Shown in pieces: positions 1 to 64,000 of a DNA stretch of 64,000 nucleotides; the first letter of the stretch is position 1, and every line of letters starts with the position of its first letter. Under the pieces are notes generated by a model. It did no database searches. It was not told the origin of the DNA and worked only from the letters and a program-made list of their open reading frames with translations. Source of the stretch: a virus; the IMG/VR virus record IMGVR_UViG_3300005573_001035, positions 64,001 through 128,000 of that record. The stretch is one strand, 5' to 3'. The position numbers were made by a program, and so were the translations under genes.

Positions 1-81
1 GGGGGACTACTATTTAGTAAGAAATCATTTCGTTGGGTTATTAGTTTATAATCTGGTTTGATTATGCTTCGACTATAAGGA

Positions 82-1911
82 CTAATTAGAACTGTGATGT
101 AATCTCCATCCTTTTCCAGCATTGGCAAAGTCTCCATTATTGATTCGTTCAGTTCTATCTTCTTCCTTCTTGCATAAAGATTCATTGCTGGTGGTGGCAG
201 TGGAAGGTATCATACTAGTATTCGAAAAATTAGAAGGTACTTGTTGTGGTTGAGAGCAGTACATAGCCCTAAAAGAATCAGAAAAAGGTCTATCATGAGG
301 CCAGTTTACAGACCAACAAAACGCATATGGATTATCTCCACTAGGATACATTCTAGATAGTTCCTTTGAAGAAACGAAAAATATATCTCGACCCAAGTAC
401 TGACCACAAGTTAGATCATTTTCATTAGTGAGCAGATCAGAGAAAACTTCTGGGAATGTTGGAGAGATAATTATTGTTCTGTCTGGATTGGCCGCAAGGA
501 TATCTCCCAACGCACTCTTGAAAAGAATGTTGTCTCCTACCCCTCCAGTAGCCAGGCAGATTCTAGGAGGAAGAATCTTCACGCCAAATCTCTCATCAAT
601 GATGGAAAGAAGAGTTACCATTTGCTCTTGTAACTGGTCATTAGAAATACCTCGCATTCCTCCCATCGGATACGCGAAGTTAGTTACCCTCGCCCGAGTA
701 TCCACATGTAAAGATAATCCAGATAGAAACAAAGAATTCGTAAATAGAACATGAAACCACGTTAAGAAATCTGGAGAAAATCTTGAATCGTAACAAGAAA
801 ACTCTTTTACATAACCTATGTCAGGTTTCCTACATACGTATGAACTCACCAAGTACTCATTCCCAGTTAAAAGATAAGGATTAGGAATAAAGCGCTCACC
901 AAATTGCACACTAGGAAAGATAGAAAAAGTCTTAAGAATGTTTCTAGAAATAAACTCATAGATCAATCCATCACGAGGAAGAAGAATACTTGGAGAAACT
1001 GCACCCAAAGAAGAGTCTTCTTGAAAGTGCTCTAATAAGAAAGCCAAAGCATCCGGGGCCACGATATGATCATCAGATAAGAACCAACATAAATCTTCCA
1101 CCAAATCCAAAGCTTGGATAATAGAATCAAATTTACTTCCGCCTTTCTTTAATGGATGACCCACTAGAATTTCACATCCTTTTGAAGAAGCAAGGGAGAA
1201 GATGCCACTAAAATCAGCAATAGAAGGCAAATCTAAAGGTGACTCACTAGAGTCGATTATCACAATTCTATTAGGTACCCTCAGTTGGTTCACAAGGGAA
1301 ATCAGAACCATGCTTAAGCAGGAGTATCGATCTTTTGTAGGAATAATACATGTGACATGCTCTCGGTTCTCTTCTAGTTGAGGCATTAGAGATTCCTCTT
1401 TCTTCAAGCGTAGGTACTCAATGCAAATAACTTGTTGTAAATCATTCGTTTCTTCCCATGGAAAATCTCGAATATTGCCTTTCGAGTTAATAAATGTTTT
1501 CTTCGCTCTGATTCCAGGTAAGGGTATAGCAATAGGTTCTTTGATATCTGAACTAAATGGAGCTACAAAAAAGAACTTGTAGAATCCAAATTCAGTTTCT
1601 AATCTCAGGTAGCTTTTTGCTATGGTGGCAACCTCGTCAATGCTACTACATAGAAACAAAGCAATCTTCTTCTTGCCCGCACCATTACCTTTAGTAGGAA
1701 TTAGTAATCTGGAAACCTTTACAATTCTCGAACTCAAGAAATCTCCCACGCTTAGCTGAGAAAACTTCTTAGCTACCCCCAACAGAAACTCACTACAAAA
1801 ATCTGGGACGATAATTTCTAGTAAGAATTCTGGATTCTTGGCCAATGATTTTGTTAGAAGAATTCTAGAATAAACTGCTTGGATCTGAGAGTTCGTTATA
1901 CTTTCTGGCAT
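82..1911 (-). CDS. Multi-domain glycosyltransferase (GT2/GT-A domain plus C-terminal GT9-like segment)
   Basis: GT2-type VTCIIPTKDR...RIVIIDSS and WFLSDDHIV. The later ATGGVGDNILF...NPDRTIII resembles the start of GT9/heptosyltransferase-like domains. Confidence 0.8.
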   Translation of the reverse strand: MPESITNSQIQAVYSRILLTKSLAKNPEFLLEIIVPDFCSEFLLGVAKKFSQLSVGDFLSSRIVKVSRLLIPTKGNGAGKKKIALFLCSSIDEVATIAKSYLRLETEFGFYKFFFVAPFSSDIKEPIAIPLPGIRAKKTFINSKGNIRDFPWEETNDLQQVICIEYLRLKKEESLMPQLEENREHVTCIIPTKDRYSCLSMVLISLVNQLRVPNRIVIIDSSESPLDLPSIADFSGIFSLASSKGCEILVGHPLKKGGSKFDSIIQALDLVEDLCWFLSDDHIVAPDALAFLLEHFQEDSSLGAVSPSILLPRDGLIYEFISRNILKTFSIFPSVQFGERFIPNPYLLTGNEYLVSSYVCRKPDIGYVKEFSCYDSRFSPDFLTWFHVLFTNSLFLSGLSLHVDTRARVTNFAYPMGGMRGISNDQLQEQMVTLLSIIDERFGVKILPPRICLATGGVGDNILFKSALGDILAANPDRTIIISPTFPEVFSDLLTNENDLTCGQYLGRDIFFVSSKELSRMYPSGDNPYAFCWSVNWPHDRPFSDSFRAMYCSQPQQVPSNFSNTSMIPSTATTSNESLCKKEEDRTERINNGDFANAGKGWRLHHSSN

Positions 1912-1964
1912 ATTTCTTCTCTCTCTCGTTTTCTACATACTCGTATAAAAAAGAGCATAGAGAT

Positions 1965-3992
1965 TTAAACCGTGGTTTGAGCCAAGACTGTTTCAGAAGA
2001 ATTCTCAAACCTAGCACAAAGATAAAGGGTTTTAGGGGAAGTTCCAGATACTTTCAAAAATAAAGCAACATTATTTGAACTGGGATTACTTGGATCAGAA
2101 TCCACTTTATTTAGAATGATTTCTCCTGCCTTTCCAATCCACATTCTATCCACTAAGGTTTGTTCGTTGCTTCCTGCTGCCCCAACTTGACTTGTAGCTA
2201 AAATGACTCGTCCGGGGGTTCCAGATCCAGTTGCCGCTCCACCTGCAACTCTAAAATCTGCTCCTCCGATATTTGTTCCACTTCCCTTAGTTGCAGACAA
2301 TGTAAAATTCCATGGACTAGAACTTAACACACCATTTCCCAAGAACCCACTATAACAGGGACCTATAACCAGTTGGTAACTAGCAGTTGGCCTAATGCCC
2401 TGGTTTCCAATAGCTACGACACCAGACAAAGCATCCGTAGTTGGTCCACAATCATAACCTATGCATACCGAATCTATAAGATTTATAACTCTGGAACCTG
2501 CAAGTCCACCAACAAGAACAGATCTTGTTAAGTTGCTACCACTAAATCCTGTCCTATAACCTAGAAATGTCCCGTAATCAGCATAGTTGGCTGAGGTTAT
2601 GCTCGACTCACCTATTGCGCAGATATTAGAAGAGGTTAACCCTCTTCCAGCCATGTATCCAATAATGACGCTGGAGTTAGTACTGCATGTTTCTCCAGCA
2701 AATGCCCCAACAAACACATTCCCAGAAAGATTCCCTATAGGGCCCCTAGCTGCATAGTAACCTAGAACGCAATTATAACTAAACGTTCGAATGTCTGACT
2801 GGCTCATAGCAAGATATCCAACCACTGAGTTGCCTACATAATAGCAGCCAGATGCATTACAAGCACTAATCCCAATAATAACTTGGCCTCCGGTTCCTGA
2901 CGTATACGCTACTGAATTATAACCCATTACAATACTAGAACTGTAGCCACTTGAATTATATCCAACCCAGTGACCAATGAAAATCCCACCACCTGCTCCA
3001 TTAGCTCTCCCAGCATTATTACCAATCGCTACTGCGTTAGAAAATCCACTTGCACCATAACCTGCATAGTTACCAATCATAACGGAAGTATTGCCCCCAG
3101 AACAATAAGCCGCAGAATACTGGCCAATAGCAACACTTCCGCTTATATTACTGTAATAACTGTAACCAGCGTAATAACCTATACAAACCGAACCTTTCGA
3201 ATTTGTAAAATCTATTCCGCCAAAATGACAGTACTGACCAATTGAAACCGAATAAGCAGGGCCACTAATACCTGTTCCAATAGAAATCGTGTATGGACCA
3301 ACTGAATTTACAGTTCCACTAAGAGCTATGGCTAAGCTTCCGTACTGACCAGTGGTTGCTGCAGTACCAATGGCAATCGTAGCGGCGCTGCCAGAGAAAA
3401 GGTTGCCATGACCCGACCTAACAATTTGACCGGAATACAAATCAAGATATCGAACAGATACCGCGTTAGTGGCAAGATAAAGTGGAGACTGGTTCCCTGG
3501 TCCATCTGTCACAACTTGCCAGGTTGTAGATAATGTACTAGCTGTCTTTAGATTATACGTTCCTGTCCCGCTCCACCCCGAGTACCCCGAAAACCCTGAG
3601 TATCCTGAATAGCCACTCGAGCCGGGGTTATCTCCCGAATACCCACTATAACCTGAGTAACCACTAGTGCCTGGGTTATCTCCCGAGAATCCAGAATAGC
3701 CACTAAAACCAGAATACCCCGAATAGCCACTCGATCCAGAATACCCGCTAAAACCAGAATACCCCGAATAGCCACTTTCGCCCTTAGGGCCAATGTCTCC
3801 CGAATACCCGCTATAGCCTGAATAACCACTAGTGCCAGGGTTATCTCCTGAGTACCCACTAAAACCAGACACTCCGCTCCATCCGGAGTAACCACTAAAA
3901 CCAGACAAACCACTCCTACCTGAGTAGCCTGAGAAACCAGAAAGCCCCTCAAAACGAGTCTTAGAGTAACCACTTACAGAAATGATTTTCAT
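1965..3992 (-). CDS. Tail fibre/adhesin: N-terminal SG(F/Y) repeat plus YadA-head-like beta-roll repeats
   Basis: About 126 aa of SGF/SGY repeat, followed by many S/N-V-(A/C/I)-IG-x-x-A(G) units typical of trimeric beta-roll fibre heads. Confidence 0.7.
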   Translation of the reverse strand: MKIISVSGYSKTRFEGLSGFSGYSGRSGLSGFSGYSGWSGVSGFSGYSGDNPGTSGYSGYSGYSGDIGPKGESGYSGYSGFSGYSGSSGYSGYSGFSGYSGFSGDNPGTSGYSGYSGYSGDNPGSSGYSGYSGFSGYSGWSGTGTYNLKTASTLSTTWQVVTDGPGNQSPLYLATNAVSVRYLDLYSGQIVRSGHGNLFSGSAATIAIGTAATTGQYGSLAIALSGTVNSVGPYTISIGTGISGPAYSVSIGQYCHFGGIDFTNSKGSVCIGYYAGYSYYSNISGSVAIGQYSAAYCSGGNTSVMIGNYAGYGASGFSNAVAIGNNAGRANGAGGGIFIGHWVGYNSSGYSSSIVMGYNSVAYTSGTGGQVIIGISACNASGCYYVGNSVVGYLAMSQSDIRTFSYNCVLGYYAARGPIGNLSGNVFVGAFAGETCSTNSSVIIGYMAGRGLTSSNICAIGESSITSANYADYGTFLGYRTGFSGSNLTRSVLVGGLAGSRVINLIDSVCIGYDCGPTTDALSGVVAIGNQGIRPTASYQLVIGPCYSGFLGNGVLSSSPWNFTLSATKGSGTNIGGADFRVAGGAATGSGTPGRVILATSQVGAAGSNEQTLVDRMWIGKAGEIILNKVDSDPSNPSSNNVALFLKVSGTSPKTLYLCARFENSSETVLAQTTV
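3567..3944 (-). repeat. Coding Gly-X-Ser triplet repeat with three GDNPG interruptions
   Basis: Directly visible 9-bp-period degenerate repeat. Confidence 0.95.
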
Positions 3993-4067
3993 TCTCTTGG
4001 CTCCAAGAATCCAAGTTTACTCGAAAAAGACTAGAATAATCTTCCAAAGATTCATTCTTTTTTCCCT

Positions 4068-5615
4068 CTACTCTGAGCAACCAGCATAGTTCGATTGCCT
4101 TATCAAACCATCAACCTTAGATCTAACATTTATCCTGCTTCCCAGCCCATCGCAAGAAGCAATACTAGAATGAAACAACAACCACTTATTTCCAAATGTC
4201 ACACACCCACCAAAACAAGACGAGAATACAAGTTTCGATGGAGGATAAGCATGGACATATACAGTCCCACTTCTTGAATCTACAAGAAACCAAGAATATG
4301 TAGCTCCAGATGCAAAAAGTTGAGGAATCTGTGTAGTAGAATCTCTAACTGAACGAGATGAGATACTCGCATTTCTATAGAGCGGAACAGAAAATATTAG
4401 AATACCACTAATATACCAATCAACGTAAGCTCCAAAACCACTCAGATTTCCTGGGTAGCCATCCCAGAAAGCAAATGGCGCGCCACTAGAATAAACGCTA
4501 TTTAACCACGATGTAAGAGGATCAGCACTAACCTGTACTGCCCAATGGCTACCATAAAGATACAAGCCTCTGCTGTAATAATTGTACAAACCTATGCCTC
4601 CAGAAATGGAAGTCCAACTAGATCCATCATAGCATGTTATAGGAACGTATCCGCTCCCACTTATAATTGAGGTCGCCATCAGATAATCATTTACAACATT
4701 AAGTCGGTTAAAAATAGCGCTAGAGTCACCAACTCCCGCCATAGATTTAGAAACAAAAGAAAAAGAAGTACCATCAAAAACCACAATTTTCGAAGACGTA
4801 TTATCCGATGCCGTTACCATGTTATGGGTTGCCATATAGAGCTTATCTTTATAGACTCGCATAGAACGAAAGTACAGGTCGTCACTACTCAGACCAATAT
4901 CAGAATGCGTATAGATCCTGGAAACCTCATTCGTATCAGGAGAAAAAACTACTAGTTTAGACTTTCTCGAATTGTTGCATTGAACTGAGCAGTACAATTC
5001 GTCTCTATAAACCTCCATCGCCCATATACCCGTGTAGAACTCACCTTGGACCAAATCAGAAGAAGGCATTGAGAGAGAAGACCAGGAATCTTGTCTATAA
5101 TCATAGACAAGAATCTTCGAGTAATCATCATATTCAGTGCTAGGCATCGCAGGTTGAGTAACACCAGTTCTAGGATAACTAGCACTAAATCCCATTGATA
5201 TGTAGACCCTTTCTCCCCAAGCAACTACGCAGGTAAAAGTTGAAGCAAACCCAGTCTTAGCACTAGGAATATTTTCTAGAGTCCCAGTAAGTCCAGGCAG
5301 AGTTCGAAAAAAGCCAGGATAGAGAGTATTCCTGGGTCCTCCACAAGTAGAGCATACAAGATCCATTAAAGAATAAACTTTCCCGCTTTTTGAACCCGAA
5401 GTAAAAGAAAAGTATACGTTTCTTGATTCCTCTAGAACTAAGGCACTAGATACATTTGGTAACAAACCACTAAGCGGAACTGGACTGGTCCCACTAGAAA
5501 AATATACACTCCCCGATTGAAAAGAAAGAACAGGAGTTCCAGATACATAGCTTAAACTTAGAACAGAATTATTCTCAATTGTTTTTTGTCTTCCAAACTT
5601 ATCTATTACTAGCAT
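4068..5615 (-). CDS. Putative beta-propeller virion/receptor-binding protein (paralog 1)
   Basis: Repeated blades such as VYRDELY, VYKDKLYMAT and KIVVFDGTSF. N-terminus MLVIDKFGRQK resembles those of the two neighbours. Confidence 0.6.
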   Translation of the reverse strand: MLVIDKFGRQKTIENNSVLSLSYVSGTPVLSFQSGSVYFSSGTSPVPLSGLLPNVSSALVLEESRNVYFSFTSGSKSGKVYSLMDLVCSTCGGPRNTLYPGFFRTLPGLTGTLENIPSAKTGFASTFTCVVAWGERVYISMGFSASYPRTGVTQPAMPSTEYDDYSKILVYDYRQDSWSSLSMPSSDLVQGEFYTGIWAMEVYRDELYCSVQCNNSRKSKLVVFSPDTNEVSRIYTHSDIGLSSDDLYFRSMRVYKDKLYMATHNMVTASDNTSSKIVVFDGTSFSFVSKSMAGVGDSSAIFNRLNVVNDYLMATSIISGSGYVPITCYDGSSWTSISGGIGLYNYYSRGLYLYGSHWAVQVSADPLTSWLNSVYSSGAPFAFWDGYPGNLSGFGAYVDWYISGILIFSVPLYRNASISSRSVRDSTTQIPQLFASGATYSWFLVDSRSGTVYVHAYPPSKLVFSSCFGGCVTFGNKWLLFHSSIASCDGLGSRINVRSKVDGLIRQSNYAGCSE

Positions 5616-5641
5616 GTTCTTTTCTCGCCTGAACCAAGTTT

Positions 5642-7030
5642 TTACCAGTTCGTTCCCTTACATATAACTTTCGGTCCTAGATTATACATATCGCTAGAGA
5701 CCCAAGCATTGTAAGTAAATATATACAATGACCCATTAAAGACTTTCATGGAATGAATTGATTCACCACTGTTATAACGAATAAACCATTGATAGTTTGG
5801 CATGGTTGAACCAAGATTAGCTTGAAACGGACGACAATCTATTTGAGTATAACATGCAAAACCGACTCCTGTGGTCTGCTTCTGTCCCCCAGCACACAAA
5901 GCCCCATTAAAGTAAGCAAGTGACCAGATATAAACTGGAGGAGTTGATGAACCCCGAGTTATCTCCCTCCACTTAGTGCCATCATAGACAAGAATCTTAG
6001 TACCTTGGTAATCGTAGAGAGAGGTATTCGTACTATACACGCTAATATATAGATAGCTTCCAGTACTCAAAAAAGCCGGAAACAAGGTATGCCCAGCTAC
6101 GCAGTTTATCTGAGATTTTAGTATCGTAGACCAGGTAGTTCCATCATAAACTAGAAGCTTAGCACCATTGATATCGGTAGCAGCAGTTGTATTATAAGTT
6201 CCCATGTAAGCTTTTCCATTGAACTCAGCTAACCCGTTAAAAGAAGTATCCGCATTAACACACCCTAGATTAGATTTTGGGATAAGAACAAAACTGGTCC
6301 CATCAAAAAGTATAATCTTGGCCGCCGTTAGATCGGTAGCAGCAGTCGAATTGCTAGTTGCTAAGAAAAGTTTATTTTGGTAGATTCCCAGGGGCATAAT
6401 TCTGGTATCATTTGCGTTTAGTCCAATGTCACTTTTCGTATAGACTTGGAAATTAGTCCCATCGAACGCTATAAGGCAAGTGGCAGTCCTATCAGTATTA
6501 GTGCTAGAATTTTGCATCTCAAAGTACAATCGGTTCTTATAAACACAAAATTGCCTACTACCACTATGATCTGCAGAAGGTAATCCCATAGCCTGCTTAG
6601 TGTAAGTTGAAAAGGAGGTTCCATCGTATACAAATAACTTAGCCCCGCTAGAGGTATTAGAAACCGTTGAATTTAGACTTGCAAAATAGAGCTTACCTTG
6701 AAATACCTCAGCCCCAGCAAACCCAGTATCATTGGCGTGGGCACCCATTATGGCTTTCGTAAACAACCGGTACGAATCTCCTTTAGGATAGATTAGATCA
6801 ATTAAGTCACTAATTTTGAATGATACTCGGTTGTTTTGAATTCGAATATCTCCATCAATAATATAAGAACTATCTGGATCATAGTTCTTTGTAGAAACTA
6901 GCTTCTTGTTTAAGTCCATATCTCCTAGTACTATGTAATGTTTAGTTCTGGCAGATGAGTCACTATCAAGAAACCAATATAGGTCATTGCTTGTTACTTT
7001 CTTTTCACCTTTATTTGTAATGACTTTCAT
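5642..7030 (-). CDS. Putative beta-propeller virion/receptor-binding protein (paralog 2)
   Basis: Five repeats of roughly 55 aa containing K-x-x-(V/A/L)(Y/F)DGT-x-(F/W). Confidence 0.65.
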   Translation of the reverse strand: MKVITNKGEKKVTSNDLYWFLDSDSSARTKHYIVLGDMDLNKKLVSTKNYDPDSSYIIDGDIRIQNNRVSFKISDLIDLIYPKGDSYRLFTKAIMGAHANDTGFAGAEVFQGKLYFASLNSTVSNTSSGAKLFVYDGTSFSTYTKQAMGLPSADHSGSRQFCVYKNRLYFEMQNSSTNTDRTATCLIAFDGTNFQVYTKSDIGLNANDTRIMPLGIYQNKLFLATSNSTAATDLTAAKIILFDGTSFVLIPKSNLGCVNADTSFNGLAEFNGKAYMGTYNTTAATDINGAKLLVYDGTTWSTILKSQINCVAGHTLFPAFLSTGSYLYISVYSTNTSLYDYQGTKILVYDGTKWREITRGSSTPPVYIWSLAYFNGALCAGGQKQTTGVGFACYTQIDCRPFQANLGSTMPNYQWFIRYNSGESIHSMKVFNGSLYIFTYNAWVSSDMYNLGPKVICKGTNW

Positions 7031-7060
7031 AAATCTCCTATACTCCTCCTCTCCCTCTTC

Positions 7061-8443
7061 TTAGTACCATACTCTTCCAGGAGGTCTAATAACTAAGATC
7101 TTCGCAGCAGAAGAATCCATATTTGATGATGGGTTGCTTGTCATAATGTACAAATCGTAGTTAAAACTAGTAGGAAACAAACCAATATCTCCAGAAACCA
7201 AAGGTCCTGGCAAGTTTGTCTTCGGAAAAAACGTTGGAGAGTACCCAAGTCTTTGAACTGAAATTTGAGACCCACTTAGATCCATCCTTTGGATGCTAGA
7301 TAGCTCGTTCCCAATAATCAAAGCATCATCCCAAATCGTTGTTTGGATACTCCTAGTACTACCGCTAATAACTGGATTGGTCTCAGCATATGAATTTAGT
7401 AGATATATTTGGGGTCGGAACCACAAACTTATAGAATGCGCACCAGAATAACGAGTCATTATAAATCCATAGTCAGCAACCCATCTTGAACCAGAATTAA
7501 ACTCCCTATAAGTTTCCGGCATTCTATAACCACTCCAGGTTATACCATCGAACGTAACATAGTGATAATAGTCAGAAGTCCCAGAACAAACTGAACCTAC
7601 GAAGGCCGCCCCATATGATGGAACAAAGAATATGGGAACAAACTCATAAACGTAAGCGCCACTAAATAGACTAGTCTTAGGAATACCAGAACATCCAGTC
7701 CCACTAAAGATATAGATTTTTGCCACGTTAGTTGCGTGCGTAGAATAAGATCCAAAGATTATTCTATTGTCGCCAAACTTGATACCATTAGCAAGGATTC
7801 TTTCGTTAGCCGTTATACCTAGGTTACCCTTAGTGAGATAGGTCCAAGTTGTACCATCAAAACAAAGAATTTTAGTTGCTGTCGCATCTGTAGCGACCGT
7901 TGCATTATCAGAGACAAAATATAACTTGCCACTTATATCCCCAAGAAACTTAACGCTGTCCGAAGCCCCAATATTTGTTTGGGATCTCGTATAGTACTGA
8001 AATTGGCTTCCATCAAAAACATATAACTTACGTCCATTAGCATCTGTACTTGCGGACGAGTTGTCTGTTATAAAATACAACTTGTTATCATAAACTACCA
8101 AAGGACGAAACCCAGTATCAGCACTTACGCATCCAGGAATATCTGCCTTGGTAATTACCTGGGGAGGAGATCCTTTTCGAGTTAAGAATTCATAGATGGC
8201 CGATAAACTTCCTCTCGTAAATTTAGCCTCGTTTACAAGGTCTCTAACAACGATATCGCCAGACACGATTGTCATTCGACAAGTAGGGTCCAAGTCTCCA
8301 ACATTACTAGACCCAACTAAGATTTTCGTATAAGGATTGACTAAACCAATAGTTGTTTTCCCATCAGAGCTTGCTTGGTCTGGACCCCCCTTCCAGTCAC
8401 ATGCTTTGGTTTTTTCTCTTCCGTTCTTATCGATAATCTTCAT
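7061..8443 (-). CDS. Putative beta-propeller virion/receptor-binding protein (paralog 3)
   Basis: KLYVFDGSQF, KILCFDGTTW and VTFDGITW repeats. N-terminus MKIIDKNGREK. Confidence 0.65.
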   Translation of the reverse strand: MKIIDKNGREKTKACDWKGGPDQASSDGKTTIGLVNPYTKILVGSSNVGDLDPTCRMTIVSGDIVVRDLVNEAKFTRGSLSAIYEFLTRKGSPPQVITKADIPGCVSADTGFRPLVVYDNKLYFITDNSSASTDANGRKLYVFDGSQFQYYTRSQTNIGASDSVKFLGDISGKLYFVSDNATVATDATATKILCFDGTTWTYLTKGNLGITANERILANGIKFGDNRIIFGSYSTHATNVAKIYIFSGTGCSGIPKTSLFSGAYVYEFVPIFFVPSYGAAFVGSVCSGTSDYYHYVTFDGITWSGYRMPETYREFNSGSRWVADYGFIMTRYSGAHSISLWFRPQIYLLNSYAETNPVISGSTRSIQTTIWDDALIIGNELSSIQRMDLSGSQISVQRLGYSPTFFPKTNLPGPLVSGDIGLFPTSFNYDLYIMTSNPSSNMDSSAAKILVIRPPGRVWY

Positions 8444-8471
8444 CGTTTCCTAGAAAGCCCCCCCTAGAATG

Positions 8472-8807
8472 CTAAGAAGCATCTCCCCAACTAGCAACAA
8501 ACTCCAAAGCACTAGTTGGAGTTGATCCTAGTACAACTTCGATGCTTTTCGAAGAAGAGTCCAGAACTATAACCTCATTCACATCTCCAAAAATGAACGT
8601 ATCTCCGCCATCTAGGGTTCCAGACCATATACGTCGGTAACTAGAATTATTATTGACTCGAATTGAAACTGAGATTCCCCCATTTGCTTCAGGATTATAG
8701 ATAGAAAAGTACTTGACTATTCGTCTTCCAGAACTAGGTCCAGATACAATCGTTACTGGGCTTGTAGAACTAATTGTTCCATCATTTCCACCTTCTTGGA
8801 ATGCCAT
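8472..8807 (-). CDS. Small all-beta virion protein, possibly a fibre-associated domain
   Basis: 111 aa beta-rich ORF with an AGGAGG RBS, immediately downstream of the long repeat fibre gene. Confidence 0.5.
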   Translation of the reverse strand: MAFQEGGNDGTISSTSPVTIVSGPSSGRRIVKYFSIYNPEANGGISVSIRVNNNSSYRRIWSGTLDGGDTFIFGDVNEVIVLDSSSKSIEVVLGSTPTSALEFVASWGDAS

Positions 8808-8852
8808 CGCTTGTACTAGACCTCCTTTTTCTCAAGTAAAAAAGATTCTTTC

Positions 8853-11800
8853 TTATAGTCCAAACCAAGATCTTTGGACTGCTTCGGAAACATCTCCTGT
8901 TCCCCCGCCCCCACTAATTGTTACTCGAACTAGGCCACCCCCCACATCTTCCGCAACAACTGCGGTTCCCACAAAGTTTAGCCCCGAGATACTCGCAAGA
9001 ACTAAATTTCCTTCATCATATACCGCTATATCTTGACCTGCTCCACTATAGCCTGAGATTCCCGAGTAGCCACTCACGCCTGAGTAACCAGAATAACCAC
9101 TCGAACCAGGATTATCGCCCGAATAACCTGAGAAACCACTAAAACCCGAGTATCCCGAATAGCCACTTGAACCAGAATACCCACTGAAACCCGAGTATCC
9201 ATTAACACCACTATAACCTGAATAGCCACTAAAACCACTTATTCCTGAGTAGCCAGAGAAACCACTTGTTCCTGAGTAACCAGAATAACCAGAATAACCA
9301 CTCGAACCAGGGTTATCACCCGAGAATCCTGAGTAGCCAGAGAAACCACTTGTTCCTGAGTAGCCAGAGAAACCACTAAAACCCGAATACCCACTAAAAC
9401 CACTCGTACCTGTGGGGCCTTGAGGACCAGAATACCCAGAGAAACCACTCGTACCAGAGTAGCCAGAGAAACCACTTGTTCCTGAGTAGCCAGAATAACC
9501 GCTCGAACCCGGATTATCTCCTGAAAAGCCAGAATAACCACTAAATCCACTCTTCCCAGAGAAACCACTAAAACCAGAATACCCACTAAAACCACTCGTA
9601 CCTGTGGGGCCTTGTGGCCCAGAATACCCAGAGAAACCACTCGTACCAGAATAACCCGAGAAACCACTCACACCTGAGTAACCAGAATAACCGCTTGAAC
9701 CAGGGTTATCACCTGAGAATCCTGAGTACCCCGAAAACCCTGAGTATCCCGAATAGCCACTCGAGCCGGGATTATCGCCCGAGAATCCTGAGTAGCCTGA
9801 GAAACCACTCAAGCCACTGTAACCAGAAAAACCACTCGTACCAGAATACCCAGAAAAACCGCTTACGCCAGAATAGCCACTAAAACCACTCCTACCAGAG
9901 TAACCCGAGAAACCACTCACGCCTGAGTAACCAGAATAACCACTCGAACCAGGGTTATCGCCCGAGAATCCCGAGTAACCACTAAATCCACTCCTACCAG
10001 AGTAACCCGAGAAACCACTCACGCCTGAGTAGCCAGAATAACCACTTATTCCGGCGGGACCTTGAAGACCAGAATAGCCAGAGAAACCGCTTACGCCAGA
10101 ATAGCCACTAAAACCACTTATACCTGAGTATCCCGAATAACCACTCGAACCAGGATTATCGCCCGAGTATCCTGAGTAACCACTAAATCCACTCGTACCA
10201 GAATACCCCGAAAAACCACTTACTCCCGAGTATCCTGAGTAACCACTTATTCCAGCAGGACCCTGAGGACCAGAATACCCGGAGAAACCACTCGTACCTT
10301 CAGGACCTTGTGGGCCAGAGTACCCACTGAATCCACTAAAACCTGAGTAGCCACTAAAGCCGCTTGTTCCTTCAGGACCTTGTGAACCAGAATACCCACT
10401 GAATCCACTTACACCAGAGTAACCAGAGAAACCGCTTGTTCCTTCAGGACCTTGTGGACCGGAATATCCCGAGAACCCACTTACTCCTGAATAACCACTA
10501 AAGCCGCTAGTTCCTTGAGGACCCTGAGGTCCAGAAAAACCTGAGTAGCCAGAGAAACCACTTATTCCAGCGGGACCTTGAGGACCAGAATAACCCGAGA
10601 AACCACTCACTCCTGAGTAACCACTAAAGCCGCTTGTTCCTTCAGGACCTTGTGGACCGGAATATCCCGAGAACCCACTAAAACCTGAGTATCCTGAGTA
10701 ACCACTCGAGCCAGGGCTATCTCCAGAATAACCCGAGAATCCACTAAAACCTGAGTATCCTGAATAGCCACTCGAGCCAGGGCTATCTCCAGAATAACCC
10801 GAGAATCCACTAAAACCTGAGTATCCTGAATAGCCACTCGAGCCAGGCATATCGCCGCTATAGCCCGAGAATCCACTAAAACCAGAATACCCACTAAAAC
10901 CACTTATTCCTTCAGGTCCTTGTGGACCAGAGTAGCCAGAGAAACCACTAAAACCTGAGTAGCCAGAATAACCACTTATTCCAGTGGGACCTTGTGGTCC
11001 AGAATAACCCGAGAATCCACTAAAACCAGAATACCCACTAAAACCACTTATTCCTTCAGGTCCTTGAGAGCCAGAATAACCCGAGAAACCACTCACTCCT
11101 GAGTAGCCACTAAAACCAGAAACACCTTCTAACCCAGAATATCCTGAGAAACCGCTCGTACCAGAATACCCACTAAAACCGCTAGTTCCTGCAGGACCCT
11201 GAGGACCAGAATACCCGGAGAAACCACTTGTGCCCGAATAACCACTAAAACCAGATGTTCCCGAAACGCCTTGAGGTCCAGAATATCCTGAGAAGCCACT
11301 AAAACCAGAATACCCACTAAAACCGCTAGTTCCTGCTGGTCCTTGAGGTCCAGAATATCCTGAGAAGCCACTAAAACCTGAGTATCCTGAGTAACCACTC
11401 GAACCGGGTATATCGCCACTATAACCCGAGAATCCACTAAAACCAGAATACCCACTAAAACCACTAGTTCCTGCTGGTCCTTGAGGTCCAGAATACCCTG
11501 AGAATCCACTAAAACCTGAGTAACCACTCGAGCCAGCAGGGCCCTGGGGTCCTGAGAAACCGCTAGAACCTGAGTAGCCAGAGAAACCACTTATTCCAGC
11601 GGGACCTTGAGGACCAGAGTAACCAGAAAAACCACTAAAACCTGAGTATCCAGAATAACCACTTATTCCAGCGGGACCTTGAGGACCAGAGTAACCAGAA
11701 AAACCACTTGCGCCAGAATAGCCACTTGAGCCAGGAAGATCACCACTAAAACCCGAGTATCCCGAATAGCCACTCCACCCGCTTACTCCAGAATAACCTG

Positions 11801-12350
11801 AGTAACCACTAAGACCAGTTCCAGAATATCCACTAAAACCTGAGTAGCCACTCCACCCACTCACTCCAGAATAACCTGAGTAACCCGAATAGCCACTCCG
11901 CCCACTCGTTCCAGAATAACCCGAGAAACCACTTGGGCCTGCTGGACCTGGAGAACCCGAGTAACCCGAATAGCCACTCCGCCCACTCGTTCCAGAATAA
12001 CCTGAGTATCCAGACCATCCAGATCTACCACTCGTTCCAGAATAACCCGAGTAACCCGAATAGCCACTCCGCCCACTCGTTCCAGAATACCCAGAGAAAC
12101 CACTATAACCTACTGGACCTGGAGAACCCGAGTAACCAGACCATCCAGAGAAACCCATCCTACCACTATAACCACTCACTCCTGAGTAGCCACTAAATCC
12201 AGAGAAACCACTATGACCAGAAACTGCCTTCTTAGTAGAGGGAAAATAACTAGAACTAATAGAATAAGGTAAATCTGGAGCTTTCTCCTCTCCTGCAAAT
12301 CCAGGAGGAGTAGGTAAGGATATAGGAGGTTTAGTTGGGTTGTTTGCCAT
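8853..12350 (-). CDS. Long SG(F/Y) collagen-like repeat fibre protein
   Basis: About 1060 aa of G-X-S triplets with GPQGPxG collagen segments. C-terminal IAVYDEG...LNFVG...VRVTISGGGG motif resembles phage fibre domains. Confidence 0.8.
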   Translation of the reverse strand: MANNPTKPPISLPTPPGFAGEEKAPDLPYSISSSYFPSTKKAVSGHSGFSGFSGYSGVSGYSGRMGFSGWSGYSGSPGPVGYSGFSGYSGTSGRSGYSGYSGYSGTSGRSGWSGYSGYSGTSGRSGYSGYSGSPGPAGPSGFSGYSGTSGRSGYSGYSGYSGVSGWSGYSGFSGYSGTGLSGYSGYSGVSGWSGYSGYSGFSGDLPGSSGYSGASGFSGYSGPQGPAGISGYSGYSGFSGFSGYSGPQGPAGISGFSGYSGSSGFSGPQGPAGSSGYSGFSGFSGYSGPQGPAGTSGFSGYSGFSGFSGYSGDIPGSSGYSGYSGFSGFSGYSGPQGPAGTSGFSGYSGFSGFSGYSGPQGVSGTSGFSGYSGTSGFSGYSGPQGPAGTSGFSGYSGTSGFSGYSGLEGVSGFSGYSGVSGFSGYSGSQGPEGISGFSGYSGFSGFSGYSGPQGPTGISGYSGYSGFSGFSGYSGPQGPEGISGFSGYSGFSGFSGYSGDMPGSSGYSGYSGFSGFSGYSGDSPGSSGYSGYSGFSGFSGYSGDSPGSSGYSGYSGFSGFSGYSGPQGPEGTSGFSGYSGVSGFSGYSGPQGPAGISGFSGYSGFSGPQGPQGTSGFSGYSGVSGFSGYSGPQGPEGTSGFSGYSGVSGFSGYSGSQGPEGTSGFSGYSGFSGFSGYSGPQGPEGTSGFSGYSGPQGPAGISGYSGYSGVSGFSGYSGTSGFSGYSGYSGDNPGSSGYSGYSGISGFSGYSGVSGFSGYSGLQGPAGISGYSGYSGVSGFSGYSGRSGFSGYSGFSGDNPGSSGYSGYSGVSGFSGYSGRSGFSGYSGVSGFSGYSGTSGFSGYSGLSGFSGYSGFSGDNPGSSGYSGYSGFSGYSGFSGDNPGSSGYSGYSGVSGFSGYSGTSGFSGYSGPQGPTGTSGFSGYSGFSGFSGKSGFSGYSGFSGDNPGSSGYSGYSGTSGFSGYSGTSGFSGYSGPQGPTGTSGFSGYSGFSGFSGYSGTSGFSGYSGFSGDNPGSSGYSGYSGYSGTSGFSGYSGISGFSGYSGYSGVNGYSGFSGYSGSSGYSGYSGFSGFSGYSGDNPGSSGYSGYSGVSGYSGISGYSGAGQDIAVYDEGNLVLASISGLNFVGTAVVAEDVGGGLVRVTISGGGGTGDVSEAVQRSWFGL
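9043..12221 (-). repeat. Coding Gly-X-Ser triplet repeat with higher-order X-SG-F-SG-Y-SG nonapeptide
   Basis: Directly visible. Confidence 0.95.
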
Positions 12351-12460
12351 ATTCTCTTGTATAAATCTCTCCTTGTTTATTTTAGAAGCTACTAGAACTA
12401 TTCTCGTTATAGAGTTAAGTCAGCAAAAAGAAATAAACACCCCAACAGAAAAAAGCATAC

Positions 12461-12988
12461 CTACTTTACTATCCCAAAAACTACATGTAACCATCCGTCA
12501 TATGGAATCTTATGAAAGAAACATTCTTCAATGAATTTCTGGATTCTGTCTTTTGGTTCTTGCTCGTTGCTATTTGTCGTAGGAATCATAGAATTCATTA
12601 GCAAGAATCCTACTAGACCACCCGTTCTATCTTTACCTCCAGCGCAATGGATCCAAACTTTTTTCTTTGAGCAGATACTCGATTGAGCCACAGAAACAAA
12701 ATGACGAAATCTTTCTAAATCTTCTTCTTTCATAATACCAGTCGAAGAGAAATCATAGCACAAGTGTAAAACTGGCTTGGTTCGAAAAAAGTTAATCTCA
12801 GCCGCCTCAGGACCTCTTCTTTGATCTGGTCGAATGTTCATTGCTAAGACCACATCTGGTTTCATTAACCAGTACATAAGCCTAAGTCTAATGGGACCAA
12901 ATTGTCCACTTCGATATAACTGATCAGATAGAACTACGCCAAAGTTTTTCCATAATCTAGCAAGCAGCCATGAAAAGAATTGAGACAT
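12461..12988 (-). CDS. PTP/dual-specificity (CX5R) phosphatase
   Basis: P-loop IHCAGGKDRTG and N-terminal LYRSGQ motif. Confidence 0.88.
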   Translation of the reverse strand: MSQFFSWLLARLWKNFGVVLSDQLYRSGQFGPIRLRLMYWLMKPDVVLAMNIRPDQRRGPEAAEINFFRTKPVLHLCYDFSSTGIMKEEDLERFRHFVSVAQSSICSKKKVWIHCAGGKDRTGGLVGFLLMNSMIPTTNSNEQEPKDRIQKFIEECFFHKIPYDGWLHVVFGIVK

Positions 12989-13023
12989 ATCTTTGCCTTT
13001 ACTCCTTTTTTATTTGTAGAGAG

Positions 13024-13031
13024 TTTTGTTC
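13024..13031 (-). promoter_or_regulatory. GAACAAAA upstream motif (putative phage promoter element)
   Basis: About 35 nt upstream of the ATG at 12988. The same motif recurs upstream of other genes. Confidence 0.45.
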
Positions 13032-13092
13032 TTTAGACAAAGAGCAAAGCTTCCCCTTCCTCATATATTTCATAGTACATTCAAACTAAGAT

Positions 13093-14238
13093 CTATTCTT
13101 CATACATTCCTGCGTTTTGAATATTCAAAATTAATAGAGGGGAAGAAATAGTTTCCCTATACATTCTATTATTTAGTTCTACAACTTGCTTATTAGAAGA
13201 GTAATCAATATAGAACTCATTAGGACTAACTTGCTTAACTGGGTAAAAGAATCTAGATGGAATCACACCATCAAACCATCTAATTTTTTCGTATATTCTC
13301 ACCCGAATCCTATTTCTAGCATTATATTTTGTTGCTATTCTCCGTAGTGTTCTTAGGTTATCGATGTGTTCAGAAAGCATTTCGTTGCTTAGAAAAGGAA
13401 AATCATTTAAGAGAGTTATTTCTGCGGTTCCGTTGTGTTTGATAATCTCTTCAATTAGCTCTAAGCCCTTAACTACGTCATATCCTTTTTGTAATGTATC
13501 TACTATGGTTTGGGATAAAGCCTCTAGACCAATTAGAAATACATACTGAGAAAGGTCTCTATCTTGAAAAATAGAGACATCTAGATCTGGTCTAATAAAG
13601 AACTCAACAAAGATATTCTCAGGGAGATTCAAACTGGTAAACGCCTTCTCAAGAGTAGGACCAGGAACAGAATCTTGGCATGTAAAAATATAGATCTTGC
13701 TATCTATACTAGAAAGTCTTCCCCCAACATTTGCAAGTTCTGCTAAGACCTCGATAGATCCAGGTCGATTGTATCGAGATACATACTTTGAGTAACAAAA
13801 TAGACAATCTCCATAGTAACAACCATTTGCTATACTAAATGAGAATACTACGTTTTTAATCTTCTCATTTGAAGATAGCATCTTTTTAATGAAATCTTCA
13901 AAGTAGAAACTAAAATTGGATGAGATATCTAAACCAAATGCTCTTTCAAAGGGCCCAGTAATAACTCGACACCTTGTTTCTTGAATAAAATCCATTAAGG
14001 GACCACCAAGAGTAAACTTATCTGTAATTATGCTCTTGACCCTAGCATACTGGCTAGTAAAAAATAGAGATAAGAAGACATTATCCGAATCATTAAATAC
14101 GTAATTAGTATGAAAATTAGATGGAATAAATACATGTAAATAATCATTCTCTTTAAGATAGTCATCGAAAAAGGAGTAGCCATTGAATATTCTTAAAGAA
14201 TTGCCAGATATGCTATACAAAGTGATTGCATAGTTCAT
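13093..14238 (-). CDS. Radical SAM enzyme, similar to the B12-dependent (class B) type
   Basis: GCYYGDCLFC (Cx4Cx2C) cluster motif, upstream LGGP, and IGLEALSQ...LQKG. Confidence 0.78.
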   Translation of the reverse strand: MNYAITLYSISGNSLRIFNGYSFFDDYLKENDYLHVFIPSNFHTNYVFNDSDNVFLSLFFTSQYARVKSIITDKFTLGGPLMDFIQETRCRVITGPFERAFGLDISSNFSFYFEDFIKKMLSSNEKIKNVVFSFSIANGCYYGDCLFCYSKYVSRYNRPGSIEVLAELANVGGRLSSIDSKIYIFTCQDSVPGPTLEKAFTSLNLPENIFVEFFIRPDLDVSIFQDRDLSQYVFLIGLEALSQTIVDTLQKGYDVVKGLELIEEIIKHNGTAEITLLNDFPFLSNEMLSEHIDNLRTLRRIATKYNARNRIRVRIYEKIRWFDGVIPSRFFYPVKQVSPNEFYIDYSSNKQVVELNNRMYRETISSPLLILNIQNAGMYEE

Positions 14239-14267
14239 TTCTACTTTTTCCCTCTTTCAGAAAAAAG

Positions 14268-14852
14268 CTACATGCTTATAATCTTACAACCAGGATCTTT
14301 GCTTAACTCATCAATGGAATCTAAGTCGTAAAAAAGCTCCCTATCAGATCGATTAAATAGGATAAGATGAACGTCCCCATCAGAATCTTTCATAATAACA
14401 AATTTGTTTTGTTTCAAAATTGTAAGTAAATTAATGATCCACATATTCTTTACTGAGTACTGGGGTATTTCAATACTCAGATCCATACATATGATTATCT
14501 TTCCAGTGCTTTCTTCACATACGTTCTTAATAACAAATCTTACATCACAAAAATCATATGGAATAATTTTACAGAACTCAACAAGATTCGAATTCTTAGC
14601 AAAAGATATACATTCTTCATTCTTTTTATCGATAACAAATACGATGTCTATCCCATGATAAGATTCAATCTCAGTGCTCCGAATCATAGACAATAAGAAC
14701 TCTAAAAAACTATCTTCCGAAACTCCCTCATCTACCAAAATTAGAATAAGAACTTCTTTTTCTTTATTTGGGCTTGATCCAAGGAGATGGAGAAAATTAG
14801 TATACCGAAGATTGAATTCTACCTTGCCACATTTCTTTTTAACAAACTTCAT
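14268..14852 (-). CDS. Divergent glycosyltransferase-like (GT-A) protein
   Basis: DIVFVID and STGKIIICMDLS resemble degenerate GT2 motifs. Confidence 0.4.
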   Translation of the reverse strand: MKFVKKKCGKVEFNLRYTNFLHLLGSSPNKEKEVLILILVDEGVSEDSFLEFLLSMIRSTEIESYHGIDIVFVIDKKNEECISFAKNSNLVEFCKIIPYDFCDVRFVIKNVCEESTGKIIICMDLSIEIPQYSVKNMWIINLLTILKQNKFVIMKDSDGDVHLILFNRSDRELFYDLDSIDELSKDPGCKIISM

Positions 14853-14887
14853 TCTTTCCTCTCAAACTTAGTCTTAAAGAAAAAGAA

Positions 14888-15544
14888 CTAGATCTTAGTC
14901 AAAACAAATTGTATATCCGAAACTACGTTATTATAGTTCTTTTGAGCAAATGCAATTCTATCTCTCGGTTGAATTGATGGAGACCAATCTTCGGTTGTAG
15001 ACAGAAAGAAACTTTCAAGCTTAAAGTAAGGTTTGTTCTCTATACCGTATCTAAGAAGCAAGTCTTTAGAAAACTCGTACCATGGATCACTATCTTCAAT
15101 CTTAATCCATGGTAGAACAGATAGCTCTGAAACAAATCTTTTTACTTTGTAACAAACCGTTTGATTTATACTCGTATAGTAAGTACTTTGAATTAGCAAT
15201 GTCCCACTAGATTTTAGCAAAGTATGTAAATTTTTCATTAAGGTGTGAATATCTGTAACTTGTTCAAACTGGTAGTACAAAAAAATCTTATCAAACTCAA
15301 CGCGTTGAAATAAAAGACTATCTAGATCCTCTGGATCATGATAAGCATAGAATGTAGACTTATTGTCCTCAGGCGGCAGGCCCACCTTGCAATATGATTC
15401 TGGAAGAATAAGAACTAGCTCTTTGTAAGATTCAAGATCGTGGAAAGGTTTCTTTCCTGGTTTCGACCTGCTAGTTTCATTACTACTAGTTAGATTCGTT
15501 ACTTTAGGCTCTTTGAGTTTTTCTTCCATCTTAATTTCCCCCAA
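14888..15544 (-). CDS. Divergent class I SAM methyltransferase-like protein
   Basis: FDKIFLYYQFEQV...LMKNLHTLLKSSGTLLI resembles Methyltransf_11 motifs. The Gly-rich motif I is not evident. Confidence 0.55.
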   Translation of the reverse strand: MGEIKMEEKLKEPKVTNLTSSNETSRSKPGKKPFHDLESYKELVLILPESYCKVGLPPEDNKSTFYAYHDPEDLDSLLFQRVEFDKIFLYYQFEQVTDIHTLMKNLHTLLKSSGTLLIQSTYYTSINQTVCYKVKRFVSELSVLPWIKIEDSDPWYEFSKDLLLRYGIENKPYFKLESFFLSTTEDWSPSIQPRDRIAFAQKNYNNVVSDIQFVLTKI

Positions 15545-15568
15545 CTTTCTCTTCTTTGTACATGTTTT

Positions 15569-16438
15569 CTAGAATACCTCTCCTGTGAATATATTCAAAT
15601 GGCCAAGTACAATCCCAGTATGAACCGCCAGTTTGTAACCATTTTCAACAGCTTTCTTCATAAAGAATAAATCTTGAGTTGAGTAGGCAATCGTTCCAAC
15701 TTCGGTAATTTCATTCTGAGTCTTAAACCATTTACCATCTGTTTTAAGCCTAGGATCTTCGAAAAGAGTTCTCTTCATTAGAGTGAACCCCATTCCCATA
15801 CCATTACACTCAACAATGTCTCCTGGTTTCCAGTCCGTTCTTGGGGAAAAGTTATCTTCACCTGGAGTTCCCAAGATAAGAGGAGTAGGAGGAATTCCTT
15901 TTGTATGGTACAAGCCCCCAACAATATCATACTTATCGGTTAATTTCACAAGCTCTAAGAATGGGCCCTGTGTATTGGGCATAGATGGAATCAGTATATC
16001 ATCTTCAACAAACAAAAAGAATGGTATATTATCAAATGCTTTATTTCTTAAGATCTCCTCAATTACTACATTGTATGCATCTGCGACTTCGAAACCCACA
16101 GCAAACATTCTGAAAAAAGGATGGTTCAAAGGCTTTATAATCCTATCCCAAGAATCAACTACCATGGGATGGATTCCAGTTACGATAGTCGTTTCAACTT
16201 GCTCAACCTTACCGCAATTCTTACAAACAATATTCTTTCTCTTTACATACTTGCCCCTAGTAGCTACTATCATTATACAGCCTAGATTCTTAAAAGAATT
16301 CCCAAATAGAAACTTAGATCGTTTATCTTTTACGGAAGAATCTGAAACTAGATTTTCTATAGTGGTAATGGGGGCATTGGTAACTTTTTTCGGAATTCTC
16401 TTCTTAGATTGTCTCTTCATTTTCTGATTCTCGTCCAT
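15569..16438 (-). CDS. Glycosyltransferase (GT2-like)
   Basis: FLFVEDDIL, DIVGGLY, GMGFTLMKRTLFE and QDLFF...GYKLAVHTGIVLGHL motifs. Confidence 0.85.
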   Translation of the reverse strand: MDENQKMKRQSKKRIPKKVTNAPITTIENLVSDSSVKDKRSKFLFGNSFKNLGCIMIVATRGKYVKRKNIVCKNCGKVEQVETTIVTGIHPMVVDSWDRIIKPLNHPFFRMFAVGFEVADAYNVVIEEILRNKAFDNIPFFLFVEDDILIPSMPNTQGPFLELVKLTDKYDIVGGLYHTKGIPPTPLILGTPGEDNFSPRTDWKPGDIVECNGMGMGFTLMKRTLFEDPRLKTDGKWFKTQNEITEVGTIAYSTQDLFFMKKAVENGYKLAVHTGIVLGHLNIFTGEVF

Positions 16439-16699
16439 CTTTCTTTCCTACCTCCTAGATCCAAGTATATCTCGTGGTGGTTTCTATACATCTTTCCAAG
16501 AAATCGGCTTAGAGATTCCTATGCATTTTTCAGAAGATCTCCCCCTTGCCATTGAACAAATTGTCTAAAGCTAGAAACGAGAATCAATTTCTCTGTAATA
16601 AGAAGAATCTCGTCTGTCTAATCGACATATATAAACTAGTCCAGCCTCCAACAAAGCTGGATTCATTATACGATGTTTAAGAATAAGACAAAAAAATCA

Positions 16700-17202
16700 T
16701 CAAAATCTTTCATAAAACCACAGTTTTCTTAGTTGTATATCTAAGAAAGCTAACTTTGAGTAAGAACTAATAGGAGTAACCAGGTAGGGAGTTTTCTCAA
16801 CAGATAGTTCTTGGATGCTTCTTACCTTAAAGAATGATAGTTTCTTAAGAGTGTCGCTTTCAATCCAAGAAATAGGCTGGTCTTCAGAGTTTACTCGTAT
16901 TTTGTTCAAGAATCTAAGGACCAAGTAATCTAATAGGTCTGATCTTTTGGTCTCAAACTTTTCCCTACAAAGTAACGAATCGAAGATTCATTCACAATAT
17001 AACAATCTATAGAAAGTAAAGAATCTGAGTAATAAACTCACAATGTACCACGTCTTTGTATTCTCACCGATTAGAATTTGTTGCCAAAGATCATTAATTT
17101 CAAACCAATCAGAATATAACTCGTTTTGAATGGTGGATGGTAGAAAACTATCTCTTATATACTCAGTAATGTAGTACTACCAACCTGGAAAGGTTCAAAC
17201 AT
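16700..17202 (-). pseudogene. Possible decayed gene
   Basis: Frame 17176-16991 is open, is interrupted by TGA at 16988-16990, and continues in frame into ORF 16700..16924. The upstream ATG at 17202 is out of frame. Confidence 0.3.
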
Positions 17203-17243
17203 TATTCTTGGCTCTTTCTTTTTTATGATACTAGCAAAACTAG

Positions 17244-18077
17244 TTAAGCAGCTCCAGTTTCTGGATCTATGGACGTAAACAGAATGTAAGGAATAACACA
17301 TCCTCCCTGGTCAGTTACTATTTGCGTATTTAGAATTGAAGATGGAAGGTTGTACGTAATCAGACCACCCCGACCTCCAACAAACGGAGCTGGAAACCGA
17401 GTGCCAAGAATTCCATCGGCTATTAAACCGCTGAGACTATAAGTCGAGGCAGTTGCTCCAGATCCCACAACATATCCTTTTACTCTCTGACCTACTATAT
17501 AGATTTCGTATCCACTTGTGGTCCAGGAAGTTCCGAAAACACCAATTAGATATGTACTTCCGCCTACCAAGTTCACATTAAAGCTAGTCTGAAAAAGAAG
17601 CGCGTATCCGGAAATAGACCCCTCACCTGAGAATCCGAACCAACCGTCCGTATAACTAGCGGTTGAAAACGTATTTCCAGTCTTGGTATATATACCAATC
17701 TCAATAGTGTACTCATTACTCCAAGTTGCTGGTGAGGTTTCTAGATTATTTGTAAGCAAGATAGGTAATCTAACCGAGACAGCACTTACATTCCCAGGGA
17801 CATATACTAAAGAAAAGATCGGCACTGCATCATAACATCGGTGCGCTTCCGTTAGTTCTGGGATGGCGTTATTTCCGAGAGTGCAGAACCATCGCATTGA
17901 TGAGAAAACAGTACTTCCGCCTACCAAGTCAACGTAAGATCCACCATTTATAGATTTCTTTAGTTTCAAAGTCGAGCTATCAAGGATAATATCACCCTCA
18001 TTAGAACTAGATACAGAAGGAGATGTACAAGAACGAAGATTTTCCAGTACCTCTGTAAGAGTGCCTCGGAATTCCAT
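17244..18077 (-). CDS. Putative tail-associated receptor-binding protein (paralog A)
   Basis: Shares its N-terminus and the C-terminal GTRFPAP...PYILFTSIDPETGA with 18082..18876. Confidence 0.55.
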   Translation of the reverse strand: MEFRGTLTEVLENLRSCTSPSVSSSNEGDIILDSSTLKLKKSINGGSYVDLVGGSTVFSSMRWFCTLGNNAIPELTEAHRCYDAVPIFSLVYVPGNVSAVSVRLPILLTNNLETSPATWSNEYTIEIGIYTKTGNTFSTASYTDGWFGFSGEGSISGYALLFQTSFNVNLVGGSTYLIGVFGTSWTTSGYEIYIVGQRVKGYVVGSGATASTYSLSGLIADGILGTRFPAPFVGGRGGLITYNLPSSILNTQIVTDQGGCVIPYILFTSIDPETGAA

Positions 18078-18081
18078 TTCT

Positions 18082-18876
18082 TTATAGGGTCGCTCCAGTT
18101 TCTGGATCTATCGATGTAAAGAGAATGTATGGAACAACAAATCCTCCCAGGTCAGATTTTATCTGGGTCGCAGATATGGGTGAAGGCAAAGCGGCGGTTG
18201 TCGTAGAAAACCGACCCCCAACAAGCGGAGCCGGGAACCGAGTACCAGCACCTCCCTCTGTTACTAAGCCTGCTATACTTACAGATGGTCCCGACATCTG
18301 TTTTCCAACTATAAACGCGTTGCCAGAAGTATTTGCCCTAGCAACTAGAACCCCAACTAAGTAATAGCTCCCAGACGCCAGCACCACAGAATTATTTTGT
18401 ATCGCACTAGATGATATATTAACAAAGTAGGCCTTACTATTCAGTAAAGTTGAGGACCCACTAAACGATACTGTTGCCGTCTGAACGAGAGCCCAGGTTG
18501 AGAAACCTCCAGTATATAAACCAAAAGTTGCCGTATATGAGTTTGCTCCACTGGCGGTAAAATAAAAAGCCAATCTAATTAATTTTGCTGTCAGATTTCC
18601 TGGTACATACATAGAACTTAGCACCAGGTACTTATCGGTAGCTTGTGTAATATTAGTTAAACTCACCACAGCTGAGATTCCATCTGTCGCGGTAAACCAT
18701 AACAAACTTAATGGTCTGCACCCTATTTCCGAATACGATCCACCACTAATAGAGGCTTTTAGCTTCATATCATTGGCATCTAAGATAATATTAGCTTCGT
18801 TAGAACTTGATACAGGTGGTGATGATACCGCCTTAAGAGTTAGTTTTATCTTTTTGGTTGTACCCTTAAATTCCAA
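18082..18876 (-). CDS. Putative tail-associated receptor-binding protein (paralog B)
   Basis: Paralog of 17244..18077, directly downstream of the gp5-like gene. Confidence 0.55.
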   Translation of the reverse strand: MEFKGTTKKIKLTLKAVSSPPVSSSNEANIILDANDMKLKASISGGSYSEIGCRPLSLLWFTATDGISAVVSLTNITQATDKYLVLSSMYVPGNLTAKLIRLAFYFTASGANSYTATFGLYTGGFSTWALVQTATVSFSGSSTLLNSKAYFVNISSSAIQNNSVVLASGSYYLVGVLVARANTSGNAFIVGKQMSGPSVSIAGLVTEGGAGTRFPAPLVGGRFSTTTAALPSPISATQIKSDLGGFVVPYILFTSIDPETGATL

Positions 18877-18906
18877 CTTACCAGAAAACCTCCTTCGACA
18901 GTTATT

Positions 18907-21900
18907 TTAGACAGCAGCTATAACCACCCTGCCATTAAATCTTGAATCTGGACTAGAACTAACATATATTCTTACATTATTAGAATCAATAATTGTAATC
19001 TGATCTGGAAATACAAGATTTCCAGTAGACGTATCCCACGTGCTAACTAACAGGGCTGAAGAATTAAGATTGTGAGTAAACGTTATGTAATAGTTACCGG
19101 TTCCAGAAGTCCACGATGTCGTATTATTGAACGTAGTTGTGTACCTAGAAAGAGATCCGCTAAAACCCGAGTAACCACTAAAACCACTTACTCCAGAGTA
19201 ACCACTAAAACCAGATTTACCACTAAAACCACTTACTCCAGAGTAACCACTAAAACCACTTACGCCTGAATAGCCCGAGTAGCCACTAAAACCAGATTTA
19301 CCACTAAAACCACTTACTCCATCTAGTCCTTGAGAACCAGAATAACCCGAGTAGCCACTAAAACCAGATTTACCACTAAAACCACTTACTCCATCTAGTC
19401 CTTGAGAACCAGAATAACCCGAGAAACCGCTTACGCCAGAATAGCCACTAAAACCACTTACTCCATCTAGTCCTTGAGAACCAGAATAACCCGAGAAACC
19501 GCTTACGCCAGAATAGCCACTAAAACCACTTACTCCATCTAGTCCTTGAGAACCAGAATACCCACTAAAACCACTTGTTCCCGAATACCCACTAAAACCA
19601 CTTGTTCCTTCGAGACCTTGAGAACCAGAATATCCTGAGAAACCACTTACGCCCGAATACCCACTAAAACCACTTGTTCCTTGAGGACCAGAATACCCCG
19701 AAAAGCCGCTCGTACCAGAATATCCACTATATCCACTCGTACCTGTGGGGCCTTGAGGACCAGAATACCCAGAGAAACCACTTACACCAGAGTAACCCGA
19801 AAAGCCACTTGTTCCAGAATACCCACTAAATCCACTAGTTCCCTCAGGTCCTTGAGACCCAGAATACCCACTAAAACCAGAAACACCTTGTGGTCCAGAA
19901 TACCCTGAAAAGCCACTTACACCAGAATACCCACTAAAACCACTTATTCCTTCCGGACCCTGAAGACCAGAGTATCCAGAGAAACCACTAGTACCACTTA
20001 TTCCAGAATACCCACTAAAACCACTTGTTCCCGAATACCCACTAAAACCACTTGTTCCCGCAGGACCTTGCAACCCAGAATATCCAGAGAAACCACTTTC
20101 GCCCGAATAGCCACTAAACCCAGATGTTCCTTCTGGTCCTTGAGAACCAGAATACCCCGAGAAACCACTTATACCTGAGTAGCCAGAGAAACCAGATTTA
20201 CCACTAACACCACTCGCCCCAGAATACCCCGAGAAACCACTTACACCCGAGTAACCACTAAAACCAGATGTTCCTTCTGGTCCTTGTGAGCCAGAATATC
20301 CCGAGAAACCACTTACACCCGAGTAACCACTAAAACCAGAAGTACCTTGTAGTCCAGAATACCCACTAAATCCACTCGTTCCTATGGGACCTTGTGGGCC
20401 TGAATATCCAGAGAAACCACTTACACCTGAGTAGCCCGAGAAACCACTTGTTCCTGTAGGACCTTGAGGACCCGAGTACCCACTAAAACCACTTTCACCC
20501 GAGTAACCACTAAAACCACTCACACCTGTAGGACCTTGAGGTCCAGAATATCCACTAAATCCACTTACACCAGAGTAACCAGAGAAACCACTTGTTCCTT
20601 CGGGTCCTTGAGGACCAGAATAGCCCGAGAAACCACTAAAACCACTCGTACCTGTTGGGCCTTGAGGTCCAGAATATCCACTAAATCCACTTACACCAGA
20701 GTAACCAGACAAACCACTTGGTCCCGAGTAACCACTAAAACCAGAAATTCCTTCTGGTCCTTGTGGGCCGGAATATCCACTAAAACCAGACCTCCCACTT
20801 ACACCCGAGTAACCCGAAAAGCCACTGGTTCCAGAATACCCACTAAATCCACTCGTTCCTGTAGGGCCTTGAGGACCAGAATACCCAGAGAAACCACTCG
20901 TACCAGAATAGCCACTAAATCCAGACGTTCCTTCTGGGCCTTGAGAACCAGAATACCCAGAGAAACCACTCGTACCAGAATAGCCACTAAATCCAGAAGT
21001 ACCCTGGGGTCCAGAATACCCAGAGAAACCACTTACACCAGAGTAACCCGAAAAGCCACTCGTCCCCTGGGGCCCTGGTTCTCCACTATATCCACTATAT
21101 CCACTCGTTCCAGTGGGACCCTGAGAACCAGAATATCCCGAGAAACCACTAACGCCCGAATAGCCACTAAAACCAGAAGTTCCAGTGGGACCCTGAGAAC
21201 CAGAATATCCCGAGAAACCACTAACGCCCGAATAGCCACTAAAACCAGAAGTTCCAGTGGGACCCTGAGAACCAGAGTAGCCACTAAATCCACTTAGACC
21301 CGAATAGCCACTAAATCCAGAAGTTCCCTGGGGTCCTGGTTCTCCACTATATCCACTATATCCACTCGTTCCAGCGGGGCCTTGAGACCCGGAATACCCA
21401 GAGAAACCACTCGTACCCGAATAGCCACTAAAACCAGAAGTTCCCTGGGGTCCTGGTTCTCCACTATATCCACTAAAACCAGATGTTCCCTCTGGACCCT
21501 GAGAACCAGAGTAGCCACTAAATCCACTTAGACCCGAATAGCCACTAAAACCAGATGTTCCAGTAGAGCCCTGGGGTCCGGAATAACCCGAGAATCCACT
21601 CGTTCCAGAATACCCACTAAAACCAGATGTTCCCTCTGGACCCTGAGAACCAGAATATCCCGAAAAGCCACTCGCGCCCGAATAGCCAGAGAAACCACTT
21701 GGTCCAGAATAGCCACTAAAACCACTTGTTCCCTGAGGTCCTGGTTCTCCACTATATCCACTATATCCACTCGTTCCTTGAGGGCCCTGACAACCAGAAT
21801 ACCCCGAAAAGCCACTCGTGCCCGAATAGCCAGAGAAACCACTTGTACCTGAGTAACCAGAAAAGCCACTTGGGCCAGAATACCCAGAGAAACCACTTAG

Positions 21901-23718
21901 ACCCGAATAACCACTAAAACCAGATGTTCCCTGAGGACCAGTCTCCCCACTGTATCCACTAAAACCAGACGTTCCCGAAACGCCTTGTGGACCAGAATAG
22001 CCAGAGAAACCACTTGTACCTGAGTAACCAGAAAAGCCACTTGGCCCCGAATAACCACTAAATCCGGATGTTCCCTGGGGTCCAGCTTCTCCACTATACC
22101 CACTAAATCCCGAGTAACCACTTAGACCAGACCTTCCACTATAACCACTAAAACCCGAATAGCCACTCGAACCAGGAGCATCCCCACTATAGCCCGAAAA
22201 GCCACTAAATCCCGAGTAACCACTTAGACCTGAGTAGCCACTAAAACCACTAAAACCCGAATAGCCACTGGTTCCCGAAGGCCCAGAAAAACCACTAAAT
22301 CCCGAGTACCCACTTAGACCAGGCCCCCCACTATAACCACTAAAACCCGAGTAGCCACTGGAACCTGAGTAACCAGACAATCCGCTAAATCCTGAGTACC
22401 CACTATAACCACTAGGCCCTGGGGGTCCAGAGGAACCACTATAACCGCTCCTGCCCGACTGGCCACTAGCTCCAGAATAACCGCTAAATCCACTCTTGCC
22501 AGAGAAACCACTCAACCCACTTACACCTGCAGGACCTGGCTGCCCAGACCAACCACTAAAACCTGAGAAACCAGACAAACCAGGTACTCCGGGTAAGCCA
22601 CTCCAACCAGAGTATCCACTCCATCCAGAAAAACCACTTTGTCCACTAAAACCACTAAAACCTGATTGGCCTGGTTCTCCACCACCGCCACTACCGCCAC
22701 TACCTCCTTCTCCCCCACCACCACCGCCGCCACCAGTACCAGCCGAAGAACCAGGGCCACTATACGAAGGAGGAAGATACGAAGGTGGAGGTTGCTTATC
22801 TCCTGCGAAACCTGGAGGAGCAGGCATAGCCTGAGGAACTGAACTAGGGGTTGAAGGCGTGGATGGAGTATGAGTTCTCTCAGAAAAGGATTCCCAGGGA
22901 CAATTTCTATCTCCTATTGGATTAGCTCTTTCTGCATATTTGGCTAGTCCTGTTTGATCACATCTCTTACGACCATCAGTGTTTATGTCTTTGTCAGCTC
23001 GAAGATTAAACTCATCTTTGGTCCATATTCGAATCTCACCATCAGCAATAATATGAATCTTCTTTCCAACTTTCAGAAATAAGTTTCCTTCTGTTTCAAG
23101 GTGAACATCGTCTTTAAATTTCGCATGGAATTGTCTCTTAGTAATATCAACCCGGAAGAAATCTCCAAGATACGTTCTAAATAGAAATTGTTCCTGTTCT
23201 TCTCTCTCATCTAAAACAAGGACGGTTTGATTATCATCAACTTTACAGATAGATGCTATGTCACCAGCAGGCGGGTTAGTCAGGAGGCGCTTTTTCCCTG
23301 TAATTTCCCAGCGCTCATCTTGAGGGTCGTCAGATATGACAATCGTTCTGCCTTCTGGAGATTTGAAGAGAACCCACTTATCTTCATACTTTCCGACTTG
23401 GCACTCAGGTAAGACTTTCGAAGATTCAATTTCCAGGGATGCAAAATAGTAGGGTCTGTTTGCATTTCCCTGCTCAAAAAAGACCCAAACCCAAGACCCT
23501 TTTCTAGGAACTAAGCAAGCACCATAGTACCAATTCTCAGGGTTCGCTTCTAAGTTTCTTCCACCCAGATACGTATTAGCTGGACGGGCCCAGATTGCCT
23601 TTTCTTTATCTAGCTCAGGCATCAAAGCTGGAATCCAGACCTTGACCCTGCCAAATTGCTCTGGGTCTCTATTATCTATGACTTCTGCTCTGAAGAAGCC
23701 ATTCAGAAGTTGCTCCAT
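18907..23718 (-). CDS. gp5/VgrG-like baseplate central spike (OB-fold) fused to ~1170 aa SG(F/Y) collagen-like repeat and a C-terminal THNL-type fibre domain
   Basis: FRAEVIDNRDPEQFGRVKVWIP...WARP...VPRKGSWVWVFFEQGNANRPYY is a typical gp5 N-terminal OB-fold. It is followed by a beta-helix-like segment, a Pro/Gly linker, the repeat, and YITFTHNLN...VFPDQITIIDSNNVRI. Confidence 0.85.
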   Translation of the reverse strand: MEQLLNGFFRAEVIDNRDPEQFGRVKVWIPALMPELDKEKAIWARPANTYLGGRNLEANPENWYYGACLVPRKGSWVWVFFEQGNANRPYYFASLEIESSKVLPECQVGKYEDKWVLFKSPEGRTIVISDDPQDERWEITGKKRLLTNPPAGDIASICKVDDNQTVLVLDEREEQEQFLFRTYLGDFFRVDITKRQFHAKFKDDVHLETEGNLFLKVGKKIHIIADGEIRIWTKDEFNLRADKDINTDGRKRCDQTGLAKYAERANPIGDRNCPWESFSERTHTPSTPSTPSSVPQAMPAPPGFAGDKQPPPSYLPPSYSGPGSSAGTGGGGGGGGEGGSGGSGGGGEPGQSGFSGFSGQSGFSGWSGYSGWSGLPGVPGLSGFSGFSGWSGQPGPAGVSGLSGFSGKSGFSGYSGASGQSGRSGYSGSSGPPGPSGYSGYSGFSGLSGYSGSSGYSGFSGYSGGPGLSGYSGFSGFSGPSGTSGYSGFSGFSGYSGLSGYSGFSGFSGYSGDAPGSSGYSGFSGYSGRSGLSGYSGFSGYSGEAGPQGTSGFSGYSGPSGFSGYSGTSGFSGYSGPQGVSGTSGFSGYSGETGPQGTSGFSGYSGLSGFSGYSGPSGFSGYSGTSGFSGYSGTSGFSGYSGCQGPQGTSGYSGYSGEPGPQGTSGFSGYSGPSGFSGYSGASGFSGYSGSQGPEGTSGFSGYSGTSGFSGYSGPQGSTGTSGFSGYSGLSGFSGYSGSQGPEGTSGFSGYSGEPGPQGTSGFSGYSGTSGFSGYSGSQGPAGTSGYSGYSGEPGPQGTSGFSGYSGLSGFSGYSGSQGPTGTSGFSGYSGVSGFSGYSGSQGPTGTSGFSGYSGVSGFSGYSGSQGPTGTSGYSGYSGEPGPQGTSGFSGYSGVSGFSGYSGPQGTSGFSGYSGTSGFSGYSGSQGPEGTSGFSGYSGTSGFSGYSGPQGPTGTSGFSGYSGTSGFSGYSGVSGRSGFSGYSGPQGPEGISGFSGYSGPSGLSGYSGVSGFSGYSGPQGPTGTSGFSGFSGYSGPQGPEGTSGFSGYSGVSGFSGYSGPQGPTGVSGFSGYSGESGFSGYSGPQGPTGTSGFSGYSGVSGFSGYSGPQGPIGTSGFSGYSGLQGTSGFSGYSGVSGFSGYSGSQGPEGTSGFSGYSGVSGFSGYSGASGVSGKSGFSGYSGISGFSGYSGSQGPEGTSGFSGYSGESGFSGYSGLQGPAGTSGFSGYSGTSGFSGYSGISGTSGFSGYSGLQGPEGISGFSGYSGVSGFSGYSGPQGVSGFSGYSGSQGPEGTSGFSGYSGTSGFSGYSGVSGFSGYSGPQGPTGTSGYSGYSGTSGFSGYSGPQGTSGFSGYSGVSGFSGYSGSQGLEGTSGFSGYSGTSGFSGYSGSQGLDGVSGFSGYSGVSGFSGYSGSQGLDGVSGFSGYSGVSGFSGYSGSQGLDGVSGFSGKSGFSGYSGYSGSQGLDGVSGFSGKSGFSGYSGYSGVSGFSGYSGVSGFSGKSGFSGYSGVSGFSGYSGFSGSLSRYTTTFNNTTSWTSGTGNYYITFTHNLNSSALLVSTWDTSTGNLVFPDQITIIDSNNVRIYVSSSPDSRFNGRVVIAAV
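19156..22666 (-). repeat. Coding Gly-X-Ser / GPQGPxG triplet repeat
   Basis: Directly visible. Confidence 0.95.
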
Positions 23719-23765
23719 TTTCTACCCTATCCACCAGAAAGTTAGTTTCCTTTCCATACCGTTGC

Positions 23766-24689
23766 TTATAATCTCGTTACAATTATCTCGATAGCTTTTG
23801 ATATACGGGTATAAGAATAAGAATGAAACTTCGAGAAAAATGAACCAGCAATGGTTGATCCTTTAAGCTCAGAGCAAATAAAGAATGAGACAAACCTACC
23901 ATAATCTTCCAGCGCAGCCACAAAACTAGATCCAAAACTACGAAATAATACTGACGAAAATACAAAGGGGCTTATACCCGGCATAATAGAAAAGTCAGAT
24001 AGGGCAGCTACAAAACTAGTAATCTTGGAAAAATCATATGATTCTAACCTATCTTTTATTAGATCAGGAGAGAACCCAGACATAGAACTAGCTCTTAGAT
24101 AAAGTCTATCTCCACTGGGGATACTAAAAAACGAACTCAAAACATAACACGCGACCATAAACTTAAGAGAGCCAATAAGATAAGAGTAACTTGTAAGAAG
24201 ACCATATTTCTTACCAAATACTCGAATTAAGATAGCAGATAAGAAATCGCATATAAAAGAGGCATAGTCCTCTGACATTCGGCCTCGTTCTAGACCATGC
24301 ACATGATACAAAATAAACCCGTACAATGCTAGACCATATAAATTTCTGTAATCAACTCGACCTATGTTACTGGCAGAAAAATAAGATATGTTTAAAAAGA
24401 CTTGTTTCTCGGACTTAACATACGCTGCTGGTAAAACATATGAGGGAGCTAAACATATGGTAAATGCTTTTGGATTATTTTGTAAGAATCTAACTAGTGG
24501 CTCCTTACTATAATGGCTAATCGTAGGAAGGCTAGAGCCAATAATAGAAACTAGGTCTTTTTGGGTGGCAATTTGTTGAATTTGACCCAATTCTGACTTC
24601 GTTTTTGCAATATTAGGGGTCTTTTCGAGTAGTTCAAAGTCGTATTTTTTCTCCTTTCCAGATCCAAGAAAAGAAACAATTCTAGCCAT
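23766..24689 (-). CDS. Hypothetical phage protein
   Basis: 307 aa ORF co-oriented with baseplate genes. No recognised motif. Confidence 0.6.
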   Translation of the reverse strand: MARIVSFLGSGKEKKYDFELLEKTPNIAKTKSELGQIQQIATQKDLVSIIGSSLPTISHYSKEPLVRFLQNNPKAFTICLAPSYVLPAAYVKSEKQVFLNISYFSASNIGRVDYRNLYGLALYGFILYHVHGLERGRMSEDYASFICDFLSAILIRVFGKKYGLLTSYSYLIGSLKFMVACYVLSSFFSIPSGDRLYLRASSMSGFSPDLIKDRLESYDFSKITSFVAALSDFSIMPGISPFVFSSVLFRSFGSSFVAALEDYGRFVSFFICSELKGSTIAGSFFSKFHSYSYTRISKAIEIIVTRL

Positions 24690-24785
24690 GCTCCAGACTG
24701 CTTGACCTCTCTTTCTTATATATACGCACCTCTGAACCTATGTAAAGCAAAAAAAGAGACAAGACCCTAAGAAAAACTAGTTTCT

Positions 24786-25175
24786 CTATAAGGGAAAAGA
24801 CCTAAGATCAGAAACTGGTTTTGGAAGAAATCTATCTCTTGCAACTTCTAGGATTGCGGCAAAGTCAGGAACTAAAATTGTGGGCATTACGAATTCCTCT
24901 ATGCTGTAAGCCCCATTAACGAAAAGAATAAGAGGCCAAAGAACCACAGTTCCATATTCCTGGTAAGATACATAGTCTGGTCTGTATTTAAGTTTCGGGG
25001 TCATAGGAATCTGTTTCGATCTTTGTAATAAGTAGAATAAGTTCTTCTCAACTGCCCACACCTCAAAAGATGGAAAAATAAATAGTCCATTCTCAGTCTT
25101 ATACTGAGCCCTTAAGTTATCAATATCCGTAGTTAAAGATATGTTAGAATTTGTCTCGGCGTCCAGAGTGTACAT
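24786..25175 (-). CDS. Baseplate wedge gp53-like (LysM-like) protein
   Basis: KYRPDYVSYQEYGTVVLWPLILFVNG matches the gp53/tail-X RPD...YG...LWxxIL..N pattern. Confidence 0.75.
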   Translation of the reverse strand: MYTLDAETNSNISLTTDIDNLRAQYKTENGLFIFPSFEVWAVEKNLFYLLQRSKQIPMTPKLKYRPDYVSYQEYGTVVLWPLILFVNGAYSIEEFVMPTILVPDFAAILEVARDRFLPKPVSDLRSFPL

Positions 25176-25184
25176 TCTTAAGAT

Positions 25185-25895
25185 TTACTCTCCTTTTTCC
25201 TCTGGGTTTTTGTCGCTTAGAACCATTCCAGGATAATGGTTTGACCACCAAGAAGGAAACTTAGTCCAAGATTGAACCGCTAATCTAGAATTTATTTCTT
25301 CCAGATCATAAGTATCGAAGACTAAATTCGATAGACACCAAAGATAGTCTCCCTGAACTAAGTTAATAGGAATATCAAGTTTTCCATTATGAAATTTTTC
25401 ATGCATAGTTTCTGTCAAGGGAACATAGCCTAGACGATTTTGATAGTGGATTTCAATTACATCTCTCGCAATATCGAAAGTACAGAACTCCTTCTCCTCT
25501 TTCATATATTTTTGAATCACACCCTTAACTAAAAGAAACAAAGAAGGAATATGGTGATGAATACAAATAGAAACATCTTCTTTGCTTTCAAACGTTATGG
25601 CGCATTTGCTAACTTTTAGAACTTCAAGAATGTATTGTCTCCAAAGAGAAAATTCATAGCTCTTTCTAACGAGGGATTCTACGTTCTTTATAAATTTAAC
25701 GAATTGTTTATCATCTTCAAACTCTCTAATTCTTAAAGACAAAGAAAAGGCGTAGTTAGGAGAAAAAAGAATCTTATCAGAAGTATTCGCAGTAATAAGA
25801 CTAGATCTATCTTCCTTGCTTTCTGGTTGGAGAAAAAGACCCTCTTCCTGTTGCTTAAGAAGATCTTCTAAGCAAATACTTGGTTTATCCTGCAA
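25185..25895 (-). CDS. Hypothetical protein with HNH-like metal motif
   Basis: CAIT...ICIHHHIP...VPLTETMHEKFHNG. Confidence 0.5.
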   Translation of the reverse strand: MQDKPSICLEDLLKQQEEGLFLQPESKEDRSSLITANTSDKILFSPNYAFSLSLRIREFEDDKQFVKFIKNVESLVRKSYEFSLWRQYILEVLKVSKCAITFESKEDVSICIHHHIPSLFLLVKGVIQKYMKEEKEFCTFDIARDVIEIHYQNRLGYVPLTETMHEKFHNGKLDIPINLVQGDYLWCLSNLVFDTYDLEEINSRLAVQSWTKFPSWWSNHYPGMVLSDKNPEEKGE

Positions 25896-25935
25896 TTCTT
25901 CTTTTCCTCTCTTTTATCTTTTTATGTATATTTTA

Positions 25936-27126
25936 CTAAGATAAACTATTCAGTAACCTCTTTCTAGAGACTCCAATTCTAGAAAATATAGGATTTTTCA
26001 ATTGGCTTGGTTCAACAATATCAGAAGAAAGCTTCATATTCGCAAATAAGACTCGATAAGAAACAGCTGCGCATAGATCTTTAAATGGGTGTATACAAAA
26101 ATAAACAGAGGAGGATACATTGTCAACAACACAGAGGTCAGTCCATCCAGATAACCTAGCTCTAAATCTTAGTTTTCCTTGTGCCAAAAGATCATAGTTC
26201 TGGATTGATTGCCTAGATAAAATCACATGGAGCAATTTAAAGTTTTCCGGCTTGTAATGAACCATAGCTTCCAAACTAGGAGGAGATCCAGATGTAAGAA
26301 CCCTAACTAATTTACTTGTATATACTTTTCTCCAGGTTCTATACAACTTTTTTGTAATTCTTCTGCCCGCCATCACAAATAAATTTAGTAGAGCAGGTCT
26401 GGTTATATCCGAGATTAGAACTTTGCTAATTTTCTCAGCAGGCATCTTAAAGAAAAGACACTTGACACCAAGAATTACGTTCACCGATTCTTCCGAACTG
26501 GCCTTTGACTTCTTAAATTCTTCAGTTGAGCCTGTAAGGGTTTGACCTTTCTCACCAAAATCATACTGAAATTTTTGCGAAGTCACAACATTGTCAACTA
26601 ACTCAGATTTGGTTAGCCGGATAACAATCCATGTTGGATCTGGATATAACTCAGTTACTATAGTGGGTGCACTACGGGGCTCGGCACTAATCGTAGGTGG
26701 GGGCGTGGAACTAGGAACAGGACATGGGCCACCAGCACATGGTCCTCCTCCACCTTTGCCAGCAGTTGGATGGGGCCCTTTGGGGGGCGGGGGCGAATAA
26801 GGTACAGGCAAGTTAGACCCAGATTGCGATTTTTCTACTGATAGTTGCCATGGTATCTTAAAAGTATCGGAGAGAGAAGAACTTGGCTTTAACCCATACC
26901 TCCGAAGAATAGAAGATACTAGTCTCTCAAGGCCAGGTTTATTGATCTTAAATGTTCGTTCCGCCCCTGGTATTTTCATTACACTCCTAGCCCATTCTGG
27001 AAGAAGAGAATTAAGAATTATATCTAGACTATATATAAGAGCTAGACGCTCTATAGATTTTCCGATTACAGCGGCTACGTTATCATCAACATCATCTGAA
27101 ACCAAAACTGGGATTATATAGATCAT
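25936..27126 (-). CDS. Hypothetical (possibly virion) protein with Pro/Gly-rich insert
   Basis: 396 aa ORF with a GGAG-like RBS. Confidence 0.55.
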   Translation of the reverse strand: MIYIIPVLVSDDVDDNVAAVIGKSIERLALIYSLDIILNSLLPEWARSVMKIPGAERTFKINKPGLERLVSSILRRYGLKPSSSLSDTFKIPWQLSVEKSQSGSNLPVPYSPPPPKGPHPTAGKGGGGPCAGGPCPVPSSTPPPTISAEPRSAPTIVTELYPDPTWIVIRLTKSELVDNVVTSQKFQYDFGEKGQTLTGSTEEFKKSKASSEESVNVILGVKCLFFKMPAEKISKVLISDITRPALLNLFVMAGRRITKKLYRTWRKVYTSKLVRVLTSGSPPSLEAMVHYKPENFKLLHVILSRQSIQNYDLLAQGKLRFRARLSGWTDLCVVDNVSSSVYFCIHPFKDLCAAVSYRVLFANMKLSSDIVEPSQLKNPIFSRIGVSRKRLLNSLS

Positions 27127-27176
27127 ATTCGTTTTACCCCCAGGAGAAAAAACTCTAAGAAAGAAAAATATGGTGC

Positions 27177-28115
27177 TTAGTAAGACTTTGATGCCAAAAG
27201 ATTCGTAATCTTTGATTCAGGCAAATCTTCTAAACAAGATTTACAAAGATTCTGAAAACTACAAAAATAACAACTTTCTCTTTCATATTCGGGAGGTGGA
27301 ATAGTAGATTTCGATAAGTATTCTAAAAGTTTGAGAGATCGATTCAGAAATGTCTCTCCTACTTTCTGGTCATAGGGAAAAGTCTCGAATTGAATAAGTC
27401 TGTCTTTAGGTTTGTAGTAAATTATCTCAACGTTACGAATTGAATAACCGTATTCTAAATTTAAAACGCAAGCATATGTTTGGACTTGGTCAAAATCTTT
27501 CTTGCTTGGTAACCCAGTCTTAATATCAAAAAGAGTAGATTCTGTAATCGCGTCAACTCGGCCTTTTAACATGTATGTATCTGACTTAAATGATTTCTCA
27601 GTCTCTAAGAACTGATAGTACTTATAGAATAAAGAATGAATAAAGGTGCCAATTTCTTGGTCAAAAACTAAGAATGGATCTTCTTGCTTCTCTTCTAGGG
27701 GGTACTTTTTTCTCGTAAAGTAGGCAGATCGCAAACAACCAACTACCTCAGAGACCGAGTTATAAGTCTTTGTGTACGAAAGCTGCCTTCTTTTTTGTTC
27801 CCTAAGAACTGATACCAAATTAGACTTAAACAACTCGTAATCAAAACAATGGGAAATAGAAGAAGGCTTAGAACTATTCCCAGAATAACTAAGACTAAGA
27901 TCTGAGTAACCTGTTGTATTACTAGCACTTAGTTCCTCTTTTTTAACTTCCCAAAACGAGGTTTCTTCCTTATCAGATACTTGGCTGCTAATAGTAGTAG
28001 AAATCGAAGTTTGCTTATTAGACTCTAAAATCTTTCTTTTCTTATTTTCTTCCTCCACTATTTCTAGAAGCTTCGAATAAATAGACATTGTTCTGTCCTT
28101 GTGGTTTTCTAACAT
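27177..28115 (-). CDS. PD-(D/E)XK exonuclease, Cas4/AddB-like Fe-S type
   Basis: GCLR, GTFIH, GRVDAI...FDIKT, QxxxY and C-terminal CYFCSFQNLC. Confidence 0.85.
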   Translation of the reverse strand: MLENHKDRTMSIYSKLLEIVEEENKKRKILESNKQTSISTTISSQVSDKEETSFWEVKKEELSASNTTGYSDLSLSYSGNSSKPSSISHCFDYELFKSNLVSVLREQKRRQLSYTKTYNSVSEVVGCLRSAYFTRKKYPLEEKQEDPFLVFDQEIGTFIHSLFYKYYQFLETEKSFKSDTYMLKGRVDAITESTLFDIKTGLPSKKDFDQVQTYACVLNLEYGYSIRNVEIIYYKPKDRLIQFETFPYDQKVGETFLNRSLKLLEYLSKSTIPPPEYERESCYFCSFQNLCKSCLEDLPESKITNLLASKSY

Positions 28116-28132
28116 ATCGAAATTTCGTTACA

Positions 28133-28732
28133 TTACTTGGCATTTTCAGAAGTTATTTCTCGTATTAGAATTGCAAACTCAACCAACGATTCTCTTAGTA
28201 TATTATAAGCATCAAATGCAAGCCTTCCCTTCCTAGAAGAAAAATACGCAGCAACTTCTGGTTGCTCACTAATAGGCCTTCCTAAAAGCAATCGATCACA
28301 TGCTAACCCAAGCCCCACCTTTTCTACCTTTTCAGATATGTATTTCTGGACCTTTGAGCTGGTTCGATCTTTCATCTTAGAGACTTTCTTAATAACCGAT
28401 TCTCGAATCATTTTCCTTGTTTCCTGCTCAAGAAGGGCCTGTTTTGCATAGAGCTTAGCAGAATCAGAAGCCAACTTTGCCTCTTTTAAAAGTTTGCTTT
28501 TTGAAGAAGGCACAGACCCGGTAAGAAATTTTGAAGCAACATAATGCATATCAGAATACATCTCAATGAGAACCGATAAGACCGCAGCCTTGGTGGTCAT
28601 GTATTCCTTTATAACTTGAGGACAACATATTCCAGATAACTCAGTTACTGGCTTTTGAAAAAATAAGTAATCTAACGAATACAAACATTCCAAGATACGA
28701 ACTTTTGTGCTTTTGGGCAAAGAAACAGACAT
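28133..28732 (-). CDS. Hypothetical phage protein
   Basis: 199 aa ORF with a GGGGG-type RBS. Confidence 0.6.
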   Translation of the reverse strand: MSVSLPKSTKVRILECLYSLDYLFFQKPVTELSGICCPQVIKEYMTTKAAVLSVLIEMYSDMHYVASKFLTGSVPSSKSKLLKEAKLASDSAKLYAKQALLEQETRKMIRESVIKKVSKMKDRTSSKVQKYISEKVEKVGLGLACDRLLLGRPISEQPEVAAYFSSRKGRLAFDAYNILRESLVEFAILIREITSENAK

Positions 28733-28755
28733 GTGTATATCCCCCCTTAAATGTC

Positions 28756-29103
28756 CTAATCGTCTTCACTACTAGACCCAGACGAATTAGCAGAACTAAA
28801 TGTATGCAAAGATCTTTTAGATGGAATAAACCTTTCATCCTCTAAAAGCTCCAAACGAACCTTTCTAGTATCATCTGGAAACTTTACATTTTTAACCGAA
28901 TTCAGAATTTTTACCAGAGCAGAGATGGTGGCGCCTTTCTTACCAATAATCTTACCATAATCGCTCTTATGAGCTTGCACTTGGATTAGAATCATTTTCG
29001 TAGTTAAAAGAATACCAATCTTCACATCTTCTGGTTTGCATACCAGATTCTTTAGAATATTATATGATGCATCCATCAGAGCTTCTTTCATATTTGTTGT
29101 CAT
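28756..29103 (-). CDS. KH-domain RNA-binding protein (KhpA/YlqC-like)
   Basis: LVCKPEDV...DYGKIIGKKGATISAL contains the KH GxxG loop. Strong GAGGAG RBS. Confidence 0.85.
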   Translation of the reverse strand: MTTNMKEALMDASYNILKNLVCKPEDVKIGILLTTKMILIQVQAHKSDYGKIIGKKGATISALVKILNSVKNVKFPDDTRKVRLELLEDERFIPSKRSLHTFSSANSSGSSSEDD

Positions 29104-29162
29104 GATTGTTAGTTCCTCCTCTTTACGTATTTCTTATTCTCGTTCCTTACTTGTATATATAG

Positions 29163-29170
29163 TTTTGTTC
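29163..29170 (-). promoter_or_regulatory. GAACAAAA upstream motif
   Basis: About 60 nt upstream of the KH gene ATG. Confidence 0.45.
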
Positions 29171-29222
29171 AAATCTTATGCTTTTCTTTTCTTCGAACTT
29201 CTTTTTAGTAAGGATCAAATTT

Positions 29223-29855
29223 CTAACTTTCTGACCTATGTCTACTAAGAACTACTCGGTCTTTTGCTTTTCCCCTATAAGCATAAGAAAGTCTATAGTT
29301 TCCATACATATGCGCTAACTTACAAGTAAAGAAACTACTCCAAAAAGAACTCATTGGGAATGCGCATTGGATTTCATCTGCAACGGAAACCGCAACGAAG
29401 TACCTGTCTTGGTAAGATAAGACTTCAACGGAAATCTGACCAAGTTCATATAGATGATCAAGGGCGTAATCTAAAGATACTTTTAAAATTGGAGGTATGA
29501 TCCTATACAAAATCGGGTCTTCAACATCGATATAAGGCAAACATGGCTTTATATCACATACTATAGAATCATTATGGTATACATCTATGTTGGTGACAAA
29601 AGAAAGATATAGAACAAAACAATGAGCCTCAAACCAATTACTAAACTCAAAGAACTTAGTAATATTTTGATACGAAACTGCTATAATACACCCATCTCTT
29701 TCCCAGCTTATGACATATATGGTATGAATCTTAGGAATAACATCTTTCCTAAGGTACTTTTCCAAAGATTGTAGAATGTATTCTCTTCTAGTCTTATACG
29801 TCCTATACTGACGAATATTTCGAAGTAATTTCCGAATCGATGGCATCCGTAACAT
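29223..29855 (-). CDS. Hypothetical protein (start uncertain)
   Basis: 210 aa ORF overlapping the end of the recA-like gene. Confidence 0.55.
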   Translation of the reverse strand: MLRMPSIRKLLRNIRQYRTYKTRREYILQSLEKYLRKDVIPKIHTIYVISWERDGCIIAVSYQNITKFFEFSNWFEAHCFVLYLSFVTNIDVYHNDSIVCDIKPCLPYIDVEDPILYRIIPPILKVSLDYALDHLYELGQISVEVLSYQDRYFVAVSVADEIQCAFPMSSFWSSFFTCKLAHMYGNYRLSYAYRGKAKDRVVLSRHRSES

Positions 29856-31257
29856 TTTTCTCGAACTCCTCTCTAAATTTCTGATCTGTCATATATCTTT
29901 CGAGAGCATCTCGAGTTCGAAATTTAACATTTGGCATCGTTTGGAGGTAATTCCAGGCCCCCGATACTATTCTTTTAGTCAGTTTCAAGAAAGAGAAATT
30001 TGACCAAAAATCACTAAACCCACTATTATAATCTAGAATTAGAGGAACTCGAATATTCAAAGCAAAAAGCTTATTCTTAGAACACTTAGCAATAACCTCA
30101 ATTCCATCAAATCCATACATATCTGGTTTAAGAGCGGAACTTATAGTAAGTTCTAAAAGATGAAACGCATTGTATTTTAATGAATTCCCGCCCGGCATCT
30201 CTTTTCCAGCAGATAGAAACTTCAAGTCTCTGGGTGTTGCATATGGTCCCAATTGAAGAAGATCTCTAAGTTGGTTTACAACAATAAATAAGATATTGTA
30301 CTTGCTACAATTAGCAACGTACTTGGGAATCAACAAAGACATTAATCTACTTCGATAACCTACCACCTTAGCAGGATCTGTAGTTTCTAGTTCTTTTTCA
30401 GAAAGTGTATTTGCTAAACTATCCCAAACTACGATACTAGGTACATCAACCAGTTGCTTGCTTTCTTTAAACAAACACATAGCCTGGAGGACCTTAAAAA
30501 CTTTCTCAAGAGTTAAGTCAGTATAAGGTTTAATCTTGGGGTTTCGAACCCCCAATTGAGCCAATCTTTGAGTTGTAACTGCGTGTTCCGAATCCAGATA
30601 TACACTTAAACATTCTTTTCCAAACATATTTTGAGCATTTGCAATTACTTGGGCTGCCAAGGTGCTCTTACCACATCCAGGAGCTCCTGTGATAACTGGC
30701 ATTGTGCCTATAGCAAACCCACCTCCCAAAATAGCATCAAGAAGGCGGATTCCTGTTGGAATAAGGTTCTTAGTTCCGCTAGAAGATTCTATCTTAGCCT
30801 GAACTCTCATGTATTCAGAAAACTGGATATAGATATCCTCCTTGTCCTCGTCAGTAGATGGCTCTGAGAGGCTTCCTTCTTGAGATTCTTCAAGAGAAGT
30901 AGTTCTGGGTTTTCTTCCTCTTCTTTTAGGAGAGCCAATGATTTCTTCGCTTGGTGGGGACAATGAACTTAGCTCTTCATGAACCTTAGACGCAGCAGAA
31001 AAGAAATCATCCACCACTTCCGACTCAAATCTAGGTTCTTCCAGAATAAGAGAATCATCATTAGAAGACAATAAGTTATCTTCTGGGAAATTTGGTTCGT
31101 TCGTTTCATAAACCAAAGCAGAATCCTCATCATTTACATCTAGATGAGTTTCCCCGCCCCCCTCACCTTCTTCTACAAAGACTCCATCTTCAAAAATTTC
31201 TGAGCTTCTTTTTATCATCTTTCGCCTATCCTCCTCAGAAAAAATGTTGGGTTTCAT
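29803..31257 (-). CDS. RecA/UvsX-like recombinase with long acidic N-terminal extension
   Basis: IPTGIRLLDAILGGG, Walker A GAPGCGKST, YLDSEHA, VVWDSLA, VNQLRD and PGGNSLKY. Confidence 0.92.
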   Translation of the reverse strand: MKPNIFSEEDRRKMIKRSSEIFEDGVFVEEGEGGGETHLDVNDEDSALVYETNEPNFPEDNLLSSNDDSLILEEPRFESEVVDDFFSAASKVHEELSSLSPPSEEIIGSPKRRGRKPRTTSLEESQEGSLSEPSTDEDKEDIYIQFSEYMRVQAKIESSSGTKNLIPTGIRLLDAILGGGFAIGTMPVITGAPGCGKSTLAAQVIANAQNMFGKECLSVYLDSEHAVTTQRLAQLGVRNPKIKPYTDLTLEKVFKVLQAMCLFKESKQLVDVPSIVVWDSLANTLSEKELETTDPAKVVGYRSRLMSLLIPKYVANCSKYNILFIVVNQLRDLLQLGPYATPRDLKFLSAGKEMPGGNSLKYNAFHLLELTISSALKPDMYGFDGIEVIAKCSKNKLFALNIRVPLILDYNSGFSDFWSNFSFLKLTKRIVSGAWNYLQTMPNVKFRTRDALERYMTDQKFREEFEKNVTDAIDSEITSKYSSV

Positions 31258-31269
31258 CCAATTATTGTT

Positions 31270-31914
31270 CTAGAAGGAAAAGAAACAAGAATCATTTTTA
31301 GATAGGAATATATGACCCCTAAAAGATGGTACATACACTCCTACTCGGAACAAAGAGGGATTTGTAGAAAGAAACTGAGTTACCGCTCTTTTAACATCCG
31401 GAATATAATCAAAGTCATCTATCAAAACATGGGTACAGAACTTAGAAAATAATGCTAGATCAGAATAACAAAAATCAAAATCATGGTTTCCATCAATGTA
31501 TCCGAGATCAAAACTAGAAGGAAGTTCTTTTATTGTGCTTGAATCGCATATCATAAATTCAATCTTCACCGAAGGAAACGAAGAAAGAAGTAACTTTTTA
31601 GCATGTTCAATATAGCCAACCATACCACCATGCAAAGACGAGTTGTTATCTATGCCAAGATATCGTTCTACATATTCCTTAGCCCCAGATAACAAGGCAT
31701 AAGATGAGTAACCCCCACGAACACCAATTTCTACGATTGATCTAGGTCTGAGTCCTCTAGCAAAGAAATATAGAAGATTGTAGTATCTTTGTTTATAACT
31801 TTCGTAATCCTTGCTTGTCTTATCCCCTGGAACCCAAATAGAAAAAGGAATCTCCCACTTTAAATCTAAGAATTCTTCTCTCCTATCCAAAAGATCACAT
31901 CTTATGAGATTCAC
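31270..31914 (-). CDS. Class I SAM-dependent methyltransferase (Methyltransf_24-like)
   Basis: IVEIGVRGGYSS, FDLGYIDGNH and LIDDFD motifs. Confidence 0.85.
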   Translation of the reverse strand: MNLIRCDLLDRREEFLDLKWEIPFSIWVPGDKTSKDYESYKQRYYNLLYFFARGLRPRSIVEIGVRGGYSSYALLSGAKEYVERYLGIDNNSSLHGGMVGYIEHAKKLLLSSFPSVKIEFMICDSSTIKELPSSFDLGYIDGNHDFDFCYSDLALFSKFCTHVLIDDFDYIPDVKRAVTQFLSTNPSLFRVGVYVPSFRGHIFLSKNDSCFFSF

Positions 31915-31936
31915 TCTTCTCTATATCCTTTCTTTG

Positions 31937-32074
31937 TTAGATATCTAGGACATCTTTAAGATTAGTTAGAGAAAATGATTCATTCTCGTCTTCAGGCTCT
32001 TCGTCAAAATCATCGTCATCAGACAAGAACTCATCAACATCAAGATTATCGTCATCTTGTTGTAGGTACATCAT
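31937..32074 (-). CDS. Small highly acidic protein (45 aa, not in the ORF track)
   Basis: Manual translation MMYLQQDDDNLDVDEFLSDDDDFDEEPEDENESFSLTNLKDVLDI. GGAGG lies about 12 nt upstream. Confidence 0.55.
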   Translation of the reverse strand: MMYLQQDDDNLDVDEFLSDDDDFDEEPEDENESFSLTNLKDVLDI

Positions 32075-32252
32075 TTTAGGTACATTCCTCCTTCCTACTA
32101 AAAGTTTAACCTCCTCTTATTTTTTCTAAGATATAGGCAAGACAATATTGAAAATAAGTAATGCCGCAATAATAATCTTTAGAACCTTTCGGATAGTCAG
32201 ATCTTTACTAGAATCAAAAACTGGAGTCCTCAAATAAGTTACTAAGTATATA

Positions 32253-32543
32253 CTACGTCTCTTCTTTCATCTGAGATTCCATCTTTTCCAGAAAATCATA
32301 GTACCTTGGATTTTCCTTAAGATGGGCCTTAGCAATCGCCTTAGCAATCTGGGGATTATCTGTATGTTCCATTTCGACTTTGATTCCTTTTTCTAGTTGA
32401 TCTGGAAGAAAGTCTGAATCTGGATCCTGACTATGCTTCAAGTCTTCCAATTTAATGGAGATAGGGCTTGTATCTTCTTCCCTTAGAATCTTTCTTAGAG
32501 CCTCATCTAAAAATGCATCTAATTTTACTGTCTTGAGTTTCAT
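32253..32543 (-). CDS. DUF5661-like phage protein
   Basis: QLEKGIKVEMEHTDNPQIAKAIAKAHLKENPRYY matches the GxxVExEH...IAxxHLxExPxYY pattern. Confidence 0.75.
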   Translation of the reverse strand: MKLKTVKLDAFLDEALRKILREEDTSPISIKLEDLKHSQDPDSDFLPDQLEKGIKVEMEHTDNPQIAKAIAKAHLKENPRYYDFLEKMESQMKEET

Positions 32544-32562
32544 ATCTTTTAGTTTCCTCCCT

Positions 32563-33822
32563 CTAAACTGGCTGAGATCTAGAAACCTCGATAGGAGTTC
32601 TTAGCAACGAGACAATTGTTCTACAATGCCACTCAGGCCCCCCAGTCACTCGTTGGAAAGAAAACGAACTCGCCTTCAAAAGATACTTCTCTCCAACAAC
32701 CCCATACTCAATTGTTAGAGGATAGAATAGAACTGGTTCTCCAATCTTCATTAAGTTATACATATAGGTATTTCGAAAGATCTCTAGGTGGATCTGGCTC
32801 AAATTTGCATAATCCCTAGTTAATCTAGCATCGATAAAAGTCTTATCTCTTTCATACCCAGTATGAGAAACAATGTATCTAGATCTTTGTATCTCAGAAT
32901 TAATGGTCAGATTCATACTGGGGTCTGAAATAGATTTCTCCGCAATTTCCTGCTGTTGGCGCTCGAATTTATAAAAAAGCGTATCTTTTGGACTAGAAAT
33001 AATTTTCTGCGTGTTTCCGTAATAAGTTGGAAAAGCATGTCCTCCATGAACCACTTGCACAGGATCTATGGTATAGTAATCCGTCCCATTGGTACATCTT
33101 TCAATGATAGCAGGAAGATCTGGGTGATCAGCGGCTAGAGCATAGATTGTAAATTCTGGAGATCTTAGCATATTTGCATGAAGAGATTCAATCCTAAACA
33201 CATCGTCAAAAGTATAGAATAGTAACAATGGCCCAGGAAAGATACCAAAATTAAAATCCAAGTAACGAATCGACTGAATATAAGATAAAGGAGGAACTAC
33301 GACTTGATCCAAGATTGTTTCATTGATTTCTTCCGTTCGCAATTGCAACTTTGGGATCATGGCTTTAGAAGATAAATCTCTAAGAATAACCTCAAGTTTC
33401 TGGTTCATGTAAGTTTCATTTACTAAGGTGCTTAGTTTCTGAATGGCATTCTTGACTAAGGCTGTAAAGGTAACTGGAACTCTCTCTGCCGTGCTTCCAA
33501 AGGGAGGAGGTGTCCTAGCAGAAATCGTTCTAGTATGAGCAACGGTATCTTCAGTTAGCACAAATAGTTCTAGATTTTGAATAACATTTTCATGAAGTTG
33601 GCCATGTTCTTTCATTAAGGAAATAGATAAGCTCCCATGTTGCTGGCGCAATAATTCTTCTACCAGTGATTCTATGGGGTCGATCAGAAGAGAAAACTGA
33701 ATAACGGGCCATATCGTTAGCAAGGAAAAAGTCATGTTTAAAGAAAGAAGATACCCAGTAACATCTTGAGATCCGATCTTAAGCTCAATAATATAAAGCT
33801 CTTTCTGGATACCTGGAATCAT
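32563..33822 (-). CDS. Putative baseplate hub/tail protein
   Basis: 419 aa. Size and context resemble gp27-like hub proteins, with weak motif support. Confidence 0.45.
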   Translation of the reverse strand: MIPGIQKELYIIELKIGSQDVTGYLLSLNMTFSLLTIWPVIQFSLLIDPIESLVEELLRQQHGSLSISLMKEHGQLHENVIQNLELFVLTEDTVAHTRTISARTPPPFGSTAERVPVTFTALVKNAIQKLSTLVNETYMNQKLEVILRDLSSKAMIPKLQLRTEEINETILDQVVVPPLSYIQSIRYLDFNFGIFPGPLLLFYTFDDVFRIESLHANMLRSPEFTIYALAADHPDLPAIIERCTNGTDYYTIDPVQVVHGGHAFPTYYGNTQKIISSPKDTLFYKFERQQQEIAEKSISDPSMNLTINSEIQRSRYIVSHTGYERDKTFIDARLTRDYANLSQIHLEIFRNTYMYNLMKIGEPVLFYPLTIEYGVVGEKYLLKASSFSFQRVTGGPEWHCRTIVSLLRTPIEVSRSQPV

Positions 33823-33865
33823 TCTACTTTAGTTTCTCTCTTAGTACAAGAACCTGGTTTTAAGA

Positions 33866-33898
33866 TTTTGTTCATTCTAATAAAAGAACGGAACAAAT
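33866..33898. promoter_or_regulatory. Divergent pair of GAACAAA(A/T) motifs between divergent operons
   Basis: Minus-strand GAACAAAA at 33866-33873 and plus-strand GAACAAAT at 33891-33898, each about 45-50 nt from its start codon. Confidence 0.5.
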
Positions 33899-33946
33899 AA
33901 TTGAAGTATGGTTATGTAGTTTGGAGAAAAAGAGGAGTTATATAAA

Positions 33947-35650
33947 TTGCAAATCCAGGCTAGAAAAGCAATATCTAATCAAAGTACAAAAATTATTCAA
34001 GAATGGTTCAAATGTAAAGAGAATTTCGAATATTTCTGTAGGAATTATATTAAGATAGATCTTCCTGGTGCAACAACTTTACTACAACCTTACAAAGAAC
34101 AGCTAAGAGTCATTAACTTTATACAGGACCAGAAACATGTTGTAATTCTTAAATCAAGGCAGATTGGAATTTCTACGATCATTCAGGCTTACCTAGTATA
34201 CTTAGCGGTATTTTTTAAGAATGTTAGTATAGGAGTTATTTCAAAAGATGCAGGCGAGGCCACTCAATTCGCCAAAGTATGTACGTCTATGCTTGAGTAC
34301 CTTCCCAAGTGGATGAAACCGAAATTTAAGAAATCTACAGAACAATCTTTCATTCTAAGCAACGGATCTAAGTTACAAGTCTCTGCAATCTTACCATCTA
34401 ACCCCCAAAAGACTTTTCGAGGACGAAACTTAACAGTGTTGGTTCTAGACGAAGCAGCACACTGCCAATACATTGATCAAGCATGGATAGGAATGTCTCC
34501 TGCTCTCGTTACGAACCAAAAACATGCTCGAGAAAATAACATTCCATATGCTACAATCATCATCTCAACACCTAATAAAACAACGGGTATTGGTAAATGG
34601 TTCTTTGAAAAATACAAAGCAGCTTTAAATGGAGAAGGTGCATTCCGAGCCACTTCCGTTCATTGGAAAGATATTCAAGAACTAGGTAAAGCTTGGTACC
34701 AAGAGCAATGCAGCCTTCTTGGTTATAACCAAAGCGCTATTGATCAGGAGCTGAACTTAAAATTTATTCCTGGTGAAGGAGCTTTCTTCCCAGAATGGAT
34801 TGCTTCTAAGTTACAAGAACAAGAAATAGAACCCAAGATGAAAATCAATCTTCTTCCAGGAACTCCCCATGAAGGATGGATCTTCCAAGAACCCGATACA
34901 TCTAAGTTCTATCTTATAGGAGTTGACACAGCATCTGAATACGGACCTTCCAAAAGTGCAATTGAGATATTTGAATACGATACCTTAGAACAAGTCTTTG
35001 AGTTCCAAGGAAAATTACCAATCCTGAATTTCAAGCAAATAATCATAAAGATTGCAAAATTGTATCCAGGTATTCTAATTGTAGAAAACAATAGCTATGC
35101 TAATCAAATGGTCAGTGAGCTTGCACTTATAGATGGGATAAACGTATTTTCAGAGATCAAACCTGGGGGGAAGATTTCCTACGGAATTAGCACAAATGCC
35201 AAAACTAGACCCCTTATGATAGATGCTTTGTACTCATACGTAAGTCAGTATCCAGAAACAATTAAATCTTCTCGTTTAAAACTCGAACTTGTGGGACTAG
35301 TAGAAAAAAATGGGAGGATACAAGCTGACAAGGGAGAGACTGATGATCTAGTCCTCGCATCTTCTTTTTGTTACTACGTAAGGAAGTATAGCCCTCCTCT
35401 ATCAGCCGTACTAAGAGATAGAAAACCTGGGGAAGAACTACCTTCGGAACTCGACCTACTTAGGTCAATAGCGGGATGGAATTTCGAGTCGAGCGAACAA
35501 CCATCTATTTCCAACATATATCAAAACGCATCTGAGAGTGCTTCTCTGTCTTCATTGAATCGAGAAATTATCTCCAGAGTTAGACAGAACTTAGAACGAG
35601 GGGAAATAGAAGATATATTCATTAGAACGATTCCTTCGATAGCTTCTTAG
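33947..35650 (+). CDS. Terminase large subunit (T4 gp17-like)
   Basis: LKSRQIGIST (Walker A), VLDEAAH (Walker B), ISTP, and nuclease motifs IGVDTA, VENN and DDLVLA. Confidence 0.95.
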   Translation: MQIQARKAISNQSTKIIQEWFKCKENFEYFCRNYIKIDLPGATTLLQPYKEQLRVINFIQDQKHVVILKSRQIGISTIIQAYLVYLAVFFKNVSIGVISKDAGEATQFAKVCTSMLEYLPKWMKPKFKKSTEQSFILSNGSKLQVSAILPSNPQKTFRGRNLTVLVLDEAAHCQYIDQAWIGMSPALVTNQKHARENNIPYATIIISTPNKTTGIGKWFFEKYKAALNGEGAFRATSVHWKDIQELGKAWYQEQCSLLGYNQSAIDQELNLKFIPGEGAFFPEWIASKLQEQEIEPKMKINLLPGTPHEGWIFQEPDTSKFYLIGVDTASEYGPSKSAIEIFEYDTLEQVFEFQGKLPILNFKQIIIKIAKLYPGILIVENNSYANQMVSELALIDGINVFSEIKPGGKISYGISTNAKTRPLMIDALYSYVSQYPETIKSSRLKLELVGLVEKNGRIQADKGETDDLVLASSFCYYVRKYSPPLSAVLRDRKPGEELPSELDLLRSIAGWNFESSEQPSISNIYQNASESASLSSLNREIISRVRQNLERGEIEDIFIRTIPSIAS

Positions 35651-35692
35651 TAAAACATACATATGTGGATAGTATAGGGGGAAAAAGTACAA

Positions 35693-36613
35693 ATGGATAT
35701 ACTAGACGAAAGTAAAGATCTTTTACAGGAAATCTTTGCTTGGCCTGGTGGAGAACCAGTTATTAGCCTTGACGACCAAGTTACATTGTATACAAGCCCG
35801 GATCTAAAACAAAAATTCATAGAAGGAATGTCTGAACACAAACTAACAGCCCCAGTGAGTAAAACAATACAAGAACTAGTTGAAAAAGATAGACTCATTC
35901 CTTGTTGGGTTAATAAGGGGCTAGGATCTATAATCTTATTCAAGATCTTTGCTCCACTGGATGTAAAAAGCATCGGTTCTTTTTACGCACCAAGTGAGAA
36001 CGTCGTTGCATTACTAATGGATAATTCCACTTTTTTTCTTTTCTACATTCCAAATAGAACGCTAGCCTATCTTACCTTGCATGAGTTATGTCATTATGCA
36101 GCAGGAAACAGTTCCTCTTTCCCATCTCTAAGCGCAAAAATTCTAACCAAGTACTACGAAGTCCTGTTTCATACTTTATTTGAAATGTTTGCTGGTAAAA
36201 GATTAGATCCAAAACCAGACCTAACGAAAAGAGCAACAAAGTACTGGTCTAATCTAGTTAGTAAGGAACAAAAAAGAACTGCAGATATCGTAAAAGGCGA
36301 TGATATCAAAAATCTAATTCTTAAATGCTTTGGGGACTACCTGGGGTTAAAAGATGTGGCCCAAGAAGTTTCTGAAAATGTGAAGATACTAGTGGACACT
36401 GCAAGGAAAGACTTAGGGAAGATTCTAACAAACATTGAGAAATTTAAGTATGTTCTTATACCTCTCTATATCGCTTATGGAGATGGATTGGGGTTTAAGA
36501 ACTTAACCACATTTGCAATTCAAGAATACTGGTGTGCCTCAGAGGTAATATGCGTATGCGCAGAGAATCCGTCAAGATTTCCTGTTGTTTACAAAGTTAT
36601 TAGCTCCATCTAA
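35693..36613 (+). CDS. Protein with HEXXH (zincin-like) motif
   Basis: TLHELCHYAA motif. Confidence 0.55.
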   Translation: MDILDESKDLLQEIFAWPGGEPVISLDDQVTLYTSPDLKQKFIEGMSEHKLTAPVSKTIQELVEKDRLIPCWVNKGLGSIILFKIFAPLDVKSIGSFYAPSENVVALLMDNSTFFLFYIPNRTLAYLTLHELCHYAAGNSSSFPSLSAKILTKYYEVLFHTLFEMFAGKRLDPKPDLTKRATKYWSNLVSKEQKRTADIVKGDDIKNLILKCFGDYLGLKDVAQEVSENVKILVDTARKDLGKILTNIEKFKYVLIPLYIAYGDGLGFKNLTTFAIQEYWCASEVICVCAENPSRFPVVYKVISSI

Positions 36614-36651
36614 AGATTTCGAACTAAAAAATAGAGGAGAATAGAAAATAG

Positions 36652-39600
36652 ATGCCAATTTCAGCACCTAAAGATCCTAAGCTAAAGGCTCTGGTCTCTA
36701 AGTTAGATAGGGCTAAAAAGATCACAGCTATGGCTACGGCCCAAAGGAAAGCCGCCTTAAAAGAGAGCAAGTTTCCCACCGGTAACACAGAAGTAAGAGC
36801 TATTAAGAAAGCAGGAATCGAGGCGGCCACCCGAGTTAGAAAAACCACAGCAAGCCGACGAGTCCCAGAATCTCCAGAGGTTGTAACTCAGATTGCCACT
36901 GCTGCAGTTGAGGTATCAAAGGTTAGTGCGAACTTAGTTGAGAGACTGGGTGAAATTTCTGCTAAGATCGTCAAAGCGACTGCTCAAAACTTAGGCAAAG
37001 CCGTTTCTGATTACTCGAAAGCTATTTCCGAAGACATTAGCGTGAATAAAAGAAATCTAATGGCCCTCTCATTAAGTGCCATAAGCCCTATTGCAGGATA
37101 CTTTGCATCCAAGTTCTTTGAAACAGAATTCTTTCAAAACATAAAGAATAAGTTTAAAGAGAAGGCATCTGACGTACTATCCCTTATTGGCGAAAAGATA
37201 AGAACAGTTCTTAGTAAGATTCCCGTTGTTAAGAGCTTTGTTGCTGGAATTTCTAAGGTCAGCAGGGCAGAAAAGACTGAGGAAATTCCCCAGTTACAAC
37301 ACGGTGGCGTGGTTAAGAAAGCAGGTCTTGCTAAAATTCACGCAGCCGAGGTCATAGGACCAATAGATAAGGTCATTCCTTTTACAAATCGAAAATGGAG
37401 ACGTGAACTTATTGGAGATGCTCTTAGTCAAATAGGCAAACTTAGTGGAATTAAAATTGGATTTAACAAACTATCTAAGTACTTAACAAAACAAGTTTTT
37501 GGAATCTTCTCCGCTATTGGGGCTAGGATAGGTAGGTGGAAACAGACCTACGAAATGTTTATGGCTCGATTTCCTATCTTTAGAGATATTAAAGAGTGGA
37601 CAGGAGCGATGTATAAATTTATTTCTTCTCCTTTTAGGTTTCTCTTCAAAGTCCGAGGTTACACTTATGCAAAAGATATCATGAGAAAAGGAAGCCTCTT
37701 AGAACAGATGGTCCATATTCTAGCCACAACATACGTATCTACAATGTATCGATATGATTATCTTCTTGCATATCTTAGACAAGCCACATATCGACTTGGA
37801 ATAATCGCACAATTAAAAGATCCCAGTGTCCAAGAACCATCTGGTCCTATGGGTTGGAGAATAGCAGGAAAGGTCACGGGGGGCCTATTATTTCTCCCTA
37901 GCCTATTAATCAAAGCTCTTCTTGGGTGGGGTGGACCTCTTAAACTATCTAAAAGACTCCTAAGAGGAAAACGAAGAACCACAATAAAGTCGCCCTTTTG
38001 GTACACTGCTTTGCCTGAGTCGTTTGAATCAGAATGGGGCCCAACACAACCCCAAACTATTAACCAAATTCTCGTTCTAGTTGGAGAATCTGGTCTTAAA
38101 TTACTAAGAAAGAGAAAACAAGGACTTATAGGACTTACTTCTGGTATCACAACTGAAAGCAAACAAAAGGCGCTACCCTCGCCTCCTTACCCAACCCCTC
38201 TTCTCGTCACCGAAGCTGAACTCCATGCGCTAAGAAGCAAAAAAGGAACGATTATAGAAATTCTCTCAGAAATCGTGTCTGGAATTAGAAAGAAACTATC
38301 AGAAGAGAAAAAAACTCTTGCTAAAACCATTAGGAGCAAATTAGAAGATATTACGGGTGGCATTAAAAAAGACCTACTAAAAAAGAAAGAAACTCTACCT
38401 AAAATTCTTACAACCGTACTAACTCGTACTACATCTCCATTTTCTAAGAAAATCTCGGCTTTCATAACCGCAGCTTTGGATTTCTTCAAAAAGTTTGGAG
38501 CTCTTTCTAAGAGTCTAGCCAGAAAAGGCGGATCTTATTTCTTTAAGATACTGGGGGTTCTTGGTAGTCTTGCTAGTTCGGTTTTTGGTTTTTTGGGTTC
38601 GGTGGGTATGAGATTTCTTTCTTTAGCAGTTGGCAGATTCCTCCCTTCAGTTGGAAGACTTTTTCCTTTCGTTGGTAGATTCTTCCCTTTAATTGGAAGA
38701 TTTCTTCCTTTAATTGGTGGTTTTCTTGGTAGATTCCTTCCTTTCGTTGTAGCAAGAATTCCTTTACTAACAGCCCTGCTTGGAGCTGGTAAGTTTTACA
38801 GTGAGCTTAGTAAGGAAGAAACGCCTAGAGAAAAAGCGTTTAGAGAAAAATACAATATTCCCAAAGCAGGAATGGCCGGGGTTAGTGCATTTAGCACTAT
38901 AGGGTCCCTTGTTGGTCTAGATTTAGAAAAAGAAATGAAAGAAGCTGATGAGGCCATTTCAAATATTGATAAAAAGAGACAAGAATCCAATCAAATCTTT
39001 TTAGAAAAGAAAATTTCTCAAATGTCTCCTGCGGCTCGAGACGCCTTCGAGAAACAACTCAGGCAAACCGCCGCAGAAAGGGGCCCACAAGCTGCCGTCG
39101 AAGCTCTGCTAAAATTAAGACGGGATGGTTTATTGATTTCGAAAGATCAGAAACTATACGTAGCAGGTGAGCTTGATATAACGCCCATTAAAGAAAAAGC
39201 TAAACAAACTGTCCAGTCAAAAATTGAAGAAGCATCAGAAAAAGCCAACCAAATAATTTCAAAAGGAATAAAGATTACAGAAGATATCAAACATAAATTA
39301 GAACAGGAAGGAGTTGTAGAAAAGGTAAATAAGATAAAAGAACAAGCCTTAGACAAACTAAAAAGTAGCGCAGAAAAAATAAAGAAACTTAAGAAAGAAG
39401 GAGATATTTGGTCAGACTATCCATACGAACTAGGAATGCCTCCTGAAGAAGCAACAAGCGACAAAATTAAGAGAATTGCTGAGCGCCAAGCAAAGGAGGG
39501 ATACAACATTGCTAAAGAAAGTATAGAAAAAACGTATAACGAACTTGTATCTGATACATACAAACAAATAGAGAAACTTTTTTCCATAAACATAAAACAA

Positions 39601-40782
39601 GCCTTTTCAGAGGGCTCAGAAAAAATCACAAGCTATCTAGATAGTTTATTCTCTGGGGTGAAAGACAAACTGACATCGATAATGGGGGAAATCTCTCCGG
39701 TTATTTCCAAGTTTAGTAATTTCTTAGACATAGCTCAAAGATTTATAGAAGAAAAAGCAACCCCATTTATAACGAGTCTACTCGAAGAAGGCAAAGCCCT
39801 ACCACAAAAACTAGGGTTGAAAAAACCTAAGTCTCCATTAGAAAACATATTTGATACGTTAAGAAACCTTCCTCAGAAATTAGGAGCAAAAGAACCTAGT
39901 GCGTCTCCATTCGAAAACTTGTTTGATAAGATAAGAAACCTTCCTCAGAAATTAGGAGCAAAAGAACCTAGTGCGTCTCCATTCGAAAACTTGTTTGATA
40001 AGATAAGAAACGTTCCTCAAAAATTAGGGTTAGAACCTAAGTCTCTATTAGAAAACATACTTGATACGATAAGAAACGCTCCTCAGAAATTAGGGTTAAA
40101 ACCCAAGTCTCCACTAGAAAACATATTTGATACGTTAAGAAATCTTCCTCAAAAACTAGGAGCAAAAGAACCCACTACGTCCCCAATAGAAGACTTAGAA
40201 AGATTCTTAGGCCTAAGAAAAACACCCTTAGAAAAAGCTAAAGAGAAGATCGAAGAAATAAGACTAGAACCCGTACTCAGAAGGTCCTCCGATTTTATAT
40301 CAGATGTAGCAGATCTTGTAAAATCTTCAATAGAAAAAGGAACAACCAGAATCGAAGACATCTGGGCCCTAGCTAAGAAAGATCTATCTGAAACTGATAT
40401 TCGGTCGGGTCTTTTGTACCAAATCATGCTTCAAGTACAAAGAGATTTCGTAATGGAGCAAATGCAAGAAGGGACAATTCCATTTCCCCAGGGCCTGTTT
40501 TCTAGTAGTCAATCAGCCAAGATTCAATCTGAGCAAATTCGAATACTACGAAACATCGAAAACAAACTAACTCCAAAGCCTACGGTTGAAAGTGGAGGTA
40601 GCAAGGAGGGAGGAAGTTCATCTACCTCAATCAACCAGAATATCTTAACTAACCAGATAAGCAACAATTCTATAATCAATCGTGGAGTTGCAAGAGAAAG
40701 TAAAGCAGGTATCCCGAGCCCAGCAGATGCATTGCAGTTTGGGAATCTAAGCGAGAGCTACATTCCTAGTATAGTGCAATAG
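36652..40782 (+). CDS. Tape measure protein
   Basis: 1376 aa, helical and K/A-rich, with amphipathic repeats and a QHGGVV...IHAAEVI motif. Followed by a tail-initiator-like gene. Confidence 0.7.
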   Translation: MPISAPKDPKLKALVSKLDRAKKITAMATAQRKAALKESKFPTGNTEVRAIKKAGIEAATRVRKTTASRRVPESPEVVTQIATAAVEVSKVSANLVERLGEISAKIVKATAQNLGKAVSDYSKAISEDISVNKRNLMALSLSAISPIAGYFASKFFETEFFQNIKNKFKEKASDVLSLIGEKIRTVLSKIPVVKSFVAGISKVSRAEKTEEIPQLQHGGVVKKAGLAKIHAAEVIGPIDKVIPFTNRKWRRELIGDALSQIGKLSGIKIGFNKLSKYLTKQVFGIFSAIGARIGRWKQTYEMFMARFPIFRDIKEWTGAMYKFISSPFRFLFKVRGYTYAKDIMRKGSLLEQMVHILATTYVSTMYRYDYLLAYLRQATYRLGIIAQLKDPSVQEPSGPMGWRIAGKVTGGLLFLPSLLIKALLGWGGPLKLSKRLLRGKRRTTIKSPFWYTALPESFESEWGPTQPQTINQILVLVGESGLKLLRKRKQGLIGLTSGITTESKQKALPSPPYPTPLLVTEAELHALRSKKGTIIEILSEIVSGIRKKLSEEKKTLAKTIRSKLEDITGGIKKDLLKKKETLPKILTTVLTRTTSPFSKKISAFITAALDFFKKFGALSKSLARKGGSYFFKILGVLGSLASSVFGFLGSVGMRFLSLAVGRFLPSVGRLFPFVGRFFPLIGRFLPLIGGFLGRFLPFVVARIPLLTALLGAGKFYSELSKEETPREKAFREKYNIPKAGMAGVSAFSTIGSLVGLDLEKEMKEADEAISNIDKKRQESNQIFLEKKISQMSPAARDAFEKQLRQTAAERGPQAAVEALLKLRRDGLLISKDQKLYVAGELDITPIKEKAKQTVQSKIEEASEKANQIISKGIKITEDIKHKLEQEGVVEKVNKIKEQALDKLKSSAEKIKKLKKEGDIWSDYPYELGMPPEEATSDKIKRIAERQAKEGYNIAKESIEKTYNELVSDTYKQIEKLFSINIKQAFSEGSEKITSYLDSLFSGVKDKLTSIMGEISPVISKFSNFLDIAQRFIEEKATPFITSLLEEGKALPQKLGLKKPKSPLENIFDTLRNLPQKLGAKEPSASPFENLFDKIRNLPQKLGAKEPSASPFENLFDKIRNVPQKLGLEPKSLLENILDTIRNAPQKLGLKPKSPLENIFDTLRNLPQKLGAKEPTTSPIEDLERFLGLRKTPLEKAKEKIEEIRLEPVLRRSSDFISDVADLVKSSIEKGTTRIEDIWALAKKDLSETDIRSGLLYQIMLQVQRDFVMEQMQEGTIPFPQGLFSSSQSAKIQSEQIRILRNIENKLTPKPTVESGGSKEGGSSSTSINQNILTNQISNNSIINRGVARESKAGIPSPADALQFGNLSESYIPSIVQ
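38629..38748 (+). repeat. 21-bp coding tandem repeat, (V/I)GRF(L/F)P-x
   Basis: Translation AVGRFLPSVGRLFPFVGRFFPLIGRFLPLIGGFLGRFLPFV. Confidence 0.85.
39802..40200 (+). repeat. 66-72 bp coding tandem repeat, six PQKLG units
   Basis: PQKLG...SP(L/F)EN(I/L)FD..RN units, two of them near-identical 72-bp copies. Confidence 0.9.
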
Positions 40783-40811
40783 AAAACTTCTAAGAAAGAG
40801 GTCTAAAAAAC

Positions 40812-41921
40812 ATGGTTCAAATACCAAAAATCATAGGCTTTCCTCCAGACCAGGTCATAGAAGGCCAGAATATGCTAATAAATTCTATTCCAATAATGAT
40901 GCTTAAACCCTGTCTTCCTGAATTTGAAGCGGGAATACAGTTATTCAGATTAAGCCCTTCTATGGATAAGTACAACGAGAGGTTGAGCCAGTATGGATTT
41001 TCCTTTGGGGGTGATAATTGGATTAGAATAGCATTTAGACCAGAATCATTTACGGAAGATTTTTCTGCCGAGTACGGAGAAACATTCTTTTCAAAATTAA
41101 CTGATGTGGTTAGTGGGGGCTTAGCAGATCTTGCCTATATACTAGGAACCAGAACCGCCGGTGAGGCCGGACGAAAAGTGGTTAGCCCAGAAAGTGCTCA
41201 AGGCAAGATAATCAGAGAAACAGAAGAACAAATTGCAAGAACGGCTGGTGAGTTCCTAGGCGAAAGCGCTGTAGAGAAGCTCAGTAAAGCGCTTCATATG
41301 GTTGGTCAGGCCCTAGCAGGACAAAGATTTCAATTTCCATTGGTTTGGAAAAACAGTGCCTTTTCTCCATCTTACGATGTCACGATCACCCTCTATAATC
41401 CAAAACCAAAAGATCCAGAATCTACCAGGAAGTACATAGTTGGACCCTTAGTAGCATTATTACTATTCACGGTACCCCAATCCGAGGATGGTACCATGTA
41501 TAGTTGGCCATTTTTGTGCGAAGCTAAATGCCCAGGAATCTTCTATCTTCGAGCCGGTTGTGTAACCTCCGTCAATATTACGAAAAACATAGAGCAATAT
41601 ACCGCTTATAACCAACAATTGGGCATCGTAGAGGTAAGAATTAGTCTCAGATCTTTGTACTCAGTTCTAGTCGATTGTGGGTCTACTCTAGGAGGAGCTC
41701 TTCCAAGACTCCACGACTATGTCGAAGTCATGAAAGAAACAAAAGAAACCCGCCCAGTTCATAGTCTTGGATCTTCACCTAGTGATCAAAGAGGAGGAAA
41801 AGGAGGCCGGTTAAGCCAGTTAGGGGCTTCTGCTCAACCCTTAACTAGATCTTCTGATTTTAACGAGGAGCCAAAGAGCAGAGTATCTCCACAGGACCAA
41901 GCCATAGCAAAGTTATTTTAA
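40812..41921 (+). CDS. Putative tail tube initiator/baseplate cap (gp48/gp54-like)
   Basis: FPLVWKNSAFSPSYDVTITLYNP and WPFLCEAKCPG motifs. Position directly after the tape measure gene. Confidence 0.5.
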   Translation: MVQIPKIIGFPPDQVIEGQNMLINSIPIMMLKPCLPEFEAGIQLFRLSPSMDKYNERLSQYGFSFGGDNWIRIAFRPESFTEDFSAEYGETFFSKLTDVVSGGLADLAYILGTRTAGEAGRKVVSPESAQGKIIRETEEQIARTAGEFLGESAVEKLSKALHMVGQALAGQRFQFPLVWKNSAFSPSYDVTITLYNPKPKDPESTRKYIVGPLVALLLFTVPQSEDGTMYSWPFLCEAKCPGIFYLRAGCVTSVNITKNIEQYTAYNQQLGIVEVRISLRSLYSVLVDCGSTLGGALPRLHDYVEVMKETKETRPVHSLGSSPSDQRGGKGGRLSQLGASAQPLTRSSDFNEEPKSRVSPQDQAIAKLF

Positions 41922-41935
41922 TGTGCTTGGGAGTC

Positions 41936-43123
41936 CTATGGTTTTTTCGTGCTATTGGGAGTGGGGAAGAAGCATAGCTTATTCCTACAATATAGAACCA
42001 AGTACAACGCAATAAACCATCGGAATAAAGCCATTGTTTGGGAACTTATAGTATAGCCCCTAGGGTATAAGGCTAAGAGAAGATCTGTACAGAGTTCATC
42101 GATTTGTTGCTTAAAGTAAATAGGTTTCTTTGAAGTTTTAACTGATAGCAATCTTCGAGTAAAATCTAACATTTCTGGATTGCAAAATAGTCGATAGTCT
42201 TTAATCTCAGAAAATAACAAAGACAAAATAATTTCTAACTTATCTGTATAGGCGTGGGTTGATAATTTCTGGATAGATTTTCTCGCTAAATCAATTCCAA
42301 TTCCAGTTCTATTCTTAGCCTGAATCAACGCTTCCTCGTCTATCGATGAGTAAATTGTAATCCTTTCCACTATGCTTCGAATAAAAGCTTTTCTTCGAAC
42401 CTCGTTTGTAATATCTACCTGGATACCGAAAGGAGCCTGCTCTGGACTATAATCGGTTGTGACGGTGGTTCCAAGTTTCTTCCTTTGAATATCATAGTAC
42501 ATAGCCAGAAACGATTTCAAAGAAATTGACACCCTAGTTCTAGTCTCCCTCACAAGAAAACTAAACAGATTCGCACCCAAGATCCTATCTTTCTTGTTCA
42601 AGAAAGTCTTAAATTCTAGTTCATACTTCCTAGAGATTTCGGAAGCTAAGTGGTCTAAGGCTCCACTAATACCTCCTTTCTTTCTAAAGAGATGGGTTTT
42701 AGGAATGAGTTGTAAGGCGAGGGAAAAAGCATCTGGGTTACAGTACTTAAGGCTCTTATGCAAGAAATTCGAATAATGTAAAATTACAAGTAGAAGCAGC
42801 GAAGTCTTATACATGCTCATATCACCAACTGACAAAAAAGAGCCAGCCAAAGAAACTAAAAGATAAGAATCTGGATTTCGTTCTAGTTTCCAATGTTCTT
42901 TAATTTTACTTCCAGCAAAAAAGGAATCCATCGAGTTGAGGATAGCCGAAGGACTAATTCCTAACTCCCTAGTAAGTTGCAAAGAAAATTCTCTAAACTT
43001 TGGGTAGAAACACGCTCCAGATAAAGAGGCAAGATCCGATGCAGCTTTCTTAACAATTAAGATTCGTACATTTCTTTGGGTCGATATAGGAGAAGAAACA
43101 ATTTTTGTAATTAGATCAAGCAT
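41936..43123 (-). CDS. Hypothetical phage protein
   Basis: 395 aa helical ORF. Confidence 0.6.
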   Translation of the reverse strand: MLDLITKIVSSPISTQRNVRILIVKKAASDLASLSGACFYPKFREFSLQLTRELGISPSAILNSMDSFFAGSKIKEHWKLERNPDSYLLVSLAGSFLSVGDMSMYKTSLLLLVILHYSNFLHKSLKYCNPDAFSLALQLIPKTHLFRKKGGISGALDHLASEISRKYELEFKTFLNKKDRILGANLFSFLVRETRTRVSISLKSFLAMYYDIQRKKLGTTVTTDYSPEQAPFGIQVDITNEVRRKAFIRSIVERITIYSSIDEEALIQAKNRTGIGIDLARKSIQKLSTHAYTDKLEIILSLLFSEIKDYRLFCNPEMLDFTRRLLSVKTSKKPIYFKQQIDELCTDLLLALYPRGYTISSQTMALFRWFIALYLVLYCRNKLCFFPTPNSTKKP

Positions 43124-43189
43124 CTTTTTTTGACTCTCTCTTTTCTATATGTGTGTAGTCTAGCATATGTATACTGTACATAAAAGTTC

Positions 43190-43984
43190 TTACGATTTAA
43201 CTTGGCTAGATAATACGGTAATCGTTATGTCACTTTCTGTAAAATATAAGAACTCAGGAACATATTCTAACAGTTCCTGCTCGGATAAATCCTCTAGAGT
43301 ATAATTATAAAAGATATTGCATCGTGGTTCAATAAGCCTAACGTGCTCCACCCCATCTATGTTATGACAGACATCAATAATTTCAGATCGAAACAGGCTT
43401 TTCTGAATTCCGAAACGAGACTTAAAGGACTTAACCAAAGTTTCCTTCACAGTAGGAATCAATAGAACCTCCGAAACTGGAGACAGAGGTTCCCTAACAA
43501 GTTCCAAAGAAATCTTTAGAGGAATCGTAAACTCTGGAACTACCCACCCTAGATCACCGAAAACGTATTTCTTCTTTTTACTTCGTACGTACACAATGTC
43601 ATCTACCTTTGGCTGTATGAAGCTCCATTGCATAGTTGGAGTTACTTGCTCTAGCTGAGCGATCATATCTTTCTTACCTTGCCATGGTCCACCCTCAGCG
43701 CCCGAGACAATGTAACGATCTCCTACGGTTCCGCTTGAAGGAACTTGCTTTAAGTCCATATCCAACACATCTTGCTGTGTAACTCGATTGTATTGCATAT
43801 TTCGCATAGTACCATAACAATTCGCAAATTTTAAGTTTACGAAATCAGTTAACATCCTGTACTTAGAAAATGTTGCGCTCTTTAAGAGTTTCTGAATAAT
43901 ATTTAGCTCAAAAGCCTTCTTGTCGATGGAATCATAATAAGATTTTAGAATAACAGGAACATCGTAGACGATGATTTTTGACAC
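43190..43984 (-). CDS. Baseplate wedge C-terminal-like protein with DUF2793-like insertion
   Basis: GDRYIVS...GPWQGK...WSFIQP...VYV...YVF..GW (DUF2793-like). FG...LFRSEIIDVCHNIDGVEHVRL resembles the baseplate J/gp6 C-terminus. Confidence 0.6.
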   Translation of the reverse strand: MSKIIVYDVPVILKSYYDSIDKKAFELNIIQKLLKSATFSKYRMLTDFVNLKFANCYGTMRNMQYNRVTQQDVLDMDLKQVPSSGTVGDRYIVSGAEGGPWQGKKDMIAQLEQVTPTMQWSFIQPKVDDIVYVRSKKKKYVFGDLGWVVPEFTIPLKISLELVREPLSPVSEVLLIPTVKETLVKSFKSRFGIQKSLFRSEIIDVCHNIDGVEHVRLIEPRCNIFYNYTLEDLSEQELLEYVPEFLYFTESDITITVLSSQVKS

Positions 43985-44008
43985 TAGATAGTTCCTCCTT
44001 CTTGTTTT

Positions 44009-47000
44009 TTATTGTAGTATGTACTTAGTTCCAATAGCTAACTTAGACCAATCTCCTAGCGAGTAGTAAGAACCGAATGGAACATCCCAGTAAACAAAGA
44101 AATCAGAACTTGGAATTTGCTCAGTTTTAGTCCCATCCTGAGTTCTGTAGGTTATTCGGAGATTAACTCCTGTTGATTGGTCTAGAACAAAAACGGTATT
44201 AGAATTATCTTCTTGCGTTTCTATGAAAAGGACAATTGGAAATACATCCCACGTAAAAGGAATAGTAACGGGAGAGGTAGAATCGAGAACATAACTCACT
44301 AATTCCTGTATTACTGGAGTAATATCAATGGTTAGTTCGATACTTGTGGTTGCGTCATTAAAAACAACCTCTTTCTCTACATAGGTGCTGGTTTTACTTC
44401 TAGAAATGAAATCTTGTGGAGAACTAAATAAATCTGGATGAGAACTCAGCTCAGCTCGGATTCGAAAAGTAACTTTTCGGTCCTCTTCCACTAAATCTTG
44501 GTCTAAGTTATTGCCCCCTGAGATAGGAACTAGGTCTATGGAATCAAATTTAGGAGTTGCTTCTTGAACTTTCATATTGATCTCGGCTTTTGTTAAATCT
44601 TGTATCCAAGACCAAGTGTAGCGAATATATTCGGTCGAAGTTTGAATCACTTCTTTCAGTCCTGTTGTTGCTTGGGTCCAACCCCTGTTGACACCCCAGT
44701 CAGACATGGAGCACGCAAGATTTAGAGAACTTCCATCAAACCAAAACACGTTGTTAAGATTATCCTCTCCAGCTGAACTATAGGCCATAGCGCCACCGTA
44801 TCTAGAGTTCGAGCAACTAGCACCACCAGCAATTCTATCTAAAAGGGTCCCAATAAAACTTGCAGATCCGGAAGAAACTAATGAAAATTCCTCCATATCA
44901 AAATAATATTCATCTCCCGTTCCATCAGTTATTCCTCCAAATAAAGTGCAAGTATAAGGACTATCGTACACGTATGACCCAGCTCTGCTAGCTTGTAAAG
45001 ATCCCCAATAAGATCCCACTCCTTCAGATCCCGCATACAAAACCTCAATATCCGATACATTCGCCACAATACTGGTAGTATCAAAAAATTGTGTCACTCC
45101 CCCAATAACAAAACAATCTCCAACATAACTTTCAGCCGCGTTAGAAATACCTCTCGCATATGAAAGAGACGCCGTACTGGTAGTTAGCGTTCGATCATCA
45201 TAGAGATCCAAAACCACGTCCGTAAATAATGAGTTATCTACTCTAAAACCACCAACAACAGTAATCTTACCATACGCAGTAGTAAAAGAAACTGGCCAAA
45301 GAAGGCCATTACTTAAACTAGTAGTCCATGTAGACCAAGTATCATCTGGCAGATAATAGAACGTTACTTCTAAAACTGAGTCGGTTAGATCTGGAACCGT
45401 CGTGAATGCACTAAAAGAATCAACCCAACTATGTGATCCACCAATAAAAACCGCCTCGGAGCCTCCAGAAATGCATGAGGCAGTCCCAGCAAGTCTTCCA
45501 CCCCAGTATAGGTCATTGTTTGTAACCAAGACCTCTTTAGTGGTAAAAGATATGATAGAGAGTCGATTAAAAGAGTAGCCACCTAATTCTGTGCATCCTC
45601 CATGAAAAATCCCAACATCGTACCAATGGACAGTCTGGACTTCTTCCGCTCTCCATAGATTTAATGGCCCAATATTGTATTCTCGGCCGTAAGGGGCTCC
45701 AGAAAAACGAAACCCCAAAGTGCTGCTCGATTGAACTCGAAAAGTGCTTCTCATCACAGGAAACAAGTCTACAGATAATCGAAAATTTGTAAGGGCTTTC
45801 GTTACTAGTTCGGAACTAATAATGGAAGTTGAATCCTCGACTACTAGAAAACCAAAATTAATCTCAGCTTGAATCTCTTCTCCTGTAATAGCCCTAGGGG
45901 TTGGAACAAGGTCAATATTGGTAAAAGATGTTTCAAAGAATTCGTCTGACCCCTCGCTAAGTTCAATTTCTGAGTTCGTATCCAAGAATTTAATCTTGCA
46001 AAACCACTTATAAGAATAATCTTCATTCGTTAATTCTGGAAGCTCATTTTGGTCTCTTTTCACATTAACTCGGAACTTTGTGGGACTTCCAGAATATGTA
46101 ACAAAAGATATAAGGCCTGACTCATAATCCGGATTTTGATATATGACATTGGGACTTATGATTTGATTTTTAAGAGGAAGAAGATACTTGAACTGGTTAG
46201 ACCTAGTACTGAATACTCCTGCAAAGATCGAAGTGTAGAATTCTCCATCAATTTTAAATACCTGATCGGAAGGAATAAAGAAAAACTCGTTACCAGGATC
46301 TAGACCAAAAGTAAAGTTAAAAGCAAGCTTCTCAGTCCTAAAAGGAACTAAGGTTTCTTGCATCTTAGACGTGATGATATCGTATGTTTCTGATTTCGCA
46401 ATTATGTATTCTTGGATATCATTTATCTGAGTATCAGATCTTTTAAGAATAGGAATACACTGATCATAAGAGGTTTCTCGATCCACAACTTGAAGATTCT
46501 TATAGTCATTCGTAGAAACAAGCTTAAAAATAGTGCTTATATGTTGAAGAGAATTATAGCGAACCGTTTCTAGATCTTCTTCATCTTTCCCACCAGAACT
46601 AGGAAATGGATTCCCTACCATCAAAGATACGGTCCTAGAAACGGGACCATCTTGAACCTTAACTTGGCTTTGTAAACTAGTTATAGAATATGCTGGAACA
46701 TTACCCATGGATCCCATAGTTTCATAGATCTTAACTCGGACTTTAGATCCAGGGGGAGGTTGTTTTCCTATAAGAGAGTTGCCAAAAAAGATTCGAACTA
46801 GTTTTTCATTTCCCCCAGTAGAAACTCTTTTGTAGACAAAACCCTCGCTATCTGATAAAAGAAGAAACAAACTACTATACTTCTTATAAGGAATCCAAGT
46901 TGCCGAACCGGTTTCTAAGACCTCAACCTCAACATCATATAATTGATTAGAATATAAGAAATCCATCGTTAAGAATTGGTATGGTTTTATATCAGAGGGA

Positions 47001-47602
47001 ATTGTGGTAAAGTAAACTTTCTCATCTAATTGTTTAATAGAAGTTGAGAATATAACGTACGGAGCATCATTCGTGGTGGTATCTAGAACAAACGGCAAAG
47101 ATTGAGATTCAGATGTATCTGGATCTATCTCGGTTACACTCTTGGGGTAGCCTCCAGAAATTTCTATTAGAATATCTTTAGGAATTCGAAATACAATGTC
47201 GTTCGAATTGTATTGAGAGGTAACAGCGGTTCCTTTTGGAATTTGAATTGTAATCTGAGGTGAAGCAAAATCTAATCTTAGAGCAATGTTTAGTTGCGTT
47301 TCGCTATAATATGCATTTTTAGGAGAGTACGCAACAAATGCTGCCAAATTATAGATGCTCTCTGGCAGCTTTGCTTGGGTAAGAAAAAACTCTCTGTACG
47401 AAACCAAAGAATAAAAAAGCTGGTTAATAGATAGTTCAGATAGAATCTTACATATAGAATAAATGACCGGAGTCTTAGAAACATCAATATTCTCAACTTC
47501 TAAGTAACTTTTTACATAGTCCCTAATGTAAGAATAGATTGTATCTTTATTTAGTGCAATCTCCTCGCTAACTAGCGAGACAGGAAAAGTTTTGTCAGAC
47601 AC
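44009..47602 (-). CDS. Baseplate wedge gp6-like protein with Kelch-like propeller extension
   Basis: EFFLTQA...SIYNLA, IFFGN..IGKQPP.GS, ETMGSMGNV and SGGKDEE...LVSTNDY. Later (I/V)GG Kelch-like repeats. Confidence 0.8.
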   Translation of the reverse strand: MSDKTFPVSLVSEEIALNKDTIYSYIRDYVKSYLEVENIDVSKTPVIYSICKILSELSINQLFYSLVSYREFFLTQAKLPESIYNLAAFVAYSPKNAYYSETQLNIALRLDFASPQITIQIPKGTAVTSQYNSNDIVFRIPKDILIEISGGYPKSVTEIDPDTSESQSLPFVLDTTTNDAPYVIFSTSIKQLDEKVYFTTIPSDIKPYQFLTMDFLYSNQLYDVEVEVLETGSATWIPYKKYSSLFLLLSDSEGFVYKRVSTGGNEKLVRIFFGNSLIGKQPPPGSKVRVKIYETMGSMGNVPAYSITSLQSQVKVQDGPVSRTVSLMVGNPFPSSGGKDEEDLETVRYNSLQHISTIFKLVSTNDYKNLQVVDRETSYDQCIPILKRSDTQINDIQEYIIAKSETYDIITSKMQETLVPFRTEKLAFNFTFGLDPGNEFFFIPSDQVFKIDGEFYTSIFAGVFSTRSNQFKYLLPLKNQIISPNVIYQNPDYESGLISFVTYSGSPTKFRVNVKRDQNELPELTNEDYSYKWFCKIKFLDTNSEIELSEGSDEFFETSFTNIDLVPTPRAITGEEIQAEINFGFLVVEDSTSIISSELVTKALTNFRLSVDLFPVMRSTFRVQSSSTLGFRFSGAPYGREYNIGPLNLWRAEEVQTVHWYDVGIFHGGCTELGGYSFNRLSIISFTTKEVLVTNNDLYWGGRLAGTASCISGGSEAVFIGGSHSWVDSFSAFTTVPDLTDSVLEVTFYYLPDDTWSTWTTSLSNGLLWPVSFTTAYGKITVVGGFRVDNSLFTDVVLDLYDDRTLTTSTASLSYARGISNAAESYVGDCFVIGGVTQFFDTTSIVANVSDIEVLYAGSEGVGSYWGSLQASRAGSYVYDSPYTCTLFGGITDGTGDEYYFDMEEFSLVSSGSASFIGTLLDRIAGGASCSNSRYGGAMAYSSAGEDNLNNVFWFDGSSLNLACSMSDWGVNRGWTQATTGLKEVIQTSTEYIRYTWSWIQDLTKAEINMKVQEATPKFDSIDLVPISGGNNLDQDLVEEDRKVTFRIRAELSSHPDLFSSPQDFISRSKTSTYVEKEVVFNDATTSIELTIDITPVIQELVSYVLDSTSPVTIPFTWDVFPIVLFIETQEDNSNTVFVLDQSTGVNLRITYRTQDGTKTEQIPSSDFFVYWDVPFGSYYSLGDWSKLAIGTKYILQ

Positions 47603-47658
47603 AATTCTTTCTCCCCCTAGTTTAAGAAAACTTATGGAACTTTCATTTTACCTCTTTT

Positions 47659-50600
47659 CTACATACTACAAGCATCTGGGTTCAAAGATCCAGTAATATC
47701 GATATCTAAATCTGCTATCTGCTGAGTTAAAGACCCAGAAGAAAAATCAATAGTAAAAACAGAGCTAACATAATTGCTGGTTCCAACGGGTTTTCGGACC
47801 ATACCACAACCTTTATCCAGAGAACGACTAGCCTGAGAACTAGAAACTGCCCCTAACCCATAAGGCTGAGAGGAAGACAAGAAACTAAGTTGTAGCAATC
47901 CAGATGCAATTTCTCCAGTTGCGAAAGAAATTTCATCCATGTAACTATAAGTCCAAGAACTAGATCCAGTTAAGGCCCCTAGCAAGTAAGAAGAAAACCT
48001 ATTGCTCATGCTCCTAGTAATGCAAGCTAAAGATAAAGATCCCATCTGTTGCACAGAGGTATAGTTATTAACAAACTTCTCACAAGTCGAAAGATACAAA
48101 AGATTAGGGCTTACACTACTTACACCCCCAAGAATGTAAAAAGATGGATTAGAATCATAATCAAAATTACAAGCAATGGCATGTCCAGCTCTTGCTCCTA
48201 AACAAAGATTGCCAAATGCAGTGCTTGAAGACCAGATACCAATCTTAGAAATATTACTTAGAGTTGTAGTTCCAGAGCCTCCCACGCCCCCACAATGGAA
48301 ACCAATCTCATTGGTGCCAGGAGAGTACATTTGGGCAGCAGCCCATTTAGTGGTAGCGGTGAGAAGTGGGTATCCAGAACTCACAACATAATTGGAATTA
48401 AGTTTCTGCCCAGTGGTTGTAGAAACCGTCCCACTTGAATCGGAACTCCCGCCAAGCAAAAGAACTATATCGGAATAAGTTTTATTTGTAGCTGCCAACC
48501 CGTACCTAGTACCTCCCGAACTAGCAAGAGTCCCTGTTTTAGATTGGGTATACAGATTATAAGTTGTGAAATTCCAGGAACTAGATGACTGAATCCCCGG
48601 ATGCACAAACTTTGTGTAAAGCATATCAAGATCTAAAACAAGGATATTCTGAGATAGAACCATTCTAATGGTTTCTCTTGAAAGACCAAGTACAAATTGC
48701 TTCCTCCCACGACCAATCTCAGAATAGTACGTTGGATCAGCAAAACTTGGTGTGATTGTTTCCTGGCCAGAAGCTAAATTTCCAGCATCTTCAATAAATG
48801 CATACTTGGCGCTTTGTAAGGAAAAAGAAACAATATCTTCTTGATCTTTAGCTTGGGGAGCATAGTAATTAAGCCAGAAGAATACTCCCCCATCCGCAAC
48901 GCTAGTTGGTTGCCAAGAGACAGTTGCTGACATATCAGAAAGCTGGGCTAGGTGAAAGTTGTTACATTGAAATGGGTCTACTAAGATGGTATCTGAATAT
49001 TCTCCTATATATTGCCCATAGATTGCGCAGACCCGAATATACTGAGGTTTTACCTTGTTCCTTACTATGTATGAGGTATCGGGTATGAAATAAGTATTCA
49101 AAGCAGTTTGAAAGTCAGGATCTTCAGCAACTTGAACTTTATAAAGACTCGCCCCAAGGACTGGGTTCCAAGATAAAGAAATACTTCCATCAGAAACTTG
49201 AACTGAGGCTTGAAGATTCTCAACCCTCCCTAAGCCAAGAAACAATCTAGTGGGTTGGGCTGGAGTGACTGCAAGATCGGTTTCTCCATTCTGAGGAGTC
49301 TTAGATGTTATAAGTGCGTATCTTTCAACCAAAGGAACAAGAGGAATGGTGACAGACGTTTCTTCTATATTCTCATACTTAGATAGATAGTTTTGAGGAG
49401 AAACGGAGGTGGAATCTGAGAGGTATATACAGTAGGAAACTTTGCTTTTAGAATCTAGTATGGGGTCCCAGAATAAAGTTACCGTCTTAGCTTGCGTATT
49501 ATAGACTGGATCTTTAAGGGAGGGAGAAGGGGGAGGAGAAATAATAGGACTTAGCATCATCGTTTTAAGATTCATCGTAATTATACAATCCCACGAATAA
49601 GTGAACAATTTCTGGGTACCTTGTAAATAGATGCTCAGTTGGAAATGAAGGTTTCCATCTGGAAAGTAACTATAATGAGGAGTAAGAATTGTAAATTTCT
49701 TATCCCCCGCAAAGTTAATAGATCCAAGAGTCTTATTCCACTCTTTGACGAATAGGGTGGCAGTTGTCTGGTTGAAAGTTGGTTCTGTGGTGTCATACAT
49801 GGCATCGATAACTACGGTGCCATCTTGATTCCTACTAATATGAATCTTACTAACCGATAAAGCATACTCTTGAGGGTAGAAATTTTGCATAGAATCAGGA
49901 GATAGTTCTATTTCAATATCTGTAACTTTGTACGAGTACTCACAACACCCATTTACATAATCAAAGCTAAGATCAAAGGGAAGAATATACTCATCGTTAT
50001 CATCCAGGGCAACAATCTGCGACCCTTGAGATAAAGATGAAGGTTTAGATGTGATATCTATTTGTACACTTCTAAGAGGCAACCAAGCAGAGTCGGAACT
50101 GGTTCCATCTACATAGTTACAAGTGCTGGATAAGTAACAAAACACGCTGTTTCTATGAATTGGAGTTGTTTTGGCGATTACATACGAGTCAGAAAATGGA
50201 AAATCTTCCAACAAAGAAGGCATATTCTCAAAATCAAGATTCGTAACCAATCTAGACAACTCGGTTATACTATCAATAGCTTGGCGCCTGGTAATTTCTG
50301 GTAGCTCAGCGTCTTCTCCACCACTAGCAGGAAACGGATTCGTAATAGAGAATTCTAGAAGTTGCAATTCCTGGGTTACTGGATCTTGAACAAAGATTCG
50401 ATCACAGCTCTTTATTGAACCGGCAATAACATTTCCCGCTGACCCCATGGTCTCCTCAACGGTAACTCGGACAGTAGATCCAGGCTGGGGTTGTTGACCG
50501 AGAAGGCTATTGCCAAAATAGATCTTAAGATTATTTCCAGATCTTCTAACTACGTATCCCCGATCATAAGGGGACATAAGGAATAAGCTATAGAATTCTG

Positions 50601-51285
50601 TATATATCTCTGGTGTGGATGATCCAGGGGGGATAATAGAAACCTCTATACGTGAGGCCTGATCAGTTAGTGGAACCGAAATGCTCCAGAATTCATACGT
50701 TTGGATCTTTTCTTCTACTTGAAACTCATGGACTGTTTCTCGAACCTGTTCCACATCTACTAGGAAATGAAAGTACTTGACTCCAGTCTCTGAATTCGTT
50801 GAGTATCTGACAGGAATAGAATATATTCTATTTTGATCATGGACTTGAATAGATGCCGTATTGTTATTTGTCACGGTAATACGGCAAGAATACATAGAAA
50901 GAAACTCAACATTTGATGCATAGAATTTATGCTTTTCAGGAATAACGAAACTTATACTACTTCTACTAAACATAAAAGGAACGCTAAATAGAACCTTTGC
51001 CCTTGCCTTAGATGCTGGCTTGGGCGAATAACCAAGTAACAAAGCCAAGTTTCTTATGTTATCCGACGAAAGAGCCTTAGTAAGATAAAATTCTCGATAA
51101 GCAGACGTAGAATAAAAATTCAGGTTGCTAATAAGAACGGATATTATGTTGGTAAAGTACGCCAGAAAATTTGACTTGACCCAATCAATATTCTCAATTT
51201 CGTTCTGTTCTTTAAAGAAGTCAATTATCTGCTTTCTGATTCTATCTCTAGAAGAATAAACTAATCCATCAATTTTGTTTGCCAA
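47659..51285 (-). CDS. Baseplate wedge gp6-like protein with FN3 and Kelch-like extensions
   Basis: EFYLTKA...NLALLLGYSP, IYFGN..LGQQP, ETMGSAGNV and ASGGEDAE. FN3-like VTLFWDP and ISLSWNPVLGASLYKVQV. C-terminal xGG repeats. Confidence 0.8.
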   Translation of the reverse strand: MANKIDGLVYSSRDRIRKQIIDFFKEQNEIENIDWVKSNFLAYFTNIISVLISNLNFYSTSAYREFYLTKALSSDNIRNLALLLGYSPKPASKARAKVLFSVPFMFSRSSISFVIPEKHKFYASNVEFLSMYSCRITVTNNNTASIQVHDQNRIYSIPVRYSTNSETGVKYFHFLVDVEQVRETVHEFQVEEKIQTYEFWSISVPLTDQASRIEVSIIPPGSSTPEIYTEFYSLFLMSPYDRGYVVRRSGNNLKIYFGNSLLGQQPQPGSTVRVTVEETMGSAGNVIAGSIKSCDRIFVQDPVTQELQLLEFSITNPFPASGGEDAELPEITRRQAIDSITELSRLVTNLDFENMPSLLEDFPFSDSYVIAKTTPIHRNSVFCYLSSTCNYVDGTSSDSAWLPLRSVQIDITSKPSSLSQGSQIVALDDNDEYILPFDLSFDYVNGCCEYSYKVTDIEIELSPDSMQNFYPQEYALSVSKIHISRNQDGTVVIDAMYDTTEPTFNQTTATLFVKEWNKTLGSINFAGDKKFTILTPHYSYFPDGNLHFQLSIYLQGTQKLFTYSWDCIITMNLKTMMLSPIISPPPSPSLKDPVYNTQAKTVTLFWDPILDSKSKVSYCIYLSDSTSVSPQNYLSKYENIEETSVTIPLVPLVERYALITSKTPQNGETDLAVTPAQPTRLFLGLGRVENLQASVQVSDGSISLSWNPVLGASLYKVQVAEDPDFQTALNTYFIPDTSYIVRNKVKPQYIRVCAIYGQYIGEYSDTILVDPFQCNNFHLAQLSDMSATVSWQPTSVADGGVFFWLNYYAPQAKDQEDIVSFSLQSAKYAFIEDAGNLASGQETITPSFADPTYYSEIGRGRKQFVLGLSRETIRMVLSQNILVLDLDMLYTKFVHPGIQSSSSWNFTTYNLYTQSKTGTLASSGGTRYGLAATNKTYSDIVLLLGGSSDSSGTVSTTTGQKLNSNYVVSSGYPLLTATTKWAAAQMYSPGTNEIGFHCGGVGGSGTTTLSNISKIGIWSSSTAFGNLCLGARAGHAIACNFDYDSNPSFYILGGVSSVSPNLLYLSTCEKFVNNYTSVQQMGSLSLACITRSMSNRFSSYLLGALTGSSSWTYSYMDEISFATGEIASGLLQLSFLSSSQPYGLGAVSSSQASRSLDKGCGMVRKPVGTSNYVSSVFTIDFSSGSLTQQIADLDIDITGSLNPDACSM

Positions 51286-51428
51286 GTTCTATAACCCCTC
51301 TCTCATGTAAGTGAAAAGTCCTCTTCTCTCCCCTAATTGGAAATCAAAGGGGTGTGTGTTCCCGGTAGAAATATATATAAAGTTCTAGGTCAAAAAAATA
51401 TACAAAAAATAAATCTTTGTAAAGAATC

Positions 51429-52085
51429 TTAGACGTTTAGAAGGTAAAGACCAGAAACAGAATCGAATTTTCGATTTAGCTCTGAAACTACAGATTGGTT
51501 CTTGTCCATAATAACTAGTAAAGATTGGGCAATATCCAAAGGATACAACTTTTTAGTGTATTCTAGAAACATGTACACATCAGTAACCTGAGGTTGGATT
51601 TGCTCTTCAGTTATACTCTGTTCTGTTTCCGCCTTTAATTTTGTAAACGTAATGTTGGTTTGGGTAGAACGTTCTACACCAACAACCTTTAACAAGGGAT
51701 AATTAGCACCTTCTGGTTGTATTGGATGAATACAGTACGGTTTAACTAGATCAAAAACATAAGGCTCAAATCCAAACTCAGTCGGAATAACAAAACTGGT
51801 ATCTCCTCCCAGATCTTGGTATCCACTCTCTTCCGCAGACATCTGGGAATTGGTTTCCTCGATATAAAAAACAGGCACCAATAGGAACTTCTTCCATTTC
51901 AATCCTGATAAAGATCCAATCCTTTCATATGGCCCTGACATAAGAGACTGGTCTTCCCACACCGTCTTATCTATATCAATATTATAATACGTAACAAAGA
52001 AAGGAATGGCATGCTTTGCATAGTACTTATAGACTAGATAAAAATATTCTTCTATGTACTTGGAAATTGAATGGTATAGTTGCAA
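51429..52085 (-). CDS. Putative virion structural protein
   Basis: 218 aa ORF within the baseplate operon. Confidence 0.5.
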   Translation of the reverse strand: MQLYHSISKYIEEYFYLVYKYYAKHAIPFFVTYYNIDIDKTVWEDQSLMSGPYERIGSLSGLKWKKFLLVPVFYIEETNSQMSAEESGYQDLGGDTSFVIPTEFGFEPYVFDLVKPYCIHPIQPEGANYPLLKVVGVERSTQTNITFTKLKAETEQSITEEQIQPQVTDVYMFLEYTKKLYPLDIAQSLLVIMDKNQSVVSELNRKFDSVSGLYLLNV

Positions 52086-52124
52086 GTATCCAAGCTCCTT
52101 TACATAAAGAAAGAAAGAGTCTTG

Positions 52125-52709
52125 TTATTTCTTATTGAGTTGGTAAGAAAGTTTCTTAGAGGAAGATACTCCGGTTCCTCTTGAAATTCTTGCGACAACT
52201 GGGAGTAATTTCTTCCTAGATTTGTCTGCGAATTCCTGAATTACAAGCTTAGAAGATAGAGGAATAGAACTAACATCGAGTTTCGCAGAAAGACCAGAAA
52301 TATCATAGTTTATCTGGTTGCTTAGATCATATAAGTACTGGAGAACAAACTTGCCTTGTGGGAAAATTAAACTAACTCCCTTCACTTTGTATGAAACTGG
52401 GTCAACAGCCGGTCTCCATCTGTTAGGTATGGTATGCATTACGTCAAATCTATCTACTAATTGCATATCCTTTTGAGTAATCGCATAATCTATTAAGCCT
52501 GAGTGAGCAACAATGGGATTTACTATCAAGAGGCTACAGTAATAATAATTTGGGGAAGAAGATTGGCGACCGAGGACAGAAAGCGCTAAGGATCGTTCCT
52601 CTTGAGGGATAAACATTATTAACCTAGAAGCTACAACCTTCTTCTTAAAAAAGCCTTTTTGAATTTTTAGAAGAAAGATTCCGACCTCATCTATGTAAGT
52701 GGTTGCCAT
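52125..52709 (-). CDS. Hypothetical protein
   Basis: 194 aa ORF with a GGAGG RBS. Confidence 0.55.
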   Translation of the reverse strand: MATTYIDEVGIFLLKIQKGFFKKKVVASRLIMFIPQEERSLALSVLGRQSSSPNYYYCSLLIVNPIVAHSGLIDYAITQKDMQLVDRFDVMHTIPNRWRPAVDPVSYKVKGVSLIFPQGKFVLQYLYDLSNQINYDISGLSAKLDVSSIPLSSKLVIQEFADKSRKKLLPVVARISRGTGVSSSKKLSYQLNKK

Positions 52710-52736
52710 TGATGTATTTTTCCTCCGCTTACTTCT

Positions 52737-53177
52737 TTAAATTGTACCTTGCCTAATGAAATTAAAATAAGATTCCTCGGTAATAGCCACCTTTAGATCT
52801 TTAACTTGCTTTCTGTATTCCACCGTTATGGTCACAATGAAACCTTTCCGGTTAGGCAGATAAGAAATATCAATCTTAGAAATATTAGCCCTAGAATCGA
52901 AAGCCAGAAGAGAGTACTTAATTTCTTCTTCAATGGCTGAGCGAGTATCATCATCTGCTGGTTCAAATAGATATTTGTAAAGATTCGATCCAAAACTAGG
53001 ATCAAATAGGTACGTCCCCCTAGGGACAATTAATATGTTGCTCCATGAGGATAAGATGACATCTAGATCATTTATCTTTCTAAAGTCTCCAGATGGAGAA
53101 ATCTGGTGAACATAGTCAACGAGAATATCTTTACGACCAGCAACATTCTTTCTGAATCGATCTAGGTCTTTAATCAT
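52737..53177 (-). CDS. Baseplate wedge gp25-like (GPW/gp25) protein
   Basis: NILIVPRGTYLFDPSFGSNLYKYLFEP...FDSR motif. Confidence 0.9.
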   Translation of the reverse strand: MIKDLDRFRKNVAGRKDILVDYVHQISPSGDFRKINDLDVILSSWSNILIVPRGTYLFDPSFGSNLYKYLFEPADDDTRSAIEEEIKYSLLAFDSRANISKIDISYLPNRKGFIVTITVEYRKQVKDLKVAITEESYFNFIRQGTI

Positions 53178-53248
53178 GTTTGGTTCTTACTTTATGCCCT
53201 CTCTCTATCTTTTCTCAGATTGAGATTTTTGTATTTGCTTTCTAGTAT

Positions 53249-53494
53249 CTATGATGATAGACCCAATCTTTTGTACTTAAGATTAGAAGAGTCACTCAAA
53301 GCTTTTAGTTCTGCCTTTTCTCGTTCTTCGTCCAGCTTTACTTTCAATTGCAGGATATCGTAGAATCTCTTAACTGGCATTGCCATAATATCTTCGTAAG
53401 GTTGATGAAGGAGCTCCATCATTGCAAAGATATTCTCATTGAGAACTTTCAGGTAACTCATCACGGGGTTCACTTTCTTCGAGCCCCGACCCAA
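53249..53494 (-). CDS. gp51-like baseplate hub assembly protein, possibly a frameshift extension of the upstream gene
   Basis: IFAMMELLHQPYEDIMAMPVKRF resembles gp51 and tail-chaperone downstream domains. Overlaps the upstream ORF in the +1 frame. Confidence 0.65.
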   Translation of the reverse strand: MGRGSKKVNPVMSYLKVLNENIFAMMELLHQPYEDIMAMPVKRFYDILQLKVKLDEEREKAELKALSDSSNLKYKRLGLSS

Positions 53495-54314
53495 ATACCA
53501 TCCGAAAAAACTGTGAGACTAGATCAATATTCGATACTTGGATTTCCCCACAAGCTACACACTTGCTCCTAAATTTTAATTCGATTCCATACTTACCAAA
53601 TTCATCCTTGTATTTATTAAAGATAAGTTTTCTATCAGGACTGGGCAAAGAAATGTAAGCAGAAATAATATCTTCCCTTGCTGTGTACTCATCCGTGGAT
53701 CCAGAATCCAAAGTCTCCACGATTTTCTCTATAACAAGGGTTTCCGTTACTAGGTCTTCCATCATTTTATCAGGATAAGCATAATTCTTGGTTGCGTCTT
53801 CTTCCATGAAAATAGTTGGTTGTCTAAGAACGACAGTTATATTTGGACTGCTCGTTAATTGAACAGAAACCCTCTTTTGTAAGATACTCATCCCAGCCGC
53901 TTCAACAGGCTGGCCTACCTTAACATTCTCATTGTAAGGAGTCACAGAAAAGGCCTCAGCCAAATTAACAGAAACCGAATAATCTTTCCCGCAAGAAGTA
54001 CAAGTTAGGTCATAGTTCCTAATATCTCCATACGTCACATGATACAAACCATATAGAAGAGCATCTCGATCTTTCAAGGTAACGTTCTTCGTAAAAGCCG
54101 AGTAATCTCGAATATGATCTGGTTTCCTAACAATGCAATCCCAAAGAGTTCGGTTTAGAACTTCTACAAGTCGGTTTGGAAGTTTAAAACTTCCTTTTAA
54201 TCTCTCTTCATCCTGGACCGTCATTGTCCTCACTGAGAAAGTTTGAAGAGTTTGAGGAACAATGACATCATATTCTGGATATACAAGAGTTCTAAATCCT
54301 TTAAATAGCGGCAT
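53436..54314 (-). CDS. gp26-like baseplate hub assembly chaperone
   Basis: YPEYDV..P, VRTMTVQDE, DRDALL...TYG, CTSCG and CVACG Zn knuckles, and FF near the C-terminus. Confidence 0.75.
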   Translation of the reverse strand: MPLFKGFRTLVYPEYDVIVPQTLQTFSVRTMTVQDEERLKGSFKLPNRLVEVLNRTLWDCIVRKPDHIRDYSAFTKNVTLKDRDALLYGLYHVTYGDIRNYDLTCTSCGKDYSVSVNLAEAFSVTPYNENVKVGQPVEAAGMSILQKRVSVQLTSSPNITVVLRQPTIFMEEDATKNYAYPDKMMEDLVTETLVIEKIVETLDSGSTDEYTAREDIISAYISLPSPDRKLIFNKYKDEFGKYGIELKFRSKCVACGEIQVSNIDLVSQFFRMVFGSGLEESEPRDELPESSQ

Positions 54315-54368
54315 TTTTCTAGTTTCTCCTTTCTTCTTTATACAAAAATCGAAAAAAGAATCATCGTT

Positions 54369-54376
54369 TTTTGTTC
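54369..54376 (-). promoter_or_regulatory. GAACAAAA upstream motif
   Basis: About 55 nt upstream of the ATG at 54314. Confidence 0.45.
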
Positions 54377-54382
54377 ACACAG

Positions 54383-55648
54383 TTATTTCTTCTTTGATTT
54401 TGTTTTGGCTCGCCTAGCTTTATAGCCAGCAACTCGGCCCATAGAAGCACAGAAGGCCCAGGGATCGGACACTTTGTCTTTCATTTTACTGACACAGGTT
54501 CGAATCTTTCTTTTTCTACCTCTAGTCATTGTCATAAAGGCTTTCTTTACACTTTTCTTAGTCCACCCTCTAGGGAGACTCGACCAAGCTTTACTTTTCG
54601 CCTCTAGAACTTGAGACTCGCTTATCTCTTCTCCTTCCTCTTCCTTCGAAGCACCAGAAATCATATTCAGTAAGAATCGAAGCTTATCTTCAAGTCTTCT
54701 TCTTCTCGCCATCAGCATATGGGCGCATGGACGAGGAAGGTCTGATCCAGAACATAAAGACTCAGTTTTATTCAAGTAAGAAATCTTCTTTAATTGAATA
54801 CTAATATGTGCCTTTAAGATACATTCTGCTAGTGCATCTTCATCCTCTCCCGCAGACTCCTGGCAGGATCGATATAAGGGTTCAAGTTTAGAATCTAGTT
54901 CTTGGTAGCATTTGTAAAGAATAATTGTAAGAAGTGTTTGATAAGGAATCTTATCAGGATTCTTAATTAATAGAACCTTATCCGCTACGGTTTCAAAAGA
55001 ATTGGAAAAAGATTCAGACTTTATTCCGCTTTCAAACACTTCTTTGTTACCATCAATTATAGAACTTATTGTTTCTAGCAATGTTTTTCGATACTTCTTT
55101 AAAGCCGCAATTGATTCTGCTAGCTCAGACAGAGACTTTCTATACTTCTGGTCAGAAAGAACTTTCTTATCTTTTGACCTAAGTTTCCTAAACTGGTCTA
55201 GCAATCTTTCTTCTTCCCGAAGAGCTAAGCCTAGTTCCATGAACAAAGTGGCTTTGCTAAGCTTAAATCCGCCACCTAGTTTAACTTTTGAGAAGTTCAT
55301 AGACTCGGAAAGAAACTTCTTGCTCGTGCTTGCTCCATGTAAGCAGACCAAGTTTTCTCGTAGATTTAAGCTAGTTTTCTGGCCTATAACTTTTGAGTGT
55401 GCCTTAATAAAAGACTTAAATTTTTGCAAGATAGCTTCCTGCAACATATAAGATTCAGATAGAAAATCGATTGGAACTGGAATCTTCTTTCTACTCATAA
55501 GATAGTAAAGAATCTCAGCATCAGATGCATCTTCCAAAATGTACTTCTTCGCTTGTGGGTTCTTTGTTATATTAGAAAGAACAGATCTTGCCGTTACTAG
55601 AAATCGAATCGTTTCCTGAATTTTTTGCTTAGGACTTGTAGAACTCAT
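54383..55648 (-). CDS. Four-Cys family virion protein (divergent paralog with extra C-terminal domain)
   Basis: N-terminal ILEDASDAEIL domain, four-Cys helical domain, and extra WSSLPRGWT...C...AFCASM domain. Confidence 0.6.
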   Translation of the reverse strand: MSSTSPKQKIQETIRFLVTARSVLSNITKNPQAKKYILEDASDAEILYYLMSRKKIPVPIDFLSESYMLQEAILQKFKSFIKAHSKVIGQKTSLNLRENLVCLHGASTSKKFLSESMNFSKVKLGGGFKLSKATLFMELGLALREEERLLDQFRKLRSKDKKVLSDQKYRKSLSELAESIAALKKYRKTLLETISSIIDGNKEVFESGIKSESFSNSFETVADKVLLIKNPDKIPYQTLLTIILYKCYQELDSKLEPLYRSCQESAGEDEDALAECILKAHISIQLKKISYLNKTESLCSGSDLPRPCAHMLMARRRRLEDKLRFLLNMISGASKEEEGEEISESQVLEAKSKAWSSLPRGWTKKSVKKAFMTMTRGRKRKIRTCVSKMKDKVSDPWAFCASMGRVAGYKARRAKTKSKKK

Positions 55649-55694
55649 AGCTTTGTTTCCTCTCTTTCTTTAGTAAGAAGTAACTGGAAAATAG

Positions 55695-56711
55695 TTACAT
55701 TCCAGTTTGTATACGAATCTTATCTAATTGGAGCCTTGTTGCAGTTAGTTTCTTCATGGTTGAAACTATTTCTTTCTGAATCTTTGTTGAGCATGCGCTG
55801 GGATCTTTGGCTTTGGTACATTTAGGTAGCGAAGATCTAAGAGCATTAACTTGGTCCGTTAAGGCTCTAACTTTATATTCCTTTATGCATCGATCTGGAT
55901 CTGGGTTAGTCCTACATGCTTTGGCGGCTTGGGAAAACTTCTTCTCGTAGACATATTTTGCTATCTTCACAATAGCCGCAGCAACAGGTAGAGCAATTCC
56001 AACAGTTGTAAGTGTAGAAAGCGCTCCCCCTAAAGCCCCTACTGAAGCTCCAGAACCAACCAAAGCTTTGGCTAAGCCTCCAAGACCCCAAGCAGTCATT
56101 GCTTTTCCTGCGCCAGCCATAGCAATTGCACCTGGTTTTTGCTCAGGTGGGGCAGCCGCAGCAGCTAATTTTTGTTGCATTCCTGCCACTTGGGCCTTGA
56201 GTAATTGGATCTCCTTTTGCCCGTTTTGAATTTGTTTCTGTAAATCCTGGATTCTTGTATTAATGGCATCCTTCTCAGCTGGTCTCTTTGCCACTGCTAG
56301 CTGAGATTGAAGCTGGTTCTTTCTTGCCTCAAGTTGTTTAACCTCAGCTTGTTTCTTTTGGATAGCCGTCTGCTCCCGAAGTAATTTCCTAACTATTGGA
56401 TAATTGCGAGATGAAACCCCAAACAAAGAGGGTGGAATAAAAGATACCTCTTTTTCTTTTAGTAACTTAGAAAAAGGAGGAGAAAAAGATATAAATGATA
56501 GCAGAAATACTTCTTTTAGAGGTTCATTTTTAGACTTTTTTACTTGATCCAAAGACCCAGTTAAGTAGAATTCAAGAAGTTGTTGGTCTGAACATAAAGC
56601 AACGAACTCTCTAATTTTAGGGTTATGTTTATTCTTAACAAAAAGATACTTTCTTAATCCATACAATATAGCTGTAGTATATAGAAGAGATTTATTATCG
56701 GAATGTTCCAT
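55695..56711 (-). CDS. Four-Cys family virion protein with coiled coil and Gly/Ala hydrophobic segment
   Basis: SDQQLLE, LLREQ, and FSQAAKAC...C...C..AKDPSAC. Confidence 0.65.
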   Translation of the reverse strand: MEHSDNKSLLYTTAILYGLRKYLFVKNKHNPKIREFVALCSDQQLLEFYLTGSLDQVKKSKNEPLKEVFLLSFISFSPPFSKLLKEKEVSFIPPSLFGVSSRNYPIVRKLLREQTAIQKKQAEVKQLEARKNQLQSQLAVAKRPAEKDAINTRIQDLQKQIQNGQKEIQLLKAQVAGMQQKLAAAAAPPEQKPGAIAMAGAGKAMTAWGLGGLAKALVGSGASVGALGGALSTLTTVGIALPVAAAIVKIAKYVYEKKFSQAAKACRTNPDPDRCIKEYKVRALTDQVNALRSSLPKCTKAKDPSACSTKIQKEIVSTMKKLTATRLQLDKIRIQTGM

Positions 56712-56760
56712 TCTATCTCTTTGTCTCCCTTATATTTGTAAAAGAAAACTCGCTTTAACA

Positions 56761-56800
56761 AAAAAAGAAAGGGTAGAAATTCAGATTTTTCTACCCTTTT
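56761..56800 (-). terminator. Rho-independent terminator
   Basis: Perfect stem AAAGGGTAGAAA / TTTCTACCCTTT, followed by a U-tract on the minus strand. Confidence 0.75.
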
Positions 56801-56837
56801 CTTACTAAGAAAAAAACAAATAAGTGGAAAAAATACT

Positions 56838-57884
56838 TTACATCATTTTTCTCATCTTGTTTCTAATTTCTTTGATCTTAGCCTGAATTCTATTCGCACA
56901 CTTCTTAGAATTCCTAACCTTTCCACATATCGCTATGGATCGTCTTAACTGAGCCTCTCTCTTTCTTAAGGCATCCACCTTGTACTTCTTTATGCATATA
57001 GATTTCTCTGCGCCCTTCTTCCTAGAACATGCCTTTGCAGCTTCGCTAAAATAACGATCATATACCTTCTTGCTAGCATAGATAATAAGAGCTGCCAACG
57101 CCACTCCCGCAACCATGTAAGCAGCCGGACCCAAGGACCTAATCTTCGACACAATGTCATCGGGGTTTACTTGGGGAGAATTTCGGACAGCATCAATTAT
57201 GTCCTCCATACCCTGCCTGGCCTTAGCGGCATAGTCGGATACCATTTTCGAAATTTCGCTGCTGCTCTTACCCGCCTTAGCGCCTAGATTCGAAATAAAC
57301 TCTTTAGCACTAGAAACGGCACTACCAATGCTAGGAAGACCACCCTGTTCAGACAATAACGTCTTCGCATAATTAGCATACTCAATTCCAACACTGGGGT
57401 CAAAACTTAAAGATGCTTCTCGAATAAGCATAGCAGCCAGATCTTTTCGAATCCTCTTTTTAGTTTCGGATAACTTAGTAGGAGTTAAGTTGGGAAGTTT
57501 CTTTCCTCTCTTCTGAAAGAAGACTCTGGCTTCGCTAAGTTTCGAAGACAGACCAAAAGATCTCAAAGGAACCGCTGAGGATATAGTCTGAATAATTTCC
57601 TTTTTCTCCTTTCCCATCTCAGAAGGAAGAATTTGATTCAGAATATGAGATGCTTTCCTTGAGAACTCATCTAAAAGAATCAGCTCCCGAATATAGTTCT
57701 TATCATTTGGTACAATCTTGCCAGTTGTCACCATTTCAAGCAACTGGTAATCAGATAACTCATTTAGGACAAGATTTTGAACTTGTTTCTTTCCTCTTGG
57801 AGTTTTTGCTTTTTGTGAAAGATATGAAGCGAGCTCCTTCCTAACCAAAGTCAATAGAAGAAGATTTTCTTTAATTGCATTCAT
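56838..57884 (-). CDS. Four-Cys family virion protein (likely start MNAIKE after AAGGAGG)
   Basis: LNELSDYQLLEMV, LLSEQG, a hydrophobic helix, and FSEAAKAC...C...C...C. Confidence 0.7.
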   Translation of the reverse strand: MNAIKENLLLLTLVRKELASYLSQKAKTPRGKKQVQNLVLNELSDYQLLEMVTTGKIVPNDKNYIRELILLDEFSRKASHILNQILPSEMGKEKKEIIQTISSAVPLRSFGLSSKLSEARVFFQKRGKKLPNLTPTKLSETKKRIRKDLAAMLIREASLSFDPSVGIEYANYAKTLLSEQGGLPSIGSAVSSAKEFISNLGAKAGKSSSEISKMVSDYAAKARQGMEDIIDAVRNSPQVNPDDIVSKIRSLGPAAYMVAGVALAALIIYASKKVYDRYFSEAAKACSRKKGAEKSICIKKYKVDALRKREAQLRRSIAICGKVRNSKKCANRIQAKIKEIRNKMRKMM

Positions 57885-58234
57885 TACTAAATTTACCTCC
57901 TTACACATTTGTTAAAAAATTCTCTATCTTCAGACAGTTTTTTGTTAAGTTTTTTCTCTTAGTTGTCATGTCCTTTTATCCATTTCTCAGTAAATATTTT
58001 GGGGAAATTATCAGTCTGAGATCAATCCCCCTCTACCAACTACCATCTCTAAGATCTGGTAATCTGTGAGTTCATTAAGAATAGTATCCTGAAGTTTCTT
58101 CTTTTTAGTTCTAGCCTTTGGAAAAGAAGCTATAGATTCCAAAGAACGCTTCTAGCATGAGCTAGTAATAATAAAATTTCCTTATTAACATTAATGTGCA
58201 TTTTAGTTCTTTCCCCTTATCTCTTTTTCTTTGC

Positions 58235-58267
58235 AGGGAACCCGCCTTTCAAAAAGCAGGCTTCCCT
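58235..58267 (-). terminator. Possible imperfect hairpin terminator
   Basis: AGGGAA-CCCGC...GCAGG-CTTCCCT inverted repeat downstream of ORF 58304. No clear U-tract. Confidence 0.3.
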
Positions 58268-58303
58268 CAAGCAAAGTTAAAAATGCTAGTAGGATCTGCC
58301 ACC

Positions 58304-58776
58304 TTAGAAATTGCCAGAGAATGGTCTGTTTTCGGCCAATTTTTTGTTAAGTTTGTCTCTTAGTTTAGCTATCCTTTTATCAATTTCTCGGTTACACTTT
58401 GGGGGATTGTCAGTTCTCACGCATAGTTGTCTTGCTTTCTCAAGATCCTTGATTTGTTTCTGGAGTGTTTCAATCTCGTATTTCCTAACACAGCTTTCAT
58501 AAGCTCTTTTTGGCAGCCCCTCGCATTTTGACTTTTCTACAGCTCGAGTGATGCGTTTTACTCTCGAAATAATCCATATAACAAATGTTATATAAGCTGC
58601 AAGAGGAATAATATTAAGAAGTTCCGGATTATGCCTTATCACGTGAAAAACAACATCTATGCCTTGACCAGTTTGTTCTACAAGATCTTTCAGAAAATTG
58701 AATACACCCCCAACACCCTCTTGTTCTGCTAAAAGACTAGCCTCCTGAAGGGAGAAAAGGTCCTCACTTCCTAAAG
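58304..58776 (-). CDS. Four-Cys family module whose frame is open back to an A7 run and lacks an upstream start (frameshift continuation of 58764..59960)
   Basis: The upstream extension reads TLGSEDLFSLQEASLLAEQEGVGG...VIRHNPEL and contains the family LLAEQ motif. Confidence 0.6.
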
Positions 58777-59960
58777 TTTTTTTGGACCGACTCAGACATG
58801 GTTTTCTGGAGCTTTGCCCTTAGTTTAGCAATCTTTTTCTGGATTTCCATATTGCACTTCTGAGGATTTCTGGTCTTAGAGCACAGTCTCGCAGATGACT
58901 GAAGCTGTTTAATTTCTGCCTGGATGGCTTGGGACTTGTACTTTCGAACGCAAGCATCAAAGGCTTTTCCTCTTTGTCCCCTACATGCCCTTGCAGCCTG
59001 AGAGAAGAATCTTCGATATATTTTTGTACCAGCATATAGAAGAGTTCCTGCCAAAGCCGCAGCCCCAATTCCACCAGCTAAAGCGGGATTAGTTTCAATC
59101 CACTTCTGGACAGGTCCCAGTTGTCCTTGCGCCTTATCTACAAGCCCTCGCATAGTGTCGTATGCACTTTGGGCTGCTCCTTGCGCAGTATTGTATGCAC
59201 TTTGGGCTGCTCCTCCAACTTTATTCATAAGAGCGGAAGCTGCAGAAGGCACTTCGCCCATCGTATCAAGTGCTGTGTCGGTGGGTACTTCGCCTATCGT
59301 ATCAAGTGCTGTGTTGGGACCCTCACCAGACAGCCCAGGAGCCACAGGCTTTTTAGCAGCCGCTTTAGCTGCGTTGAGCCTTGCAACCTCCCTAGTATAG
59401 GCAGCCGGGTCTGAAAGTGCAAGCCATGGATCGACAAAATCAGCTTCAAGAAGCATCTTAGCCTTGCCTAAAAGCTCCTTCTCCTTCAAGGGATCAAGAA
59501 CCGATCTAGATTCAGAAATAAGAGCCTTTATAAGTTTTTGCTTAGTTTGAGTCTTAATCTTTGAAGCTTCCTGCAGAGAAACATATGGAATTTTCTTTTT
59601 GCCCTTTAGATATTCCTTAGCTTCGCTAAGACGAGAACTCATCTTGTAGAAACGAAGGGGAAGAGAATTTCGAATCGCTTCGGCAAATTCCTTACCAACT
59701 CCTGCTTGAAGGAGAATTCTAGATGCTCTCCTGGTAAAAGTCTCATGTAGGACTAACTCTCTAGCAATATTAGACTTGTTAGAAGTTACTATGCCTCCAA
59801 TTACCATCTCTAAGATCTGGTAATCTGTGGCTTTGTTGAGAATAGCATCTTGGATTTTCTTCTTCTGATTTCTAGTCATTGGAAGAGAACTAATAGACTC
59901 AGAAAGCGAACTTCTAACATGACCTAGTAATAATAGAATTTCCTCATTAACATTAAGCAT
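58764..59960 (-). CDS. Four-Cys family virion protein
   Basis: ILNKATDYQILEMVI, MLLEAD, a hydrophobic helix, and FSQAARAC...C...CSKTRNPQKC. Short internal duplications TALDTxGEVP and GAAQSAY. Confidence 0.7.
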   Translation of the reverse strand: MLNVNEEILLLLGHVRSSLSESISSLPMTRNQKKKIQDAILNKATDYQILEMVIGGIVTSNKSNIARELVLHETFTRRASRILLQAGVGKEFAEAIRNSLPLRFYKMSSRLSEAKEYLKGKKKIPYVSLQEASKIKTQTKQKLIKALISESRSVLDPLKEKELLGKAKMLLEADFVDPWLALSDPAAYTREVARLNAAKAAAKKPVAPGLSGEGPNTALDTIGEVPTDTALDTMGEVPSAASALMNKVGGAAQSAYNTAQGAAQSAYDTMRGLVDKAQGQLGPVQKWIETNPALAGGIGAAALAGTLLYAGTKIYRRFFSQAARACRGQRGKAFDACVRKYKSQAIQAEIKQLQSSARLCSKTRNPQKCNMEIQKKIAKLRAKLQKTMSESVQKNFRK

Positions 59961-60033
59961 TTTTGGTTTTCCTCCTTGTTTTTCTCTATCTAGTAGGATT
60001 TTCTACTAAGCTTAGCATACAGAATCCAACACA

Positions 60034-61437
60034 TTATGCCTTGGATAGTTTTTGTCTCTTTTGGATTAGTTTCATTAGCCTCTTTCTTAGAAATGCCTGG
60101 CATTTCGAAGGATTGGATGTCTTTCTGCATAGAGACATACTAGACTGGACTTGTGAGATTTCTTTCGCCAAGGCTTCCCTCTTAGCTTTCTGTACGCACT
60201 CATCAAAAGCAGCTCCCTTTAAGTGAGAACACGCTCGGCCATACGCACTAATATGCCTCCGATAAATCCTTCTTCCAGCATAAGCCAATAAGCCAGCCAA
60301 CGCAACCCCACCAATAATGTGGGTTAGGGTTGGGTTGGAATCAACCCACTGCTTAACTTGCTGAAAAGAACCTTCATGTTTATCAATCATTTGCTTTAAA
60401 GCATTATAGAAATCTGAAATTTTCTCGCTCGCCTTATCAACTAGAGATGGAGTGGTGGCCCCAGGTTCTCCGCTAAGTGGTGGAACTTCTGTTTGTTCTG
60501 TTCCATAAGCAGACTCTGGATAGTGCCTTCCTGTAACTGCGCCAGAAAATTCGGGTCCAAGGCTATACTCATCCCCAGGTCCAGGTACAGATGCCGCTGG
60601 CTCGAGGCTTGTATAGTAGGGATGGGTAATTGGGTTTGGCCCAGTAGGTCCTCCTATATAACTAGGATGAAGGGCCATGGTTCCTCCAGATTTACCAAGT
60701 TCTCCGATCGCTTCTGGTGTTATAGTCCCAGCAGGAAGTGCATTCTCAGGACCTGCCCAGCCCCTTGCAGCATGGCGAACATCCTGCTGAGCAATTCGGG
60801 CAACGTCCGCTGGAGATGAGGATTGTCCAATTACCTTTTTCCAGTACTCATAAGGCGTCCTTAGGAAGAAATCTTTAGCTGCTTCAAGAGCGTCTCCCCT
60901 ACCCTGTTCAGCTAAAAGTCTAGCCTTAGACAAAAACTCCATTCTTTTCAAATTATCGAAGGTACTCTCCGACTCTCGAAGAAACGAGGCAATAAGAACT
61001 GGTCTTAGATTCTTTCTTACTTTCTTCATTTCATTTAAAGAAAGAGAAGGAAAAGATTTCTTTCCAGAAACAAACTTTTTGACTTCGGTTAATCTGGAGC
61101 TGGTCTTAAAGATTCTTAGAGGAACAGAATATGCAAAGACCTCGGAAAGTTCTTTTAAGGAACTTGACTTCTTAGATATAGACCTAAGTATAGAAGCAAC
61201 CTTAAAAGAAAAGGCCTCATGCAATATAACTTCCCTTGCAATGTCATGTTTCTTAGAAACCATTCGTCCATTAATTACCATTTCCAGAATCTGATAATCG
61301 GTTAGCTTGTTCAAAATAATATCTTTAGCACTGGCTCTGTTCTTTTTGGCAATGTAAGGAAGCAAGGCTTCTGAAAGAGCTTCTCGAATATGAAGTAAAA
61401 GAAGCATAGTTTCCTTTCTGGGATCATATTTAGCCAT
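60034..61437 (-). CDS. Four-Cys family virion protein
   Basis: ILNKLTDYQILEMVI, LLAEQG, Pro-rich linker, hydrophobic helix, and AC...C...CRKTSNPSKC. Confidence 0.7.
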   Translation of the reverse strand: MAKYDPRKETMLLLLHIREALSEALLPYIAKKNRASAKDIILNKLTDYQILEMVINGRMVSKKHDIAREVILHEAFSFKVASILRSISKKSSSLKELSEVFAYSVPLRIFKTSSRLTEVKKFVSGKKSFPSLSLNEMKKVRKNLRPVLIASFLRESESTFDNLKRMEFLSKARLLAEQGRGDALEAAKDFFLRTPYEYWKKVIGQSSSPADVARIAQQDVRHAARGWAGPENALPAGTITPEAIGELGKSGGTMALHPSYIGGPTGPNPITHPYYTSLEPAASVPGPGDEYSLGPEFSGAVTGRHYPESAYGTEQTEVPPLSGEPGATTPSLVDKASEKISDFYNALKQMIDKHEGSFQQVKQWVDSNPTLTHIIGGVALAGLLAYAGRRIYRRHISAYGRACSHLKGAAFDECVQKAKREALAKEISQVQSSMSLCRKTSNPSKCQAFLRKRLMKLIQKRQKLSKA

Positions 61438-61488
61438 GTTTACAAAGTCTCCTTTCCAAGAAATATTCTTTTAAGTGTGCTTATATAC

Positions 61489-62202
61489 TTATCGACGTCC
61501 ACCATATGTCTTAACAAGCTCTTTAGATCCTACAAATTGCTCCTGGATTCCCTTAATGTAGTTCAAAACCCATGGTTCTCGATAAGCATAATCAACATGG
61601 AATGGAATTTCAACGTCCAACCTAGCAATCGACTCAATATCAAAGGAATACAAGTCCTGAGGATCCTTTAGAGGGAAACACCCATCATAGCAAACAAAGT
61701 ACTCAACCGAAACACCATCTGGGGCAGTGGTCCAGTAATAGATCAAGCAACCAAAGGTCTTCATAGAATACCCATCGCCCTGGTCACCATCAATAAGATC
61801 AGTAGCCCCAGTTCTATAGTCTCTAATCATCTTAATCCAAGCATGGAAAATGTTGAGAATAGGAACCTTGTTAAATTCTAAGAACTTTATAGAAATTTCA
61901 TTACCATAATCAATGTTACCTGGCACTGCCCACTTCAAACCACCAAGACCAGGTAACTCAACTTTGGCCAGAGTTCCCCCAACTGGAGTTACAGAAAGAC
62001 ATGACGCAGATAGAATTAACTGGACTTCTGACAGAGAAGTAATGTTACTATCTAGCAATGAAACATAGTCTCCAAGCGCTCGAGGCAAACGATCAAACCA
62101 AGTAAAACCATACCCTGAAGTATAAGGATCAGCAGTTCCAGTTAACCCACCAAACTTACGACTAAATAGATTTTCCCTTAGAGCAGCAAAAGACGTTTTC
62201 AT
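61489..62202 (-). CDS. Tail tube protein (gp19-like)
   Basis: GLGGLKWAVPGNIDYGNEISIKFLE...IFHAW, YDGCFPLKDP and DVEIPFHVDY motifs. Confidence 0.75.
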   Translation of the reverse strand: MKTSFAALRENLFSRKFGGLTGTADPYTSGYGFTWFDRLPRALGDYVSLLDSNITSLSEVQLILSASCLSVTPVGGTLAKVELPGLGGLKWAVPGNIDYGNEISIKFLEFNKVPILNIFHAWIKMIRDYRTGATDLIDGDQGDGYSMKTFGCLIYYWTTAPDGVSVEYFVCYDGCFPLKDPQDLYSFDIESIARLDVEIPFHVDYAYREPWVLNYIKGIQEQFVGSKELVKTYGGRR

Positions 62203-62207
62203 TCAGA

Positions 62208-62462
62208 CTACCCCCTATTTTTAGAAGCGTGTGTATTTTTGTCCTTCTTGGATTTTGTAACCCTTCTTTTCTTTTTACTAGGCAAAGAAGCAGAGATGAT
62301 TGAGTTTCCAGCCGCTATGGAATCTGGATATGGAACTCGGAGGACAGACTTCTCTCTAGATGGGGCTGGAGAGTCTATTGGCAAAAAAGACTCAGCAACT
62401 TTTCTAGCATATTTCATGAACATAAACTCTACCATTGGATCAAAGAAGAAATCTGAATCCAT
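62208..62462 (-). CDS. Small hypothetical protein (likely start MDSDFF)
   Basis: ATG at 62462 with a GAGGAG RBS and the GAACAAAA motif at 62507-62514. Confidence 0.5.
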   Translation of the reverse strand: MDSDFFFDPMVEFMFMKYARKVAESFLPIDSPAPSREKSVLRVPYPDSIAAGNSIISASLPSKKKRRVTKSKKDKNTHASKNRG

Positions 62463-62588
62463 CAAGAAGATCTCCTCTTTTTGCAAAAAGATAGAATTTC
62501 CTAATATTTTGTTCTTAACATAGTTCAAATCTACAGAAAATGGATACTCAAAATATGAACAAATTAGTTTCTTAGTTACATACTAAGT

Positions 62589-63146
62589 TTATTCTTCTTG
62601 TTGGGATGTTGGGAGGCTGGAGGGACTTGTTTTCGAAAGAGAGACTTTTCTTCGGACTTGCATCGCGGAATCAACAGCTTCGATAAGCTCATAAATCTGC
62701 TCTTCTTCAAGAAGACCAGTTCCTGGACCATTTTGTCCAACTTTTCGAACCATCTCAAACTCATCTTTCAAAGATCTAGATATCTCCTTCCTTATTTCTA
62801 ATAGCACTCGGAATAACTCGCTCAGAGACTTAACTCTTTCCGTGTAAACCATTGAGTTTCTAAAATCTGGCCGGTCTGGAAAAAGGAGGTCTATCTTCTT
62901 CTTTGTATGATCCAATTCTTGGATTAATTGAAAAAGAGCATTTCGGTTCGTAGCAAATTCTTGAAGCAAAGAATTTAGTCGTTCCTGGGGATCTATGCTA
63001 TTAGGATTCGTGACTCCAGGAAGACCACACCCATCATCTATTGATACCGGAAGGTCCAAAGATGAAGAATTCTGGTCTTCCTGGAGTAGGGGATCTTGGT
63101 CTTCGAAATCAATCGAGGTAGTTAAACTTTCGTCTTGGGAACTCAT
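62589..63146 (-). CDS. Hypothetical coiled-coil protein (likely start MSSQDES)
   Basis: ATG at 63146 preceded by AGGAGG. Acidic N-terminus and helical core. Confidence 0.6.
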   Translation of the reverse strand: MSSQDESLTTSIDFEDQDPLLQEDQNSSSLDLPVSIDDGCGLPGVTNPNSIDPQERLNSLLQEFATNRNALFQLIQELDHTKKKIDLLFPDRPDFRNSMVYTERVKSLSELFRVLLEIRKEISRSLKDEFEMVRKVGQNGPGTGLLEEEQIYELIEAVDSAMQVRRKVSLSKTSPSSLPTSQQEE

Positions 63147-64000
63147 AAGTCCTCCTAGTTTTGGCCCAACTAGAAACCGGAGTAAAGTAACCAACAACGC
63201 GAGTGATGTAATCTGAAACTTTCTCCCCACAAATTGGACATATTTCCACTTTCTTTAAGACGGAGTGCCTATTTGGACATACAGAAAATACAGGATTCAA
63301 GGCAAAGTGCTCAAGACCACATGAAATGGCATATTGAATTAGTTTTTTCATTTGGTCTTTCGTTGCTGGGGCTCCAATATTTAGATGACTAATCATACCA
63401 CCTGTAAAGTACTTACTCATAATTCCATCAATTCTAGCTCTATCAAATAGGTCAATATCTAACCACAAAGGAACGAATTGGTTAGCATATAACATATGCT
63501 CATTGTCTCCAAAAAAGACCGCATCCTTTCTTGCCGACACAATAGCTGCGCCTTCTGCAGGAACTTGCTCAATGTTAATTGGAATAGAATACTGGTCTAT
63601 TTTATCTTTAGCTAATGAATTTAGATAGTTTAGAATTTCGATGGCAAAATCTTGATTCTCAATTAAATCATAGCCCATGTACCTGAGTCCCTCATAGAAA
63701 CCATTTATACCAACCGTAGAATAGAACATACGATCCAAATCAAACCACTTAAGAGGACTAAAGAATTGGAGACTCCCCTCTTCGATCTTATCCCTAAGAA
63801 GCATTCTATGAGCATAAAGAATCTTTACACTATCTTCAAAAGAATCTGCAATATGCATCTTAAATAAAGACTTATCTCCTCCGCTCATCCTACCTAGTCG
63901 TGCTACGTTAATTGTGCACACCCTGTGTGAGCCAATATTAATACCTCCATTCCCAAAACTATCAATCCCCTTGTATTGCATCAAATCAGCAACATTATTA
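63109..64000 (-). CDS. nrdD: Anaerobic ribonucleoside-triphosphate reductase, C-terminal part (5' end outside the window)
   Basis: TVGING, NIEQVPAEG, GGMISHLN, CPICG and the glycyl-radical motif TRVVGYF. Confidence 0.92.
   Translation of the reverse strand, partial: NNVADLMQYKGIDSFGNGGINIGSHRVCTINVARLGRMSGGDKSLFKMHIADSFEDSVKILYAHRMLLRDKIEEGSLQFFSPLKWFDLDRMFYSTVGINGFYEGLRYMGYDLIENQDFAIEILNYLNSLAKDKIDQYSIPINIEQVPAEGAAIVSARKDAVFFGDNEHMLYANQFVPLWLDIDLFDRARIDGIMSKYFTGGMISHLNIGAPATKDQMKKLIQYAISCGLEHFALNPVFSVCPNRHSVLKKVEICPICGEKVSDYITRVVGYFTPVSSWAKTRRTYEFPRRKFNYLD

Follow-up and report, generated by a model that had tools for sequence, protein, structure and literature searches.

The stretch of viral DNA analyzed here (the window, 64,000 nucleotides) contains, at 18907..23718 on the minus strand, one open reading frame of 1603 codons plus a stop in which a phage baseplate spike, a linker, a collagen-like repeat and a small tip follow one another without interruption. 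A first-pass annotation, made from the sequence letters, had described this fourfold arrangement within a single frame, and exactly that frame was recovered. The features of the gene and of a related collagen-like gene in the window are collected in Table 1.

Table 1. Features of the spike-collagen gene and its stand-alone paralogue
Feature	Position	Strand	Basis or comment
Whole ORF: spike, linker, collagen-like repeat and tip	18907..23718	minus	1603 aa plus stop
Spike module, aa 1-271: OB fold, then short beta-helix region	22906..23718	minus	AlphaFold2, Foldseek, VIA-align, family profile
Phage_base_V OB domain (PF04717), aa 10-94	23437..23691	minus	Pfam, E 4.2e-7, 30.7 bits, cut-off 23.8
P-I-G-D-R, aa 267-271: usual C-terminal end motif of the family, fusion point here	22906..22920	minus	comparison of relatives
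Linker, aa 272-328: Pro/Ser/Thr-rich, then PPGFAG, then poly-Gly run	22735..22905	minus	
PPGFAG motif, aa 301-306, common to the N-terminus of the stand-alone collagen-like paralogue	22801..22818	minus	BLASTP
Internal Met298, aligned with the start codon of the paralogue	22825..22827	minus	
Gly-X-Y block 1: 62 triplets, aa 329-514	22177..22734	minus	direct count
Lone extra residue P515 breaking the triplet register (G-D-A-P-G)	22174..22176	minus	direct count
Gly-X-Y block 2: 336 uninterrupted triplets, aa 516-1523	19150..22173	minus	direct count
C-terminal tip, aa 1524-1603, 80 aa: predicted small all-beta domain	18910..19149	minus	PHROG matches, single-sequence model
Stand-alone collagen-like paralogue, 1165 aa, starting with the same PPGFAG lead-in	8853..12350	minus	14 Gly-X-Y blocks, G-D-x-P-G breaks between

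The identity of aa 1-271 as a central baseplate spike of the gp5/gpV/VgrG type is supported at the level of the predicted fold, an OB domain followed by a beta-helix, in agreement with the gp5/VgrG-like assignment made earlier. In addition to the Pfam match given in Table 1, residues 6-95 matched the PHROGs family phrog_430, annotated as "baseplate hub subunit and tail lysozyme" (E 4.7e-10). The AlphaFold2 model of the module, built on a 67-row alignment, had a pLDDT of 91.4, with values of 93-98 across aa 160-270. Comparison of this model with the PDB by Foldseek gave 31 matches at E ≤ 1e-3, and those listed were led by the central spikes of contractile systems, namely AlgoCIS, Anabaena CIS, VgrG, P1 gp5, PVC, AFP, phiKZ and R2 pyocin. 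P2 gpV, phi92 gp138 and T4 gp5 were matched more weakly (E 2e-3 to 1e-2), and Tal was absent from the structural matches listed. Alignments produced by VIA-align covered model residues 1-255 with Z from 9 to 12.8, the best being with 7aef_q residues 370-581 (Z 12.8, 212 aligned, rmsd 3.0); phage P1 gp5 (9vzk_q) was aligned over its residues 3-209 with Z 11.9. Over the same span of the model, the beta-helix after the OB fold was superimposed on the helix of the solved spikes. With VgrG-like chains, it was the C-terminal OB/helix half (residues about 360-580) that aligned with the model and not the gp27-like half, and the profile of the spike family also matched VgrG 8gra_I (E 2.3e-17).

The fold of aa 1-255 is therefore one shared with P2 gpV, phi92 gp138, P1 gp5, the R2 pyocin spike and T4 gp5. 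These stand-alone spikes differ from the protein described here in that the latter continues for 1332 residues after P-I-G-D-R and has no lysozyme domain of the kind present in T4 gp5. The apex of gpV and of gp138 carries a His-bound iron. To our knowledge, spikes of the gp5/gpV/VgrG type are trimers in every solved relative, and by analogy the present spike would also be a homotrimer of intertwined chains.

The site at which the spike gives way to its extension is the usual C-terminal end of the spike family. This family is large (838 relatives at E ≤ 1e-3) and mostly unannotated, and most of its members are proteins of 270-350 aa that end at the helix tip. Fusion-point counts were made on 153 database relatives, 82 of which bear the P-x-G-x-R motif, and on 54 IMG/VR loci, 47 of them motif-bearing. 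In 52 of the 82 database relatives the motif was at most 6 aa from the C-terminus, and in 45 of the 47 loci at most 7 aa; this answers in the affirmative the question posed in the first-pass annotation, whether gp5 homologues stop near PIGDRNCP. The accompanying premise, that such spikes normally end in a needle, holds for the majority of motif-bearing relatives, which stop there, but not for the 30 of 82 that are extended past the motif. When 37 extended relatives were scanned for cargo, a peptidoglycan hydrolase was found after the motif in three (PF21277, the VgrG3-like lysozyme, in two and Amidase_3 in one), which lends substance to the comparison with evolved VgrGs drawn in the first-pass annotation. 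On a quick tree of the family the extension state changes at least 12 times, and well-supported branches make five of these changes unavoidable. The precise motif at which the family usually ends appears to be a hot-spot for the repeated attachment of different cargo, and recognition of such a hot-spot helps the reading of host-range modules in large uncultured phages.

Collagen was found after the spike in none of the 153 database relatives and none of the 54 IMG/VR loci. An IMG/VR single-protein search for the same fusion in close relatives returned two distant loci only; a search of metagenome contigs returned six loci, the best having 49% identity on a 2-kb contig, none of them with the fusion; and no instance was found in GTDB genomes. 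The spike-collagen fusion was found in one lineage only, and the literature searched contained no myophage spike joined to collagen.

Direct counting of the Gly-X-Y repeat gave 62 + 336 = 398 triplets, or 1194 residues, against earlier approximations of ~390 and ~1170, and the repeat was matched by Pfam Collagen (PF01391) with E 2.5e-162 and 527 bits. In block 2, glycine is present at 336 of 336 Gly positions and is encoded by GGT (148), GGA (101), GGC (53) and GGG (34), while 13 different residues occur at X and nine at Y. Given that all 336 glycines are kept across four codons and that X and Y are varied, the periodicity is not the product of chance or of recent copying. Serine at Y is likewise encoded by both AGY (126) and TCN (138) codons. 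The Gly and Ser of the repeat are under selection.

The composition of the repeat differs from that of known stable collagens, which have Pro in X, charged pairs, and Gln/Thr in Y. In block 2, the X position is 51% Phe/Tyr, 13% Pro and 2.4% Asp/Glu, and the Y position is 79% Ser, 12% Gln and 0% Lys/Arg; over the repeat region (1193 residues counted) there are 59 Pro and 33 charged residues. On the host-guest scale of Persikov and Brodsky, aromatic residues at X and Ser at Y are reportedly among the least favorable. In the figures of Table 4 of PMC3368898, viral collagens have Pro at 22% and Asp/Glu at 35% of X positions and Lys/Arg at 38% of Y positions, and the E. coli prophage collagens have zero Phe or Tyr; phage collagen-like proteins are described in that paper as stable trimers without modification.

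Assuming a collagen triple helix, the extended length of the repeat is estimated as 1194 x 0.286 nm = 341 nm. We tentatively suggest, with confidence well short of even, that the (Gly-[Phe/Tyr]-Ser)n repeat forms an axial tether of ~340 nm, that is, a proline-poor, uncharged, hot-spring-stable triple helix carried on a puncturing spike in one polypeptide. If so, it would represent a new sequence solution for a thermostable collagen, with stability perhaps gained from sugars on Ser or from stacked aromatic residues. This naturally occurring Gly-X-Y sequence, which comes from a hot habitat and is under strong selection, runs against the usual composition rules for triple helices; if a triple helix does form, the repeat would offer a starting point for recombinant collagen materials that are heat-stable and need no hydroxylation.

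The same composition (X 51% Phe/Tyr, Y 79% Ser, few Pro and few charged residues), in its sharp contrast with the viral collagens published in PMC3368898, would suit a repeat that is not an extended triple helix but a folded-back bundle of the polyglycine-II type, a disordered, sticky low-complexity brush of the [G/S]-[Y/F]-[G/S] kind, or a heavily O-glycosylated Ser-rich mat. In that case the extension would fall far short of 340 nm and would serve at the baseplate as a coat or glue. The hot-spring source is also in keeping with such structures, and the retention of Ser through two unrelated codon families suggests that Ser itself matters, for example as sites for sugars; an ORF with weak likeness to glycosyltransferases lies nearby at 15569..16438 (phrog_34859, E 2.4e-4). 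A folded-back form, however, would need regular turns, and the 336 triplets run without a break or turn-forming irregularity. The strict retention of Gly despite codon drift and the strength of the Pfam Collagen match also argue against these alternatives, and the protein-language-model look-alikes of the repeat, a lead only, were all collagen-repeat clusters (top score 0.92). Finally, the repeat is joined to a module that is trimeric by analogy, as nucleation of a triple helix requires. We therefore regard a bundle, brush or mat as unlikely, though it retains the most weight among the rivals to an extended triple helix on the spike.

In the arrangement that we favor, the spike chain would pass the usual P-x-G-x-R stop and run on through a flexible 57-residue linker and 398 triplets to an 80-residue beta tip. 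Three chains held together by the spike would wind into a single collagen-type triple helix of ~340 nm, which would project from the spike tip along the tail axis and end in a small trimeric adhesin. This central tail fiber would catch the host at long range, before baseplate landing and sheath contraction. The ORF is, in our reading, a single genuine gene, and the phage that carries it is large, uncultured, from a hot spring and equipped with the baseplate of a contractile tail; we put at about one in two the chance that this explanation as a whole, with the spike continued as an axial collagen tether or adhesin fiber, is correct. In textbook myophages, only a needle is present at the tail axis. 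If the proposal is correct, a very long receptor-seeking fiber would occupy the tail axis of a contractile phage, giving a myophage a new way of finding its host and raising the question of the fate of the fiber at puncture; before the needle could pierce, the fiber would have to be lost, pushed to one side or retracted. A rope attached to a needle point would be mechanically awkward for puncture, which counts against a tether.

Inspection of the linker suggests how the gene arose. The linker resembles the N-terminus of the protein encoded at 8853..12350 (BLASTP E 4e-9, 36% identity), and PPGFAG occurs in two window ORFs only, this gene and that paralogue, a third ORF having GFAG alone. Given that the paralogue begins with the same PPGFAG lead-in, the joining of a spike gene to a collagen-fiber gene of this type is, from sequence comparison, the most likely origin of the fusion. 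Internal initiation at Met298 to give the main product was considered and rejected: the 25 nt upstream of this codon are pyrimidine-rich (nine purines) and contain no Shine-Dalgarno-like word, a feature present at 32 of 47 gene starts in the window.

The likeness of the linker to the start of a separate protein would also suit a fusion protein that is cut during assembly, at or near P-x-G-x-R or in the linker, to leave a virion with an ordinary spike. The collagen fiber would then be released, or its PPGFAG lead-in would anchor it at another site, an arrangement that the stand-alone paralogue must also use. T4 gp5 is cleaved during assembly, and strain variants in linker aa 278-294 are non-synonymous in four of five cases, as expected of a loosely constrained spacer. 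Against cleavage, no protease site or protease gene was identified, and extended relatives carry enzymes directly after the motif in the manner of evolved VgrGs, which work uncleaved. On this balance, processing of the chain appears improbable.

The genes upstream of the spike are syntenic in up to 46 of 54 IMG/VR loci, and the seven downstream window genes tested, together with the tip, were found in 0 of 54. The upstream synteny and the absence of shared downstream genes indicate that the 3' end of the spike gene borders a variable region. Contractile baseplate genes in the window comprise gp25 (PF04965), PF12322, two gp6-like wedge proteins and a tube-like protein; the interval 41936..54314, which holds the hub, gp25 and wedge genes, lies about 30 kb away from the spike gene. 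For the hub, sheath and tape-measure assignments, nothing was returned by PDB sequence search or NCBIfam. The first-pass annotation had derived a tail of 200 nm from a tape measure of 1376 aa; this call comes down to a 35-residue PHROG match (E 7.7e-4), with nothing found by Pfam, NCBIfam or PDB sequence search, and the tail length drawn from this weak call, like the comparison of the filament with it, is not supported. The 1376-aa ORF adjoins the terminase, and the tail genes lie on the other strand. When 16000-25500 was scanned for promoters and terminators, no more were counted than in shuffled sequence.

The distance of about 30 kb from the other baseplate genes, and the limitation of the view to 64 kb, would suit a second-copy interpretation in which the N-terminal module is a trimerizing anchor for a fiber located elsewhere, or an alternative spike on only some particles, and the true spike is encoded outside the window. 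At the thresholds applied, the scanned window ORFs included no member of a PAAR family, and a second spike or a PAAR cap may lie elsewhere in the genome. Within the window, however, this ORF was the sole match to the spike-family profile (E 1.6e-107) among 311 stop-to-stop ORFs of at least 50 aa, and the conservation of its upstream neighborhood marks it as the probable core spike gene of the lineage, in its usual place. In Dickeya phage AD1, moreover, the homologue alone of four proteins scanned has PF04717 and gp5 C-terminal repeats, the AD1 protein annotated as "VgrG" being named for its VgrG3-like lysozyme domain. A second-copy role is accordingly given a low probability.

The tip contains the string ITFTHNLN and was matched to the C-terminal ends of two phage virion or fiber families, phrog_16122 (E 7.4e-8) and phrog_14293 (E 6e-6). 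A single-sequence model of this domain has seven strands at low confidence (pLDDT 55.9). No relatives were found by word-based searches among longer and similar-length proteins, no Pfam match was obtained, tblastn against GenBank phages gave only matches at E ≥ 0.01 over half of the domain, PDB sequence search gave chance hits only, and Atlas scores were below 0.9. When the low-confidence model was compared with BFVD by Foldseek, no match reached E ≤ 1e-3, and the top ones (E 5e-3 to 1e-1), a lead only, fell on C-terminal parts of phage tail and collagen-repeat proteins. Since peptidoglycan hydrolases occupy the same position in relatives, the extension might instead be cargo that the spike takes along into the cell envelope, comparable to the effectors of evolved VgrGs, rather than a receptor-binding fiber. 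This is very improbable: Pfam finds Collagen and Phage_base_V only in the protein and hence no enzyme domain in the extension, the tip resembles the ends of virion and fiber proteins, and collagen-like segments in phages are known as fiber shafts.

The integrity of the spike-linker junction was assessed from contigs, not reads, of four hot-spring runs from four studies (X1, X2, X3 and X5), of which the best-covering, X1 and X2, may be source samples of this assembly. Positions 22600-23220 were covered with no differences by X1 record 1 and X2 record 9, and position 22906 was crossed with 0 gaps by the diverged or independent contigs X2 record 10, X3 record 18 and X5 record 26. In total, five contigs cross 22906 gap-free, two of which are 3-10% diverged. 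A further contig, X1 record 2, runs through the linker and on into the repeat; deletions in its poly-Gly run remove 24 nt net and leave the frame intact. Strain variants were synonymous in 30 of the 39 cases listed, and none creates a stop; within the linker, 7 of 11 were synonymous in this frame, again with no stop created. Since contigs from four runs, including diverged strains, bridge the junction without indels, a chimera, the concern raised in the first-pass annotation, is unlikely, and the junction is genuine. The contig check covered the spike-linker junction; within the 3.6-kb repeat, identical stretches of up to 116 nt recur, which means that the number of copies around 19268-19675 may be inaccurate. 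That an assembly or sequencing artifact brought together a spike gene of 271 aa and an independent collagen gene, as the repetitive DNA, the three collagen-like genes in the window, the alignment of Met298 with the start of the paralogue and the short-read metagenome origin (two runs possibly being its source) might suggest, is the least probable explanation of all, the junction lying in unique sequence outside the repeats, the gap-free contigs including diverged strains, the poly-Gly deletion keeping the frame, the variants being mostly synonymous in it and Met298 being without an upstream ribosome-binding word.

Extended myophage spikes have already been described, and the collagen extension is a new variation on them. 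As described in PMC11406892, Gp111 of the Bacillus phage Vp4, a Herelleviridae myophage, is a protein of 2,033 aa with an N-terminal membrane-piercing spike, there matched to the R2 pyocin spike 4S37, and a very long C-terminal extension for which host binding is proposed; phage Deep-Blue has the same parts as two separate proteins, Gp188 and Gp186. By description, the split pair in Deep-Blue parallels the fused gene seen here beside its stand-alone collagen paralogue. The extension of Gp111, compared likewise by description, consists of coiled coils and carbohydrate-binding modules, not collagen.

A second parallel is provided by the evolved VgrGs of type VI secretion, for example VgrG3 with its lysozyme-like PF21277 domain, in which cargo follows the helix of an OB and beta-helix spike. 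The protein described here differs in that it appears to lack the gp27-like N-terminal half and has no enzyme domain, its cargo being a fiber.

Collagen-like segments have been reported at other sites in phage tails. EPclA and EPclB, side-tail proteins of E. coli O157:H7 prophages, have Gly-X-Y domains flanked by trimerization modules and were demonstrated to form thermostable, triple-helical trimers without being modified (PMC3368898). According to the same source, they are short, lie on side fibers and are rich in Pro and charge (X Pro 48%, Y Lys/Arg 31%) with no Phe/Tyr, in contrast to the present repeat with its 51% Phe/Tyr at X, 79% Ser at Y and attachment to a spike. In the Streptococcus thermophilus siphophages, Tal, as described in PMC9437275, forms a trimer at the center of the tail tip and continues axially into C-terminal extensions, about 550 to 1,200 residues long, that include collagen-like triple-helix linkers. 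Tal is gp27-like and belongs to non-contractile tails, and its collagen linkers are short and placed between carbohydrate-binding modules, whereas the run here comprises 336 triplets.

The first-pass annotation had proposed a baseplate spike extended by a collagen-like filament with a terminal domain, and the presence of spike, repeat and tip in one ORF was confirmed; the architecture is real. Pfam searches of the encoded protein revealed Collagen (E = 2.5e-162) and Phage_base_V at residues 10-94 (E = 4.2e-7, exceeding the cut-off), and residues 6-95 matched "baseplate hub subunit and tail lysozyme" in PHROGs.

Coordinates of the spike-collagen gene, its parts and other features of the window
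Feature	Position	Strand	Remarks
Spike-collagen ORF, 1603 aa	18907..23718	minus	five parts
Spike module	aa 1-271		
Linker	aa 272-328		Pro/Ser/Thr-rich at start, poly-Gly run at end
Gly-X-Y block 1	aa 329-514		62 triplets, then single extra residue P515
Gly-X-Y block 2	aa 516-1523		336 triplets, unbroken
Tip	aa 1524-1603		80 residues
Poly-Gly coding run, co-occurring strain variant	22693-22729		six deletions, one hot-spring run
Stand-alone collagen-like paralogue, 1165 aa	8853-12350	minus	Gly-[Phe/Tyr]-Ser style as in spike-collagen ORF
Third collagen-like protein, 675 aa	1965-3992	minus	four short triplet blocks, aa 16-144
Weak methyltransferase-like ORF	in 14888-16438	minus	Pfam E about 0.009, below cut-off
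ORF with weak glycosyltransferase match	in 14888-16438	minus	phrog_34859, E 2.4e-4
Two paralogous ORFs, 277 and 264 aa	17244-18876	minus	42% identical; directly downstream of spike-collagen gene
Three paralogous ORFs, 515, 462 and 460 aa	4068-8443	minus	24-37% identical over local segments
175-aa ORF	12461-12988	minus	dual-specificity / tyrosine phosphatase families, best E 1.1e-4, below cut-off
Eight-gene upstream block	23766-31257	minus	order kept in IMG/VR loci L005-L056
1376-aa ORF, first-pass tape measure	36652-40782	plus	35-residue PHROG match, E 7.7e-4
Two adjoining ~1200-aa proteins	44009-51285	minus	gp6-like wedge module at N-terminus (phrog_219, E about 1e-20)

A phmmer search with residues 1-300 against 1.84 billion cluster representatives recovered 838 relatives of the spike module with E ≤ 1e-3, of which 111 had E ≤ 1e-30. 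Modeling with AlphaFold2 from an alignment of the query and 66 of these relatives gave a mean pLDDT of 91.4 for the spike module. Comparison of this model with the PDB by Foldseek produced 31 matches at E ≤ 1e-3. Among the matches listed, the top ones were all drawn from contractile systems, namely the central spikes of AlgoCIS, Anabaena CIS, T6SS (VgrG), phage P1 (gp5), PVC, AFP, phiKZ and R2 pyocin, and P2 gpV, phi92 gp138 and T4 gp5 ranked after these (E 2e-3 to 1e-2). A second structural alignment of the Foldseek candidates returned Z scores of 12.8 for the AlgoCIS spike (212 residues, rmsd 3.0) and 11.9 for P1 gp5, both spanning model residues 1-255, with generic OB folds taking over the list at Z below about 8. 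The spike family profile also matched VgrG by sequence (E = 2.3e-17). Given these structural alignments and the match of the profile to VgrG, the predicted central-spike fold of residues 1-271 is solid; by analogy with solved relatives, the module would be a trimer.

Short spike relatives terminate in a common P-x-G-x-R, usually followed by Asp/Asn and one residue. This motif was found beyond residue 150 in 82 of the 153 relatives examined; 52 of these 82 end no more than 6 residues from it, and the remaining 30 have 9-976 residues after it; the exact motif was absent from 71, among which are fragments and variant motifs. IMG/VR contained 54 loci with a spike relative, 47 with the motif, and the chain ends no more than 7 residues past it in 45/47, the other two extending by 139 and 309 residues. 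The seven loci lacking the motif include one spike gene that runs off its contig. Relatives thus do stop near the position of the query PIGDR (residues 267-271), as the first-pass annotation had asked, and in the query 1332 more residues follow. The extreme C-terminal P-x-G-x-R-[D/N]-x is conserved in the spike family (relatives P0008-P0156; loci L005-L056) and might mediate contact with a cap, bind a metal or act as a processing signal.

Continuity across the junction was apparent in contigs from hot-spring metagenomes. The stretch 22500-23500 is present in five runs from five studies, the two best-covering of which may be the source samples, and Logan contigs (not reads) of four runs were placed on 22600-23760. 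One contig each from runs X1 (record 1, 664 nt) and X2 (record 9, 928 nt) covered 22600-23220 with zero differences, bridging spike, linker and first triplets. The spike end at 22906 was crossed without gaps by X2 record 10 (22763-22995; 23 substitutions), X3 record 18 from a different study (22802-22961; 1 substitution) and X5 record 26 (22873-23119; 6 substitutions). X1 record 2 (22601-22898; 16 substitutions) bridges the linker into the repeat and carries six small deletions in the poly-Gly run; as these total 24 nt, the frame is kept, and the length of the poly-Gly spacer therefore varies in the population. In the frame of the gene, 30 of the 39 listed substitutions are synonymous and none creates a stop; in the linker the figure is 7/11, with the non-synonymous changes clustered at residues 278-294. 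Inside the Gly-X-Y coding region, exact repeats reach 116 nt, and exact matches to the paralogue 50 nt, which may leave the copy number of a 72-nt array at 19268-19675 uncertain.

A collagen extension was sought among the relatives, and the longest Gly-X-Y run was 5 in the 149 listed representatives and only 2-3 in four long relatives recovered by word search; at none of the 54 loci did an ORF with at least 10 consecutive triplets lie 7 kb or less from the spike gene. Among 37 extended relatives scanned, Pfam identified a VgrG3-like C-terminal domain (PF21277) in two and Amidase_3 in one after the motif, the extension being unmatched in the rest. A quick maximum-likelihood tree with midpoint root was built from the query and 78 relatives, restricted to rows in which the motif is present and the sequence up to it spans 230 residues or more. 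A minimum of 12 switches between an extended chain and one ending at the motif is required on this tree, with well-supported branches forcing 5 of these, and the row most similar to the query is an unextended protein (51% identity). Extensions have therefore been gained or lost many times, and that of the query is its lineage's own. In the long relatives P0002-P0005 (1425-1893 aa) the extension is of another kind, shared among them: about 1,500 residues, rich in Ser/Asn/Asp, that close with a conserved C-terminal globular domain.

Cargo-bearing central spikes are a known class, of which the query is a fresh variant: it carries a very long, compositionally odd collagen-like shaft and a tip. Evolved VgrGs bear enzymes after the helix. 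The 2,033-residue central spike/needle Gp111 of Bacillus myophage Vp4 is described as having an R2-pyocin-like piercing module at residues 22-306 and, beyond it, coiled coils and carbohydrate-binding modules, with the equivalent parts split over two proteins in phage Deep-Blue (PMC11406892). Tal proteins of S. thermophilus siphophages are described with extensions of about 550-1,200 residues containing collagen-like linkers (PMC9437275). No myophage spike joined to collagen was found in a literature search.

Glycine is retained at all 336 positions of block 2 (codons GGT 148, GGA 101, GGC 53 and GGG 34), and both AGY (126) and TCN (138) codons specify serine at Y. That Gly is kept despite codon drift, and Ser through two codon types, indicates that both are under selection. 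Position X is 51% Phe/Tyr, 13% Pro and 2.4% Asp/Glu, and position Y is 79% Ser, 12% Gln and 0% Lys/Arg. Aromatic residues at X and serine at Y lie near the bottom of the host-guest stability scale. In host-guest peptides, the choice of X and Y residues alters stability by as much as about 20 degrees (PMC7824840). Whereas the query repeat is Phe/Tyr-rich at X and Ser-rich at Y, the viral collagens compiled by Ghosh et al. have Pro (22%) and Asp/Glu (35%) at X and Lys/Arg (38%) at Y, and the E. coli prophage collagens described there, which are without Phe and Tyr, were demonstrated to be trimeric, triple-helical and thermostable (PMC3368898). The most interesting question is thus triple-helix formation by the putative collagen repeat of the query in a hot spring.

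The tip matched the C-terminal ends of two virion-protein families in PHROGs (phrog_16122, E = 7.4e-8; phrog_14293, E = 6e-6). Its single-sequence model was all-beta at low confidence (pLDDT 55.9), with weak structural look-alikes, and the tip can best be regarded as a small domain at the C-terminus, of the type closing other phage virion proteins. The mechanism with the best support, which we infer with about an even chance of being correct, is an axial host-catching fibre. The calculated span of the repeat is 341 nm (1194 residues × 0.286 nm per residue). The earlier claim that the fibre outreaches the tail is unsupported because the tape-measure call for the 1376-aa ORF is weak: this ORF had no match in Pfam, NCBIfam or PDB sequences, and it adjoins the terminase, with the tail genes on the opposite strand.

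The stand-alone paralogue consists of 14 triplet blocks separated by regular one-residue G-D-x-P-G breaks and has no recognizable anchor domain, only the PPGFAG lead-in common to the spike linker. The query linker aligns with its first 40 residues (E = 4e-9), Met298 falling on the paralogue start codon. In the simplest history, the spike gene would have acquired a collagen-fibre gene like the paralogue at its end. Use of Met298 as a start in the query is unlikely because its leader is pyrimidine-rich and has no purine-rich word, such as precedes 32 of the 47 gene starts in the window. The triplet blocks of the 675-aa protein are followed by about 500 residues rich in Gly/Ser/Ala, for which no family match was found. 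The methyltransferase-like and glycosyltransferase-like ORFs sit between the collagen genes; speculatively, their products could modify the Ser-rich repeats.

The window encodes further contractile-baseplate parts, namely gp25 (PF04965, E = 2.3e-8), PF12322 "T4 baseplate" (E = 3.4e-13), two gp6-like wedge proteins and a tube-like protein, together with a terminase, a UvsX/DnaB-like protein and an NrdD fragment. Both wedge proteins have long C-terminal parts without assignment. The spike gene was the sole match to the family profile among 311 stop-to-stop ORFs of the window. The eight upstream genes, which include a KH-domain protein, a Cas4-like nuclease and the UvsX/DnaB-like protein, keep their order in related loci, each being present in 22 to 46 of the 54, many of which are short, and on phage contigs of 80-277 kb from many samples; they mark out a large, mostly unannotated phage group. 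The seven downstream genes tested and the tip had matches in 0/54 loci, and the 3' end of the spike gene is therefore where a conserved block gives way to a lineage-specific region. GenBank phages, mostly Erwinia and Dickeya jumbo phages, showed only 22-29% identity; in these jumbo phages the homologue stands alone as a protein of 262 aa that carries PF04717 and gp5 C-terminal repeats. The paralogous pair directly downstream, unmatched in Pfam, PHROGs, NCBIfam and the 54 related loci, may act as fibre partners, as chaperones or as additional receptor-binding proteins. The three paralogous ORFs at 4068-8443, for which a family match was not found, may be a diversified host-recognition set.
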